Both the position numbers and the translations under genes were made by a program. The notes under the pieces are model-generated. The model saw nothing but the letters and a program-made list of their open reading frames with translations. It was not told where the DNA came from and searched no databases. From contig JAVRCJ020000018.1 in the NCBI GenBank assembly GCA_034530875.2, positions 64,001 to 128,000 on the forward strand: a stretch of DNA of 64,000 bases. The letters run 5' to 3'. The DNA is from Nostoc sp. DedSLP01. Lineage in GTDB: Bacteria > Cyanobacteriota > Cyanobacteriia > Cyanobacteriales > Nostocaceae. Positions 1-64,000 of this stretch are shown here, one piece after another; the first letter of the stretch is position 1; each line of letters opens with the position of its first letter.

Positions 1-3000
1 GAGCGTTCCACCATGCCGTTCAACGACAATTTGACGAACGATCGCCAATCCTAAACCTGTTCCTTTGCCTACTGGTTTAGTGGTGAACAGATAATCAAAA
101 ATTTTGTGCTTGACTTCCTCACTCATCCCTACACCATTATCTGCAATCCGAATTAAAACATGCTCTCCATCTTCAGCTGCACGAGTTTGAATTGTAATTT
201 GGTTGGGATTTGCTTGGATATTTGCAAAACTACGTCCAGCGTTGGATTCCTCTAAGGCATCGATCGCATTTGCTAATAAGTTCATGAATACCTGATTTAG
301 CTGGCCAGCAAAGCATTGCACTAAAGGTAAATCGCCGTAGTCTTTGACTATTTTAATTTCTGGACGATTTTGATTGGGTTTTAAGCGATGTTTGAGAATT
401 AAGATAGTACTGTCAATGCCCTCATGGAGATTGAAAGGAACTTTGTAATCGCGATCGGCTCTGGAAAAAGTACGCAGACTAGTACTAATTTCACTGATAC
501 GATTTACTCCTAATTTCATCGACTCGATTAATTTTGGTAAATCTTCTCGTAAATACTCTAGATCGATTGCTGCGATTTTAGCCTGAAGATCCAGATCTGG
601 ATTTGGTAACTTTTCTTGATATAAATCAATTAAATCGAACAAGTCTTGTATGTAATCTTCAGCAGGGTCAAGGTTGCCACCAATAAAGCTGGCAGGATTA
701 TTAATTTCATGAGCAACCCCTGCAACAAGATTACCTAGTGCTGACATCTTCTCATTTTGTACTAATTGAAGTTGGGTTTCTTGGAGATGCTGGAGGGTTT
801 GTTCTAGTTCGGTTGCTTGCTGGCGAGTTTTAATCAACAACTGGGTTTGTTTGAGCGCTAACCCCATTTGTACCGCAATTTGCCAAGCAAATTGAATCTC
901 AGAAGTTTGCCAATGACGGGGTTGGTTGCATTGGTGAATACACAGTAAACCCCAAAGTTCGTCATCTTGCATAATTGGCACAACTAGCGATGCTTTGATT
1001 TGAAATTGTGCCAAAAGTAATCGATGGCATTCCAGCACATTAGCTGTTTCGATATCAGCTATTGCACAGTAACGTCCTTTTTTATAAAGGGTTGCGTAAT
1101 TTTCACCAAAGCAATTATCTTGAATTTTTACAGCTAAACCAGAAGTAAATTCAGGTAATACATCTTCGGCAATAAATTCGCCGTATTTATACCCGGATTC
1201 GAGATGAAACTGATAGATACCGACTCGATCGGCATTGAAAATGCGGCGAATATTTTGGGTAACTGCACAGAAAATTGCCTCTAAATCTAAAGACTCTCGG
1301 ATTTGGGTGACAACCTTAAACAAGGTTTGCTCTTGAGCAAGCGATCGCTCTAATTGTCGAGCGTAAGTCTGAGCTTGTTGATAAAGACGGGCATTTTCTA
1401 AAGCGATCGCTGCTTGGGTACAAAGCATATCGATAACTTCAACGCGGTCGCTAGTAAACACCCCAGCCGTCAAGCTATTCTCTAAATACAAAATTCCCAA
1501 CAGTTTGCCTTGATAATTAATCGGCGTACAGAACAAACTTTTGGGTTGTTGGCGAATGATGTAAGCATCAGCCATCAATAAAGGATCGGTAGTTGCATTA
1601 ATGACAATTGAGGGTTTTAGGCTGCGTTTGACGCTGTTGATGGCTGAAATCGGCAAATCTTGGGATTCTTCCAGAGGTAGCGATCGCATAATTGTTGATG
1701 GCTGGCCAACTGTAGTTATTGCCTCAATGAGTAACTTTTCTTCTTTCAGTAGTAGCAACGCACATTTATCGGCGCCAGCATTTTCAATCAATACATTCAG
1801 CAACGTAGCCAGCAGTTTATCGAGATGAATTTCGCTAGAAACAGTCTGTGAAGCTTTAAAAAGTGTTGCTAAATCGAGTACGGCTGAAACACTAGTCGTA
1901 GCATAGTTCGTGGAATTGGTAGAAATTACTTGAGATATAGTACCCTTATCAATTGCACTAACTGTAGCATTAGACATCAACTTAATTTTGTCTTGTTGCA
2001 AAACAAAAGTTAACAGTTGCGGATAATCTCGTTCTAAATCTTCAATTTTGGCTTTTGCTCCCCAACGAGCATAGGCATAATAAGCATTGAGCAAATAATC
2101 TCGAGCTAGTTTTTCTTTGCCCCATGCCAAGTAAAATTTTGCTGCCAGTTCGTTGGCAATAGCTTCTTCATTGAGGTAGTGATTTTCTTGAGCTAAAGTA
2201 ATGGCAAGCTCATAATACTCAATCGCTTCAGCTTTGTTACCAAGAATCCGTTGCCGTTCTGCTTCCACTAAATAATATTTGTGCAAGTGGTTTACCGGGA
2301 CATAGCCTGCCCAGTTTTTCAACTTTTCTTGGTTGGCAATTACTCGCTGGTGAATATTTTGTTGTTCTGCTTGAGAAACTTGAGAATAAATAGCTAAATG
2401 TGCCAGAGAATCATAGGTGTGAAAAACTGGCACTAAAAATAATCCTGTAGCGCCACCCAAGTATTTTTCAATGGCGATCGCTGCTTGCACTGCTAACTCA
2501 AACTGACCAAACCAATAGCACAGTAAAAGTTTGCTGATATAGTAATAACACAGCGCTGTTTGATCCCCTGCTTGCTCGATTTTGGGTAGCATTTGCTCTG
2601 CATCAAAAGCATCCCCAACTAGTTGCCATGCTTGAGTCGCATTGCCGAGCAAATTCAAAATCGCTTGCTGAAAAATAGTCAAATGACCGATCAGCCCTTC
2701 CTGCTTGAGTTGAGTGAGTTGCACGTAAAAGGCTGCACTCTCCCGACTTAAATAGCTTAATTCTTTACCAACAAACCATGAATGCATAACGTAAACAAAT
2801 GCACAAATAGTTGCTGATTCTAAATCCCCCGTTTCCAAACCGCTTTGATAGCCTTTTGTGAGAAAGGGTAAAGTATTTCTTAGTGGTTCTTTCCAATGCC
2901 AAACACTACAGTGAACTCCAACATAAGCTCTAGCTATCATTTCCTTGGCATTCAATTGTTCGACCAACAAATGTGCTAATTGCCCAAACTGATAACCGCG

Positions 3001-5931
3001 CTCAATTTCTCCCATCACACCGCATAACATCAGTCCGTAATAGGCATAACCATTAGCTGAGTATGAAATATTGCCATATTGAACTGATAAATTTACTTGC
3101 TCGAGGATAATAAATGGTAAGAGAGTTGGTGCAACAACATAGGCGGAAGAAGAGACACCAGCGAGAATCCTAATAGCAGCTATCTTTTCCGGCTCCTGCA
3201 TTTGGGGTAGAGCAATTAAATCTAAAGGTTGCTTGCCAGCCAAAATCGAGTTTGTCGCCGCACATGCCTGACCAATATCCGAGCCGCTTGGTTCCTTGGG
3301 AAAGCTAATTCCCAAACATTGCAAAATTTCTAGGGCAATCTGCACTGCTTCGAGAAATTGATGTTGGGCTTGAGCTGCTTGAATTTTAATTTCATAAACT
3401 CTAACTTTATCCAATAAACAGTTAGCCTGTTCTAAAATGACTGCTGCGAATTGTGTCATTTGCTCTAGATTGCCGCTTAAATAAGCAGCTTCCGCAGCCC
3501 CTTCGTAAAGCGCCAAGGTGAGTGCGTACTGTGTTTGCCAGCATTGTTGTGGCAATAAGTCAATACCTGTGAGGAAATGCTCAAATGCGGCTGTGTATGC
3601 AGTAGCGACCCTTGCTTTGCGCCCTGCTTTGAGATTGAGCCGGGCAAGTTCAATCTGTTCCGTTTCCTCAGCGATGAGATTTTTACCGATATTTAATTGG
3701 CTGACAATTTCAAATAATTTTTCCTCTTGCTGGACAACGGTTGTATTATTCAGCAGTAGTTGCCCAATTTTCAAGTGAGTCGCTTGTTTTTGCTCCTCTG
3801 GGATGAGAGTATAGGCAGCCTGTTGGACGCGATCATGCAAAAATTTGTAAGCACAGGAATTAGAATTTAAGCCAAAAAATCCTTCTGAATCTTGGTTGCT
3901 GGCTATTAGCTCCTCTTGGAAAAACTTATAAACCTCACTGGTTGGTAAAATCAATCCTTCTTGCAGCGCTTTCCACAGATCGACAGCAGTCTCAGCTAAA
4001 GTTTGTTCGTAAATAATCGCAAGAGTTCCCAGGTCAAAAGAGTTACCAATGCAAGCAGCTAGTTTTAAAACAGATTGGGTGTTGCTGGGTAACTTTTGCA
4101 GCTGAAGCGCCATGAATTCAACAACATCATCGGTGAGGGTAAGTGCTTGAATTTGAATAATATCGCCTTGCCAATAACCTTTTTGACTGTCAAAGGTTAT
4201 GTACCTTTCTTCATGCAATGTCTTGAGAAATTGCGTAGCGAAAAAAGGATTGCCTTTGGTTTTCCGATATACCAATTCACTTAGGGGCGCTGCCAGTGCT
4301 AGCGGACAGCTCAAGGTATCGGCGATTAAATGATTGAGGTGGGATAGCTTAAGGGGAGTTAAGGCGATCGCGTTAATTATCGCTCCACTGTTACCAATGT
4401 CTTTCAGTGCCAGCATCAGCGGATGGGCAGGGGAGACTTCATTATCTCGGTAAGCACCAATCAGCAACAGATAGCCGGTTTCTGTTTCACTCATCAGCAT
4501 TTGCATCAGCTGTAGCGATGCAGAGTCAGCCCATTGCAAATCATCCAGAAAAATTACCAAGGGATGTTCTGGAGTTGTCAGTACTTGAATAAATTTCTGG
4601 AATAGCAAATTGAAGCGATTTTGGGCTGCACTTGGTGAAAGTTCCACAGCAGCAGGTTGTTTGCCAATAATGTGTTCGAGTTCGGGAATTACCTCAATAA
4701 TTACTTGCCCATTTTCACCCAAGGCAGAAAGAATTTTTGTCTGCCATTGTTTTAGTTGAGCATCTGTTTCAGTCAGCAATTGTCTCATCAAGTCTCGTAA
4801 TGCCGAAACAAATGCAGAAAAAGGAATGTTGCGCCCAAACTGATCGAATTTACCAACGATGAAGTAACCTCTCTGGCGCACAATTGGCTTGTGGACTTCA
4901 TTAACAACTGCTGTTTTACCAATGCCAGAGAAACCTGCTACTAGCATGATTTCTGTACTACCGTTACTGATGCGCTCAAAGGCTTGTAGAAGACTTGCAA
5001 CTTCAGTTTCGCGGCCATAAAGTTTTTCAGGGATGAGGAAGCGATCGCACACATCGCGCTGTCCCAATTTAAAAAATCCTATCTCTCTCGTTTGTTGGTA
5101 TTGAACTAGACAAACTTCTAAATCGTATTTCAACCCTAATGCACTCTGATAGCGGTCTTCAGCATTTTTCGCCATCAACTTCATCACTATATTTGAAATC
5201 ACCTGCGGAATTTCTTCCCTATTCCCTAAAACTGGTTGTTTCGCAATATGACAGTGAATCAGTTCCATTGGGTCGTTAGACTGGAAGGGAAGTTGACCCG
5301 TGAGTAATTCAAAAAAAGTCACTCCTAATGAATAGAAATCACTGCGGTAATCAATACCTCTATTCATTCGTCCAGTTTGTTCTGGAGAAAGGTAACTGAG
5401 AGTACCTTCTAAAACCTGTGGATTTTTGATTTCTTGGGTTTCTCTGGGTAGCAAAGAAGCAATACTAAAGTCAATTAATTTAACTTGTTTTGTATCTGAA
5501 TGAATGATGATATTTGCTGGTTTAATATCTTTATGAATAACTCGATGCTCGTAAAGTCCGTTGAGAATCTCAGCTAGCTGAAGGGCGATCGCCAGAAATT
5601 CATCTACTTTTATTGGCTGTCCTTGAGTATATTCGTCAAGTGGAATCCCTCCAAAATCTTCCATCACTAGTGCATAGCTATTGCCACACCGTTCTAGACT
5701 GTAGGGTTGAATAACACCTGGTAAATTCAGGTTTTTAGCAATCGTATACTGATTGCGGAACTGCAACAACTGGCTAAAAGATGGGTAATCGCTTCGCAAG
5801 TATTTAACGATGGCAGGTTGTCCGTCTGTTTCTCGAATGGCTTGATAGACAATAGTTTTAGAACTACAGTAGAGCTGTTTAACAATTTTATATCCTTCGA
5901 TTACAAGTACCAAATCTAAACCTATAGTCAT
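1..5931 (-). CDS. Giant Ser/Thr kinase + AAA ATPase + 2xGAF + histidine kinase (HstK-like); 3' end lies outside the window
   Basis: Missing from the ORF track because no stop falls in the window. Manual translation from ATG 5931 gives MTIGLDLVLVIEGYKIVKQLY..., HKDIKPANI, GTLSYLSPEQTGRMNR, P-loop GFSGIGKT, LDDLQWAD, H-box GVAHEINNP, and GTGLGLAIVRQIVVERHGG at the window edge in the same frame. Confidence 0.93.
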   Translation of the reverse strand, partial: MTIGLDLVLVIEGYKIVKQLYCSSKTIVYQAIRETDGQPAIVKYLRSDYPSFSQLLQFRNQYTIAKNLNLPGVIQPYSLERCGNSYALVMEDFGGIPLDEYTQGQPIKVDEFLAIALQLAEILNGLYEHRVIHKDIKPANIIIHSDTKQVKLIDFSIASLLPRETQEIKNPQVLEGTLSYLSPEQTGRMNRGIDYRSDFYSLGVTFFELLTGQLPFQSNDPMELIHCHIAKQPVLGNREEIPQVISNIVMKLMAKNAEDRYQSALGLKYDLEVCLVQYQQTREIGFFKLGQRDVCDRFLIPEKLYGRETEVASLLQAFERISNGSTEIMLVAGFSGIGKTAVVNEVHKPIVRQRGYFIVGKFDQFGRNIPFSAFVSALRDLMRQLLTETDAQLKQWQTKILSALGENGQVIIEVIPELEHIIGKQPAAVELSPSAAQNRFNLLFQKFIQVLTTPEHPLVIFLDDLQWADSASLQLMQMLMSETETGYLLLIGAYRDNEVSPAHPLMLALKDIGNSGAIINAIALTPLKLSHLNHLIADTLSCPLALAAPLSELVYRKTKGNPFFATQFLKTLHEERYITFDSQKGYWQGDIIQIQALTLTDDVVEFMALQLQKLPSNTQSVLKLAACIGNSFDLGTLAIIYEQTLAETAVDLWKALQEGLILPTSEVYKFFQEELIASNQDSEGFFGLNSNSCAYKFLHDRVQQAAYTLIPEEQKQATHLKIGQLLLNNTTVVQQEEKLFEIVSQLNIGKNLIAEETEQIELARLNLKAGRKARVATAYTAAFEHFLTGIDLLPQQCWQTQYALTLALYEGAAEAAYLSGNLEQMTQFAAVILEQANCLLDKVRVYEIKIQAAQAQHQFLEAVQIALEILQCLGISFPKEPSGSDIGQACAATNSILAGKQPLDLIALPQMQEPEKIAAIRILAGVSSSAYVVAPTLLPFIILEQVNLSVQYGNISYSANGYAYYGLMLCGVMGEIERGYQFGQLAHLLVEQLNAKEMIARAYVGVHCSVWHWKEPLRNTLPFLTKGYQSGLETGDLESATICAFVYVMHSWFVGKELSYLSRESAAFYVQLTQLKQEGLIGHLTIFQQAILNLLGNATQAWQLVGDAFDAEQMLPKIEQAGDQTALCYYYISKLLLCYWFGQFELAVQAAIAIEKYLGGATGLFLVPVFHTYDSLAHLAIYSQVSQAEQQNIHQRVIANQEKLKNWAGYVPVNHLHKYYLVEAERQRILGNKAEAIEYYELAITLAQENHYLNEEAIANELAAKFYLAWGKEKLARDYLLNAYYAYARWGAKAKIEDLERDYPQLLTFVLQQDKIKLMSNATVSAIDKGTISQVISTNSTNYATTSVSAVLDLATLFKASQTVSSEIHLDKLLATLLNVLIENAGADKCALLLLKEEKLLIEAITTVGQPSTIMRSLPLEESQDLPISAINSVKRSLKPSIVINATTDPLLMADAYIIRQQPKSLFCTPINYQGKLLGILYLENSLTAGVFTSDRVEVIDMLCTQAAIALENARLYQQAQTYARQLERSLAQEQTLFKVVTQIRESLDLEAIFCAVTQNIRRIFNADRVGIYQFHLESGYKYGEFIAEDVLPEFTSGLAVKIQDNCFGENYATLYKKGRYCAIADIETANVLECHRLLLAQFQIKASLVVPIMQDDELWGLLCIHQCNQPRHWQTSEIQFAWQIAVQMGLALKQTQLLIKTRQQATELEQTLQHLQETQLQLVQNEKMSALGNLVAGVAHEINNPASFIGGNLDPAEDYIQDLFDLIDLYQEKLPNPDLDLQAKIAAIDLEYLREDLPKLIESMKLGVNRISEISTSLRTFSRADRDYKVPFNLHEGIDSTILILKHRLKPNQNRPEIKIVKDYGDLPLVQCFAGQLNQVFMNLLANAIDALEESNAGRSFANIQANPNQITIQTRAAEDGEHVLIRIADNGVGMSEEVKHKIFDYLFTTKPVGKGTGLGLAIVRQIVVERHGGTL

Positions 5932-6451
5932 ATCTGCTTGCTTGCTCTTAACAACTTTTTATCAATGCTCCTTACTTTTCAGTATTCCCATAGAGAAAAC
6001 TAACAAATCATTTATAAAGTAAAATTTTAAACAGCAAGATGATGCAAGATCGTCTAAGTGATGACGACAAAAATAGCAGTTTTGCTCAATTCAACAGACT
6101 TCTTGCATAAAAATTCTTCAAACCCAAATAAATCAAGAAACTCGACAAAACGATGCCAAATTCTCTGTGCATATACATTTGAGGTTTTTTTCGGGCTATT
6201 TTTGTCTGAGTATGATTCAGAAAGGGCGATCGTACTTCTGATTTAGCTTTGCAAATTTTCTTTAATGGCGTTGCATAAATATAAAGAAAATTATTGATAA
6301 TTAAATGCCCATCTACCCATCTGGCAATCAATACAGTAAAGCAATTAACGCCAAGCACAACTCCAAAAGAATCACTTCATACAACTTGCATTTCACACTA
6401 TTGTGAAGCCCAGTTATACCGATTTCAAATCATTTCAAAGGAGAGTATCTC

Positions 6452-6904
6452 ATGATAGAACCTACATCTGCCAATCTTTGCGAACCTTGCGAATCCTTCG
6501 CTGGAAAGTCAACTGAAATTACGGTTGTGCGCCCCGATGCACAAATACTCACTCAGCAACACTTGCCCTATTTTGTCGGTCTCTCTGCAAAAACAGCAGG
6601 TGCAAAGGGAATTTCGATGAATCTGACTATTATTCCCCCTGGTGCAATTGCCGAGCCACATGTCCACCCAGAACATGAAACGGCCATCTATCTGCTCAAA
6701 GGTCGGGTCGAGGTTCGTTATGGAAAGGGACTTCAGCAATCCCAAGTGTGCGAAGCTGGGGATTTTGTCTTTACTCCTCCAGGTGTTCCCCATCAGCCGC
6801 GTAATCTCAGCACTACAGAACCCGTTTATGTGCTGACAGCGCGCAACGATGCAGACGAACAAGAAAAGATTGTCTTCTACGATCCAACGCTGGAAAGTCA
6901 GTAA
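6452..6904 (+). CDS. Cupin (RmlC-like) domain protein
   Basis: PHVHPEHETAIY and PPGVPHQP cupin metal motifs; GGAG SD upstream. Confidence 0.85.
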   Translation: MIEPTSANLCEPCESFAGKSTEITVVRPDAQILTQQHLPYFVGLSAKTAGAKGISMNLTIIPPGAIAEPHVHPEHETAIYLLKGRVEVRYGKGLQQSQVCEAGDFVFTPPGVPHQPRNLSTTEPVYVLTARNDADEQEKIVFYDPTLESQ

Positions 6905-6990
6905 GCTTTAGGTAAACCCGGCTTACAGTTATTTATCCTAAAGACTTACCAACTCTATTTCCTAATGTTTTTGAGTTTGTCGAACTCACG

Positions 6991-7815
6991 TTAATTAATA
7001 TCGTGGATGGATTTAGAGCCAAATTCAAAATAGTATTTATGCCAATCTGAAAACAAATCAATCCGTTCTGAACCTGCAACAGCGCTGCGGTTAAAGTATC
7101 GATACTTGTTTTGACCGACACTCAGTTTAGGTTTATTTGTGCAAAAATCCCAATCAGTTCTTCCTAAAAATAGGTGTTCGCTGTTTACCAAAAAGCCATG
7201 CCAATGAGGTATATTTCTATACACTCTGGCTGAAATAGAAAATCTGTCACGCCAGCTATCTGGTAATCCATTGATGAAATTCTTGATCTGCGTGACTCGT
7301 TGTCTGCTTTCTGCTGCCCAATTAATATCGTAAGTTTCAAGCTGAAGCGATTCTAAATAATCACTATCAACAAGTAGGATTTCAATGTTAATATGTGCAT
7401 TTGCATAATCTTTCAATATTTTAGTAACTTTTCCAGCAACAAAATTCCATGAAAACGTCATAGAAACAGCTAATATTTTAATGTTTACATGGTTTGCGCA
7501 ATTCAAGTTATTGCCCTCCAAACATTCTCGAATACGCTTTTCTGTATCTTGAAGCGCTTCAATATGATCGGTGAAAGGCTTCTCATGGTGAGCTATTTTC
7601 TCTATATTCTTGCTAATCTCTTTGAGGATAAAGGTCATTTCTTGACCTTGATAAGTGAGCTTTCCAAGTTGTTTGTGGGTTTCTACCTCTACTCCACTGC
7701 TGGAAACTTTAGCTCTTACCAAACGATTAATTAGATTAGAAATCGGTTGGCGATAAATTATGCCAAGAATTAGCGCTACAAAATATGGTGCTGCAACATA
7801 CATGTTATTCATCAT
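6991..7815 (-). CDS. Hypothetical membrane-anchored protein; C-terminal domain PLD-fold/DUF5919-like (tentative)
   Basis: Long ORF, likely start ATG 7815 (MMNNMYVAAPYFVALILGIIY); one N-terminal TM helix; C-terminal IEILLVD...VYRNIPHWHGFLVNSEHLFLG pattern. Confidence 0.7.
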   Translation of the reverse strand: MMNNMYVAAPYFVALILGIIYRQPISNLINRLVRAKVSSSGVEVETHKQLGKLTYQGQEMTFILKEISKNIEKIAHHEKPFTDHIEALQDTEKRIRECLEGNNLNCANHVNIKILAVSMTFSWNFVAGKVTKILKDYANAHINIEILLVDSDYLESLQLETYDINWAAESRQRVTQIKNFINGLPDSWRDRFSISARVYRNIPHWHGFLVNSEHLFLGRTDWDFCTNKPKLSVGQNKYRYFNRSAVAGSERIDLFSDWHKYYFEFGSKSIHDIN

Positions 7816-8003
7816 GATATCTCGATTATGGTAATGGAGTACTAATAGTTTATCGGGTGTAGTAATGAGCAATCGCTACTTTATTTAGAAAACAGATATT
7901 AGTTCTTAGAAAAAGCGATCGCTCGCTGCGTTGCTAATCCCGTAATTCGTAATTACTGTTGCGTAAGGGTTTTAGACAAGTCAAATTATCCTTTCAAAGA
8001 TAT

Positions 8004-8231
8004 TTAACGCAGGGATTCCCAAACGACTGTTGTGATAATGAAACACAGAAGTATAATTGCCAGCTTAGGAAACCAGTTGCCAACAAATGGCAGTAAGGCA
8101 ACGAAAATATGTAAAGCTCCAAAACCCATTGATAAAATGTAGGCGATCGTAAAACCAAATATTGCTAACAAACAACTCTTAATCAGCATTGTAGTCAGCC
8201 TGAATAAAGGACTATATTGATTTTTGTCCAT
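8004..8231 (-). CDS. Small 2-TM membrane protein
   Basis: 75 aa, two hydrophobic segments, GAGG SD about 9 nt upstream. Confidence 0.7.
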   Translation of the reverse strand: MDKNQYSPLFRLTTMLIKSCLLAIFGFTIAYILSMGFGALHIFVALLPFVGNWFPKLAIILLCFIITTVVWESLR

Positions 8232-8366
8232 AATTATGAACCTCTAAGATGGAGTTTAGATGATTGATTTTTCTGACATCTAGCTAAAATTTCATGACAC
8301 AAATCGTAAACGTCTTCTGCTGTTACACCGATTAATCAATTTGTGATTTTCATGCTTAGAAACACA

Positions 8367-8408
8367 ACAACGGATGTGTGAAGCTTGAGCTTCAACAACA
8401 TCCGTTGT
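8367..8408. other. Long hairpin (structured RNA or terminator)
   Basis: ACAACGGATGT-GTGAAGCT-TG-AGCTTCA-ACATCCGTTGT-type nested inverted repeat. Confidence 0.55.
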
Positions 8409-8535
8409 GGTTATTCCCATCAATACGATGTGCTAACAGAAACTTATTCAGTTGTTTAGAATTACTCTCACACCAGGCGCGACTAGTTCCGAAAACTTAT
8501 GAGGTGCAGCTGTGCTGTCATTACCTCTAAAATCA

Positions 8536-8922
8536 TCAAAGCTTAAGTCCGTGACGTATAGACGGCGAAAATTCAAATCCATATTTACCAGTCTGCTTAC
8601 GACACCAAATCAGAATATTTGCGTAACCTTGTTGTACATGACAAGTTTCAAATAATGCACTGTTAAGCGTTCTCAGAACTTGGTCTGGATTTTCCAAGAT
8701 TTCTTGCCGTCTAGATAAAAGCGGTATCTTCCAGTTAGCTAAGCCGTTTGGTGCAAATTGGAAATTTTGAAAATATCCATATTTGCACTCAGCTGTATGC
8801 TGACCTTTAATAAGACAACATTGGATCTCGATAAATCCAGCAGTATTGGATTGCTCAAGCCAAACTATGTGTTGTTGGCACGAGTCAAGGATTTGCTTTA
8901 TCGGAAAAGGTACATGCTCCAT
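8536..8922 (-). CDS. Hypothetical protein (~128 aa)
   Basis: ORF track 8536..8973; in-frame ATG at 8922 (MEHVPFPIKQ) is the more likely start; divergent from the 898-aa gene. Confidence 0.7.
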   Translation of the reverse strand: MEHVPFPIKQILDSCQQHIVWLEQSNTAGFIEIQCCLIKGQHTAECKYGYFQNFQFAPNGLANWKIPLLSRRQEILENPDQVLRTLNSALFETCHVQQGYANILIWCRKQTGKYGFEFSPSIRHGLKL

Positions 8923-9083
8923 AGAATGTAAATTCAACAGTACTGATAAATTTAACAAAACATGTAAAATCAAAAAGTATCATAAACTACATAATTTCAT
9001 TTTATCAAGCGATTTTTATGCAAAACAAGTCTTTTAAAGTCAATTATGTATTAAAAACGACAAAAAAAATCATCGCTTTAATT

Positions 9084-9110
9084 TTTAATGTAAACTGAAT
9101 TTACATTAAA
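9084..9110. promoter_or_regulatory. Candidate operator palindrome
   Basis: TTTAATGTAAA-CTGAA-TTTACATTAAA perfect 11-bp inverted repeat 9 nt before ATG 9120. Confidence 0.5.
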
Positions 9111-9119
9111 CTATTCGTT

Positions 9120-11816
9120 ATGGCTAGAATCAACAGTATGAGCCAAGAAAATGTTGAAGATCAAGAAGAGCTACGAGAGCTGCTGCACTTCTACTTAAAT
9201 AAAATGGCAGCAACGCAGGCGGAGCTATCAAAAGGGATGGATGTTAGCCGTCCAGTTGTAATTAATTTCTTGAAAAAAGGTAAAAAGCAGCGATTGCCAG
9301 TCGATCGTAAAAGCTTGATCCAACTATGCGAGAGTCTTCAGAAAGGTGAAGTATCAAAAAAGAAGCTAAAGACAGAGATTGAGAGCAATCTGCAAAAAAC
9401 GGAAGCTAATGTTGATGAAGTGGCTAATGCTGAAAAAATGCGTGAGTTGTTGGCAAAGATTGGCGTAGACGAGTTGCTAGAGTCCGCCGGGTTTTTGCCG
9501 GAAAAAACCAAAATAATTCGGGTAACTCCAGAAAGATTTTTTCAAGTTGCTCAGGTAGTTGCGTTGCTTGAGTTTCTTGAATTTGAAGATTTAGTATCTA
9601 CAACCCAGGAATTCTTAGCGATCGCCACTAACAAAATAGCAATTGCCAGCAAAAAACGTTTTCCAGAAAATCAAAATCCTCAGGACAACGATTACTTAAA
9701 ATATCTTATTCATAGTCTCAAAAATGACTCAAAGCAAAATGAAACTCACCCAACACTAGGTTTAAAACTGAGACTTGAAGTAATTGACAAGCTACAGCGA
9801 ACTTGGAGCAAACTTAAAGCTGGAGGCAAGAAAAACTTCACTCAGCAAGAAGCGATTAGACTATTCGCGAGTATCGCTATCAAGGAGCAGATGCCTAAAA
9901 ATGTACCTAACCTTCATATTAGAGTTCAAAAAACCGAATTTCAAACTTTATCTAAGTCTATTAATGTAGAAGACGATTATAAGGACTTATACCATAAATT
10001 TGTCAAGATTGCTTATCAAGCAGAATCCGATCTTAAAACTCCAGATTCAGACTTAAAAAATTCAAAACAAGACGATTCCTCTGAATTTGTCGAGATTGCT
10101 TATCAAGCAGAATCCGATCTGGAAACTCCAGGTTCAAACTTAAAAAATTCAAAAAAAGATAAGTTTTTTGATTTGCTTAATCCGATTATTATGGCGATCG
10201 TAACTTGTAGCTTTAATTATAATAATGAAGATAATAATGAAGAATCTCAAGAATTGATTGAGTGGATTTATACCTCTGGAAACACAATTCTAGAGAATGC
10301 TATAGGTGCTTGTTGCCTACATTTGGGATTGACAGAAGATATAAGTAATATCAACATATCAACAAAAACCTTAGACAGCAGCATTGATTCCTTAGTGGAA
10401 ACAACTGTCATGTTAGGAAACGAACAAAAGTATCAAGGAATTTGGGTTGACCGAGATTCAATGATTACTATGCTACAAGCAATTGTATATGCTACTAAAC
10501 AATGGCTAGTAGATCAAAGTACCAATGACAAACTCGATATAGAAATCTACGTCTCAGCTTGTAAAGCTCTTGCTGATTTAAGGAAGCGATTAACTAAAGT
10601 CAGAAAAGCTTTTCAAAATTTTCAGTTCCTTGATGATGAGTGTAAGCCTGCTGAAATCAATAAAATTGCTGAGATAGCTAAGGAGGAATTGAAAAAACTT
10701 CCCCAAGAAAAGATTTATTTTTCATATCGACTCAACTTTTATCGTTGTTATTGTGTTGCCAAACGGCTGGAGATTAGACTATCTAACACTCAAGGAAACA
10801 TTAGTATCCTAAAATCATTGATTGAAGAAATACAAAAAGTAATTGAAGAAGATGAAGAAGTAAAAAAAGAGCTTATTCCTATACAAGCTCTAATTCAGTC
10901 AGAAATTTATTTGTACGAACTTTCCTGCGGACACGAATCAAGTTTATTTGAATTTCAGCAAAGGAGCAATTGGCTCGAATTAGAAGACTGGCATAGTAAA
11001 ATTAAAAGCGCAATTCTTAAAGAAGGATCGTGCTACAAAGACCCTGGTTTAGATATTTATAAAGCCTTATCTGAAATTTATGGAAATGCTGCGCGAATAG
11101 AGTTTTATCTGAGCGACGATAAAAATATACTTGAAGAAACCGCAAAAAATTTTCTGAAAGCTGCTCACTATGCATTACGTATTGGTTCAACTCAGCGGGT
11201 GACTAGATGGTTAGCTTTAGCAGGACGAGTCTGGGTAAGACTGGGAGATAGTAAACTATCAATACAGGCTTTCAAACTTGCTAAAAACTTGGCTGATGCT
11301 GATTTAACAACTGGCCACAGTCAGAATTTTCGCGAAGCTGTTCTTTCAGAAATTTTTTTACTATATGGAGAGTATCTCCTATTGATTGAAAACGATCCTA
11401 CTAATGCTTTAGAGTATTTTTTAAAAGCGCTTAAAGGTTCTGTATATTTAGGTTTGAATAAACGCATTTGCGATGCACTATTTGATATTTCCAGATGTGC
11501 AAAAAAGCTTGGTAACTTCAGTACTAAAGAGGGAATCACAAGGGTATTTGTACAAGAAGACCAGTTAACTGAATCAAATAAAGGAAAATTAAATCCCACA
11601 AGTAACCGCACTTCTGAGAAAGTTTTAGATTTACTTTGTTTATTATGGAATAGAGAAGATAATCCAAGCTGGTTTCAGATACAGAGCGAATTTTCTAAAC
11701 TAGCCGCAGATATTTGGCAAGGATGGCATACCGATACATCTAACGCTGAAATAATAACAAAACATCCGATCGCCAAACGGATAGAAGATGAATCCTGGCT
11801 TTGTCAAATTCAGTAG
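9120..11816 (+). CDS. Large protein with N-terminal XRE-like HTH and C-terminal TPR-like helical repeats
   Basis: TQAELSKGMDVSRPVVINFLK HTH pattern; C-terminal WLALAGRVWVRLGDSKLSIQAFKLA and LLYGEYLL...ALEYFLKAL TPR-like motifs. Confidence 0.75.
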   Translation: MARINSMSQENVEDQEELRELLHFYLNKMAATQAELSKGMDVSRPVVINFLKKGKKQRLPVDRKSLIQLCESLQKGEVSKKKLKTEIESNLQKTEANVDEVANAEKMRELLAKIGVDELLESAGFLPEKTKIIRVTPERFFQVAQVVALLEFLEFEDLVSTTQEFLAIATNKIAIASKKRFPENQNPQDNDYLKYLIHSLKNDSKQNETHPTLGLKLRLEVIDKLQRTWSKLKAGGKKNFTQQEAIRLFASIAIKEQMPKNVPNLHIRVQKTEFQTLSKSINVEDDYKDLYHKFVKIAYQAESDLKTPDSDLKNSKQDDSSEFVEIAYQAESDLETPGSNLKNSKKDKFFDLLNPIIMAIVTCSFNYNNEDNNEESQELIEWIYTSGNTILENAIGACCLHLGLTEDISNINISTKTLDSSIDSLVETTVMLGNEQKYQGIWVDRDSMITMLQAIVYATKQWLVDQSTNDKLDIEIYVSACKALADLRKRLTKVRKAFQNFQFLDDECKPAEINKIAEIAKEELKKLPQEKIYFSYRLNFYRCYCVAKRLEIRLSNTQGNISILKSLIEEIQKVIEEDEEVKKELIPIQALIQSEIYLYELSCGHESSLFEFQQRSNWLELEDWHSKIKSAILKEGSCYKDPGLDIYKALSEIYGNAARIEFYLSDDKNILEETAKNFLKAAHYALRIGSTQRVTRWLALAGRVWVRLGDSKLSIQAFKLAKNLADADLTTGHSQNFREAVLSEIFLLYGEYLLLIENDPTNALEYFLKALKGSVYLGLNKRICDALFDISRCAKKLGNFSTKEGITRVFVQEDQLTESNKGKLNPTSNRTSEKVLDLLCLLWNREDNPSWFQIQSEFSKLAADIWQGWHTDTSNAEIITKHPIAKRIEDESWLCQIQ

Positions 11817-11935
11817 GCTGAAAGGTTTGGCGATGCTTATCATTTAAACTGACGCCAAGACAGGGAGATACTCCGACGCGGAGATTTTTTTGATCGATGA
11901 TTAAGCGGACATGATATAAAAGCTTGTTGGCGCAT

Positions 11936-14488
11936 TTAGCTTGTTGAAGTCAACTTAATAGGAATCTCAATTTGAAACTCAGCTCCCTGTCCTGGTGTTG
12001 ATAAACAAGTAAATTTTCCCTGATGCTTGTCCACTATAATTTGATAGCTAATTGATAACCCTAACCCCGTACCTATCCCCACTGGCTTAGTTGTGAAGAA
12101 GGGATCGAACAAGCGTTTTAGTACATTCTCTGGTATTCCTGGCCCGTTATCAGCAAAAGTAATCAGGATTTGTTTTGGGTCAGATACTTCTGTACGGATA
12201 CGGATAGTACTGGGTGTTTGTTGGATCTGTTCGATAGACCGCTTTGAATCTCTTTCTTCTAATGCATCTAAAGCATTAACTAGAATGTTCATGAAAACTT
12301 GATTGATCTGTCCGGGGTAGCATTCTACTAAAGGTAGGTGGCCGTATTCCTTAATAATTTCAATTGCTGGACGGTTATGTTGTGCCTTAAAGCGATGTTC
12401 TAGAATTACTAAAGTGCTGTCAATGCCCGAATGAATGTCTACAGTTTTATACTCTGCTTCATCCATGCGGGAGAAATTTCGTAAAGAAAGAACAATTTTT
12501 TTGATCCGGTCTGCACCCATTTTCATTGAGGAGAGCAACTTAACCAGATCCGCCATCAAAAATTCCAAGTCAATACTTTCTATCCTGTCTTGAATAACTT
12601 GTGGCGGATTTGGGTAATATTGTTGATAAAGTTGAATCAACTCAAGCAAATTATTTATATATTCGTTAGCAGGCTCAATATTACTGTAAATAAAGCTTGT
12701 AGGATTGTTAATTTCGTGAGCAACTCCGGCAACCAATTGACCGAGAGAAGACATTTTTTCGTTCTGTATAAGATGAGTCTGGGTGTATTGGAGTTCCTTA
12801 AGAGTGTGTTCCAAATCTTGTGCTTTTTGCCGTAATGCTTCTTCAGCAGCTTTTAGTTCGCTGATATCCCTTGCAACTGTTGAGAAATACTCAAGCTCTC
12901 CATCGGGTGATTTGTGAGCAATGATTAGTTGAGAAAGGGGAATTTCCTTGCCATCTGCTCCTAAAAGAGCCGTTTCTCCTACCCAACTACCTAATAGCAC
13001 TGATTGTGGTACTCCTTGATTCGCAATCAGCTCGTTTGCCCAAGTTGGATGATTTTGAGATAAATGTCTGCCTTCAAATGATTCTTCTTCCTTAATTCCT
13101 AACATCTTGCGAGCTGCTTGATTAAAGTAGAGAACTCGCCCAGTTAAGTCAGCAGTGCTAATAAAGTCTGGGGCTGCTTCTATAATTGCTAACAACTTTG
13201 CTTGTTCTTTGTTTGCTTCTAGGCGATCTCTAATATCACGAGAAACACCAACTGTCATCATGACTTGACCTTGTTCGTTAAAAATAGGAGATTTGATTGT
13301 ATGAAATAAGCGTACTTCGCCATCGTGCTTGGTTACTGGTTCTTGGAGAATTTCTAGAGTTTGTCCAGTTTCAAATACGTAAGCATCATCTTTGATGTAC
13401 TGGAGAGTATAGTCAGGCTCGTTGAAGGGTGCATCAATCGTGTCTTGAAGTTGTTCTTCACTCATGCCGTAATAATCACGGAATGCTTTGTTTGCCCAAA
13501 TAATCCGAGATTTAGCACCTTTAACCAGCACCATATCAGCGATCGCATCAAGGATTTGTTGATAAATCTTTTCGTTTTCGCGCAGGGCAGTTTCAAAAGA
13601 CTTTACTTTCGTAACGTCTTGTACTATCGAGACAATACTGATTACTTGGCAGTCACAGTCGAGAATCGGAATGCTATACCACTGACAAATAATAACTTTT
13701 CCATCTTTGGTGAGATTTTTACTAACATTGTTAGCTTCCACTTTCTGTTCAAGGAATTGGGCTAGCATTTTGCTAGTTTGCAAGCGATCGCTTTTTAAAA
13801 CGATTGCTTCTGTAACCTGCAAACCAAGTACTTCACGTTCGCTGTATGCAAATAATTTTTCAGCCGCCGGATTCCATCCTATTATTTCAAGTGCTGTATT
13901 CCACTCAATTATCGGTAAAGGATTGCGTTGTTTTAGTAAAGTTAGCTTTTCTTGCAAAGATTTTAAATTTTGCTCTGAAAGTTGGGAGCTTGGATTTACT
14001 GGGTTATCTTGGAGTATGCGATCGCCAAAATTTTCTCTACTATCAATGAATGCACTTTTATGGTCGATAACAGGTATAAATAATCCATTAAAAATAACTC
14101 GCTCGGTACATTGATGCTCGATTTTAGAGAAAGATTGAAACCGCTTATATTTACCATCCGGTAAACCTATACGTCCTTCCCAATACCAATTATGTAAAGT
14201 TTGCTGGGCAAGTTGTAGCGATTCTTGAAAACTCTTTTGGTCTGCTGGATGCATTAAGGAAATTAAATTTTGAATATCTCCTTGGATTTCTAATGATTTT
14301 ACCTTCAGTAAATCTGCACAATTAGGGCTAATATAATTACATTCTATAAAACTATTTTTATAATAAGTAACTTGGTAAAGTATGCTTGATATCTCAGAAG
14401 TAATTTGATGAAATTTATTTTCGATTTGCTGATTTTCTATTTGATATGAATAAACACGGCTTGAGTCAGTCCACTCAAAATTTTCCAT
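11936..14488 (-). CDS. Multi-PAS sensor histidine kinase
   Basis: About four PAS/PAC units, H-box AGVAHEINNP, FFTTKPVGIGTGLGL. Confidence 0.92.
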   Translation of the reverse strand: MENFEWTDSSRVYSYQIENQQIENKFHQITSEISSILYQVTYYKNSFIECNYISPNCADLLKVKSLEIQGDIQNLISLMHPADQKSFQESLQLAQQTLHNWYWEGRIGLPDGKYKRFQSFSKIEHQCTERVIFNGLFIPVIDHKSAFIDSRENFGDRILQDNPVNPSSQLSEQNLKSLQEKLTLLKQRNPLPIIEWNTALEIIGWNPAAEKLFAYSEREVLGLQVTEAIVLKSDRLQTSKMLAQFLEQKVEANNVSKNLTKDGKVIICQWYSIPILDCDCQVISIVSIVQDVTKVKSFETALRENEKIYQQILDAIADMVLVKGAKSRIIWANKAFRDYYGMSEEQLQDTIDAPFNEPDYTLQYIKDDAYVFETGQTLEILQEPVTKHDGEVRLFHTIKSPIFNEQGQVMMTVGVSRDIRDRLEANKEQAKLLAIIEAAPDFISTADLTGRVLYFNQAARKMLGIKEEESFEGRHLSQNHPTWANELIANQGVPQSVLLGSWVGETALLGADGKEIPLSQLIIAHKSPDGELEYFSTVARDISELKAAEEALRQKAQDLEHTLKELQYTQTHLIQNEKMSSLGQLVAGVAHEINNPTSFIYSNIEPANEYINNLLELIQLYQQYYPNPPQVIQDRIESIDLEFLMADLVKLLSSMKMGADRIKKIVLSLRNFSRMDEAEYKTVDIHSGIDSTLVILEHRFKAQHNRPAIEIIKEYGHLPLVECYPGQINQVFMNILVNALDALEERDSKRSIEQIQQTPSTIRIRTEVSDPKQILITFADNGPGIPENVLKRLFDPFFTTKPVGIGTGLGLSISYQIIVDKHQGKFTCLSTPGQGAEFQIEIPIKLTSTS

Positions 14489-15023
14489 ATTAATTTGCTT
14501 CTTAAATTAACAGACAAGAAATATACCCAAATTCTTAGCTGTTGTGCCTTTGGTAGATAGTATTTTAGTGCTAATACTTAATAATTTAAGTATTTGTTCA
14601 TTTTAATGGAACAGTAATATTACTAATTTTCCGATTACTTTAACTTAGCTTTAATTTGAAACTTCATTATATTAAGAGTTTTACCTCCAGCATAGCTTGC
14701 CTGAGTAAAATATCTAATTGATGGTTATAACGCTGGAAATATCAAGCTTTTAAACAGGTGGGCAGATAGCGATCGCTTCTAAAGCTGTAGCGTAAAGTCA
14801 ACCCAAAGAAAATCTGCTTTAAAATTGAAAGAACCAGTAGTTTATACAAAACTACTAAGAGCTTTTTTGAATTAGTTATCCATTGGAATTAGCGGGTATA
14901 TCGCAAGAAGTAACAGTAATTCATTCTGAAGATTATTCAGGATTGGTTCTGTTGGCAGAAGGAATCTGAATGTTGAGATTGTTATTGTGTATTTGTCAGT
15001 AAAAACTATTTCTCAAAAGAACA

Positions 15024-15296
15024 ATGAATATTCTTGCTTGGATTGTTTTAGGTCTAATCGCTGGTGCTATTGCTAAAGCTATTTACCCCGGCCATCAAGG
15101 CGGCGGAATTTTAGGAACAATTGTATTAGGAATTATTGGTGCTTTCGTTGGTGGTAGCTTGGGCGTATTCTTCAGTACGGGAACGTTGACACTAGCTGCT
15201 CCCACACTCAGCATACCCGGGATTGCAGTGGCAGTTCTTGGTGCAATTATTGCAGTTTTCTTGTGGAACTTGTTAAATCGCCGCAGTACCATCTAA
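15024..15296 (+). CDS. GlsB/YeaQ/YmgE family stress-response membrane protein
   Basis: WIVLGLIAGAIAK...LGIIGAFVGG...AVLGA signature. Confidence 0.9.
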   Translation: MNILAWIVLGLIAGAIAKAIYPGHQGGGILGTIVLGIIGAFVGGSLGVFFSTGTLTLAAPTLSIPGIAVAVLGAIIAVFLWNLLNRRSTI

Positions 15297-15378
15297 AAAA
15301 TTAAATTGTAATTAATTATTTTGTAAAAATCAGGGAATCGATTTTATTATATTTTTCCCTGAATTAAATTAAAAGATT

Positions 15379-15408
15379 AGCGCTTACTTCTAGTTAAGTA
15401 AGCGCTAT
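15379..15408. terminator. Probable terminator hairpin between convergent genes
   Basis: TAGCGCTTACTT-CTAGTT-AAGTAAGCGCTA. Confidence 0.5.
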
Positions 15409-15549
15409 TATTACTTTGATAATAAAGCTCGCAAACCGTATGCTGCGATTTGTAGGTAACAGCACATTGCGAGCGAATGACTAATTAATATCAGTCTTTC
15501 TCTACACCCCACGCCCTGCCTCAAAAGATAACTTTGCAATCTACTGAGA

Positions 15550-16341
15550 TTAGGCAATTCGAGTTACCTGCTGATTCACGCGGGGACGGCCAAAGCGTTC
15601 CCAAGCACTTCCTCCGCGCAGAAATAGTTCTAAGAAGCGTAACGGTTCTGTTTCCTTGCCGACTGACCAACCAGAACTACCAGGGGCAAAGGCTAAAGTT
15701 CCTTCAGGCACTTTGAAGCTGCCATCAGAATACACTGCATCGCTGACCACATCTCCAATGCGGATGACGATTTTGGTTTGAGGCTGCAAGTTAAGTGTAT
15801 GCGCTGCAATAGTGGTTTTGATATTTCCATAGCCATCAATCCAAGCAATTCGATCTGGTGGCACATCTGGAATTTGCTCGCTGTTGAGGCGATCGCCCAA
15901 AAAGCTAAAATCTTCATTCATAATGGCCGCAGCTGCGGCTGGAAACACATCCCGCGAACGAAACTGCGAACCCCCACGAGAAACATTTACTACTCGCAAT
16001 TCCTGAGTATGGTCTTTGATAAACGAGAGAGTGTAGCCTGCAAAGACACCCACTACTTTTACACCATTGGATAAAAGGGCATAGGTTAGTCCTTCACCTT
16101 CATTGTCTCGCCGGGCTTCGGGATCGTCCTGACGAGGCGCACAATTATGATAAATCAGCCGTTCGTTAGGGCCTGGGTTCAGTCCCAATTGGGCAATCCA
16201 GAAACCTGTTGCTAAAGTACTGAATGGCGGAACCGAAAGTAAGTGAATTTGGGCGTGAGGAAAAGCCATCAGCAGACGTTGCGTAACTTCAGTAAATGCT
16301 GGATCTCCCGTACCGTAGTCTGCAATAACGCAGATAAACAT
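15550..16341 (-). CDS. DUF62 / SAM hydroxide-halide adenosyltransferase superfamily protein
   Basis: IADYG N-terminus, FRSRDVFPAAAA, WIDGYGNIKT, LELFLRGGSA motifs. Confidence 0.8.
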   Translation of the reverse strand: MFICVIADYGTGDPAFTEVTQRLLMAFPHAQIHLLSVPPFSTLATGFWIAQLGLNPGPNERLIYHNCAPRQDDPEARRDNEGEGLTYALLSNGVKVVGVFAGYTLSFIKDHTQELRVVNVSRGGSQFRSRDVFPAAAAAIMNEDFSFLGDRLNSEQIPDVPPDRIAWIDGYGNIKTTIAAHTLNLQPQTKIVIRIGDVVSDAVYSDGSFKVPEGTLAFAPGSSGWSVGKETEPLRFLELFLRGGSAWERFGRPRVNQQVTRIA

Positions 16342-16392
16342 TTTGCCTCTCCTCTTAAATGAGTGGTAATTGGGAATTAATGCTCAGGCCGT

Positions 16393-16504
16393 GGCGTTGC
16401 TGAATTGCACCATGAATACACATGTAAAGACGTTGCAATGCAACGTCTCTACAAGGATTTTGATATGATACACAATCGTTTTCATACATCAAATCAGCAA
16501 CGCC
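16393..16504. mobile_element. MITE
   Basis: TIRs GGCGTTGCTGA / TCAGCAACGCC; flanking 8-bp near-duplication CAGGCCGT / CAGTCCGT; internal palindrome GACGTTGCAATGCAACGTC. Confidence 0.75.
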
Positions 16505-16672
16505 CAGTCCGTAGTATTAAAAGCTATTAGACTTCTTGGACAGGTGGGTAAAGGGTAAAGGGGTAAGAAAAAACTTTTTCCCTTTAATTTGCTTCATCAG
16601 CAGTCTAAATGTAATCTCGGCTCCAGAGCAAGTGCAAAACAATTAGTGGCTCCTCTGAATCCCCCACTTTCC

Positions 16673-16734
16673 TGTTCTGACTCCTGTTAGCGTAGCGGGG
16701 CGTAGCCCATTCTGACTTCTGAATTCTTCTTCAA
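16673..16734. repeat. 62-bp dispersed repeat (STRR with inserted SDR-type element), copy 1
   Basis: Matches 30714-30775 with one mismatch. Confidence 0.8.
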
Positions 16735-16742
16735 TATTTTAT

Positions 16743-16940
16743 CTATCTAAGCTTTTCTAGCGCTTCGCTCACATCGCTGAGGGTATTATAATCCTTATAA
16801 GGTATTTTCTTCAAAGCCCGCAGCACTTTTTCATCAAAGCCTTTTTCTTCGGCATTTTTAATCAAATCTTTCTTGCTGATTGGATATTCAACTTCATTCA
16901 AGCTTTTATTTAGCTGCACTAAATTTAGCGTACTCATCAT
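16743..16940 (-). CDS. DUF2795 family small protein
   Basis: L..VEYPISKKDLI..A...G..E.VL..L..IP...Y....DV motif; AGGAG SD. Confidence 0.85.
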   Translation of the reverse strand: MMSTLNLVQLNKSLNEVEYPISKKDLIKNAEEKGFDEKVLRALKKIPYKDYNTLSDVSEALEKLR

Positions 16941-17200
16941 GCTGATTCTCCTTAATTAGGTAAAGTTGTGTACTCATATCAGCAGATAAAAATCATCCGA
17001 TTTCAAGTTGGAGATTTTAAATTAATTACCCAGATGAATCTGCTTGCTCCTATCCTCAAGACATGGTTGATTAGTTAGTCAATTAAAAAAATTCAGGCTG
17101 ATTGTAATCACATATACTTTCCGGTGTAAAAGGCTTTCCTGGCATCATACTAATGATAGATTTTGAGCCGAGCTAAGCTATTAAGCTATTCCACATTTAA

Positions 17201-17241
17201 GTTGCATAATTTGGCTAGAAAGCCAGGCCAAATTATGCAAC
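17201..17241. repeat. Perfect 15-bp inverted repeat
   Basis: GTTGCATAATTTGGC-N11-GCCAAATTATGCAAC. Confidence 0.7.
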
Positions 17242-17273
17242 GCCAGATGTTTTTCAGCTTGTTTTGACTGTTG

Positions 17274-17481
17274 ATACCGTCTCTTTGTGAAGCTGCGCCA
17301 AATCCTAACTTTTTTCAACGCATAGGCGCTTCTCTACGAGACGCTACGCGTAGCTTGCTTCTCCGTAGGAGTACGCCTTCCCCGTAGCAGGAGGTTAGCG
17401 CAAAGGTACGCAGAGATTTTCTTGCATATAACTTCTCTATGCCCCAAAATAATTAGGCGCATCTTCATAGAGAATTGGTAT
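17274..17481. mobile_element. MITE with nested SDR-type elements
   Basis: Imperfect ~30-bp TIRs (ATACCGTCTCTTTGTGAAGCTGCGCCAAAT / ATTAGGCGCATCTTCATAGAGAATTGGTAT); nested CTTCTCTACGAGACGCTACGCG.. at 17329-17376. Confidence 0.65.
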
Positions 17482-17586
17482 GAAATGCCAGATCGGTATT
17501 TGGGCAAAATGCGCGATCGCAACTAATTGCGTTATATCGCACCAAATATCCCGCATCAGATAGGCTCTAGGTAACCCATCTACAAT

Positions 17587-17817
17587 TTATAGCTTTGAAT
17601 AAAGTGCTGGGTTAAAAGAAAATCCAGGCGGTAAGGGTTGGGGATTAAGTGCTACCCAATCGACAGAAAATAGCGAAATAGTACTCGAAATACTACTAGG
17701 TGGTGGCAGTGGCAAAGTTGGCGAACCACCATTAATAGATTGCGCTTGTGTGTCGGTAAGTTCAATCTCTTGAAGATAGATATCTTCAATGACTAGTTTT
17801 TTTGAATTTGGCATCAT
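17587..17817 (-). CDS. Putative double-glycine-leader secreted peptide / RiPP precursor with WVALNPQPLPP motif
   Basis: Leader ends IELTDTQAQSINGG; 45-aa Pro/Ser-rich core. Confidence 0.7.
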   Translation of the reverse strand: MMPNSKKLVIEDIYLQEIELTDTQAQSINGGSPTLPLPPPSSISSTISLFSVDWVALNPQPLPPGFSFNPALYSKL

Positions 17818-18003
17818 ACGTTTTGGCTAAGTTTGAAATTCAATTAACAGTATCAGATTGTGTTCTGACAATTATAATTTCAAGCGATATCATCTCAATT
17901 CCGCTGCACGCAAAACGAAAATTTACATAGCTTAAAACGGCTGGCTATCCTCATAATGCCAAACTAGCAATCTCAGCACAGGCAGACTTCGCCCTCATAA
18001 CTC

Positions 18004-18157
18004 ATACCAATTCACAATGGGCTACGCCCCGCTGCGTACTCCTTCGGAGAAGCAAGCTACGCGCAGCGTCTCGTAGAGAAGAGAGCAATTAAAAAACTTA
18101 GATGCAGCAAAGCTTTGGTGCGTTTACATCTGTATCACATTTTTCGTGAAATGTTAT
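18004..18157. mobile_element. MITE with nested SDR-type elements
   Basis: Ends ATACCAATTCAC / GTGAAATGTTAT; nested ATGGGCTACGCCCCGCT and a 48-bp composite at 18034-18081. Confidence 0.55.
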
Positions 18158-18305
18158 CAGGCATTGTCAGTAGCTATCTTAAAACAACCTGGAGCAGCAA
18201 AACATTCTAGGCTTGGATAGCAGCAAGCCCAGATTTTATTATCACCTGCAAACTTTATGACTATGATGCTTTCTTCTATAGAAGTCCTAAATCATTTGTA
18301 AAAAA

Positions 18306-19199
18306 TCAAAGTACATTTGTTTCTTTCCTATTCCCTACCTCAATGAGAAATTCTGACATATATTGATTCACCAACTCCGGCTGCTCTTGCTGCACGCAAT
18401 GACCACAATTAGGAATATATTTAATTTGAAAATCTCTAATATAAGCTGCGGTATCATAGCTTAATTCCTTGCCGAGGGCAGGGTCATTTTCTCCCCAAAT
18501 CATCAGCGTTGGAACTTCCAAAATTCCCCAATTTGGATTCAGGATTCTCTGCTGAAAAACATTGCGGTAATAGTTCAACATTGCTGTGAGTGCGCCACGT
18601 TTTGCAGCAGCATCTTTATACGCATTAATATCTGCTTCTGTCCAAGCTTTTTTATTAACTGCTGTGGCTTTAAAAGCCGTTTCAATTGCTTGGTAATCTA
18701 AAGATTGTAAAAGTAACTCTGGTATCCACGGTAGTTGAAAAGCAAAGATGTAAGAGCTACGTAGCAATTGTTGAGGAGTGCGCATACCTTGGGCAAATTT
18801 GGCAGGATGAGGCAAATTAAGGATAATTAATCGCTCCACCGCTTCCGGATGAGCATAAGCAAAATTCCAAGCGATCGCTCCTCCCCAATCATGCCCAACT
18901 AAAACGCATTTTTCGTATCCTAATCCTTTAATTACTCCTTCAACATCTTTGATAAATTCATCCATAACGTAAGCTGATTGCTCTGGTGGCTTATCACTAT
19001 CGTTGTAACCACGCAAGTCAATAGCAACGGCTTTAAAATCTTCGGCAAACTTTGGTATTTGATGCCGCCAAGAGTACCAAAATTCAGGAAACCCATGTAA
19101 CATCAACATCAAAGGCCCTTGACCTTGGGTGACGTAGTGTAGTTTCACTCCATTGGTAGTTATATATTCGTGTTGCCAAGAAGGTTGTGTTACAGACAT
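18306..19199 (-). CDS. Alpha/beta hydrolase, epoxide hydrolase family
   Basis: LHGFPE, DLRGY, VGHDWGG, GHCVQQE motifs; likely start MSVTQPSW. Confidence 0.9.
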   Translation of the reverse strand: MSVTQPSWQHEYITTNGVKLHYVTQGQGPLMLMLHGFPEFWYSWRHQIPKFAEDFKAVAIDLRGYNDSDKPPEQSAYVMDEFIKDVEGVIKGLGYEKCVLVGHDWGGAIAWNFAYAHPEAVERLIILNLPHPAKFAQGMRTPQQLLRSSYIFAFQLPWIPELLLQSLDYQAIETAFKATAVNKKAWTEADINAYKDAAAKRGALTAMLNYYRNVFQQRILNPNWGILEVPTLMIWGENDPALGKELSYDTAAYIRDFQIKYIPNCGHCVQQEQPELVNQYMSEFLIEVGNRKETNVL

Positions 19200-19645
19200 A
19201 ATTAATACGATTTCAGTATCATCCAAGATTAGTTAATACTAAATTTAATATTATTTTGAGTAAATTAACATCTATTAAAAGATAGGATTAGAATAGTAAT
19301 TCTCATGATTTTCGGATGAACTTGTTATCCTCTAGTACCTGACTATATATAGGACTAGTGGTTGATTTTTGCGAAGCTACGTACAGTTTTTTCATTTTAT
19401 AAAATAAAAAAATTGCCCTGTACCTTAACTATTACCTGCAAAGATTCTTCATCAATTGCACTGCGAAGTTGAGATAAATTATTTACAGATGCAAGTAACC
19501 TCGCTAAACGAATAATTCATTTTGAGATTTCATCATACTCAAGCAAGAATTATTATCAATCTAACAACTATAATATTTGATATAAGGGCTATTTTTTTGA
19601 TACTAAACTGAGTAATTTAAGTACTGAAAAATTTGATAGCTTTCG

Positions 19646-21112
19646 TCAACGAACAGCTTTCAAGGTATCGTAAAGTAATTTGTAGCGATTAAACGCTACT
19701 TCATACAAAGGATTTGTCTGCGGCTGTACCATATAACTAGCTTGGGATAGTATCTTGAGTGCAGTTTCTAAATTAGGGTAGGCACCAACTCCTACCATTG
19801 CCAAAATAGCAGCTCCGTAAGCGGCTCCTTCTTCGGCTTTGGGAGCAATAAGTTCTGTTTGCAAGACATCTGCTAAAATTTGCAACCAAATATTAGACCG
19901 TGCGCCTCCACCTGTGGCCAAGAGTTGATGCACGGGAGCGATCGCGCTAATTACCTCCAAGGCTTCCCGCAAGCTGAATGCAACCCCCTCCAGTACAGCA
20001 CGAATGACATCTGCCTGCGTATGAGCTAATGACAAATTTACTATTGCACCGCGAGTATCTGGATCGAGGTGGGGGCTGCGTTCTCCTGAAAGGTGAGGCA
20101 GAAATAGAACACCACGCGCACCAGGTAGCGATCGCCCTGCCATTTCCATCAACTCGGTGTATGATATCTGCGGTGCAAATGTATCTCGATACCAACGCAA
20201 AGATCCACCAGCCGCTAACGTCACTCCAAGTAGATGATAGCCACCATCAACATGACAGAACAAATGGACTCGACCTTGGGGATCGGGAATTGGGCGATCG
20301 CATGGTGCAAAGATAACTCCCGATGTACCAATACTCAAACTACCCAGGTTGAGGTTGTTGGATGAGATACCCAAACCAATTGCTGCTGCTGCATTGTCGC
20401 CTCCGCCTGCAATTACAGGCAATCCTACGGGTAATCCTACGCGGGCAGCGATTTCTGGTTTTAGCCGTCCGGCGATCGCAGTAGATTCGATGACTGGGGG
20501 AAATAATGCTGGTTTGATATCTAATGCGTCGAGAATATCTGTATCCCAAAGCTGCTTCGCCAGATTTAGACACCCGACACCAGAGGCATCAGATGGTTCT
20601 GTCGCTAGTTCCCCCGTTAGCACGTATCCTAGATAATCTTTTGGCAAAAGAATTTGCCACAGCCGAGTATACGCTTCTGGTTCTTGACTCCGCAACCATA
20701 AAAGTTTTGGCAGTTGAAACCCAGTAATTGCCGGATTTCCAGTGCGTTGAATTAATTCTGGACGGGGAATAGTGGCTTCAATCTCAGCAACAGCTTTACC
20801 TGTGCGTTGGTCGTTCCACAAAATTGCTGGTCTGATGGTTTTGTCTTCGGCATCGAGAGGAACCATACCATGCATTTGTCCCGATAAACCAAGGGCAATG
20901 GCTTGGCGTCCATTTAGCTGTTGGGTAACATCAGATAGAGCAGCTAAACTTGCATCAATCCAATCCGATGGGTTCTGTTGTGTCCAACCGGGTTGTGGAG
21001 TTAAAAGTGGATAGCTTCTGGTTGCTTGAGCAATAATTTGCCCTTGCAGGTCAACTGCGATCGCTCGTACTCCTCCGGTACCCAAGTCTAAGCCAATTAC
21101 GATGTCGCTCAA
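19646..21112 (-). CDS. xylB: Xylulokinase (FGGY family)
   Basis: [40 protein letters not shown] start with GGAGG SD. Confidence 0.9.
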
Positions 21113-21139
21113 TTACGCCTCCAAATTCTTAATCGCGAA

Positions 21140-21622
21140 CTAACCCAGTTTCTTGAAGTACCTAGCGACTGGAAACAGCCTAAAACCCAGCTTTTCATAA
21201 GTACAACGTGCCGGGGCATGACCTGGATCGCCTCCGGTTTCAACCATAGCAACGGACATTCCAGCAACTTTCATCCAATCAAGAGCGAATTCCATCAAAG
21301 CGGTGCCAATGCCTCGACGTTGGTAGTCTGGATCGACGGCGACCATATAGATTTCTCCCATACTGCTCTCAAAGTGGAGTTTCACGGCTACAAAGCCCAG
21401 AATTGAACCAGAGTCGATCGCCACCCACACCTTTGTGTCCGCAGCAGCACAGACTCCCTCGACAGCACGAAGCTGGCTTACACGCCAACCGTCGGGATAG
21501 AATGAGCGATACACGTCAAGATCCATTGCTTCTTGAAGCGAATCAAAAACCGGAGACCATGCCCGAATCGAAAGGCTCTTGATGGCATCAAGGTGACTAT
21601 CTTCGTATGGTTCAATTTGCAT
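21140..21622 (-). CDS. GNAT family N-acetyltransferase
   Basis: VDPDYQRRGIG acetyl-CoA motif, YEKLGF. Confidence 0.88.
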   Translation of the reverse strand: MQIEPYEDSHLDAIKSLSIRAWSPVFDSLQEAMDLDVYRSFYPDGWRVSQLRAVEGVCAAADTKVWVAIDSGSILGFVAVKLHFESSMGEIYMVAVDPDYQRRGIGTALMEFALDWMKVAGMSVAMVETGGDPGHAPARCTYEKLGFRLFPVARYFKKLG

Positions 21623-21667
21623 TTCGGTATGGACTCCACTTATAAGAGGAGGAAAAGGGGCAGGGCA

Positions 21668-21868
21668 TTGGTGTCAACTTAACGTAAAACTGCTATCTCG
21701 CAAGGAACTGAAGTTCCTTGCTAATAGCTCAAGTCATCTCAAAGATGACTGAATTCTTTAATAATCTTTAGTCTACTTCAGTAGACTTGAGCTATTAGCT
21801 TGGGAATGAATTCCCAAGCGGGTGATGAAGCCAATAGTGAAGCTATTCCTAGTTTAAGTTGACACCAA
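21668..21868. mobile_element. MITE with four internal palindromes
   Basis: Perfect 15-bp TIR TTGGTGTCAACTTAA / TTAAGTTGACACCAA; internal hairpins, e.g. CAAGGAACTGAAGTTCCTTG, AGTCTACTTCAGTAGACT, CTTGGGAATGAATTCCCAAG. Confidence 0.8.
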
Positions 21869-22027
21869 AGAGGGCAGCGGGCAGGTGTAAGTTTTTAATT
21901 AAGCAATGAGTAATGACTGTAAAACCAACGAAACGATCGTGTTTTAATAAGCCCCTATACCCTTACACCATAAAAGCAGTTTTTTTGTCCAAGTGTAAAA
22001 AACTACACCTGCTCTCTGCCTCAGAAT

Positions 22028-22264
22028 CTACCGCGTACACACAAGTCTTTTAGAGTTGTTGGGTAAGACACAGAAAATTAATTTTTGCTCTTCGATGCAA
22101 CAAAGGTGCAAAGCGATGCAACAAAGGTGCAGGGCGATGCAACAAAGGTGCAAGGCGATGCAACAAAGGTGCAAAGCGATGCAACAAAGGTGCAAGGCAA
22201 TGCAACAAAGGTGCAGGGCGATGCAACAAAGGTGCAGGTCAAGAGACTTGTGTGTAAACCGTAG
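22028..22264. mobile_element. MITE with 10-bp target duplication carrying a 21-bp tandem array
   Basis: TIRs CTACCGCGTACACACAAGTCT / AGACTTGTGTGTAAACCGTAG; perfect TSD GCCTCAGAAT at 22018-22027 and 22265-22274. Confidence 0.88.
22093..22238. repeat. 7 x 21-bp tandem repeat
   Basis: CGATGCAACAAAGGTGCA+RRG units starting at 22093, 22114, 22135, 22156, 22177, 22198, 22219. Confidence 0.95.
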
Positions 22265-22267
22265 GCC

Positions 22268-23761
22268 TCAGAATCGGGCTAACGTTTCTTTCGCTCCAAA
22301 CTCATACAATCTGCGTAAATGGTTCGTAACTGCATCGACAAAAAGCGTTGATTGGGATAAATCGCCAAAAATCTCAGTCAGGTTGAGCAATGGTCTGGCA
22401 TCAGAGCCACTGTTAGAAGCTAGTTGCGTGAGAGTACCTCCTATTGGGTCATCAATGGGAATAGCGTTGCCTTGGTCATCCTTTCCGTTGAGGTAACGGA
22501 ACCAAGCTGCAACCGTGAGGCTCATATAGTCAATTGCGCCTTTTTGGTGGAGTGCATCGCGAACTGAGCCTAAAACAAATTTTGGCATTTTGGCGGAACT
22601 ATTGAGGCAAAGCCGGGGCAGTTGGTCGCGTATCTTGGGATTGGCAAAGCGTTTTATTAAGGTCTGTTTGTAATCGTCTAAATCAATCCCTGGTACGGGT
22701 TGGAGTGTGGGCGTAACTTCTGCCATTAAACGATCCACGGCTTGCCTAATTAAAGGATCGGCCATCACCTCGTGGACGTAGCTGTAACCTGCCAAGGAGC
22801 CGAGATAACCAATCAACAAGTGACTGGCGTTGAGCAGGCGGATTTTCATCATCTCGTAGGGATGAACATCATCGGTCATCTGCACGCCAACAGATTCCCA
22901 ATCAGGTCTACCCGCACAGAAATTGTCTTCAACTACCCACTGAAGGAACGGTTCGGCAACAACTGGAAAAGCATCATCAATATTAAACTGTTCCTCCACC
23001 ATTTTGATATCTGCTGGGGTGGTAGCGGGGGTAATGCGATCGACCATACAGTTAGGAAAGGCTACCTGTTTGGCGACCCAACTTCCCAATTCCGGGTTCT
23101 GCATCTGGGCAAATGCAGTCAACATTTTCCGGGCAATGTTGCCGTTGCCTTGCAAGTTATCGCAGGACAACACAGTAAACGGTGCTATTCCCTGTTGACG
23201 GCGGCGATCGAGTGCTGCGGTCAAAAAGCCATATACGCCAATTGGCTCGTGAGGATGCTGTAAATCATACTGAATTGTTGGGTGATTGGTATCAAATTCA
23301 CCGCTACCTTCAATGTAGTAGTAGCCACCTTCAGTAATTGTGAGGGTGACGATACGGCATTTGGGATCTGCTAGGGTATCAATTACTGCTTGGCGGTTAT
23401 CTGGGGCAAAGAGATATTTTGTAATTGCTCCGATCGCGCGGGCGCGATCGCCTTCTGGCGACCTTTCAACTAAGGTATACAAACAATCTTGTGAACTCAG
23501 TGCATCTCGCATTCGTTGGTCAAATTCCAGTAACCCAACCCCGCAAATTCCCCACTCACTGCCAGGATGCTGATGAAAGTAGTTATCGAGATATAATGCC
23601 TGATGTGCTCGATGGAACCCACCCACACCGATATGGACAATGCCGTTAGTAATTTGGTGGCGATCGTAATTCGGTACGCGAACGTTACTTGCTAAACGAG
23701 CTAAAGCTGCTTCATTCAGCTTGATTGCTGAGTCGGTGCTGATATTGTTCATGGGATTCAT
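22268..23761 (-). CDS. Mannitol 2-dehydrogenase family (mannitol / D-arabitol dehydrogenase)
   Basis: HIGVGGFHRAHQA, LTITEGGY, VLSCDN, MVDRITP, YEMMKIRLLNASH, RFANP motifs. Confidence 0.92.
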   Translation of the reverse strand: MNPMNNISTDSAIKLNEAALARLASNVRVPNYDRHQITNGIVHIGVGGFHRAHQALYLDNYFHQHPGSEWGICGVGLLEFDQRMRDALSSQDCLYTLVERSPEGDRARAIGAITKYLFAPDNRQAVIDTLADPKCRIVTLTITEGGYYYIEGSGEFDTNHPTIQYDLQHPHEPIGVYGFLTAALDRRRQQGIAPFTVLSCDNLQGNGNIARKMLTAFAQMQNPELGSWVAKQVAFPNCMVDRITPATTPADIKMVEEQFNIDDAFPVVAEPFLQWVVEDNFCAGRPDWESVGVQMTDDVHPYEMMKIRLLNASHLLIGYLGSLAGYSYVHEVMADPLIRQAVDRLMAEVTPTLQPVPGIDLDDYKQTLIKRFANPKIRDQLPRLCLNSSAKMPKFVLGSVRDALHQKGAIDYMSLTVAAWFRYLNGKDDQGNAIPIDDPIGGTLTQLASNSGSDARPLLNLTEIFGDLSQSTLFVDAVTNHLRRLYEFGAKETLARF

Positions 23762-24866
23762 TAATGGTTAAATGGTGACGGCGAGCTTTAGGAATGGCTT
23801 CACCCTCTCGGTCGAACAAATGGCAAAGTTCGCCGTTAATGTAAATCGGCACGAAATCGTGCAATTGGGCGGGATTATCTCCATCTGTTTGCACTACGAT
23901 GGTGTCACCACCCGCAATTTTGATGTAAAGATAGGTTTCTCCGCCCAACCGTTCTACTACTAGCACTTCGCCATTTATGCTGGGGTTACTGCGATCGAGC
24001 CGCAGATGTTCGGGACGAATTCCTAATGTGGCTCTATCCCCAACCGATAGGCTTCTGGGCTGCACGGGAATCATTACAGTTGCATCGCCAGGAAGTCTTA
24101 CAGTTGTACCAGAGTCATTGACGGCTGACACCGTGACTGGAATAAAGTTCATTTTCGGCGAACCAATAAATCCAGCGACGAAGATATTGCGGGGATGGTG
24201 GTAAAGTTCTAGGGGAGAACCGACTTGTTCGATGATGCCACCTTGCAATACCACAATTTTGTCAGCAAGGGTCATTGCCTCAACTTGGTCGTGGGTAACG
24301 TAAATCATCGTGGCTTGCAGGCTGTCGTGTAAACTAGCAAGCTCAATTCGCATTTGTACGCGCAAAGCTGCGTCTAGGTTTGATAACGGCTCATCAAATA
24401 AAAATACTTTGGGATTTCGTACTAAAGCACGACCAATTGCTACCCGTTGGCGTTGTCCTCCCGATAGTTCTTTGGGTTTGCGGTTTAGGAGTGGTTCTAA
24501 TTGCAGGATGCGGGCGACTTCACGCGCTCTTTCATAGCGTTGGGCTTTGGGCATACCTGCAAGGCGCAGGCTAAAGGCCATATTTTCGGCGACTGTCATG
24601 TGGGGGTATAAGGCGTAGGTTTGAAAGACCATTGCCAAACCGCGTTTATCGGGTGGTATGTCGTTGACTTTTTGACCGTCGATGAGTAAGTCGCCGGAGG
24701 AAATTTCTTCTAGTCCAGCTATCATGCGGAGTAAGGTGGATTTTCCACAGCCGGAGGGGCCGACGAAAACGACAAATTCGCGATCGCTGATGTCGAGATC
24801 TATGCCTTTGATGATCTCTGTGTCGGCGTAGGTTTTATGGATATCTCTTAATGCAACTGTTGACAT
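23712..24866 (-). CDS. Polyol/sugar ABC transporter ATP-binding protein (SmoK/MalK type)
   Basis: GPSGCGKS, LSGGQRQR, FLFDEP, C-terminal TOBE. Confidence 0.93.
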   Translation of the reverse strand: MSTVALRDIHKTYADTEIIKGIDLDISDREFVVFVGPSGCGKSTLLRMIAGLEEISSGDLLIDGQKVNDIPPDKRGLAMVFQTYALYPHMTVAENMAFSLRLAGMPKAQRYERAREVARILQLEPLLNRKPKELSGGQRQRVAIGRALVRNPKVFLFDEPLSNLDAALRVQMRIELASLHDSLQATMIYVTHDQVEAMTLADKIVVLQGGIIEQVGSPLELYHHPRNIFVAGFIGSPKMNFIPVTVSAVNDSGTTVRLPGDATVMIPVQPRSLSVGDRATLGIRPEHLRLDRSNPSINGEVLVVERLGGETYLYIKIAGGDTIVVQTDGDNPAQLHDFVPIYINGELCHLFDREGEAIPKARRHHLTINESHEQYQHRLSNQAE

Positions 24867-24971
24867 AAAATGTTTCCATTAATTAAGTTTTTTATCACGC
24901 AGAGACGCAGAGGCGCAAAGAAGAACGCAAGAGTTTATTTATAATCCCTTCTGCCCTCTGCCTCCTGCCTC

Positions 24972-25793
24972 CTACTTCACTGCACCGAAGGTTAGACCTC
25001 GTACTAGTTGCCGTTGACTTAGCCAGCCGAAGATGAGGATGGGTGCGATCGCTAGTGTTGATGCTGCTGAGAGTTTTGCCCAAAATAATCCTTGAGGGCT
25101 GGAAAATGAGGCAATAAAGGCTGTGAGTGGGGCGGCGTCTGCTGTTGTTAAGTTCAGGCTCCAAAATGCTTCGTTCCACGACAAGATAATTGAGAGTAAG
25201 GCGGTGGAGGCGATTCCGGGTAGTGCTAGTGGTAGTAAGACGTGCAGGAGTTCTTGCTGTGTGGTTGCGCCATCCATGCGATCGGCTTCGAGAATGTCTT
25301 TAGGAACTTCTTTGAAGAAGCTGTAAATCATCCAGACGACAATGGGCAAATTAATCAAGGTATAAATGATAATTAAACCGATGCGGGTATCTAGTAAGCC
25401 AGCGTTGCGACATAAGATGTAGATGGGAACTAACACGCCGACAGGTGGTAGCATTTTGGTGGACAGCATCCACAGCAGAGTTCCCTTGGTGCGTTTGGTG
25501 GGGAAGAATGCCATTGCATAAGCGGCAGGTACGGCAAGCAGGAGGGCAAGTACAGTTGAGCCGAGGGAAATTGCTACGCTGTTAAATGCATAATTGAAAT
25601 AATTTGCCCGGTCTTGGATGGCAACATAATTTTCCAATGTCGGGCGGAAAAATAACTGTGGGGGAGTTGAAACTGCGGCTACTTCGGTTTTGAAACTGGT
25701 AATAAACATCCAAAAAATCGGGAAAAATAGCAGGCAAGCGGCAAGCCAACCTAGTAATGTCCATAGCCACCGCTTTGAAGTTTTACGTGCCAT
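24972..25793 (-). CDS. Polyol ABC transporter permease (SmoG/MtlG type)
   Basis: EADRMDGA EAA motif, multiple TM, LVRGLTFGAVK terminus. Confidence 0.92.
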   Translation of the reverse strand: MARKTSKRWLWTLLGWLAACLLFFPIFWMFITSFKTEVAAVSTPPQLFFRPTLENYVAIQDRANYFNYAFNSVAISLGSTVLALLLAVPAAYAMAFFPTKRTKGTLLWMLSTKMLPPVGVLVPIYILCRNAGLLDTRIGLIIIYTLINLPIVVWMIYSFFKEVPKDILEADRMDGATTQQELLHVLLPLALPGIASTALLSIILSWNEAFWSLNLTTADAAPLTAFIASFSSPQGLFWAKLSAASTLAIAPILIFGWLSQRQLVRGLTFGAVK

Positions 25794-25794
25794 G

Positions 25795-26718
25795 TTAGGT
25801 ATCCAAATTACGAGCAACACTACGCATCAAGAAGATTGCCACGATGTTGGCAAGGATGACGGCAATTAATCCACCAGCTGAGGCGCCGCCGACATCAAAT
25901 TCCAGCAAGGCTTTTAAGAAGATGTAATAGGCTAGGTTGGTGGTTGCTAGTCCAGGGCCGCCGCCTGTGGTCACAAAGATTTCGGCAAAGATGGTTAAGA
26001 AGAAAATTGTCTCAATCATGGCGACCACGGAAATGGCGCGGCTAAGATGGGGCAGCATGACGAAACGAAATAGAGCGATCGCATTTGCTCCATCCATTCG
26101 CGCTGCTTCTAACTGGTCGCGATCTAGTGACTGAATGGCTGTTAATAAAATCAGCAAGGCAAAAGGCAGCCATTCCCAGGAAACAATAATAATGATGGCA
26201 AGCAGGGGAACGCTGGCAAACCAATCAATTGCTCCCAAACCCAAGCCTCTGGTAATCTGGGCAAACAGCCCATTTACTGGATGCATCAGCATATTTTTCC
26301 AGATTAGGGCGCTGACTGTAGGCATCACAAAAAACGGCGAGATTGCTAGCACCCGCGCTACACCACGACCGTAAAAGTCCTGGTCAAATAACACTGCTAG
26401 TAATGTGCCTAGACCAATTGTGATTACTAAAACCGAAACCACCAGAATAATTGTGATGGCGATCGATGTCCATAGTGCTGAGTCAGTCAGGATGAAAGTG
26501 AAATTTTCAATGCCAATGAATTTGCGTGCATCTGGATTCAGCAGGTTATACCGCTGAAACGAAAACCATATAGTCATCACCAGAGGCACAATCATCCACA
26601 GCAGCAGGACAACGACCGAAGGCGCAACCAGAGGTAAGGTTGACGCTTGCCGTTTAGCCCGTTGTCTAGCGGGTGGCGGCGTTTCGTGTTGAGGTTTGAC
26701 CGCTAATGAAGAAGACAT
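25795..26718 (-). CDS. Polyol ABC transporter permease (SmoF/MtlF type)
   Basis: EAARMDGA motif, TGGGPG, multiple TM. Confidence 0.92.
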   Translation of the reverse strand: MSSSLAVKPQHETPPPARQRAKRQASTLPLVAPSVVVLLLWMIVPLVMTIWFSFQRYNLLNPDARKFIGIENFTFILTDSALWTSIAITIILVVSVLVITIGLGTLLAVLFDQDFYGRGVARVLAISPFFVMPTVSALIWKNMLMHPVNGLFAQITRGLGLGAIDWFASVPLLAIIIIVSWEWLPFALLILLTAIQSLDRDQLEAARMDGANAIALFRFVMLPHLSRAISVVAMIETIFFLTIFAEIFVTTGGGPGLATTNLAYYIFLKALLEFDVGGASAGGLIAVILANIVAIFLMRSVARNLDT

Positions 26719-26779
26719 AAGCAATTCGTAATTCGTAATTCGTAATTAGGGTTTGGTATGGCTGTGGAACACCTGAGAA

Positions 26780-28126
26780 TTACTCGATATAACCTGTATG
26801 TTTCATGAAGCGTTCAGTGAATCTCTGCGATTGCTGCAACGCCCCATCTATCGAAGTCCGATTAGTTAATGCTGCTGCTAAAGTTTGCCCTACTGAAGTC
26901 CCAATTGCCTGAAATTCTGGAATATCGACATATTGAACTCCCTTATAGGGTGTTGGTTCTGCGGATGGACGGGTAACATCAGCAGATTGAATTGCTTTCA
27001 GCACGATTGGGGCAAAGGGCGCTGCTTTGCGATAGTTGGGGTTTTCATACGTGGAAGTCCGAGTTCCTGGCGGTACGGCAACCCAGCTATTTTCTTTGGC
27101 AACTAGTTGGATATATTCTTTGGATGTTGCCCAAGCAACAAATCTTTGTGCGGCTTCTGGCGATTTTGAGGTTTTAGGAACTGCTAAAGCCCAAGCCCAA
27201 AGCCAGTTTGAACCGTTGGGATATTTTTCAATTGGCGCACGGGCAAAGCCAACTTTATCGTAAACTTGGGATTCTTTGGGATTGGATAATAGCCCAGCAG
27301 CAACGGTTGCATCTACCCACATCCCACATTTACCTGTGGAGAATAATGCCAAATTCTCATTAAATCCGTTGGAACTGGCTCCTGGCGGCCCGTACTTTTG
27401 CAGTAAATCGACATAAAAAGCGATCGCCTCTTTCCAAGCTGGAGTATTAATTGTCGGTTGCCACTTCATGTCAAACCAGCGTCCGCCATAAGTGTTAACT
27501 AAGGTGGAAACAAATGCCATGTTTTCACCCCAGCCAGGTTTCCCACGCAAGCAAACTCCATAAATTCCACGCGCCGGATCGTGGATCTTGCTTGCCCATT
27601 CTCTCATTTGGGGATAGGTTGGCTGTTCTGGAACTGTAATCCCGGCTTTATCAAACAGGTCTTTGCGGTAATACAGCATAGAACTTTCCCCATAAAACGG
27701 CACGGCGTAAAGTTTGCCGTTATGAGAAAGTCCTTCGCGGATGGGTTTTAGTAAATCGTTTACGTCGTAGTCTGCACCTAAATCCAAGGGTCTTAACCAA
27801 TCCCGTCTAGCCCAGATTGGTGTTTCATAAGAACCGATAGTCAGGACATCGAATTGCCCGCCTTGGCTTGCAACATCTGTAGTTGTGCGTTGGCGCAAGA
27901 CATTCTCTTCTAGCACCACCCACCGCAGTTGAATATCGCGGTTGGCTTCCTCGAACTTGCGGGAAAGTCCTTGCATTACCACCATATCGCCGTTATTAAC
28001 AGTGGCGATCGTCAGTGTAGTTTTATCTGCGGCTTGGGATTGCCACGAACAAGCGTGTAGCAGTTGCGCCAACATCACTCCAGCGAGAAATGCTACCAGC
28101 ACTTTAGCGAAGCGGGGGATACGCAT
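26780..28126 (-). CDS. Sorbitol/mannitol-type ABC substrate-binding lipoprotein (SmoE/MtlE type)
   Basis: Lipobox LHAC; TIATVNNGDM, LEENVLRQR, PFYGESS, LRGKPGWGEN motifs typical of SmoE/MtlE; AGGAG SD. Confidence 0.9.
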   Translation of the reverse strand: MRIPRFAKVLVAFLAGVMLAQLLHACSWQSQAADKTTLTIATVNNGDMVVMQGLSRKFEEANRDIQLRWVVLEENVLRQRTTTDVASQGGQFDVLTIGSYETPIWARRDWLRPLDLGADYDVNDLLKPIREGLSHNGKLYAVPFYGESSMLYYRKDLFDKAGITVPEQPTYPQMREWASKIHDPARGIYGVCLRGKPGWGENMAFVSTLVNTYGGRWFDMKWQPTINTPAWKEAIAFYVDLLQKYGPPGASSNGFNENLALFSTGKCGMWVDATVAAGLLSNPKESQVYDKVGFARAPIEKYPNGSNWLWAWALAVPKTSKSPEAAQRFVAWATSKEYIQLVAKENSWVAVPPGTRTSTYENPNYRKAAPFAPIVLKAIQSADVTRPSAEPTPYKGVQYVDIPEFQAIGTSVGQTLAAALTNRTSIDGALQQSQRFTERFMKHTGYIE

Positions 28127-28168
28127 CGCATTACTCCTTTGATATAAAAAATCGAACGGAGAAAATTT

Positions 28169-28203
28169 TTGATTTTATGCTCTATTTTTGAGTAAAAGCT
28201 CAA
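28169..28203. promoter_or_regulatory. Candidate tandem SorC-family operator in divergent promoter
   Basis: TTGATTTTATGCTCTA and TTGAGTAAAAGCTCAA, 19 bp apart; similar pair at 29231-29265. Confidence 0.55.
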
Positions 28204-28273
28204 TAATAGAATCATACCAACCCCACTTCAATGACGGTAATTTGCAACAATTCTTCAATAAGAGGCTGAATTT

Positions 28274-29071
28274 ATGACAGCAACCTATCAGTTTGCAGGT
28301 AAGAATATCTTGATTACAGGCGGTGCAGGGGATATTGGCAAGGCAACTGCACACCGTTTTGCGGCTAATGGTGCAGGTGTAGCGCTGTTAGATTTGAATG
28401 AACCGAAGATGGTAGATGTAGCTGCGGAACTAAAAGATTACAACGTTCCTATCGGCACATTTTGCTGTGATGTCACATCTGCTGATGATGTTGCCAAAGC
28501 CTTTACTGCTGCTGTAGAGCAGCTTGGACGGATTGATTATGTATTTAATAATGCGGGTTTTCAAGGAGCATTTGCCAAAACAGACGAATATCCTGAAGAT
28601 GACTTTCAAAAGACGATCAATATTAACGTTGTTGGCGTTTTCCACATTCTGAAGGCGGCTGCAAAGCACTTGCGCGATATCGGGGGAGGTGCGATCGTTA
28701 ACATGGCGAGTTATGCAGGCGTAGTGGGGCCGCCAAATATGTTAGCTTATGGTGCTTCTAAGTTTGCGGTGATTGGTATGACTCAGACAGCAGCAAAAGA
28801 CTTGGCTCCCTATGGCATCCGGGTAAATGCATTGTCTCCTGCACTTATAGGCCCTGGTTTTATGTGGACGCGGCAAACCCAATTGCAAGCAGCAGTAGGT
28901 TCTCAGTACTTTGATGCCGACCCCAAGGTAGTAGAACAACAGATGATTAATTCAGTCCCAATGCGGCGCTTGGGAAGTTTGGCAGAGGTAGCAAATGGGG
29001 TAGCGTTTCTGATGAGCGACGAAGCAAGTTACATCACCGGGTTTAACTTGGAAGTAACTGGTGGTCAATGA
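28274..29071 (+). CDS. SDR family NAD-dependent polyol dehydrogenase, xylitol dehydrogenase-like
   Basis: TGGAGDIG, NNAG, YGASK. The segments NNAGFQGAFA, GPPNM.AYG and GPGFMW.RQ..LQA.VGSQYF..DPKVV.QQMI.SVPMRR match my recollection of Gluconobacter oxydans xylitol dehydrogenase. Confidence 0.82.
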   Translation: MTATYQFAGKNILITGGAGDIGKATAHRFAANGAGVALLDLNEPKMVDVAAELKDYNVPIGTFCCDVTSADDVAKAFTAAVEQLGRIDYVFNNAGFQGAFAKTDEYPEDDFQKTININVVGVFHILKAAAKHLRDIGGGAIVNMASYAGVVGPPNMLAYGASKFAVIGMTQTAAKDLAPYGIRVNALSPALIGPGFMWTRQTQLQAAVGSQYFDADPKVVEQQMINSVPMRRLGSLAEVANGVAFLMSDEASYITGFNLEVTGGQ

Positions 29072-29230
29072 AGAGGGCAGGGGGCAGGAGGCAGGGGGCG
29101 AAAAAATGAGGTTGGATGCAGGAATTGAGTAGTTTAATTGTTGGATGTACCGAAACCTGATTTAGGCATTCACTCTTTCTTAAGCACTACTTCAATTTCA
29201 AGAGCGTTAGATCTGCACTCTTTAGTTTAT

Positions 29231-29265
29231 GCGAGCAAAAGTTATATCGTTGGGCATATACTCAA
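29231..29265. promoter_or_regulatory. Candidate autoregulatory SorC-family operator
   Basis: GCGAGCAAAAGTTATA and TTGGGCATATACTCAA, 19 bp apart, upstream of the regulator. Confidence 0.5.
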
Positions 29266-29314
29266 AATTATCTAATTATTCTTTTGGTAGGTACATAGTT
29301 TTGGAAGGTGGGAT

Positions 29315-30307
29315 ATGGGAGAGCCTTTGTTAGAGGGGCGCGATGCCAATAAAGGTGGCTTGCCCCTTAGATCCCGCAAATTAGATCTAGCTGCTCATGC
29401 TGCTTGGCTCTATTACATTGCTGGTAATACGCAAGAAGAAATTGCAGCAAAACTCAATGTATCCCGGCAAGCTGCACAACGCTTGGTGGCGCTGGCGGTG
29501 AGTGAAAAATTGATCAAATTTCGCCTCGATTATCCGCTGAGTGAATGTATTGGTCTAGCTGAGTCGCTGCGCGATAAGTTTGGGCTGTCGCTTTGTGAAG
29601 TGGTTCCAACTGACGCAGGTAATGGCGATACACTCAATGGAATTAGTGTGTGTGCTGCGACCCACTTAGAAACTTACCTGATGGCGAAAACCCCGACCAT
29701 ACTAGCGTTGTCTTCAGGTCGCACATTGCGGGCAATGGTGGAGCAAATTCCCTCAATGAACCAACCCCAGCATAAAATTGTTTCCATTATTGGGAATATG
29801 TCTCACTATGGGCGTGCAGGTCGCCACGAAGTAGTGATGCATTTGTCCGATCGCGTGGGTTCCCAAGCTTACCCAGTGCCGACTCCGGTTGTCGCCACTA
29901 GCGTTGAAGAACGAGAATTATTGCAGACTCAGCGATCGTTTATGACCGTTAAAACTCTTGCAGAACAAGCCAAAGCAACATTTGTTGGTATTAGCGAGAT
30001 TGCCTGGAATGCGCCCTTACATCAAAACGGCTTTATCAATGATGATGAAGTAGCTGAATTAATTGAACTGGGGGCAGTAGGAGAAATCGCGGGTTGGGCT
30101 TACGATCGCTACGGAGTATTGCTGCAACAAGGAACGAATACCCGGGTTGCTAGCGTACCACTCGAACAACCGGCTTCTCGGTTGATTGTTGGTGTAGCAG
30201 GCGGCGTGAAAAAGACAGAAGCGATTCTAGCTGCTTTACGCGGTCAGTTAATTACAGGATTGATTACCGATGAAGCCGCCGCCCAAGCGATTCTGATTAA
30301 AATTTAG
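29315..30307 (+). CDS. SorC/DeoR-type sugar-binding transcriptional regulator (SmoC-like)
   Basis: AWLYY..G.TQEEIA..L.VSR HTH; C-terminal VAGG..K..AILAALRG..I.GLITDE..A. Confidence 0.92.
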   Translation: MGEPLLEGRDANKGGLPLRSRKLDLAAHAAWLYYIAGNTQEEIAAKLNVSRQAAQRLVALAVSEKLIKFRLDYPLSECIGLAESLRDKFGLSLCEVVPTDAGNGDTLNGISVCAATHLETYLMAKTPTILALSSGRTLRAMVEQIPSMNQPQHKIVSIIGNMSHYGRAGRHEVVMHLSDRVGSQAYPVPTPVVATSVEERELLQTQRSFMTVKTLAEQAKATFVGISEIAWNAPLHQNGFINDDEVAELIELGAVGEIAGWAYDRYGVLLQQGTNTRVASVPLEQPASRLIVGVAGGVKKTEAILAALRGQLITGLITDEAAAQAILIKI

Positions 30308-30311
30308 ACAC

Positions 30312-30614
30312 TCAAAAGCGATCGCGTCCAATATGAACTTGCCACTCTACGACTCTAGCAGAATCGGATAGCATACCATCTCGCACCCGAGGACTACTGT
30401 TGACAATAGCTTGAGCCTCTTCCAGATTCTCTGCCTGAATAACCCAAAGCCCAGTTCCATCATGGGGAAAAAACGGCCCGCAGCACAGTAGCGTTCCTTT
30501 TTCGTACTGCTCGTTAAACCAAGCAAGTTGATTTTGGTCATGCTCTGGGTGAGCCTTTTTATAGTCATAATATTCTTCAACAGTCGCAACCACAACGGCA
30601 AAAAGCTTAGACAT
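30312..30614 (-). CDS. YciI family protein
   Basis: H...L......G.LL..GP...G.GLWVIQAE.LEEA..I...P pattern. Confidence 0.75.
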   Translation of the reverse strand: MSKLFAVVVATVEEYYDYKKAHPEHDQNQLAWFNEQYEKGTLLCCGPFFPHDGTGLWVIQAENLEEAQAIVNSSPRVRDGMLSDSARVVEWQVHIGRDRF

Positions 30615-30713
30615 AATATTTTTGTTAGCTGTTAACGATTTGAGATGAGACCCCCACCAAATCTACGATTTGGTGCAAAACAATCAGTCGCGGGTCTGAA
30701 TAAGAGACTTTCT

Positions 30714-30775
30714 TGTTCTGACTCCTGTTAGCGTAGCGGGGCGTAGCCCATTCTGAATTCTGAATTCTTCTTCAA
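30714..30775. repeat. 62-bp dispersed repeat, copy 2
   Basis: Matches 16673-16734; overlaps the symporter stop codon. Confidence 0.8.
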
Positions 30776-31695
30776 GAATTTTTACGCCAAATTGAAGCTA
30801 TCAGCGAACCTGTAAGATTGTGACAAACGCTGAATATTGCTCCTGGTAACGCTGCTAGTGGTTCAAAATGGGCGATCGCTAATGCTACAGCTAAACCAGA
30901 ATTTTGCATTCCCACTTCTATGGAAATTGTACGGCAAATAGGTGTTGATTGACCTGTAATAACTGCGCCGATATAACCCAAGATTAAACCCAAAACATTA
31001 TGTAAAATTACCGCTACGATTACTATTGGCGCTATCAATAATTTATCGCTATTTAAGCCCACAACTGTAGCAATAATCCAAACAATTGCGAACATAGAAA
31101 CTAGGGGTAATACTCCTTCTATTAAGAATTTACTAGGAGTCCAAAAGCGCCGAATTACAATTCCTATTAATACAGGTAATAGTACAAATTGGACTGTAGT
31201 CATAATTAAAGATAACGGTTTTATTTCAACCCAATTTGATCTGAGTAACCAAATCCAAGCAGGGGTCATAATTGGGCTGATGAGTGTAGAAGCAGTAGTT
31301 AAAGCTACAGATAGAGCTACATCGCCACGAGCCAAAAAAGTAACTACTTCAGAAGCTGTTCCTCCAGGACTGGCACCAACAAGAATCACGCCCAATGCCA
31401 ACATCGGTGGTAATTTGAAAACTGTTGCAGCTAACCATCCTAACAGTGGCATGATAGTAAACTGGAGCAACACTCCCAAGATTAAGGCTTTCCCAGCATT
31501 TCGTAAGCTTTTTAATTGCTCGATAGTGATTGTTAAACCCATTCCTAACATCACTATTCCCAGTGCTGTTGCAATATTACTACTACCACTTGCGGCAATT
31601 TTTGGGAACAAATAACCAGCTATTGCACCAATTAATACCCAAACAAAAAATAAATCTTGACTGAACTTGATGAGACGATTAATTTGGTAAGACAT
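30772..31695 (-). CDS. Bile acid:sodium symporter (BASS) family transporter
   Basis: MLGMGL, QFTIMP, SPGGTAS, TISIEVGMQNSGLA. Confidence 0.92.
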   Translation of the reverse strand: MSYQINRLIKFSQDLFFVWVLIGAIAGYLFPKIAASGSSNIATALGIVMLGMGLTITIEQLKSLRNAGKALILGVLLQFTIMPLLGWLAATVFKLPPMLALGVILVGASPGGTASEVVTFLARGDVALSVALTTASTLISPIMTPAWIWLLRSNWVEIKPLSLIMTTVQFVLLPVLIGIVIRRFWTPSKFLIEGVLPLVSMFAIVWIIATVVGLNSDKLLIAPIVIVAVILHNVLGLILGYIGAVITGQSTPICRTISIEVGMQNSGLAVALAIAHFEPLAALPGAIFSVCHNLTGSLIASIWRKNS

Positions 31696-31771
31696 TTACT
31701 GTATCTGGATGTGTCATAACTTTTGCAGACTTGGGAATTATCTGAACCCTGACTAGCAAATGCTCTACTGC

Positions 31772-31900
31772 GTGACGTACTCCACACACTCACCCGAAGG
31801 GGAGTGTGGACTTCTCAACGACTCCTCTATGAGGACATTGATTGAGCTTTAAGACCGTGCGCCCCACGGTTCTTTATGTTTATAGCTGCGTTCAAATCCC
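31772..31900 (-). ncRNA. Putative TnpB omega/reRNA scaffold (5' limit approximate)
   Basis: Right-end hairpin TCCACACTCCCCTTCGGGTGAGTGTGTGGA just after the tnpB stop; placement inferred from known TnpB biology. Confidence 0.5.
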
Positions 31901-32999
31901 TGCAAATACTTGTATGGCAAACAGGGCAATTATGTATTCTCTGGGATAGCGGCTTTTTAACTTTGTGACCACAGCTAGAACACTCTTGGCTTGTGCTATT
32001 TGGATTTACAGCTATTACCTTCAGACCAGCGTTTTCGGCTTTGTTTGAAAGTATAGTTACAAACTGTCCCCATCCGGCATCATTAATACTTTTAGCCAAT
32101 CTTGTTTTAACTAGTCCTTTGATATTTAACTTTTCCACAGCTATAACATCATACTTGTCAAGTAATAGTTTCGCTGTTTTAAAGTGAAAATCTTTACGAG
32201 TATCAGCAACTTTTTTATGCTGTTTACCCAGTTTTTGAATAGCTTTTTTACGACGAATAGAACCTTTTTTGCGTCTTGATATCTTACGCTGTGCTGACTT
32301 TAATTTACGTTCAGCTTTGCGTAGATGCTTTGGTGCGGTAATCCTAGAACCCTCAGAAGCCACATAAAAATCAATTAAACCGACATCAATGCCAACAATA
32401 TTATCAGGGTTGAAATCAGGCTTAATAGTTGGAACCGTTTTATCATCAAGACTGAGAGTCACATAGTAACCATCAGCTTTTTTAGTAATAGACACTGTTT
32501 TAATATCAAATCCATCTGGTATTGGTCGATGGACAATTACCTTGACTTCCCCAATCTTGGACAGCGTAATTTTGTTATTAACAAAATGGTGACGCTTAAA
32601 TTGGGTATAAGTGAAAGTTTTATATTGCCCTTTACCCTTAAATCTAGGTTTACCAGATTTTTTCCCGTTAACGTCACCCTTTAACCATCTATCAAAAGCT
32701 AGTTCAACTTTTTTAGGGACTTCCTGTAATACTTGAGAGTGAATCTCTTTGTACCAAGGTCTATCAACTTTCAGTTGAACCAAAGACGCTTTTTGATTGT
32801 AGTAGTTAGGTTGTTCCTTTAAATCTGGCAGATGACAAATTAACGGACATCTATCAATAGGACAACGATTTTGCTCATACCAATCAAATCTTTGAGCAAG
32901 TAAATAGTTATACTGGCAACGTAACATTTCCAGCGTTTTATCTATCTTTTCTGCTTGCTCTTTAGTTGGTTTGATTTTGTATTGGTATGACGTTTTCAT
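31827..32999 (-). CDS. tnpB: RNA-guided endonuclease TnpB
   Basis: N-terminal YKIKPTKEQ; RuvC residues GIDVG, AVEKL, RDLNAAINI all intact; Zn ribbon CSSC...CPVC. Confidence 0.95.
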   Translation of the reverse strand: MKTSYQYKIKPTKEQAEKIDKTLEMLRCQYNYLLAQRFDWYEQNRCPIDRCPLICHLPDLKEQPNYYNQKASLVQLKVDRPWYKEIHSQVLQEVPKKVELAFDRWLKGDVNGKKSGKPRFKGKGQYKTFTYTQFKRHHFVNNKITLSKIGEVKVIVHRPIPDGFDIKTVSITKKADGYYVTLSLDDKTVPTIKPDFNPDNIVGIDVGLIDFYVASEGSRITAPKHLRKAERKLKSAQRKISRRKKGSIRRKKAIQKLGKQHKKVADTRKDFHFKTAKLLLDKYDVIAVEKLNIKGLVKTRLAKSINDAGWGQFVTILSNKAENAGLKVIAVNPNSTSQECSSCGHKVKKPLSQRIHNCPVCHTSICRDLNAAINIKNRGAHGLKAQSMSS

Positions 33000-33063
33000 A
33001 ACCGACGAGTGTTTTTCGACCTACAAACAGGATAATATAAAGTGTATCCATTGTGTAACCAAA

Positions 33064-33237
33064 ATGAAAAATAAACAATTGCGGTTAAGAATGTCTGATC
33101 GCAGATTTAACAAACTCAAAGAATATGCAGAATATGCAGATAAAACAATGACTCAGGTGATAGATGAACTCATTGACACGTTGCCAAACATAAAAGATGC
33201 TGACTCCTCATCGACCCACTGCCCTGTCAAGGAATAG
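33064..33237 (+). CDS. Small ribbon-helix-helix/CopG-like protein divergent from tnpB
   Basis: MKNKQLRLRMSDRRFNKLKEYAEYADKTMTQVIDELIDTL beta-alpha-alpha pattern. Confidence 0.7.
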   Translation: MKNKQLRLRMSDRRFNKLKEYAEYADKTMTQVIDELIDTLPNIKDADSSSTHCPVKE

Positions 33238-33476
33238 CGGATTGAATTGGTTGTAGGTCATAAGTTTATGCTTTCAACAGTCTTTGCCTTCAGTCTGGGT
33301 TAGAAAATACTATCTGTAGATAGATTAAATGAATTTATTTCGTGGTACATAATCCTGATGGCGGTTTTATTCGTATTTCACCCTCTGCGCTTCTTGACAA
33401 TGGCTCCGGCTAAAAGAACGGTAGTTCTGGGTCAACCAATTGCCATCACCTTGATTCGGGATCGATCGCACTGACC

Positions 33477-36400
33477 GTGATAAACTCTAATATTTCTGAA
33501 AATATTTTTGTTGGCGACAGCGAGATGGCGGGACTCATGCGATCGCTCGACTGGTCGCAAACACCCTTGGGGGCGGTATCTGGGTGGGCACAGAGCTTGA
33601 AAACTTCAATAAGCATCTTGATGAGTTCTCGCTACCCCATGTTTGTTTGGTGGGGGCGCGAGTATGCGAACCTTTATAATGATGCGTATCGTCCTATACT
33701 TGGTGCTAGCAAGCATCCTCAATTTTTGGGAAAGTCTGCCAAAGACTGTTGGGCAGATGTCTGGGATGTGGTGGGGCCCCTGGCTGATAGCGTTTTGGAC
33801 ACAGGGCAATCCACCTGGTCTGAGAATTTGTTGTTGATTATGGATCGCTATGGCTATGCGGAGGAAGCCTACTTCACTTTTTCCTATAGCCCCGTGCGTG
33901 ATGAAAGTGGCGGAGTTGGCGGTATCTTCTGTGCAGTCATTGAAACTACAAAGCAGGTTATCGGAGAACGTCGGCTGCGAACTTTGCGTGAATTGAGCGC
34001 CAGCACTGTAGAAGCCAAGGCAGTTGAGGAAGCTTGCCATTTTGCTATGGCTGCGCTGTCTGCCAATGCTGAGGATATTCCCTTTGCCTTGTTATACCTG
34101 ATAGAAGCAAATGGCAGCGAGGCGCGTTTAGTTTCCACAACCACCAGCATTGAACCGGGAACCATCGCCAGTCCTCAGCAAATGGATTTGACTGATACAA
34201 GGGATTTGTGGAATTTATCGCGGGTAAATCAGACCAAGGAAACAGAGTTAGTTGAAGATTTAACGGTGCGTTTTGGTACGTTACCTGGAGGTGCTTGGCC
34301 GGAACCGTCTAATACTGCCTTGGTCATACCGCTTACCAAATCCGGACAAACACAGCAGTTAGCTGGATTATTAGTAGTTGGCATTAGTCCTCGACGGGCG
34401 TTAGATGACGAGTACCAGGGATTCTTCGATTTAATTGGTACTCATGTGACTACGGCGATCGCCAATGCCGAAGCATACGCAGCAGAACGCAGACGTGCCG
34501 AAGCTTTAGCAGAACTAGACCAAGCAAAAACTCTGTTTTTCAGTAATATCAGCCACGAGTTTCGCACTCCATTAACGCTGATGCTCAATCCCTTGGAAGA
34601 TATATTAGCCAACCCTTCAGGCCCCATACCAAGCGATCGCGAACAGTTAGAAATTGTCTACCGCAACTCAAAGCGTTTGCTGAAACTGGTTAATAGCTTG
34701 CTTGACTTCTCCCGCATCGAAGCTGGGCGGGTTGAGGCAGTTTACGAGCCAACCGATTTGGCAATGTTTACCGCGGATCTTGCTGGGATATTTCGTTCGG
34801 CAATTGAACGCGCGGGACTTTCTTTGCAAGTGGACTGCCCCTCATTGCCCGAACTCGTTTATGTAGATCGGCAGATGTGGGAAAAGATTGTTTTGAACTT
34901 ACTTTCCAATGCCTTCAAGTTTACCTTTGAAGGAGAGATTACAGTTTCTTTGAGTTGGCAAGACTGTCAAATTGCAAGAGGAACTGCCAATGAGATAACC
35001 CCAGATCGTTCTCCCGCCTCATCGCCCCAAGTCATTCTGCAAGTACGAGACACAGGAACGGGCATTCCCAGCGAAGATTTACCTTTAATATTTAATCGCT
35101 TCCATCGAGTCAAGGGGGCAAAAGGACGAAGTTATGAGGGTTCAGGCATTGGTTTGTCATTAGTGCAAGAACTAGTGCGCCTGCATGAAGGGACGATTGA
35201 GGTAAGTAGCGTTATCGACCGAGGAACTTGCTTTACTGTGTCAATTCCCGCAGGGTATGACCATTTACCTAGCGATCGCATTCAGGGAACCCGCACGCTG
35301 ACATCGACGGCAATGGGAGCAACATACTATGTTGAGGAGGTGTTGCAGTGGTTACCAAACTCGTTAGGGACAGATGTTTATTCCTTAGGGCAGGCAGAGG
35401 AGCAGGGGAGCAGGGGAGCAGAGGAGAAATCCTCTTTTGTGGCTAGTTCTGCCAGGATTCTGTTAGCTGACGACAACGCTGATATGCGAGCTTATGTGAA
35501 ACGTCTATTGAGCCAGCAGTATGAAGTGGAAACCGTGACAGATGGCGTTGCGGCTTTAGCTGCCATTCGCAGGCAACTTCCCGATCTGGTGCTGACTGAT
35601 GTGATGATGCCAGAACTGGACGGTTTTGGTTTATTGCAGGAGTTGCGGGCTAATCCGCAGACCAAAGACTTACCTATTATTCTGCTCTCTGCCCGTGCTG
35701 GGGAAGAATCTCGCATCGAAGGATTAGCAGCGGGAGCAGACGATTATTTGACTAAGCCCTTCTCTGCCCGCGAACTACTGGCGCGGGTGGAAGCAACCTT
35801 GAAGCTGGCACAAGTGCGGCGAGAAGCGACTCAGCAAGAGCAGAGACTGCGACTAGAAGCAGAAACCGCCAGAGAAGCGATCGAAAACATTTTATCCAGC
35901 ATCAGCGACGGTTTTTTTACCCTCGATCGCGACTGGCGTTATACTTACGCCAACGATAGATTATGTGAAATGGCTGGGAAGCAGCGAGAAGAACTGCTGG
36001 GTTACAACATTTGGGAGTTATTTCCGGACGCAGTTGGAACAGACGTTTACGTTCAATTTCATCGAGCGATGCACGAACAAACGTCTCTCCAATTTGAGTA
36101 TCTTTATTGGCCCTGGAATCGCTGGTTTGAGTACCGGGTTTATCCTTCGCCTAATGGACTGACGATTTTTGTAGTTGAAGTAACCGATCGCAAACGCGCT
36201 GATGCCGAGCGAGAGCAATTGTTGCAAACCTTGCTCGACGAACGCGCCCGGTTTGAAGCCGTCTTGCGCCAAATGCCTGAAGGAGTAATCATCGCTGACG
36301 CTGCTTCCAAAAAGCTGATTCTGGCAAATGAGCGAACGAACCAAATACTTCAGCACTCTTTCGACTTGCATATCGAGCTGCAAGAATACGAGGAATTAGT

Positions 36401-38612
36401 TCCCTTCCATGCTTACCGCCCTGACGGCCAAATTTACGCACCCGATGATTATCCCTTGATGCGATCGCTTTTGACAGGTGAAGTAGTTAGCCACGAAGAG
36501 ATAGAAATCCGTTATCGAGACGGCAGCCAAATTGTAATTGATGCCAGTTCCTCACCCATTTGCGATCGCCAAGGACAGATTACCTCAGCCGTTGTGTTAA
36601 TGCACGATATTACCGATGCCTATCGGCAAGCTACGCAACGCAAACAAGCTGAAATTGCTCTACGGCAAAGCGAAGATAAGTTCCGCAGGCTTGCCAATGC
36701 CATGCCTCAGATTGTTTGGACAGCCAATGCCAATGGAGAAGTCGATTATGTTAGCCAGCAGTGGTTTGACTATGCGGGGCTGACACTGGAGCAGACCCAA
36801 GATCCACTACAATATGTGCAAGTCATCCACCCTGACGATGTGTCGCAGCTTTACGAGCGATGGTCAGAGGCGATAACATCTGGTTCCCTGTATCAAACAG
36901 AAGTTCGCATTCAACGGGCATCCGATGGTAACTATCGCTGGTTCTTAACTCGGGCTGTGCCTATTAAAACCGAGGAAGGCGAAATCGTCGCTTGGTATGG
37001 CACCTCTACAGACATTGACGATCGCAAACAAGCTGAGGTGGAACGAGAACAATTTTTGGCAAGAGAGCAGTCAGCCAAGGAAACGCTACAAAAGTTCATC
37101 GAACATACTCCAGTTGCCGTAGTCATGCTGGATCGAGAAATGCGTTATCTGTTTGCCAGCCATCAGTGGATGCGTGAATATGCTTCAGGTTACACAGACT
37201 TGAAAGGTTTATCGCATTACGAAGTCTTGACTGACACTCCCGAACGCTGGCGACAGGCTCACCAACGATGTCTCGCAGGAGCAACCGAGCGATGTGAAGA
37301 AGATTATTACCCGCGTTATGATGGCTCAGTCCAGTGGTTATATTGGGAAATTCTGCCTTGGTATGCCAGTTGTGGTGAGATTGGTGGCATTATCATCTTT
37401 GCAGAGAACATTACCGAGCGCAAGCAAGCAGCGCAAGAACGCCAAAAGTTGTTAGAGCGCGAACAAGCGGCGCGGGAAGCTGCTGAAGCTGCCAATCGCA
37501 TTAAAGATGAATTTTTGGCGGTGTTATCCCACGAATTGCGATCGCCCCTGAACCCGATTTTGGGTTGGTCAAAGCTCCTACAAAGCGGCAAACTCGATGC
37601 CGTGAAAACAAAACAAGCTCTGGCAACAATTGAGCGCAATGCTAAACTGCAATCCGAACTAATCGAAGATTTACTCGATGTCTCTCGAATTCTCCGGGGC
37701 AAGCTGAGTCTGACAGTCAGCACTATTAATTTAGTATCAACAGTTCAAGCAGCACTGGAAACAGTGCGACTAGCGGCAGAAGCCAAGTCAATTGAGATTA
37801 AAGCAAAGCTAAATCCTGAATTAGGGCTGGTTTTAGGTGACTCAACCCGCTTGCAGCAAGTAGTGTGGAATCTGCTTTCCAATGCTGTTAAATTTACACC
37901 CGATGGCGGACGGGTCGAGGTGCAATTAGAACAGATTGACTCTTTGGCTCAAATTACAGTCACCGATACGGGAATTGGCATTACTCCTGATTTTCTACCA
38001 TTCGTATTTGAGTATTTCCGTCAGGCAGATGGTACAACCACCCGCAAGTTTGGCGGACTGGGGTTAGGTTTGGCCATCGTGCGGCATCTCGTTGAACTGC
38101 ATGGTGGAACAGTGAAAGCGGATAGTCCTGGAGTCGGTTTAGGAGCTACTTTCACCGTGAGACTGCCCTTGATACCGAATCAGCCAAGAGTCGATGGAAA
38201 TTTTCAATTATCACAAGCATCTGTTGATTTGAACGGCATTCAAGTCTTAGTGGTCGATGATGATACTGATACGCGAGAGTTTGTGACTTTTGTATTGGAA
38301 CAAGCCAGAGCAAAAGTCATTGCAGTTGCTTGTGCTAGCGAAGCAATTTCAGCCCTCACACAATCCCACTTCGATGTTTTAATCAGCGACATTGGTATGC
38401 CACAGATGGATGGTTACATGCTAATGCAACACATCGAAGCATTGCCAGCAGAACAACGAAGACAGATAAAAGCGATCGCTTTGACTGCCTATGCCGGAGA
38501 CTTCAACCAACAAAAAGCCTTGCAAGCAGGATTTCAACGCCACATTACCAAACCAATCGAACCCGAACATTTGCTAAAAGAAATTGTTCGGGTGTTAAGT
38601 ATGCAGACTTAA
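33477..38612 (+). CDS. Double hybrid sensor kinase (PAS-GAF-HK-REC-PASx4-HK-REC)
   Basis: Two H-boxes (SHEFRTP, SHELRSP), two HATPase G-boxes, two receivers (LTDVMMP, ISDIGMP), several PAS/PAC units. Confidence 0.93.
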   Translation: MINSNISENIFVGDSEMAGLMRSLDWSQTPLGAVSGWAQSLKTSISILMSSRYPMFVWWGREYANLYNDAYRPILGASKHPQFLGKSAKDCWADVWDVVGPLADSVLDTGQSTWSENLLLIMDRYGYAEEAYFTFSYSPVRDESGGVGGIFCAVIETTKQVIGERRLRTLRELSASTVEAKAVEEACHFAMAALSANAEDIPFALLYLIEANGSEARLVSTTTSIEPGTIASPQQMDLTDTRDLWNLSRVNQTKETELVEDLTVRFGTLPGGAWPEPSNTALVIPLTKSGQTQQLAGLLVVGISPRRALDDEYQGFFDLIGTHVTTAIANAEAYAAERRRAEALAELDQAKTLFFSNISHEFRTPLTLMLNPLEDILANPSGPIPSDREQLEIVYRNSKRLLKLVNSLLDFSRIEAGRVEAVYEPTDLAMFTADLAGIFRSAIERAGLSLQVDCPSLPELVYVDRQMWEKIVLNLLSNAFKFTFEGEITVSLSWQDCQIARGTANEITPDRSPASSPQVILQVRDTGTGIPSEDLPLIFNRFHRVKGAKGRSYEGSGIGLSLVQELVRLHEGTIEVSSVIDRGTCFTVSIPAGYDHLPSDRIQGTRTLTSTAMGATYYVEEVLQWLPNSLGTDVYSLGQAEEQGSRGAEEKSSFVASSARILLADDNADMRAYVKRLLSQQYEVETVTDGVAALAAIRRQLPDLVLTDVMMPELDGFGLLQELRANPQTKDLPIILLSARAGEESRIEGLAAGADDYLTKPFSARELLARVEATLKLAQVRREATQQEQRLRLEAETAREAIENILSSISDGFFTLDRDWRYTYANDRLCEMAGKQREELLGYNIWELFPDAVGTDVYVQFHRAMHEQTSLQFEYLYWPWNRWFEYRVYPSPNGLTIFVVEVTDRKRADAEREQLLQTLLDERARFEAVLRQMPEGVIIADAASKKLILANERTNQILQHSFDLHIELQEYEELVPFHAYRPDGQIYAPDDYPLMRSLLTGEVVSHEEIEIRYRDGSQIVIDASSSPICDRQGQITSAVVLMHDITDAYRQATQRKQAEIALRQSEDKFRRLANAMPQIVWTANANGEVDYVSQQWFDYAGLTLEQTQDPLQYVQVIHPDDVSQLYERWSEAITSGSLYQTEVRIQRASDGNYRWFLTRAVPIKTEEGEIVAWYGTSTDIDDRKQAEVEREQFLAREQSAKETLQKFIEHTPVAVVMLDREMRYLFASHQWMREYASGYTDLKGLSHYEVLTDTPERWRQAHQRCLAGATERCEEDYYPRYDGSVQWLYWEILPWYASCGEIGGIIIFAENITERKQAAQERQKLLEREQAAREAAEAANRIKDEFLAVLSHELRSPLNPILGWSKLLQSGKLDAVKTKQALATIERNAKLQSELIEDLLDVSRILRGKLSLTVSTINLVSTVQAALETVRLAAEAKSIEIKAKLNPELGLVLGDSTRLQQVVWNLLSNAVKFTPDGGRVEVQLEQIDSLAQITVTDTGIGITPDFLPFVFEYFRQADGTTTRKFGGLGLGLAIVRHLVELHGGTVKADSPGVGLGATFTVRLPLIPNQPRVDGNFQLSQASVDLNGIQVLVVDDDTDTREFVTFVLEQARAKVIAVACASEAISALTQSHFDVLISDIGMPQMDGYMLMQHIEALPAEQRRQIKAIALTAYAGDFNQQKALQAGFQRHITKPIEPEHLLKEIVRVLSMQT
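36618..36638. repeat. 21-nt SDR5-like element inserted in frame in a HIP1-like site
   Basis: CCGAT^CGC is split by GCCTATCGGCAAGCTACGCAA, turning DITDRK into DITD-AYRQATQ-RK. Confidence 0.75.
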
Positions 38613-38642
38613 CGAAGGCAGGAGGCAGGGCAATACGGTTCG

Positions 38643-38717
38643 GTTAAAGGGGAAAGGGTAAGGGGGAAAGGGGAATAAAAAACCTTTAACCCTTACCCTT
38701 TAACCTTTTCCCCTTAC
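38643..38717. repeat. STRR-type heptamer inverted array between convergent genes
   Basis: GGTTAAAGGGGAAAGGGTAAGGGGGAAAGG followed by CCTTTAACCCTTACCCTTTAACCTTTTCCCC. Confidence 0.7.
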
Positions 38718-38737
38718 CAATCTCTATTATGCGATCG

Positions 38738-39739
38738 CTATCTAGCCAAACTTGAAGGAGTTTGGTTAGCAAAGCTTTTGTCCGTTAATTCTGTGGGTGA
38801 GTTCGCCCGCACAGCGCGGAACATTCCAAATCGGCACAACCCCGTACCAAATGCCAAACGCATCAGCAATAAAGTCGGCACTTCGCGCACAGACTTGATA
38901 AAACCAGATACTCCAAAACGCACCAATCCGCTTGGCCTAGCTATCCCTTGCCAAATCGAATCTAACCAAGAAGGAAGCGTTTCTGGCGTCCAATCTGCCG
39001 TAATTACCTTTCCTTCGACTAATTTTGTCTCTTCTAGAAGCTCGCTAAACCCTTCTATACTGGAAAATGCCGGATGAGACCACTGTTCGAGGAGTTGTTT
39101 CATCACTGGTTTTTCCCAGAAATTTAGCGGTTTGTGGCGGTCATCCCTCTGATTCCAGTCAGCTACAACCAATATTCCACCAGGCTTTAGCACCCGCATC
39201 AATTCTCTAGCAAAAACGGCTTTATCAGGCATGTGGGGGCCGGCTTCAATCGACCAGACTACATCAAAACTGGCATCTGGAAATGACAATGCCATCGCAT
39301 CATCGACCGCAAACTGGGCGTTAACTCCTGGAGGCGTTAACTCTTGAGCGCGTTTCACCTGCTGGGGGCTGATGGTAATCCCTGTGACAGCAAATCCATA
39401 ATCTCGCGCTAAAATCCGGCTACTGCCGCCAATACCGCAGCCAACATCTAAGACGGTAGTACCGGGAGGTAATTTATCTAAACCACCCCATTTAACCATT
39501 TCATGTACAAAGTCAGATTTAGCAGCCAAAAAATCCTTGCGTCGTGGCGGCGAACCGTAGTGACCGAGGTGAATGTGTTCTCCCCAATAAAACTCTAGGA
39601 TGCCGTCAACAGTCCATTCATCGTAGGAATTGGCGACTGTGACGGAAGATTGATACTTGCGAGCAGTCAGGAAATAAGCCGCAATTCCCATCACCAAAAG
39701 TAGAAGAACACCAATTACAAAATAGAGTAAGGTTGACAT
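38738..39739 (-). CDS. MPBQ/MSBQ methyltransferase (tocopherol/plastoquinone synthesis; Sll0418 type)
   Basis: VANSYDEWT.DGILEFYWGEHIHLGHYG and VLDVGCGIGG; N-terminal TM. Confidence 0.85.
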   Translation of the reverse strand: MSTLLYFVIGVLLLLVMGIAAYFLTARKYQSSVTVANSYDEWTVDGILEFYWGEHIHLGHYGSPPRRKDFLAAKSDFVHEMVKWGGLDKLPPGTTVLDVGCGIGGSSRILARDYGFAVTGITISPQQVKRAQELTPPGVNAQFAVDDAMALSFPDASFDVVWSIEAGPHMPDKAVFARELMRVLKPGGILVVADWNQRDDRHKPLNFWEKPVMKQLLEQWSHPAFSSIEGFSELLEETKLVEGKVITADWTPETLPSWLDSIWQGIARPSGLVRFGVSGFIKSVREVPTLLLMRLAFGTGLCRFGMFRAVRANSPTELTDKSFANQTPSSLAR

Positions 39740-40300
39740 TGTTTTGAAAGCTTCCTATATACCTAACGTAGCTCCTTGGCTGGCAAAACTCAAGTAATAT
39801 AGCAGCATGAGTTGGCTGTAAAGTCTCTTGGGTACTGCTTTTGAGCTTGTTTTTAAAGAAGCAAGCGATCGCCATCATTTAACTTCAGAACCCGCAAGTT
39901 GCACTTTAGAACTGGATTGTCTGACAACCAAAATCGATGTCAAATATTAGCAAAAATATAAAGAAATACAAAGAAATATAAAGAAGAAACTTTTTAGTAG
40001 TACGTGTAGTGCTAGTAAAGCATTATTTTTACGTTGATTTTGTATTACGTTATAGAGCTATGGGCGAACTTACCTTAATTAATAATTAAGTTTTTGAGGT
40101 TGAATTAGAAGCCACAATCAGTTAACAGCATAGGTTACAAAGATATGTACTTGTAGTTATAATGGCCTGTAGAGTTATAAAAATGCGATCGCAGATTCAA
40201 GTGTTATTGTTAGATTGATGAGAAATATTTTTGGTCAAGTGACTATAGAGATACCTCTCCAAATCTAAATCTCTCCATTTTGTGAATCTGGAGATATTCT

Positions 40301-40555
40301 ATGTCAGTTTATATTGGTAATTTATCCCATGAAATTGAAGATGAGGATATCAGACAAGTCTTTTTAACGTATGGGTCTGTTAAAAGAATACTAGTATCTA
40401 CAAAGCAAAAATTAGGTGAGAAGACAGGATTTGCAATTGTAGAAATGGTCACAGACACCGAAGAATTAGCAGCAATGAATGGATTAACAGGTAATGAATG
40501 GATGCCTTATAGCCTAAAAGTTAATAGAGCTAAGACCATCGTAGATGCAGCTTAA
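40301..40555 (+). CDS. Divergent RRM RNA-binding protein (rbp paralog, no Gly-rich tail)
   Basis: MSVYIGNLS RNP2; degenerate RNP1 TGFAIVEM; LKVNRAK. Confidence 0.8.
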   Translation: MSVYIGNLSHEIEDEDIRQVFLTYGSVKRILVSTKQKLGEKTGFAIVEMVTDTEELAAMNGLTGNEWMPYSLKVNRAKTIVDAA

Positions 40556-40680
40556 GTGTGTCTTAGTATATACATAATCCTTGGGTATTTCTGTTGTGGT
40601 TATATAGAAACTAAAATAAGGTTAAAAGAATCCCAATAAATATGATGGTTTAGATTGATAACTGTAACAGCGAGTAGAAA

Positions 40681-40890
40681 TTGAAAATTAAAGCGTTGGA
40701 TGTCAAAGCTGGCGATCGCATTCTTGCATACTGTAAGAACAAACGCCAAATCTGTAAGGTGAAACAAATTTTAGATCTAGATCGGACTAATGTCACGCTT
40801 TCAGTATTCACAACTGAACATTATCGCGGCTGCTTAGTGTCATGCGTAATCAGGTTTCAGGGGGACGCTTTAGTTGAATTAGTCAGCTAA
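40681..40890 (+). CDS. Small hypothetical protein
   Basis: 69-aa ORF, TTG start, beta-rich (SH3/KOW-like) pattern, co-oriented with rbp. Confidence 0.5.
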   Translation: MKIKALDVKAGDRILAYCKNKRQICKVKQILDLDRTNVTLSVFTTEHYRGCLVSCVIRFQGDALVELVS

Positions 40891-41084
40891 TATGTAGAAG
40901 GCACAAGGCAGGATAGAGCAGCGATTCGCCGTGTCCGCGAGCGTCGGCAGAAGGCAGACGGGAAAAGACTTATCCCATCTAATTTCTGGAGATGAGCATT
41001 TTTCATTTAATTCTCTCTACCTACTTATTTTTTCCATTCTTCACCTAAAAGTAGATTTCTATGTAATAATATGAGGTGAGAATT

Positions 41085-41196
41085 AATTCGGTTAACAGCT
41101 TTTGTTTTTAGTATTGACAGGCTTTTTGTTTTTGGTATTTACAAACTTTTCTCCGAAATTTAAATCTCTACACATTTACAATTTCGGAGACAATCC
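41085..41196 (+). promoter_or_regulatory. rbp-type conserved 5' UTR with RBS-sequestering hairpin
   Basis: TTCGG box, TTTGTTTTTAGT box, and TCTCCGAAATT...AATTTCGGAGA 11-bp stem covering the RBS. Confidence 0.75.
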
Positions 41197-41502
41197 ATGT
41201 CAGTTTATATAGGCAATCTTTCTTACGAAGTTACTGAAGATAGTCTGAATGCTGTATTTGCAGAATATGGTTCTGTAAAGCGGGTTCAGTTACCTACTGA
41301 CCGTGAAACAGGTCGTTTACGCGGCTTTGGTTTTGTGGAAATGAGTACAGACGCAGAAGAAAATGCTGCCATTGAGGCTCTTAATGGTGCCGAGTGGATG
41401 GGACGAGACCTAAAAGTAAATAAGGCTAAACCCAGGGAAGATAGAGGAGGTTCATTTGGTGGTGGTAACCGTAGCAATTACGGTGGACGCAACCGTTACT
41501 AA
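41197..41502 (+). CDS. rbp: Cyanobacterial RRM RNA-binding protein with Gly-rich tail
   Basis: VYIGNLSY, RGFGFVEM, WMGRDLKVNKAKPRE, Gly-rich tail ending RNRY. Confidence 0.95.
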   Translation: MSVYIGNLSYEVTEDSLNAVFAEYGSVKRVQLPTDRETGRLRGFGFVEMSTDAEENAAIEALNGAEWMGRDLKVNKAKPREDRGGSFGGGNRSNYGGRNRY

Positions 41503-41565
41503 GCTTTGCTAATTTAGCTCTTTTACCTAACCTCTTAGTTCAATTAATTAACTTAATGTATTAGC

Positions 41566-41594
41566 GGCTCAGGCATTTTTGCTTGAGCCTTTTT
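41566..41594 (+). terminator. Intrinsic terminator
   Basis: GGCTCAGGCA-TTTT-TGCTTGAGCC-TTTTT. Confidence 0.75.
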
Positions 41595-41847
41595 GCTACA
41601 GAATTTTAAGTCGAAGAGCAAGCATGTCTTCATCACCTGTATCAAGGGATTGGGGGCTAGTGACTGGAAGGTGAAAAGTCTTGTTGTGTCTAAGTTTTTT
41701 CATCTGTTAATGTCCTAACTACGTTGACTATTGCTGTAATAAAAATTTTTGGCTCACTTTGTAGGTAAAATATTGAATATTCGTTAGCTATAATGCCGCG
41801 AAAAATTCTTTTTTTGGCAATTTAGTTTAATACTGAGGAATTCAAAA

Positions 41848-42180
41848 ATGTCTACTAACACTGATTTAGTTTCTTATATTCAAGAAAGTGAATTTGAGAC
41901 TCTTTTAGCTGAAGAAAAAGTTGTTGTAGTTGACTTTACTGCTACTTGGTGCGGCCCTTGTCGCCTAATCGCTCCATTAATGGAGCAACTCGCCCAAGAA
42001 TACAAAGATCGCGTCAAAGTCGTGAAAGTAGACGTCGATAACAACAAACCGCTGTTCAAAAAATTTGGTCTTCGCAGTATTCCAGCAGTTTTAATTTTCA
42101 AAGATGCTGAGTTAGTAGAAACTATCGTCGGAGTTTCTCCTTACGAGCAATTCGCCAGTGCGGTTTCTAAACTTCTCTAG
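41848..42180 (+). CDS. Thioredoxin
   Basis: WCGPC active site, RSIP; 110 aa. Confidence 0.95.
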   Translation: MSTNTDLVSYIQESEFETLLAEEKVVVVDFTATWCGPCRLIAPLMEQLAQEYKDRVKVVKVDVDNNKPLFKKFGLRSIPAVLIFKDAELVETIVGVSPYEQFASAVSKLL

Positions 42181-42296
42181 CTTGTTTTTGGGGCGGTTTA
42201 TAGTTCTCCCATTCTTTTGGGAGGTACTAAACCATAATTCTATTACTCCTGAAAATTCTCCTACACATACAATCTACACAATCAGGTGTAGTAACC

Positions 42297-42833
42297 ATGA
42301 ACCCAGAAGCAAAACAAATTCTTAGCGAACTCAGGAGTGAATTTTACTGTATGTTCGCTGCTGCAATGAACACACCAGTGAGGGTAAGTAGCACATCCTA
42401 TAGTAGTAATTCTCCGATTGCATCTTGGATAGATGATAGGCAGCAACTGAATTATTTAAATATATATGCTTACACAGCACCTGACGAATTTAATCCATTG
42501 CGCCCGTTCATTCTTAGACTGGCTATTAATAAAAGTGCGATTCAATTCATGATGAAAAAAAGGCCGCCAAAATGTCAAGGAATGAACCTGATATGGGATT
42601 TTGAGTTAACTGTATTGCCAAAAGAAATTTTAGATTTTCTTCCTTGGATAGTTAGCTTAGTTGAAGCCCGCGATCGAGTTGCACCTTTGCTACTACAACC
42701 ACCACCCCATCCATTTGAATTAAAATTGCCAGATGTCGGATTATACGATCGCGCCTGGACACTTGAAGCTTGCATCCTCACAAAAATGATACAGCCAGCC
42801 AGCATTTTAGTTAATCCAGTCCAACACAACTGA
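42297..42833 (+). CDS. Hypothetical protein
   Basis: 178-aa ORF with ATG start; no recognised motif. Confidence 0.65.
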   Translation: MNPEAKQILSELRSEFYCMFAAAMNTPVRVSSTSYSSNSPIASWIDDRQQLNYLNIYAYTAPDEFNPLRPFILRLAINKSAIQFMMKKRPPKCQGMNLIWDFELTVLPKEILDFLPWIVSLVEARDRVAPLLLQPPPHPFELKLPDVGLYDRAWTLEACILTKMIQPASILVNPVQHN

Positions 42834-42834
42834 A

Positions 42835-43251
42835 TTATGACTGCAAGTTTTCTGTGCTTACAGTTCCATTCGTATCTACCGAGCCATTTATATCAGGACT
42901 TTGTACTACTTTGGTAAAATACTTTAAAGTTGAAGCTAAAGCTAATTGGGAAGCAACTTGATAAGCTGCCTCTTTCGGCATTTCCTTTTCTTGAGTTAAC
43001 AACTCAAAAAAGCTTTCAAAATCACGCATCACGCAATATCTGTGTAATGCAGATTTTCTTTCTATTAGATTAAACTTTTCGTCAATCTTTTCTTTTGCTT
43101 CTGTCTCTGCCTCAGCAATTGAATTGGCAAATCCGCCATTATGACATAATTCACCAAAAATTTTATAGTAATAAGCTTTTCTGCTTAATGATTCCTCTTC
43201 AATGTGAATTGAATGAAACTTGTACTCAATTTTATATTTTTTCGCTTCCAT
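42835..43251 (-). CDS. Hypothetical protein
   Basis: 138-aa ORF with plausible composition; convergent with the preceding ORF. Confidence 0.6.
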   Translation of the reverse strand: MEAKKYKIEYKFHSIHIEEESLSRKAYYYKIFGELCHNGGFANSIAEAETEAKEKIDEKFNLIERKSALHRYCVMRDFESFFELLTQEKEMPKEAAYQVASQLALASTLKYFTKVVQSPDINGSVDTNGTVSTENLQS

Positions 43252-43453
43252 AATATAGATGACATCATACGAGTCACTAAAAATAATCTTGAATTTGTAG
43301 GATTTTCTGCCTCAGCACTGCAACGATAAACTTCTACCCCCGCATTGTTATGTGGGGGATTTTTGAATGCGATCGCATTCAAGTTGGAAGTCTTAATCTG
43401 CTGCGGGAATAATTATCAGAATAGACAGATATTGCAAATGCTTAAGCTGAGAC

Positions 43454-43642
43454 TCATTTGCGAAAATTTCTCTTATTTTGTCTGTGCCTAGTGACTTCTT
43501 TTCGCTTACGTTTTTGCTCTGGCGTTTCAAAATGACGATTCTTTTTCATATCTGGAAAAATACCTGCCTTAGAAACTTTTCGCTTAAAACGACGCAAAGC
43601 TGATTCAATCCCTTCATTATCCTCTACTATTATTTGGGCCAT
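43454..43642 (-). CDS. rpsU: 30S ribosomal protein bS21
   Basis: [19 protein letters not shown]...RHFETP.QKRKRK. Confidence 0.95.
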
Positions 43643-43801
43643 TCTATATCCTTGACTTAATTATCGAAACAATCGGGTCTAAAACCGTACTTCATCCAAA
43701 GTTTTTGGAACAAGGTATAAATCCTCGTTACAAAAACGGCCTCCTCCTGCCTCCTGCCTTCGTTAATACTGGTTAGTCTTAAGCCATCCAGTAAATGTGA
43801 G

Positions 43802-43830
43802 AAAAAAAGGACAGACTCATTGTCTGTCCT
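43802..43830 (-). terminator. Intrinsic terminator between rbp and rpsU
   Basis: Minus strand AGGACAGAC-AATGA-GTCTGTCCT followed by a T-run. Confidence 0.75.
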
Positions 43831-43865
43831 GAAGACGTTAGAGTTTATATTTTTGAGTTTAAACT

Positions 43866-44165
43866 TTAGTATCGGTTGCGAGAGCCAGAATTACCTCGGT
43901 TTCCACCAAACGAACCTCTGTCTTCTCTGGGTCTAGCTTTATTCACTTTCAAGCTGCGTCCCATCCACTCAGCACCATCAAGAGCCTCAATAGCAGCATT
44001 TTCTTCTGCATCTGTACCCATTTCTACAAAAGCAAAACCACGCAAACGTCCTGTTTCCCGGTCAGTGGGTAGTGAAACCTGCTTTACAGAACCATATTCT
44101 GCAAAAACAGTATTTAAAGTCTCTTGTGTAACTTCGTATGAGAGGTTACCTACATAAAGTGACAT
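43866..44165 (-). CDS. rbp: RRM RNA-binding protein (rbpA-rpsU arrangement)
   Basis: LYVGNLSY, RGFAFVEM, Gly-rich tail; directly upstream of rpsU. Confidence 0.95.
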   Translation of the reverse strand: MSLYVGNLSYEVTQETLNTVFAEYGSVKQVSLPTDRETGRLRGFAFVEMGTDAEENAAIEALDGAEWMGRSLKVNKARPREDRGSFGGNRGNSGSRNRY

Positions 44166-44429
44166 AAATTGTTTCCAAAATTAAAAGTGTGTAGAGATTT
44201 AAATTTCGGAAACAAGCCTGTCAATAACAAAGAGTAAAAGCCTGTTAATACTAAAAACAATATTTGTGTCCGATTTTTATTCTCACCTCCAACCTTAACA
44301 CGATATTCACTTAACTCTACAGAATATCTTCCTAAAGTCTGAGTGACAGATTGTACAAGGGTAAGTTTTTTATTCATACCTTAATTTTAGCTTAATTTTA
44401 GGTGCGCTATTGTGAAACTGTACTGTAAA

Positions 44430-44575
44430 TACCAATCCGATTTGATTATTTGAAAAATCTAAGTATATGTAGGATGTGTTAGACGTTCCGTCAACGCACT
44501 ATCTTAAGGCTTTGATGCCTTACTCTCAGCAGTAACATACTCTACATGTTTTTCAAAAATCAAATAGGATTCCTA
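44430..44575. mobile_element. MITE (ATTTGATT-TIR family)
   Basis: TACCAATCCGATTTGATT...TGAAAAA / TTTTTCAAAAATCAAATAGGATTCCTA. Confidence 0.7.
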
Positions 44576-45551
44576 TATATTGAAATAATATTAACAAAAA
44601 ATAAATAAGTTAGATACGAGCAATAGCTCTAAAAATAAAAAACAATATTATTACAAATTGAAAAATAATTTGATTTGGTAAAAATAAATTAACAAATCTG
44701 TGCTAATCTAAAAACAGGAATCAAAAAGTATGAATGCAAAAAGGCTTCAAGACAATATTGAGGTAAACTCAATAAAGTTTTTTTGCTCTGGTAAGTCCGC
44801 TTCAATATCGTTATGCTTTTTAGTAACGATAAACAAAAGCCAGATAAGCAAGATAAACACTTTAGTAAGGGCTTGAAGTCAGTCATAGCTTGCTTAAGTA
44901 ATAGCCGGTAATGTTTGGCTATACTACTTAAATCGCCAGATAAAATTACTCTTAGAGTCGAGGAGAAAGACTCTGAGTAGATCGTTGGCAATCCAAAAGA
45001 ATTTAGAACAGTTACAGAACTTGAGACAGGCGATATTAACTATTTTTCATCGCTTTAACTATGTTCTAGGAGTTGCTAACTCTGGAAATAAAAGCTTCCA
45101 GCATTGTACATATATTTTCCCAAAATTAGGGAATTTAACTAGATTGACAAAATTTACCAATACACTGTCTAAACCATAGTATTAAAGGTTGTAAATGCAG
45201 AGATTTTTCTTGGAATCAAGAACTTATTTACCTGCATTAATAGCGAGATAATTCAGTGATTTTTTAGGAATAACTAGAAAAAAGATTCAGCAGCGATCGC
45301 TCGATATTTTATGATATCGAATGCGACAATTATGGCACAAATAACATAGGAAATTTGTAGCAACCATTAAGAGTAAATTGCAATTTTGGTTGGTTGGTTT
45401 CAGAGCAAAAACTCTGTAAAAGTTGAAATTGCTACTAAAAAACTCTGAAGGCTTGAGCAACCGATGAGCGAACTACAACAGCCTACAATACTGATGCCTT
45501 GATTGTCCCCATATCAAATCCTAGCAAAGATATGCGATCGCCAGCTCTTGA

Positions 45552-46619
<1,068 letters not shown>

Positions 46620-46692
46620 ATAATTTATAAGGATGTAATAGGGTGGGTTATTTCTCACCCTTCCTTAATTTTTGTGAGTCTTATACCATCTA

Positions 46693-46994
46693 TAGGACTC
46701 ATATTTGATTTGTGAAATGATACGGCATCAGTTAACGATTTATTTCAAGCTCGGATGATTAGTTATGATTGCAGTCCTCGCGTTACCCCTCCCCAACCCT
46801 CCCCTTGCTAAGGGGAGGGTGCCGTAAGGCGGGTGGGGTGTTTCAGGATTTATAAGTAATTAAGCGAACTTGATATTAGATGCGTTAGGCTACGCCATAA
46901 CACAACGCCAGTTGCTACAACGGAGGGAACCTCCGCAACGCACTGGCTCCCCTACAGATACTTAAATTTTTTCATCAATCAAATCGGACTCCTA
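46693..46994. mobile_element. MITE (ATTTGATT-TIR family) with nested elements
   Basis: TAGGACTCATATTTGATT / AATCAAATCGGACTCCTA; inner element 46742-46875 and nested palindromes. Confidence 0.75.
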
Positions 46995-47073
46995 TACTGT
47001 ATTTTTAGCGGCAGCGATCGCTGTAAAATGTTTGGCTTGATTAATCGAACTCAATTTAAACCACAATCCTCGG

Positions 47074-47103
47074 TAGGGGCTTTACAGCTGTAAAGCCCCT
47101 ACA
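47074..47103. repeat. GTAG-type perfect palindrome (REP-like)
   Basis: GTAGGGGCTTTACAGCTGTAAAGCCCCTAC. Confidence 0.75.
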
Positions 47104-47140
47104 ACGTGGTCTATTTACGTGAAAATTGCTCTAATAGCTA

Positions 47141-48139
47141 CTATCTGCGAAGAAATATTTGCGTTAGGTAAACTTCACCTTTACTATTGATAGCCACACC
47201 TATACCGGTGAGGTTGTAATTTCCTCGAATGTTGGCGAGATGTCCGGAACTGTTGAGCCAGCCTTGCACAGCTTGAGTCGCTGGGTCGCTATAGTTACGA
47301 TTCATCGCTACATTTTCCGCTGCACCTTGGTAGGGAATACCTATCAATTGAATCCGTTGTGAAAAACCGGTATGACCAAATGGGACATTACCATTAGCCA
47401 TATTCCGACTGTGAATTCTGGCTTGATCGTCTATAGCCGAGTTCCGAGTTAAGGCTGGTAGACTTTGGGTACTACGGAATCTGTTAATTTGCTGGTACAC
47501 AGATGCTTCTATAGCCGCAGCATTGCTTGTAGATGTTGTGGATTGGGAACCACCAGAACTACCAGAACCGCTATAACTGCCGGAACCACCAGATGTAGAA
47601 TTTTGGCCAGATGAACGCAAAAAGATTTGTGTGAGGTAGACTTCACCTCTACTATTTGCAGCTACACCAATACCAGTGAGGTTGTAATTACCTCGAATGT
47701 TGTTGAGATGTCCGGAACTGTGAAGCCAGCCTTGCACGGCTTGGGTAGCTGGATCGCTATAGTTACTATTCATGGCCACATTTTCTGCCGCCGATTGGTA
47801 GGGAATAGCGATCGCCTGAATCCGTTGTGAAAAACCGTTATGGCCAAATGGGGTCGTACCATCAGCCATATTCTGACTGTGAACTCTGGCTTGATTATTC
47901 ATTGATGAATTCCGTGTTAAGGCTGGTAAGCCTTGGGAAGCGCGGAATTGATTAATTTGCCTAAAGACAGATGCTTCTATAGCTGCCGTATCGATTGTAG
48001 ATTGTGCCAAATCGTGACTGCGAACTGCTTGGTGTGCGGAATTTGGTGTGTATGTAAAAGCCGGCGCAGAAATAGCGATCGCGCCACCAGTAACCACCAA
48101 AGTCCCTAAAATAAAGCTTTGGATTTTTGTGCGAATCAT
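47141..48139 (-). CDS. Secreted protein with two CAP (SCP/PR-1) domains
   Basis: Signal peptide; two copies of IN.FR...ARxHS.NMA...AENVA...W..SSGH..NI.G separated by a Gly/Ser linker. Confidence 0.92.
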   Translation of the reverse strand: MIRTKIQSFILGTLVVTGGAIAISAPAFTYTPNSAHQAVRSHDLAQSTIDTAAIEASVFRQINQFRASQGLPALTRNSSMNNQARVHSQNMADGTTPFGHNGFSQRIQAIAIPYQSAAENVAMNSNYSDPATQAVQGWLHSSGHLNNIRGNYNLTGIGVAANSRGEVYLTQIFLRSSGQNSTSGGSGSYSGSGSSGGSQSTTSTSNAAAIEASVYQQINRFRSTQSLPALTRNSAIDDQARIHSRNMANGNVPFGHTGFSQRIQLIGIPYQGAAENVAMNRNYSDPATQAVQGWLNSSGHLANIRGNYNLTGIGVAINSKGEVYLTQIFLRR

Positions 48140-48652
48140 TAATAGGGAGGGTCTTTAAGACCTGGGAAAAAAACTTCCGTACATGGTAAGCAGACTCATC
48201 GTTATTAGCCAAATATGCTTTTGGGTAGCTTTTTTGTGTAAAATCTAACATTTTTGTGAAAAATAGCTAACTACCATTAAAATCGGCGAATTTTAAAATG
48301 TTTATTTTTTTAGGGAGAAATACTTAGGATACAGACAACTTCTGCCATCGCTAGCACTCTATAAATTCTAATATGAGTGAGTTTCAAGCTTTCATTGGCA
48401 GAGTTTTATTGTTAGCAAGCAATATTTCTAATTGTAAAGGTGTTGCAACATTGACTTACTATCTAGTTAAAATTTCTGAATATTTGTCCGGCTGCTTACT
48501 TAAGTAATTACGCAAAAGGTGTTTAAGCATACAGCCTGAGAGCCAAGACATAGCTGTTGGCAAGAACTTTAATTCTCGAAGAATAACTGGCTAGTATCGG
48601 AAAGCGATCGCAGATATTAGTCCAATAAGCGATCGTTTGATTCAGCAGATTA

Positions 48653-48752
48653 TAGAACGCATATTTGATTTTTGCCAAGCCAGGCACACCTTTTCCCCGT
48701 TTACTGTTGCCTCTTGCTACGAGTAATTCTCTGAATCAAATCGGATTCCGAT
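48653..48752. mobile_element. Degenerate MITE (ATTTGATT-TIR family)
   Basis: TAGAACGCATATTTGATTTTTG / GAATCAAATCGGATTCC. Confidence 0.6.
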
Positions 48753-49021
48753 AATAACCAACAGCTCTGTGAAAAAATTGATAGAGTATCTTTAGAGTTT
48801 ATCGGGTTTCAACAAACCCTCGTTTGAAATATCAGCAATTACCGCAAAATAGCTAAAGTTAAATTGTTTTGTTTAACTTTAATTTACATAAATCAGTAGC
48901 TCGACAAAACAAATTGTAAACAATTAATGATACTTCTTAACTTTAACAAAAGTAGAAATTAGCATTAATTAATAATCTATCAGCTTAATACTTACGTGTC
49001 TTTCACGAATAGAAACTAAAT

Positions 49022-52000
49022 ATGAATATTAGCATTGCAGGTTACAACATCATCGAACTGCTTTATGACGGTACTACTACCTGCGTTTATCGAGGCTTAC
49101 GAGAATCAGACCAAAAATCTGTAATTATTAAAACTCTCAAATCTGAGTATCCGACGATAGAACAAGTATCGAGATTGCGACACGAGTATAAAATACTCCA
49201 AAATTTAGAAATAGAAGGGATTGTCAAACCCTTATCTTTGGATAATTACCAAAATGGTCTAGCATTAATTTTGTCAGACTTTGCAGGAGAAACTCTAAAA
49301 AACTTTATTATTAACAATAATTTACCATTAAACATTTTTTTAGATATTGCTATTCAATTAGCTTCTACCCTTGCTCAGTTACACCAAGCTAATATTATCC
49401 ACAAAGATATTAAACCCCACAATATTTTAATTAACCCAGATACAGGCAAAGTAAAAATTATTGATTTTAGTATTTCATCATGCCTATCTCAAGAAAACTT
49501 AAATGCGAGTAATTCTAATTTGCTAGAAGGTACCCTCGCCTATATGTCTCCAGAACAGACAGGAAGGATGAATCGTTCAATTGATTACCGCAGTGATTTT
49601 TACTCCTTAGGCGTTACTTTCTATGAAATGTTAACGGGACATCTACCTTTTCAAGCTCATGACTCATTAGAACTAGTTCATTATCACATTGCCAAAATTC
49701 CTATACCGCCTCAAGAAATTAACTCAGAAATTCCTTCAGTAGTTTCGGATATTGTGATGAAATTATTAGCCAAAACTGCTGAAGATAGATATCAAAATGC
49801 TTTGGGTTTAAAAGCCGACTTAGAACAATGCCTGCGACAACTACAAACAACTGGAAAAATTCAAAATTTTATCGTCGGTCAGCTTGATTTATATAGCCAA
49901 TTTGTCATTCCCCAAAAACTTTATGGCCGCGAGAAAGAAGTCGCCATTCTCATGAATGCCTTTGAGCGAGTAGCAAACCCCCCTATGTCCCCCCTTGCTA
50001 AGGGGGGATTAAGGGGGGTAGAGATGATGTTAGTAAGTGGGTACTCTGGTATCGGAAAATCCTGCTTAGTTAATGAAGTTCATAAACCCATAGTCCGCCA
50101 ACGAGGTTATTTTATTTCCGGTAAATTTGACCAATTTAAACGCAATATTCCATATACTTCTTTAATTCAAGCTTTTCAAGAATTGATTCGGCAGTTATTA
50201 ACAGAAAGCAGCGAACAAATAACAATTTGGCAAGCAAAACTTTTAGCTGCTTTGGGTAACAATGCTCAAGTTATTATTGATGTTATTCCCGAAGTAGAAA
50301 GAATTACCGGGTCTCAACCAGATGTTCCCCAATTAGGGCCTACTGAATCACAAAACCGATTTAATCGGCTGTTTAAGCAATTTATTCATGTATTTTGTCA
50401 GGCAGAACATCCATTGGTAGTATTTTTAGATGACTTACAGTGGGCAGATTCAGCCTCATTAAAATTAATTCAGTTGCTTGCTGGGGATGCAGATAGCCAA
50501 TATTTATTACTAATTGGTGCATATCGAGATAACGAAGTCAATGCCACTCATCCTTTGATATTAACTTTAGAGGAAATTCAAAAATCTGGTGCAGTTGTCA
50601 ACAATATTGTACTCCAGCCATTGCGAATTTCTCATGTTAACCAATTAGCGAGCGATACCCTGCATACCAGCTTAGAAAAGTCAGAGCCACTAGCCGATTT
50701 AGTTTATAACAAAACTCAAGGTAATCCTTTTTTCTTAACTCAGCTACTTAAATCTCTTTATCAAGAAAGATTGTTATTATTTAATTTCAACGAGCATTAC
50801 TGGCAGTGGGACATTCATCGTTTAGAAAATATTGATATCACCGATAATGTGGTTGAATTAATGGTCAGCCAGATTCAAAAGCTATTGCCGACTACACAGA
50901 ATGTTTTAAAGTTAGCTGCTTGTATTGGGGACAAATTTACTTTAGATATTCTCAGTATTGTTAATCAAAAATCTTTATCTGAAACTGCCAAAGATTTATG
51001 GGAGTCTTTACAGGCAGGATTAGTTCTTCCGTTAAATCAGTCTTATAAAATTCCCCTGGTATTTGATTCAGCGAATATAACGAATGTACCGGAAAATGGT
51101 CAGTCAAAGATTATCTACAAATTTTTGCATGACCGAGTGCAACAAGCCGCTTATACTTTGATTCTCCCAGAAGATAAAAAGCAAACTCACCTAAAAATTG
51201 GCGAACTATTACTCAAGCATACTCCTGAAGCCGAACTCGAAGAAAATATATTTGAAATTGTTAACCAGTTAAATGTCGGGGCCCAATTAATTAGCCAGCA
51301 ATCTCAAAAAGATGAACTCGCACAACTTAATTTAATTGCTGGTAAGAAAGCTAAAGCCGCCACAGCTTATGAAACTGCCGTTCGGTATTTATCCACAGGG
51401 CTAGAACTTCTGTCTGATGATAGCTGGGATCGTAAATATAATTTGACATTAGATTTGTATGTGGAAGCAACAGGAGCCGAGTATTTAAATCTCAATGTCG
51501 AACGAGCAACAAATCTGGCGGAAGTAGTTCTTAAACAGGCGAAAAGTCTGCTAGATAAAGTCAAAATTTATGAACTACAAATGCTGTTTTATATCCAGAG
51601 AAACCAGATGAAAACTGCCTTGGAAACTGGGCTAAAAGTTCTGGATATGATGGGTGTAACTCTGGCAACTGTTCCGCCTGAAAAGATGGATGTAGAGGAG
51701 TTGGCGAACCGACCAGAAATGACTAATGCAGAGCATTTAGCAATCATGCGGATTTTGGTTAGCTGTGCGGCTCCCGCTTATGCAACTACGCCAGAAGTAT
51801 TTCCGAGTATTGCTTTTACGCTTGTTAACCAAAGCGTCGAACGTGGTAATACATCACTCTCAGCATTTGGATATGCTCTTTATGGTTTAATTCTCTGCGC
51901 CTTGTTAGGAGATATTGAAACAGGATATCGTTATGGCAAACTCGGTTTAAAGTTGTTAGAGCAATTTAATGCCAAACAATTAAAAGCGGCTGTTCACAAT

Positions 52001-55000
52001 ATAGTTCACGGTCATATTCTCCATTGGAAAGAACATGCTAGAGTCTGTATCGATCCTTTGTTGGATGGCGTGCAGACAGGGTTAGAATTTGGCGATTTAG
52101 AATGGTCTGGTTACGATTTTTTCTATGCTTGCGACCAGATGTTTTTTATTGGTCAGCCGCTAGAAGCAGTTGCACAGAAGCAAGCCCAACATCTTGATTC
52201 TGTTATCAAACTCAAACTCGATTTTCCTAGTTTTTACCTCAAGAGTTGGCGAATTACAGTCTTAAAATTACTCGACGCACCAGAGGAAGAATATCATTGT
52301 CATGGCGAAATTCTCGATGCTGATACGCTGTTAACAAAAATAATTAAAGTCGAGAACAATATGTTATTGTTTGCGGCTTATTTTTCCAGGGTTGTTCTCT
52401 ATTATTTTACTAAAGATTACGAGCGATCGCTCCACTATACGACTTTATCAGAAAAACATTTAGGAGGAGTCAACGGTATTAGTCTCAATGGCACTTATAG
52501 GTTATATTATTCTCTTGCTTTGTTAGCTCAATATCCCCATGTTTCCAAGGAAGAACAATCACAAATTATCGAAAAAGTTACCGAAAATCAACAGAAATTA
52601 CAAGAATGGGCAATTCATGCTCCGATGAACTTTCAGCACAAATACGATTTAGTGGAAGCAGAAAAAGCGCGAGTTTTGGGGCAAAGTTTAGTAGCAATGG
52701 ATCTGTACGATCGCGCCATCTCTAACGCCAAAGAACAAGGATTTCTCCATGAAGAAGCAGTAGCCTCAGAATTAGCAGCTGAGTTTTATTTTGCGCGTGG
52801 TAGGGAGAACGTTGCTAGAGATTATTTAACCCAATCTTACTATGCTTACGCTCAGTGGGGAGCAAACCTCAAACTGAAAGCTTTTGAGGCCAAATATCCA
52901 CATATTTTCTCCCGCACGCTGAAGCGAAAAACTAAAAGTTTGGAGGTCAATCAGACAATTAGCTCTACAACGACCGGTAGTCCTGGGGTTTTAGATTTAG
53001 CCGCAGTTATGAAAGCATCGCAAGCACTTTCTGGAGAAATTGTCCTGGATAAATTGCTGACTAATTTGATGCAAATTTTAATTGAAAATGCAGGTGCCCA
53101 AAAGGGATTTTTAATTTTAGAAACAGCAGAAAAATTACAAATAGCAGCTTCAGGAAGTATAGATAAACATGAAATTAATATCGAGCGATCGCTTCCTGTA
53201 GAAACTAGTCAGCAGCTACCAATTTCTATTATCAACTACGTCCAGAGAACCCAGAAAGATGTTGTTCTCAATGATGCTAACAATGAAAATGTATTTAACC
53301 TCGATAACTATATCCTCACCCAAAAGCCTAAATCTATTTTATGTACGCCAATCGTCAATCAAGGAAAGCTGATTGCTATTCTTTATTTAGAAAATAATTT
53401 AACAACTGGGGCATTTACACCAGAACGTTTGGAAGTGTTAAAACTTTTATCATCGCAAGCGGCAATCTCAATTGAAAATGCGCGTCTTTATCACGATTTA
53501 GAAGAGTATAATAGAACGCTGGAAGTCAGAGTCAAAGAACGAACTCTAGAATTACAAGCTAAAAATTTGCAACTGCAACAAGAAATTTGCGATCGCCAAA
53601 AAGCAGAAGAAGTCGCAGCGGCCGCCAACCGCGCCAAAAGCGAGTTTTTAGCTAGTATGAGTCACGAACTCCGCACGCCGCTTAATGGGATTTTAGGCTA
53701 TGCTCAAATTTTTAAGAAAAATCAAAACTTAACAACTCAGCAACAGAATGGTGTAAACATCATTCATCAATGCGGCGAACATCTATTAACGCTAATTAAT
53801 GATATTTTAGATATCTCTAAAATTGAAGCTCGCAAATTAGAATTATATCCCACAGAATTTTACTTTCCAGATTTTATTGAAGGTATTGTACAAATCTGCC
53901 GTATCCGTAGCGAACAAAAAGGAATTGCTTTAATTTATCAGCAACTTTCTGGGCTACCTAAAGTTGTGAAAGCGGATGAAAAACGTTTGCGCCAGGTTTT
54001 AATTAATCTACTGAGTAATGCTGTCAAATTTACAGAAAAAGGTACTGTAACTTTTCAGGTAGGATATCATGAGGGAAAATTAAGGTTTCAAGTAGAAGAT
54101 ACTGGAATCGGTATTGCCGAAGAACAATTAGAAGAAATATTTTTGCCATTTAAGCAAGTAGGCGAAGATAGCCGCAAGACTGAAGGCACAGGATTAGGTT
54201 TGGCAATTAGCCGTCAATTAGTTGAAATGATGGGCGGTGAAATTAAGGTGAAAAGTACCTTAGGTAAAGGTAGTATTTTCTGGATAGATTTAGTTTTACC
54301 CGAAGTTTTATCACCAATTAGCGTGAATAAATTTGACGAACGTAACATTATTAGTTTTATAGGCGACAAAAAGAAAGTTTTAGTAGTAGATGATAAATGG
54401 CAAAATCGTTCTGTTTTAGTAAATTTATTAGAGCCTTTAGGTTTTGAAGTTTTAGAAGCCACAGATGGTTTAGACTGTCTCAAAAAAGCACCAGAGTTTA
54501 AGCCAGATGTGATTTTTATGGACTTAGTTATGAGTGTGATGGATGGTTTTGAAGCCACCCGTCGTTTGAGAATGTTACCAGAGTTAAAGGAAGCAGTAGT
54601 AATTGCTATATCAGCCAGCGTTTTTGATTTTGATAAAGAACAGAGTCGAGAAGTAGGTTGTGATGATTTTCTTCCCAAGCCGTTCCGAGTTGAGGAACTT
54701 TTAGAAAAGTTAAGAGTTTACTTGGGATTGGAATGGGTATATGAAGAAATAAAAAACGATCTTACAAAGCCAGAAGATGTTAAATTAAAATCAAAAATTC
54801 AAAATCAAGATTTGATTGCTCCTCCAGCAGAGGAAATGGCAATTTTACTCGACTTAGCAATCAGGGGTAACCTAAGGAGTATTGCACAAAGAGCAGCAAA
54901 ACTAGAAGAGTTGGATGAAAAGTGGTTGCCGTTTGCTACTCATTTACGCCAACTGGCTAAAGAATTTAAATGCAAACAAATCGTAAGTTTCATTAAAGAA

Positions 55001-55018
55001 TATTCACAGTCAAGATGA
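49022..55018 (+). CDS. Ser/Thr kinase + AAA ATPase + GAF + histidine kinase + receiver
   Basis: HKDIKPHNI, YMSPEQTGRMNR, GYSGIGKS, GAF, SHELRTP, GTGLGL, FMDLVM. Confidence 0.94.
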   Translation: MNISIAGYNIIELLYDGTTTCVYRGLRESDQKSVIIKTLKSEYPTIEQVSRLRHEYKILQNLEIEGIVKPLSLDNYQNGLALILSDFAGETLKNFIINNNLPLNIFLDIAIQLASTLAQLHQANIIHKDIKPHNILINPDTGKVKIIDFSISSCLSQENLNASNSNLLEGTLAYMSPEQTGRMNRSIDYRSDFYSLGVTFYEMLTGHLPFQAHDSLELVHYHIAKIPIPPQEINSEIPSVVSDIVMKLLAKTAEDRYQNALGLKADLEQCLRQLQTTGKIQNFIVGQLDLYSQFVIPQKLYGREKEVAILMNAFERVANPPMSPLAKGGLRGVEMMLVSGYSGIGKSCLVNEVHKPIVRQRGYFISGKFDQFKRNIPYTSLIQAFQELIRQLLTESSEQITIWQAKLLAALGNNAQVIIDVIPEVERITGSQPDVPQLGPTESQNRFNRLFKQFIHVFCQAEHPLVVFLDDLQWADSASLKLIQLLAGDADSQYLLLIGAYRDNEVNATHPLILTLEEIQKSGAVVNNIVLQPLRISHVNQLASDTLHTSLEKSEPLADLVYNKTQGNPFFLTQLLKSLYQERLLLFNFNEHYWQWDIHRLENIDITDNVVELMVSQIQKLLPTTQNVLKLAACIGDKFTLDILSIVNQKSLSETAKDLWESLQAGLVLPLNQSYKIPLVFDSANITNVPENGQSKIIYKFLHDRVQQAAYTLILPEDKKQTHLKIGELLLKHTPEAELEENIFEIVNQLNVGAQLISQQSQKDELAQLNLIAGKKAKAATAYETAVRYLSTGLELLSDDSWDRKYNLTLDLYVEATGAEYLNLNVERATNLAEVVLKQAKSLLDKVKIYELQMLFYIQRNQMKTALETGLKVLDMMGVTLATVPPEKMDVEELANRPEMTNAEHLAIMRILVSCAAPAYATTPEVFPSIAFTLVNQSVERGNTSLSAFGYALYGLILCALLGDIETGYRYGKLGLKLLEQFNAKQLKAAVHNIVHGHILHWKEHARVCIDPLLDGVQTGLEFGDLEWSGYDFFYACDQMFFIGQPLEAVAQKQAQHLDSVIKLKLDFPSFYLKSWRITVLKLLDAPEEEYHCHGEILDADTLLTKIIKVENNMLLFAAYFSRVVLYYFTKDYERSLHYTTLSEKHLGGVNGISLNGTYRLYYSLALLAQYPHVSKEEQSQIIEKVTENQQKLQEWAIHAPMNFQHKYDLVEAEKARVLGQSLVAMDLYDRAISNAKEQGFLHEEAVASELAAEFYFARGRENVARDYLTQSYYAYAQWGANLKLKAFEAKYPHIFSRTLKRKTKSLEVNQTISSTTTGSPGVLDLAAVMKASQALSGEIVLDKLLTNLMQILIENAGAQKGFLILETAEKLQIAASGSIDKHEINIERSLPVETSQQLPISIINYVQRTQKDVVLNDANNENVFNLDNYILTQKPKSILCTPIVNQGKLIAILYLENNLTTGAFTPERLEVLKLLSSQAAISIENARLYHDLEEYNRTLEVRVKERTLELQAKNLQLQQEICDRQKAEEVAAAANRAKSEFLASMSHELRTPLNGILGYAQIFKKNQNLTTQQQNGVNIIHQCGEHLLTLINDILDISKIEARKLELYPTEFYFPDFIEGIVQICRIRSEQKGIALIYQQLSGLPKVVKADEKRLRQVLINLLSNAVKFTEKGTVTFQVGYHEGKLRFQVEDTGIGIAEEQLEEIFLPFKQVGEDSRKTEGTGLGLAISRQLVEMMGGEIKVKSTLGKGSIFWIDLVLPEVLSPISVNKFDERNIISFIGDKKKVLVVDDKWQNRSVLVNLLEPLGFEVLEATDGLDCLKKAPEFKPDVIFMDLVMSVMDGFEATRRLRMLPELKEAVVIAISASVFDFDKEQSREVGCDDFLPKPFRVEELLEKLRVYLGLEWVYEEIKNDLTKPEDVKLKSKIQNQDLIAPPAEEMAILLDLAIRGNLRSIAQRAAKLEELDEKWLPFATHLRQLAKEFKCKQIVSFIKEYSQSR
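49977..50019. repeat. G/C palindromic repeat inserted in frame in the kinase gene
   Basis: ACCCCCCT..TCCCCCCTTGCTAAGGGGGGA..AGGGGGGT encoding PPMSPLAKGGLRG. Confidence 0.75.
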
Positions 55019-55332
55019 ATACAGTTAACAACTTAGAAGGGAAAAGGGAAATGCTCCTAATTAAAATTAAGAGATTTATCTAAGTACATATTTCTTTTGT
55101 GACTATAATGTATCGAAAAAAATGTTTTCACTTGTGTTAATAAATAATGGTGCTACTGGCCTACAATTGGCACAAAATTCGATGCAATTGCCTGTTGACC
55201 TTTCCCTGCCCTAAATCTAGATTTCTAGAGTTTTCGTAGCTTATTTCTATTTATTCCCTGCTACTTAATTTAGTAGTCAACTGTATAAATTATTTTCCTT
55301 TTTACTCTCGGTGTGATTTTAAAAGAGGTTTT

Positions 55333-57333
55333 ATGGATCCTGATTTTAATGATAAAGGCGTTATCTTAATTGTCGATGACAACCCGGCAAATTTAGAAAT
55401 GTTGCTGGAGTTCTTAGCTGATGCAGGATTTACTGTTTTGGTTGCGGAAGATGGCGAAAGCGCGATCGCTGGATGCGAATATGCCCCACCAGACATGATT
55501 CTGTTAGACATATTAATGCCAGTAATCGACGGTTTTGAAACTTGCCAGCGTTTGAAAGCGAATCCTTTAACACAGGATATTCCAATTATTTTCATGACCG
55601 CACTCACGGAAAGCGTCGATAAAGTCAAAGGCTTGAGTTTGGGAGCAGTGGATTATATTACTAAACCGCTACAGCACGAAGAAGTTTTAGCGCGGATTGA
55701 ACTTCATTTAAAGCTGCGTAACTTAACCAAGACACTACAAGAGCAAAATCAGCGTTTAGAGAAGGAAATTGCTGAGCGCAAGCAAGCGGAACAAAAAATC
55801 CGCGAACAAGCTGCTTTGCTAGATATCACTACAGATGCAATTCTCGTTAGAGATTTCAACAATCAAATCAGCTTTTGGAACCGAGGGGCTGAAAATTTAT
55901 ACGGATGGCAAGCAACAGAAGTAATTAGTAAAGATGCTAATCAAATTTTGTATCGGCCGGATTTTTTACCACAACTACAAAATGTCCAAAAAAGTCTTAC
56001 TGAGTATGGCTATTGGCAAGGTGAGTTAGAGCAAGTTACCAGAGAAGGTAAAAAAATTATTGTTGCTAGTCGCTGGACTTTAATGGGCGATCGAGATGGA
56101 CAACCTAAATCGATTCTGACAGTTAACACTGATATTACAGAAAGAAAACAACTTGAAACTCAATTTCTCCGCACTCAGCGTTTAGAAAGTTTGGGTACCC
56201 TTGCTGGCGGCATTGCCCATGACTTAAACAATATACTGACACCAATTTTATCAGCCGCACAATTACTACAACTAAAACATCCTGATTCTGATGAATGGAG
56301 TCAGCAAATGTTTAAAATGATAGAAACGAACACTAAACGGGGAGCAGCTTTAGTTAAGCAAGTGCTACAGTTTGCCCGCGGAGTTGATGGGAAGCGAACA
56401 ATTGTTTTAATTAACAATTTGTTCTCAGAAATTGAACAGATTGTGCATGGCACATTTCCCAAATCCATAGAATTTTCTCTTAATATTCAGCCAGACCTTT
56501 GGGCTGTAATTGGAGATGGCACGCATTTGCATCAAGTAATGATGAATCTGATAGTCAATGCTCGTGATGCCATGCCCAATGGTGGTACTCTCAGTATTTC
56601 TGCAAAAAATTTGTTAATTGACGAACAATATGTGCGGATGAATTTAGAGGCTAATGTCGGCCCCTACATTGTCATCACTGTTGCGGATACAGGAATTGGA
56701 ATGTCGCCAGAAATCTTAGATAGAATATTTGAACCGTTTTTCACTACTAAAGAGATTGGTAAAGGTACGGGTTTGGGTCTTTCAACAGTGAGAGGAATCG
56801 TCAAAAGTCACGATGGTTTTATTAACGTGCATAGCGAAATTGGTAAAGGAACTGAATTTAAATTGTTCTTACCAGCGATAAAGACAATGGCAACATCACT
56901 AACCGAAAATCTCGATTTCCCATTTGGAAATCAAGAATTAATTTTAGTTGTAGATGATGAAGCGAAAATTCTCGAAACGACTCAAAATTCATTAGAAAGC
57001 TATAACTACAAAGTAGTAACTGCCAAAGATGGTATTGAAGCGATCGCACTTTATGCCCGCTACCAAGATAAAATCAGCGTAGTTTTGGTAGATATGATGA
57101 TGCCGTTAATGGATGGCACAATTACCATTCGCACATTGCAAAAAATGAATCCATCAGTCAAGATTATTGCTGTTAGCGGTATACTGGGCAGCAATAAAAT
57201 TACCAAAAATGCGACTGTCAACAAATTTATTTCTAAGCCCTATACAACTCAAGAATTATTGCAAACTTTACACGAGGTTATTTGCCAAGAACCAACAAAT
57301 GTTACTCCCAGTTTCACCAATCAGGTTATTTAA
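55333..57333 (+). CDS. Hybrid kinase REC-PAS-HK-REC
   Basis: LLDILMP, PAS, IAHDLNN, GTGLGL, LVDMMMP. Confidence 0.93.
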
Positions 57334-57341
57334 ATTGAGTT

Positions 57342-57424
57342 GGAGTGTGGGGAGTGTGGGGAGTGTGGGGAGATGGGGAGTGTGGGGAGTGTGGGGAGTG
57401 TGGGGAGATGGGGAGTGTGGGGAG
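57342..57424. repeat. G-rich 9/8-bp tandem repeat (GGGGAGTGT / GGGGAGAT)
   Basis: About nine units, followed by a complementary C-rich tract at 57439-57469. Confidence 0.9.
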
Positions 57425-57467
57425 AAAGAGAATTTATGCCCCCCTCTCTTCCCACACCTCCCACACC

Positions 57468-57497
57468 CCTGGATTTATCACAAGTGATAAATCCAGG
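57468..57497. terminator. Perfect 14-bp hairpin between convergent genes
   Basis: CCTGGATTTATCAC-AA-GTGATAAATCCAGG. Confidence 0.55.
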
Positions 57498-57498
57498 A

Positions 57499-58137
57499 TT
57501 ATGTTCCCGCACGAGAGCGAAGATCGTCTGGTATATGATGGCGATCGCCTAATATTTCTAACAAAGGGCCATTAACGTCAAATTTCACCATACTTACCGA
57601 CGCGACCAAAATATTCACCCGGTAGCGATAGCGCCCTAAATCAATTCCCAGCAAACTGCAAAGCATAATCCGAATTGTGGCTTTATGGGAAACTACTAGA
57701 ACATTACCTTGGGGATGTTTTTCTTGAATTTCAGCAATTACAGGCATAGAACGGTTAACAATATCCACCGCAGTTTCTCCACCTAGCGGTGCATTCCAGG
57801 CTGGTTCTGTCAACCATTTTACATAGTTTTCTGGGTAATTCTCTTGAACAAACGATTTACTCTTAGTTTCCCATTCGCCGTAACTACCTTCTCTAAGTCC
57901 GTCACGCAACTGCATATCCATGCCGATAGCATCACAAAATGGCTTAGCAGTTGCAATTGTGCGCTTCATCGGGCTAACATAAACTGCTTCCCACTTTAAT
58001 TTTCGATAAACATCGGCAAAACTCTCTGCCATCTGTATCCCTTCAGAAGTCAACTGCGCATCAGTTTCACCGCAGAAATTACCACTCTGGCTAAAAGTAG
58101 TTTCTCCATGTCGCAGTAAATATAAATTTAGTGTCAT
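57499..58137 (-). CDS. Histidine phosphatase (phosphoglycerate mutase) family protein
   Basis: LLRHGET, SPMKR, LREGSYGEWE, VVSHK; likely start MTLNLYLL. Confidence 0.9.
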   Translation of the reverse strand: MTLNLYLLRHGETTFSQSGNFCGETDAQLTSEGIQMAESFADVYRKLKWEAVYVSPMKRTIATAKPFCDAIGMDMQLRDGLREGSYGEWETKSKSFVQENYPENYVKWLTEPAWNAPLGGETAVDIVNRSMPVIAEIQEKHPQGNVLVVSHKATIRIMLCSLLGIDLGRYRYRVNILVASVSMVKFDVNGPLLEILGDRHHIPDDLRSRAGT

Positions 58138-58394
58138 AGCTTGTATTGCGATTGGGATAAAGGAGTTTGTGCAAACATAAAGTAACATCAATTTTGCAAT
58201 CGAGTATGTGACACCAGGACAAAGTAATCAGCCAAAAAAGTCAATTAAACACAAATTGATGCATTATCCTTCTGCGATCGCCAATTATTACCATCTTGGA
58301 GTTATAAATTATTTTTGATAAATCTAGCTATTGCTAGATGTTGTTATTTTGCTAAAAGCTATAATCTACATCTGTTGCACCGAGAGATTCACTT

Positions 58395-59729
58395 GTGGAT
58401 GCCATATTAGAACGATCGCAGGAATTAAAACAAGCTTTAGTTGATTTCGTCCTCGACGCAGAAGGCGAACTAGCACAAGCGCTGGAGACTTACGCAGCCG
58501 CACAGTTGCGGCGTGGAAGTGGCGATAGTACGCAGCAAGACTTAATTGTAGACACCTTTGTTACGGAAGGTAAAGTCGGCGATCGCTCTCCATTAGATTT
58601 GTTTATCGAAAGCCATCCAGATTTAGACGAGAGCGATCGTAGTTTAATCGCTAGTTGGCATCGCAGTTTTATTGGCTTATTTGCCATTACTAACATCCTA
58701 CCTGATGGTTTTGAATTAACCAACTGGCTGACAGATAAACACTACATCGTCAAACCAAACAATCCTCAAACATTACAGGCAATATCTCGTTTGAAAGTCG
58801 GAGAAATTTTATTAACTCGCATTTCTCCTATTACCGATACTTACTGGATGTTCTCTGGGCCTTACACACTCATGGGTAAATTAGGGAAACCAAAACTTGC
58901 AGTAGCAATTGGTAACTTTAAGCAAAATTATAAAAGTAATCTTTACAGCGATGCTCCCGAATTACTAGAAGAAGCTTGGGAATCAGTAGTAAAATATCAT
59001 CAACAATTTGTAGAATTTTTTGGTAGCGATGAAATTACATTACCCGGTTACCAACTAAATAAAAAAATAGCTGAATTTCAAGAATTAATTACAGAAAAAA
59101 CCTTGGCAGCAGCAGGGATTGATACTTCTAAATCTCTTTCTGAAGTTGCACAAGAAGCTGGTATTGATGATGAGGAAATCAAAGCGGCGGCAGCAGAATT
59201 AGGCGCTGACTCCAATGCAGTTTCTCAGATATTTAACAATAATAAGGGCAATAGCAAAATGGTAATGCCCAAGGTTGATTTACCGCCTGAGCTGAAGAAA
59301 GCAGAACAGGTAACGGCTTTTTCTCATCCTCGCTGGGGGCAAATATTTTTACCAACATATACAAAAGTACAAACAATATTATCAGCACAAGATTGGCAAA
59401 GTGTTGAAGGTGCCCAAAAACTAATTCGCTTCTACCTGGAAGATAAAAGTATTAATGCTTTTATTTGGCATCGATTAGCCAAACAGTATCCAACTCAATT
59501 AGAAAATGTATTGCAAACATTTCTGCAACGTCCAGATTTTCGCCTTGAAAGCGATTTAGATAAACTTTTGCAAGAATTCGACAAACCTATTGAGCCAGAG
59601 TTACCAGAAATTGCTAGCGTCCCGATACATCTACACAATTTATTTCAAGAAGCTTTAACAGAGGTAAATAAATCTAAGCCGAAGAGTAAAGGGCAACAAA
59701 AAACAGCAAAGGGTTTTCAAAAAAGTTAG
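58395..59729 (+). CDS. Hypothetical protein
   Basis: 444-aa ORF, GTG start, HIP1-containing, native composition. Confidence 0.8.
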   Translation: MDAILERSQELKQALVDFVLDAEGELAQALETYAAAQLRRGSGDSTQQDLIVDTFVTEGKVGDRSPLDLFIESHPDLDESDRSLIASWHRSFIGLFAITNILPDGFELTNWLTDKHYIVKPNNPQTLQAISRLKVGEILLTRISPITDTYWMFSGPYTLMGKLGKPKLAVAIGNFKQNYKSNLYSDAPELLEEAWESVVKYHQQFVEFFGSDEITLPGYQLNKKIAEFQELITEKTLAAAGIDTSKSLSEVAQEAGIDDEEIKAAAAELGADSNAVSQIFNNNKGNSKMVMPKVDLPPELKKAEQVTAFSHPRWGQIFLPTYTKVQTILSAQDWQSVEGAQKLIRFYLEDKSINAFIWHRLAKQYPTQLENVLQTFLQRPDFRLESDLDKLLQEFDKPIEPELPEIASVPIHLHNLFQEALTEVNKSKPKSKGQQKTAKGFQKS

Positions 59730-59888
59730 CAGATAAATTAGTATGTAGGGTGTGTTATGGCGTAGCCTAACGCACCGCTAACAATTGAATCTGCTTTACC
59801 GTCAGTAATAAGAAAACGTGAGTTAATTCAAATTGATACTTCTTGCCATACATTGAATTTTTCTCACTAACTTACTAAACATCTAAAG

Positions 59889-60320
59889 CTAGGTAGATAG
59901 TAAGCGAATAATCTCATTTACAATTTCCTCTGGACTCTCAAGCTTGATCATAAATCGATCGAAGCCAGCATTCAATGCTTTGTTGCTTGATACTTCTCGT
60001 GTATAAGAAGTAATAGCGATCGCAGGTAATTGCCTTATAGATGAGGAAGAATGTACTCTAATTTGCTCAATTAACCAATTTCCATCACGATTTGGTAACC
60101 TCATATTGCACAGCAAAAGGGCGGGATTGAGCCTTTCAACTAAAGCCAGGGCTTCTTCTGCATTGGTCAAAGCTATCACCTGGGCGCCAGCTTGTTCCAA
60201 AATGAAGATCAGCAAATCTGCAATCTCTGGCTCATCCTCTACCAATAAGATTGAGATTCCAAACAGGTTATCGAGCGATTTTAACTTAGTTTGTTGGTTG
60301 ATTTTTTGCTCCGTTCCCAT
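59889..60320 (-). CDS. Single-domain response regulator with atypical phospho-acceptor
   Basis: ILLVEDE...LLLCNMRLP (N in place of the acceptor D), AIAITSY; likely start MGTEQKIN. Confidence 0.8.
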   Translation of the reverse strand: MGTEQKINQQTKLKSLDNLFGISILLVEDEPEIADLLIFILEQAGAQVIALTNAEEALALVERLNPALLLCNMRLPNRDGNWLIEQIRVHSSSSIRQLPAIAITSYTREVSSNKALNAGFDRFMIKLESPEEIVNEIIRLLST

Positions 60321-60535
60321 ACCGTCTTTTAATTGTCTGTTACAGTACCCCCTTTTTATTGGAACGCATCGACTCAAATAAGTGTTCACCCTAAATACAC
60401 AAATTTGAGATGAAAAGCTCTGACTTGTAAGTGGGGAGTAGGGAGTAGGGAGTAGGGGAAAGGCCACTTTCATACTTGGTGGTGAAACTTGTTTCGTCCT
60501 CCTGCCTCCTTAAACTACATCCCACACCCTTGCTA

Positions 60536-61891
60536 TCACTGAGTTGACACCGTTAAGACTTGCGGCGGTGTAGCATCTGGCGGATAGAGAAAGTCTACTT
60601 GTACTAAAGAGCGATCGCCAGCTTTCATATTTAATGAAACTAGGGGTTCTCCTGGTTGACCTCGCTTTTGTACTAAATGTATAAATTCTGTTTTTGGCTG
60701 ATTTTGTTCGTCTCTATAACGTACCCGCACCGTTCCACGAAAGAATACTTCACGGGCTGGTACACTCAAAAAGCGTAACCCTGGTTTTACTAATCGATCC
60801 TCTTTAATTGGGGTTTGTATCGATACGCTGACAGTTTGAGGACTTTGGGTATTGTTATATAAAGGCAACTTCAGACTGTATTGAATTCCATAGTTGCCAT
60901 GAGCGCGATATGCAGTGTCAGGATAGCGCGCCAACATCTTAGCACTCTGAATTTGACCCGTTCCCAAAGTTCCACCATGCAGGGTACTCAGAGCATAAGA
61001 AAACATTTGACCAGGCTGGGGAATGGTTAAGTACCTAGTTTTAGGATTATCTACTAAAACAGCTCTCCACTGGGAACCATCAACGACTCCAGCAACACGC
61101 CCATAAATTATTGGCTTGCGGGTTTCTTCTAAGGGTGTAGGGGTTTTATCTCTTGGCCCAGCCAAATCGCCATTATTTACTAAATTTTCCCACTCTTCTA
61201 AAGTAGGCGCGCGTTCGCTACCATCGGTATTTGTGCGTGCGAACATGGCTAGGCTAGCTGCATAGACAGTTCCATTACTTTGCAATCGTATTAATGTAGA
61301 CCGACCATTTAGAGGTGGTGTCAATCCCTGCACCGGAATTGGTAAATTTAGTAACATCCGACTTTGCCCTGGCGGAATTTCAATTTGGGCAGGGAAAATA
61401 TTTTGTCGTTGTCCTCTTAATATATCAGTCATGACGCGATCGCCAGGGCCGGCAAAAATTTTACCTAAAGGATTTTGGATAAAGGATGGTAACTCAATAA
61501 ATGGCGCATCCGGTTGACTTAAATAACTCGCTGCTTGCAAAATATTTACCTTCACTGATTCCGAACTGGGGTTATGCAAGATTATCCCCAGATAAAGAGA
61601 ACGTAAATTTTCTGGTGGTTCGGCTCTAGCAACATGGTGAGCAAAAATATCAAATCGTCCTCGAAAAGGAAAATTTAGATGTGCTGTTGGTATTTTTTTC
61701 CCGTCTTTTGGAAAAGTTGAAAGTAAAATTCCCTCTTTCAAAACTAACTCTGGACTATTGCTATTAAATGTTGGCACCTTATCCAACTGACCTGGTAAAG
61801 GGCGTACTTGTTGCGATCGGACTACTTCTTCAGGCGTTGGCATAACAGGTGTAGACTGAGCGATGGGAAAAGCAAGTAACAATGACAACAT
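60536..61891 (-). CDS. DUF3370 family protein
   Basis: Signal peptide; FNSNSPE, GILLSTFP, HGNYG, YPPDATPPQVLTV motifs. Confidence 0.85.
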   Translation of the reverse strand: MLSLLLAFPIAQSTPVMPTPEEVVRSQQVRPLPGQLDKVPTFNSNSPELVLKEGILLSTFPKDGKKIPTAHLNFPFRGRFDIFAHHVARAEPPENLRSLYLGIILHNPSSESVKVNILQAASYLSQPDAPFIELPSFIQNPLGKIFAGPGDRVMTDILRGQRQNIFPAQIEIPPGQSRMLLNLPIPVQGLTPPLNGRSTLIRLQSNGTVYAASLAMFARTNTDGSERAPTLEEWENLVNNGDLAGPRDKTPTPLEETRKPIIYGRVAGVVDGSQWRAVLVDNPKTRYLTIPQPGQMFSYALSTLHGGTLGTGQIQSAKMLARYPDTAYRAHGNYGIQYSLKLPLYNNTQSPQTVSVSIQTPIKEDRLVKPGLRFLSVPAREVFFRGTVRVRYRDEQNQPKTEFIHLVQKRGQPGEPLVSLNMKAGDRSLVQVDFLYPPDATPPQVLTVSTQ

Positions 61892-61916
61892 ATCTTTAAG
61901 TATTAGTTTGAACGTA

Positions 61917-62025
61917 CAGGACTCATATTGATTTGTGGGGAGCTAGGTAAACGTATACCCCCTTATTTTCTATTCCCTGTTTCCTCCCTACACAAGTAAT
62001 TCCTGCGAATCAAATGAGATTGCTA
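61917..62025. mobile_element. Degenerate MITE (ATTTGATT-TIR family)
   Basis: CAGGACTCATATTGATTTG / GAATCAAATGAGATTGCTA. Confidence 0.6.
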
Positions 62026-62034
62026 TACAGACTA

Positions 62035-62556
62035 CTAACAACCTGATGAAAGTGCCAGTTTGTTAACAATTAATAAGAAATCGGCAAGAATGCCACTCAA
62101 ATTTTCTCGATCGAGAACTGGAACATGCACAAAGATACAACGCGTCGAGAGTTTGTTTTGTTTCAAGTAGTCCAACACACAATAGTAAAGACCTTCACAG
62201 ACAAATTTTCCACAGTCGTGGCTAATCTCAACTGCCGATGCTCCCGCAGCTAATTTTTCTAAATCAACTTCTGCGTGCAAAACACTTTCTCCACAGGTGG
62301 CGGTTAATTCCACACTTAATTTTGTGCGGCTAGCAGCCATGCCACAACAGATGATGCAATCAGGTTGGATTGCATTAATTTTTTCAATTACCTGAGAACT
62401 GGCCAGTTCTATATTTACGGGTAACGACCGCAAAAAAGTTAAATCATGGGGAAAAAACTGAAGTTTCGTAACTTCTACTAATAAATCATCAGATGAATTT
62501 GACTGTTGATCGGCCAGCCAAGTGTCAAAAGAAGTTAATAGAATTCTTTTCTGCAT
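62035..62556 (-). CDS. pcp: Pyroglutamyl-peptidase I (peptidase C15)
   Basis: ILLTSF, N.S, LSVE, SHDCGKFVCE, FVHVP (Glu-Cys-His triad). Confidence 0.85.
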   Translation of the reverse strand: MQKRILLTSFDTWLADQQSNSSDDLLVEVTKLQFFPHDLTFLRSLPVNIELASSQVIEKINAIQPDCIICCGMAASRTKLSVELTATCGESVLHAEVDLEKLAAGASAVEISHDCGKFVCEGLYYCVLDYLKQNKLSTRCIFVHVPVLDRENLSGILADFLLIVNKLALSSGC

Positions 62557-62632
62557 AACAAATATTATTTACAATAGGAATATTATTTAGAATAGAAAAA
62601 CCCTCCATAATAATTTTACAAGGAGCCGGTAA

Positions 62633-63268
62633 ATGCCAGTGATTGCGGTCGTGGACTACGAGATGGGAAATTTGCATTCAGTTTGCAAAGGGTTGGAAAA
62701 AGCTGGAGCAACTCCTAATGTTACTTATTCTCCAAAGGAATTAGAACGAGCAGATGCAATAGTTTTGCCAGGAGTGGGAGCATTCGATCCCGCAGTACAA
62801 CATTTACGATCGCGCGGTTTAGAACAGCCTATTAAAGATGCGATCGCATCTGGCAAACCTTTTTTGGGCATCTGTTTAGGACTGCAAATTCTCTTTGAAT
62901 CAAGTTCAGAAGGTATCCACCCAGGACTCGGAATTATCAAAGGAAAAGTACGTCGGTTTCGTCCAGAACCAGACATTACTATTCCCCACATGGGTTGGAA
63001 TCAATTGCAAGTGACTCAACCAAAAAGTATTTTATGGGAGCATTTACCGTCAAATCCTTGGGTGTATTTTGTCCATTCCTACTATGTCGATCCAATAGAA
63101 GAGCAAATTCGTGCAGCAACTGTCACTCACGGTACTCAAACTGTAACAGCTGCGATCGCTCGTGAAAACCTGATGGCCGTACAATTTCACCCAGAAAAAT
63201 CTTCTAATATTGGATTGCAAATCTTGTCTAATTTTGTTGCTCAAGTACGGGAAAAAATTCCCGCATAA
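62633..63268 (+). CDS. hisH: Imidazole glycerol phosphate synthase glutaminase subunit
   Basis: GNLHSV, LPGVGAF, GICLG, PHMGWN, YFVHSY, QFHPEKS. Confidence 0.97.
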   Translation: MPVIAVVDYEMGNLHSVCKGLEKAGATPNVTYSPKELERADAIVLPGVGAFDPAVQHLRSRGLEQPIKDAIASGKPFLGICLGLQILFESSSEGIHPGLGIIKGKVRRFRPEPDITIPHMGWNQLQVTQPKSILWEHLPSNPWVYFVHSYYVDPIEEQIRAATVTHGTQTVTAAIARENLMAVQFHPEKSSNIGLQILSNFVAQVREKIPA

Positions 63269-63278
63269 TAATATATTT

Positions 63279-63383
63279 GTCATTAGTCATTCGTCATTAG
63301 TCATTAGTCATTTGTGAATTAATGAAAATGACCATAGATCGTCAATATAACGATCGATGCCCAATGCACCATGCCCAATGACC
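63279..63383. repeat. STRR heptamer repeats
   Basis: GTCATTA/C/T x5 followed by ATGCCCA-type units. Confidence 0.8.
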
Positions 63384-63384
63384 G

Positions 63385-63987
63385 ATGAGCCTGAGAATTT
63401 ACGGGAATCGCCAGTTAAAAACATTACCAGGTAAAGAGACTAGACCTACTAGTGCTAGAGTCAGGGAAGCAGTCTTTAATATTTGGCAAGGAAAAATTGC
63501 AGATTGCCACTGGCTAGATTTGTGTGCCGGTACTGGTTCGATGGGTGCCGAGGCTTTGTGTAGAGGAGCCGCCTTAGTAGTAGGAATTGAAAAATCAAGC
63601 CGAGCCTGTGCCACTATTCAACAAAATTGGCAGCAAGTAGCCAATACCCAGCAAGAATTTCGGGTATTGCGCGGAGATATTATTGGGCAGTTAAAGACAT
63701 TATCAGGCAAGCAATTTGACAGAATCTACTTCGACCCACCTTATGCTAGTGGATTGTATGAGCCAGTTTTAGAAGCGATCGCTCATCATCAACTTTTAGA
63801 TCCTAGCGGCGAAATCGCAGTCGAACACGCTTCACAAGGCTTGACATTACCAGAAATTCCTGCCTGGGAAATTTGCCGCCAGAAAGTTTATGGCAACACA
63901 TCGCTTACCTTTTACAGAATTAGAAGTGAGGGAGATGAGGAAGCAGAGGGAGCAGGGGGAGCAGAGGAGGAAGAGGAAGAATTCTAA
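63385..63987 (+). CDS. rsmD: 16S rRNA m2G966 methyltransferase
   Basis: TRPT..RVREAVFN, LDLCAGTGSMGAEAL.RGA, YFDPPY, YGNT. Confidence 0.95.
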   Translation: MSLRIYGNRQLKTLPGKETRPTSARVREAVFNIWQGKIADCHWLDLCAGTGSMGAEALCRGAALVVGIEKSSRACATIQQNWQQVANTQQEFRVLRGDIIGQLKTLSGKQFDRIYFDPPYASGLYEPVLEAIAHHQLLDPSGEIAVEHASQGLTLPEIPAWEICRQKVYGNTSLTFYRIRSEGDEEAEGAGGAEEEEEEF

Positions 63988-64000
63988 CTCCTAACTCTTG

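Follow-up and report, generated by a model that had tools for sequence, protein, structure and literature searches.

A SmoEFGK/MtlK-type gene cluster in Nostoc sp. DedSLP01, a probable inducible regulon for polyol import and catabolism

The pathway of polyol catabolism is itself a textbook one, and gene sets of the kind described here are known from soil bacteria. In Pseudomonas fluorescens, the mtl operon runs in the order transporter, dehydrogenase and xylulokinase, as does the cluster analyzed here in Nostoc sp. DedSLP01, and its regulator belongs to a different family from the SorC-type protein of Nostoc. According to the part available of the account of the S. meliloti smo locus (SmoC, SmoEFGK, SmoS and MtlK, with XylB and Frk), SmoEFGK, MtlK, XylB and SmoC carry out polyol import and catabolism in the way predicted here for Nostoc, and the locus shares with that of Nostoc a CUT1-type importer, an MtlK-type dehydrogenase following the ATPase, a SorC/DeoR-type regulator and a XylB acting on D-xylulose (PMC10433430). 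The Nostoc locus differs from smo in its SDR, which is of the xylitol dehydrogenase type (33% when compared with its counterpart in a Halomonadaceae polyol locus), in the divergent transcription of the SDR and regulator genes, in a candidate operator palindrome that occurs in none of 17 proteobacterial loci even with one mismatch allowed, and in its phototrophic host.

Among cyanobacterial systems, the Nostoc importers GlcP and FrtABC (hrm-linked) likewise represent sugar import supporting heterotrophy, whereas the polyol cluster uses other transporter families and, as predicted, other substrates; the main text of the paper covering GlcP and FrtABC never mentions mannitol, polyol, sorbitol or arabitol (PMC5987646). 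Besides the cluster, the DedSLP01 genome holds one sugar porter and four Peripla_BP_4 genes. The sequence-only reading knew of no characterized cyanobacterial polyol regulon, and our literature searches likewise found no such locus; the physiology, however, is on record: the part available of a 2023 review describes mannitol- and sorbitol-supported growth, there without a gene named, and reports five mannitol growers (Plectonema boryanum, Chlorogloea fritschii, Calothrix marchica, Scytonema schmidlei and Westiellopsis prolifica), three of which also grow on sorbitol (PMC10515406). The cluster is a likely genetic basis for these old reports of cyanobacterial dark growth on mannitol; orthologues occur in Chlorogloeopsis sp. 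ULAP02 as well as among Scytonema and Calothrix strains, all of them other than the strains reported to grow. Because it can be deleted and comes with a predicted operator, this concrete candidate opens the old physiology to direct testing, and it is also relevant to how carbon is exchanged in the polyol-rich settings of lichens, root symbioses and soil crusts.

Within the window, i.e., the whole stretch of 64,000 nucleotides that was analyzed, eight genes occupy positions 19646..30307, all as intact open reading frames in the order and on the strands that had been read from the sequence. The minus strand encodes a SmoE/MtlE-like polyol-binding protein (SBP; 26780..28126, PF01547), a SmoF-like permease (25795..26724, PF00528 and synteny), a SmoG-like permease (24972..25820, PF00528, 72-75% to permeases of Halomonadaceae loci) and an ATPase of the MalK/SmoK type (23712..24866, with PF00005, OB_MalK and TOBE_2, scoring over the NF008653 UgpC-subfamily cut-off), which together form a single operon with the SmoEFGK/MtlEFGK importer layout. 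These are followed by a mannitol 2-dehydrogenase of the MtlK/M2DH type, a polyol-specific long-chain dehydrogenase (mdh; 22268..23761), so that the likeness to the proteobacterial smoEFGK/mtlEFGK order holds as in S. meliloti, and, after 1.2 kb, by the xylulokinase gene xylB (19646..21112). The genes named in the sequence-only reading are all there, and their family assignments are borne out by Pfam and NCBIfam models, PDB matches and residues; its ellipsis between mdh and xylB, however, concealed an array of 6.9 copies of a 21-bp tandem repeat (22093..22236, no strand) and a GNAT acetyltransferase gene (21140..21622, minus strand, PF00583), a probable passenger that 7 of the 63 cyanobacterial loci share. 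On the plus strand lie the SDR gene (28274..29071) and that of a SmoC-like SorC/DeoR-family regulator (29315..30307). Sequence comparison thus confirms the eight-gene set as a SmoEFGK/MtlK-type polyol system. All cluster genes evolve under purifying selection, with pairwise dN/dS values of 0.01-0.20 for the eight genes against five relatives, and the host is an N2 fixer, as had been proposed, its nifD scoring above the curated cut-off. A search of Rfam gave zero matches over 19000-33500, and scans for sigma-70 promoters (21 found, 17.4 expected) and terminators (11 found, 12.6 expected) stayed at chance level.

The SBP is nearer to a polyol-binding protein than to other CUT1 proteins in the PDB: its best match is 4RYA, 'ABC transporter substrate binding protein (Sorbitol)', with an E value of 1.2e-173, followed by a match at 5.5e-29. 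Residues 23-26 read as a lipobox-like LHAC, and one cyanobacterial orthologue bears the JGI name 'sorbitol/mannitol transport system substrate-binding protein'. When the SBP was compared with plasmid records, no cyanobacterium appeared among the 30 of 126 matches listed, nor in 10 named genera.

The mdh product combines PF01232 and PF08125 and matches 7RK4 (E 4e-157) and the P. fluorescens mannitol 2-dehydrogenase 1LJ8 (E 4e-142), with which (1LJ8/1M2W) it shares the catalytic and mannitol-binding residues. D81, D201, N202, T244 and K306 align with D69, D190, N191, T233 and K295 of PfM2DH, and N311, H314, R383 and K391 with N300, H303, R373 and K381; none of these nine residues varies among the 120 orthologues compared. 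The protein thereby shows the features of an M2DH, namely both Pfam domains, the triad N191/K295/N300, H303, R373, K381 and the NAD-site D69 in PfM2DH numbering. Other identities were rejected: the position of the phosphate-pocket arginine of mannitol-1-phosphate dehydrogenase (M1PDH; R287 in S. aureus) is Ala390 and is Arg in 0 of 120 orthologues, and scores for DalD D-arabinitol 4-dehydrogenase (359 bits, NCBIfam curated cut-off 600) and UxuB fructuronate reductase (408 bits, curated cut-off 603) fall well short. In contrast to P. fluorescens mtl, the Nostoc copy has no fructokinase gene in the cluster, and the cyanobacterial mdh enzymes form a clade of their own.

As the sequence-only reading had noted, the SDR resembles the Gluconobacter xylitol dehydrogenase; 1ZEM, from G. 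oxydans, is its best PDB match by a wide margin (E 8.2e-89 over the full length, next match E 1.2e-43), and the classical motifs TGGAGDIG, NNAG and YGASK are kept. Both enzymes have an Asp after the second strand, a residue with a role in NAD preference. The Nostoc protein is set in a regulated ABC-uptake cluster, unlike the G. oxydans enzyme, and is predicted to convert xylitol to D-xylulose. XylB clears the TIGR01312 equivalog cut-off (522 bits, cut-off 380), with 2ITM xylulose kinase as its best PDB match (E 1e-95). Since two family models detected no xylose isomerase (xylA) in the genome, a xylose pathway was rejected and XylB is probably supplied with D-xylulose from pentitols, which supports the logic, already proposed, of a route from pentitols via D-xylulose to xylulose-5-P. 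The further idea that both dehydrogenases feed D-xylulose holds for the pentitol branch but gave too little weight to the hexitol branch to fructose, as 10 of 63 cyanobacterial loci include a ROK or PfkB kinase. In DedSLP01, an unlinked PfkB (G000:C31) is 48% identical to one such cluster-linked kinase and scores under every NCBIfam cut-off.

The regulator joins an N-terminal HTH to a Sugar-bind domain (PF04198), has LsrR, DeoR and SorC proteins as structural matches and compares at 44% with its counterpart in a Halomonadaceae polyol locus. A conserved palindrome, TTGAGC-N4-GCTCAA, which we propose here as a new candidate operator, lies upstream of the SBP gene, with at most one mismatch, in 49 of the 61 loci compared from cyanobacteria; of 3000 AT-rich control windows, 59 (2%) contain such a site. 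In DedSLP01, the site in the gap that separates the SBP gene from the divergently transcribed SDR gene (28188..28203, no strand, TTGAG-N6-CTCAA) is a perfect match, and a second operator-like site with one mismatch (29250..29265, no strand) precedes the regulator gene. Upstream of sorC, 23 of 54 loci have such a site, but upstream of xylB only 2 of 33 do.

We consider it probable that the cluster is an inducible regulon for polyol import and catabolism, a reading favored by the polyol-specific PDB matches of SBP, mdh and SDR and that of XylB, with their large gaps to the next, as well as by the mdh residues, synteny, low dN/dS, the lack of a detected xylose isomerase, the unlinked PfkB, the S. 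meliloti precedent and the recorded growth of cyanobacteria on mannitol. Speaking against it are the absence of a fructokinase from the cluster, the sub-threshold scores of the unlinked PfkB, and the position of xylB, which is set apart from mdh by the repeat array and the GNAT gene and rarely has an operator-like site ahead of it. Acyclic polyols would enter via the ABC system; the long-chain dehydrogenase, with NAD+, would oxidize D-mannitol to D-fructose and D-arabitol to D-xylulose; the SDR, in addition to acting on xylitol, would probably convert sorbitol to D-fructose, standing in for SmoS; XylB would pass D-xylulose as xylulose-5-P into the pentose-phosphate/Calvin pool; and fructose would probably be phosphorylated by the unlinked PfkB kinase. 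The SorC-family protein would repress the divergent promoters and its own gene at the palindrome until relieved by inducer binding, and the system would allow polyols of fungi, algae or plants to be salvaged as a source of carbon and reductant on land where light is dim or absent.

Some of the evidence could also be accommodated by a main role in the uptake and recycling of polyols used as desiccation or osmotic protectants, catabolism clearing them after rewetting as the salvage half of a cycle. Relatives possess what may be the synthetic half, a second long-chain dehydrogenase linked to a HAD phosphatase in 37 of 41 loci; selection keeps mdh in transporter-less Microcoleus-like genomes (pooled dN/dS of 0.215, compared with 0.19 for one complete pair); and mannitol is a working compatible solute in engineered Synechocystis (PMC7331161). 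We nevertheless find this role unlikely for DedSLP01, as its genome has neither the second dehydrogenase nor a close HAD orthologue, and as a sugar-binding SorC-type repressor, operators and linked kinases argue for substrate-induced catabolism. A carbohydrate catabolic cluster with other main substrates, such as other alditols or polyol glycosides, would agree with the failure of SDR and mdh to reach any NCBIfam equivalog cut-off and with S. meliloti smo, which serves galactitol and maltitol too in the part available of its description (PMC10433430); with the best PDB matches polyol specific by wide margins and XylB over its own cut-off, it appears quite improbable. Scarcely credible, finally, is a recent acquisition or decaying cargo now functionless in this strain: the GC content and GC3 (0.44, genome-wide 0.35) are atypical, the flanking genes are not those of close relatives and the transporter is deleted or broken in the same-genus genomes sampled, but every frame is intact, the low dN/dS values extend to all genes and the operator is perfect, all of which counts against decay.

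The preferred reading, a regulon for import and catabolism, concerns a cluster that is rare and patchy among cyanobacteria. Of 63 cyanobacterial loci, 52 have the order SBP-F-G-K-mdh and 29 have the full set of eight genes, several of the 63 being truncated by contig ends. Cultured carriers include Nostoc linckia NIES-25 and Nostoc carneum NIES-2107. The suggested tie to N2-fixing or symbiotic (lichen, plant) strains has to be dropped, because the cluster is also found in many non-heterocystous orders and is thus specific to neither. The transporter is often deleted and mdh retained under purifying selection, a pattern not expected if the cluster did no more than import polyols and burn them. 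At least ten HIP1 sites had been taken as a sign of long residence rather than recent transfer; there are exactly 10, five of them inside xylB, and with a genome mean of 9.5 per equal-length window (755 windows) this density is ordinary. Long residence in cyanobacteria as a whole is supported, but HIP1 is no argument against transfer between cyanobacteria. For the SBPs of the Nostocales, monophyly is rejected (p-AU 0.02), the GC3 of the cluster is still atypical, and the cluster has probably moved within the phylum. In five cluster-less same-genus genomes, an empty-site test did not define the insertion site, because the flanking genes are scattered at unlinked places.

Many relatives, mainly Microcoleus, carry as their extra, cyanobacteria-specific dehydrogenase a protein with the M1PDH-type arginine, coupled to the HAD phosphatase; judged from sequence, the pair is a candidate for a native route of polyol synthesis. 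It is possible, if rather doubtful, that terrestrial cyanobacteria have an unrecognized native polyol economy, in which soil-crust taxa synthesize and recycle polyols and Nostoc strains like DedSLP01 only take them up and catabolize them. Were this so, Microcoleus vaginatus and others would make mannitol or D-arabitol through the reductase, probably NADPH-linked and acting on a ketose-phosphate, and the coupled phosphatase, and would recycle the product by M2DH and XylB; Nostoc, with the uptake and catabolic half only, would therefore scavenge from fungi, plants and neighboring cyanobacteria, and carbon could return from fungus to photobiont in cyanolichens. Cyanobacterial mannitol production, in the published accounts as far as available, relied on foreign genes, for which the pair in these relatives could be the native counterpart.

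All eight genes of the polyol uptake and catabolism cluster described by the sequence-only reading (19646..30307) were found, with intact frames and in the order first given. The genes for the binding protein (SBP), two permeases, the ATPase and mannitol dehydrogenase (mdh) run from 28126 to 22268 on the minus strand and are followed, after a tandem array, by a GNAT gene and then xylB (21112-19646), while the SDR and SorC-family regulator genes (28274 to 30307) point in the opposite direction. The array, of 21-bp units (22093-22236; 6.9 copies, 93% matches), lies directly downstream of mdh and may influence read-through into GNAT-xylB. In pairwise comparison with five relatives, dN/dS of all eight genes falls within 0.01-0.20. 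In line with the N2-fixing host of the sequence-only reading, the DedSLP01 genome (8.57 Mb, 99.8% complete) carries a nifD scoring above the curated cut-off. This gene is in two pieces (contig G000:C13, 181238-182560 and 132570-132695), with the final 40 codons some 49 kb distant, a pattern that an excision element close to the 3' end would be expected to leave. Around the cluster, an SBF/BASS-family symporter gene (30772-31695, minus strand), not found in homologous loci, adjoins the regulator; a TnpB-family gene (31827-32999, minus strand; NF040570 above cut-off), with close copies in several same-genus genomes, lies 1.5 kb from the cluster; and a minus-strand ORF of 263 aa (15550-16341), which matched neither Pfam nor NCBIfam at the thresholds applied, is conserved in four of the five same-genus genomes searched (about 85% identity at the DNA level).

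The best PDB match of SBP is 4RYA (E 1.2e-173; next 5.5e-29), listed there as a sorbitol-binding protein, and its closest named relatives among the best 80 loci from GTDB genomes are those of Nostoc linckia NIES-25 and Nostoc sp. ChiSLP01 (98%). The mdh product (22268-23761) matches the mannitol 2-dehydrogenases (M2DH) of Aspergillus and Pseudomonas (7RK4, 1LJ8), at 527 bits for the fungal enzyme and 478 bits for that of Pseudomonas. Cofactor, substrate and catalytic residues of Pseudomonas fluorescens M2DH are listed in the available text of PMC6623548; D69, D190, N191, T233, K295, N300, H303, R373 and K381 of that enzyme are all present in the window mdh, and these nine positions are invariant in 120/120 mdh orthologues. 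None of the 120 has the phosphate-pocket arginine of mannitol-1-phosphate dehydrogenase (M1PDH), so that the window enzyme should use free polyols as its expected substrates. Among solved structures, that of xylitol dehydrogenase (1ZEM, E 8e-89; next 1e-43) is closest to the SDR. Its identity to the SDR encoded in a Halomonadaceae polyol locus is just 33%. The protein would probably handle both xylitol and sorbitol on the basis of the substrate range that we assume for the Gluconobacter enzyme. XylB scores above the TIGR01312 cut-off; since neither of two xylose isomerase family models run on the genome matched, pentitol oxidation is the likely source of its D-xylulose. There is no fructokinase gene within this copy of the cluster, and an unlinked PfkB on contig G000:C31 shares 48% identity with a PfkB inside a homologous cluster. 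ROK or PfkB kinases are present in 10 of 63 cyanobacterial loci (PfkB in L084, L087, L092 and L098; ROK in L085, L088, L089, L091, L093 and L099) and are candidates for the cyanobacterial fructokinase, which the available text of PMC10515406 marks as unidentified.

By analogy with Sinorhizobium meliloti (PMC10433430, available text), polyols would enter through the ABC system, mannitol would be oxidized to fructose and D-arabitol to D-xylulose, and the resulting ketoses, once phosphorylated, would feed the pools of pentose phosphates and hexose phosphates. Every substrate assignment in this scheme is inferred.

The divergent SBP and SDR genes flank a perfect palindrome, TTGAG-N6-CTCAA (28188-28203), and a copy with one mismatch lies at 29250-29265, upstream of the regulator. 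Defined from the window and counted over related, non-independent loci, the site (at most one mismatch) occurs within 300 bases 5' of SBP in 49/61 cyanobacterial loci, mostly 70-85 bases upstream, and in 0/17 proteobacterial loci, against a control rate of 59/3000 AT-rich windows; it precedes the regulator in 23/54 loci and xylB in 2/33. These counts are a measure of conservation of a predicted operator, not of regulator binding. SmoC, the corresponding S. meliloti regulator, is a repressor (PMC10433430).

The SBP search of GTDB genomes gave 63 loci treated as cyanobacterial among the best 80: 31 Nostocales, 6 Leptolyngbyales, 6 Oscillatoriales, 10 from seven other NCBI orders and 10 unassigned. 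Although several loci end early, at least 52/63 hold SBP, both permeases, ATPase and mdh, and at least 29/63 all eight genes. Judging by record titles, some strains are presumably lichen and cycad symbionts and others free-living in soil crusts or water; with orders and lifestyles so mixed, the cluster is specific neither to N2 fixers nor to symbionts. Evenly drawn genome samples show the system to be rare. Among 401 phylum genomes, mostly of distant families, an mdh orthologue (≥60% identity) was present in 16 (the DedSLP01 genome among them), besides a single broken fragment; 4 have a full-length SBP, of which one contains an internal stop, and 7 have the SDR. At the family level, mdh-type matches occurred in 34/251 genomes, two of these matches being broken fragments, and 18/251 have a full SBP.

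The mdh gene often persists after the transporter is gone. Three same-genus genomes keep mdh, SDR and xylB with the transporter reduced to scraps (loci L030, L032 and L033), as does locus L097. Pooled mdh dN/dS was 0.215 in seven transporter-less Microcoleus-like genomes versus 0.19 in one complete pair, and 0.13 in three transporter-less same-genus genomes versus 0.08 in nine complete Nostoc loci, divergence that may in part be older than the transporter loss. Retention of mdh without a transporter is evidence against a simple import-and-burn reading. Another carrier could import polyols in these genomes, as does the fructose transporter of S. meliloti (PMC10433430).

What we describe is a real, functional-looking polyol regulon. 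Consistent with the earlier statement that no characterized cyanobacterial polyol regulon was known, we found no such locus in the literature searched, which covered few subscription journals, though growth phenotypes are on record. The available text of PMC10515406, in which arabitol and xylitol do not occur, reports that Plectonema boryanum grows on mannitol in the dark, with a doubling time of 6 days, and that Chlorogloea fritschii does so only with nitrate; Calothrix marchica and Scytonema schmidlei use mannitol and sorbitol more weakly, and Westiellopsis prolifica is reported to be stimulated. Cyanobacterial M2DH sequences appear in an alignment and tree in PMC4022671, and the names 'mannitol 2-dehydrogenase' and 'sorbitol/mannitol transport system substrate-binding protein' are already given to orthologues in public annotation. 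Lichen fungi secrete mannitol and arabitol (PMC11511929); mannitol, polyol, sorbitol and arabitol are absent from the main text on lichen Nostoc genomes (PMC5987646), whose supplements could list such genes, and polyols are not among the native cyanobacterial solutes named in the available portions of PMC4390839 and PMC7331161. The phenotype is old in this host group, and the genes are candidates for it.

In quick trees with limited outside sequences, the cyanobacteria group in one clade both for SBP (63 rows, SH-aLRT 96) and for mdh (41 rows, SH-aLRT 100, in a hand-picked set of 72). One subclade unites Microcoleus, Scytonema hyalinum, Calothrix and some Nostoc, and the accompanying xylB is usually another one, at about 40% identity. 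Monophyly of 16 Nostocales SBPs, a taxonomic group but chosen once the tree was known, was rejected (p-AU 0.0196, 35 rows), a result that suggests either transfer between members of the phylum or old paralogy. The GC content of the cluster is 47.1% versus 40.9 ± 2.0%, and its GC3 is 0.44 versus 0.35 genome-wide (top 0.5% of 2869 eight-gene runs). Old acquisition by cyanobacteria, with later patchy loss and some exchange, is the best reading; long residence holds to that extent. The HIP1 sites once cited for it are average in number (10; genome mean 9.5), and their density follows the host across 43 loci, being zero inside and outside the core in two.

Many Microcoleus-type loci carry a second, cyanobacteria-specific long-chain dehydrogenase (e.g., L036:5711-7216), for which the 92 best clusters (59-95% identity) are cyanobacterial wherever named, other full-length matches reaching at most 41%. 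Directly 3' and usually overlapping, a HAD phosphatase gene (e.g., L034:7521-8264) follows in 37/41 loci, the other four being two fragments and two contig ends; all 37 linked phosphatases have the FDHDG motif. The dehydrogenase has Arg at the position of Staphylococcus aureus M1PDH R287 in 87/92 sequences; equivalents of R283 and R294 were not evident, so the M1PDH pocket is matched in part only. Ser replaces the NAD-site Asp69 in 75/75 sequences covering this column, presumably a determinant of cofactor preference, which suggests a preference for NADP(H). The pair was not found in the DedSLP01 genome and occurs in 5/271 phylum genomes, all of one genus; further loci with it are L035, L037, L041-L043, L046, L068, L069, L072, L075, L077, L097, L101 and most of L135-L158. 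Brown algae make mannitol with a dehydrogenase and a HAD phosphatase (bioRxiv 10.1101/2020.07.01.179531, available text), and the pair is a candidate route by which soil-crust cyanobacteria would themselves make mannitol or arabitol. In the Microcoleus-type loci L034, L036, L037, L039, L047 and L097, a very large gene (1700-2000 aa) lies between mdh and xylB.
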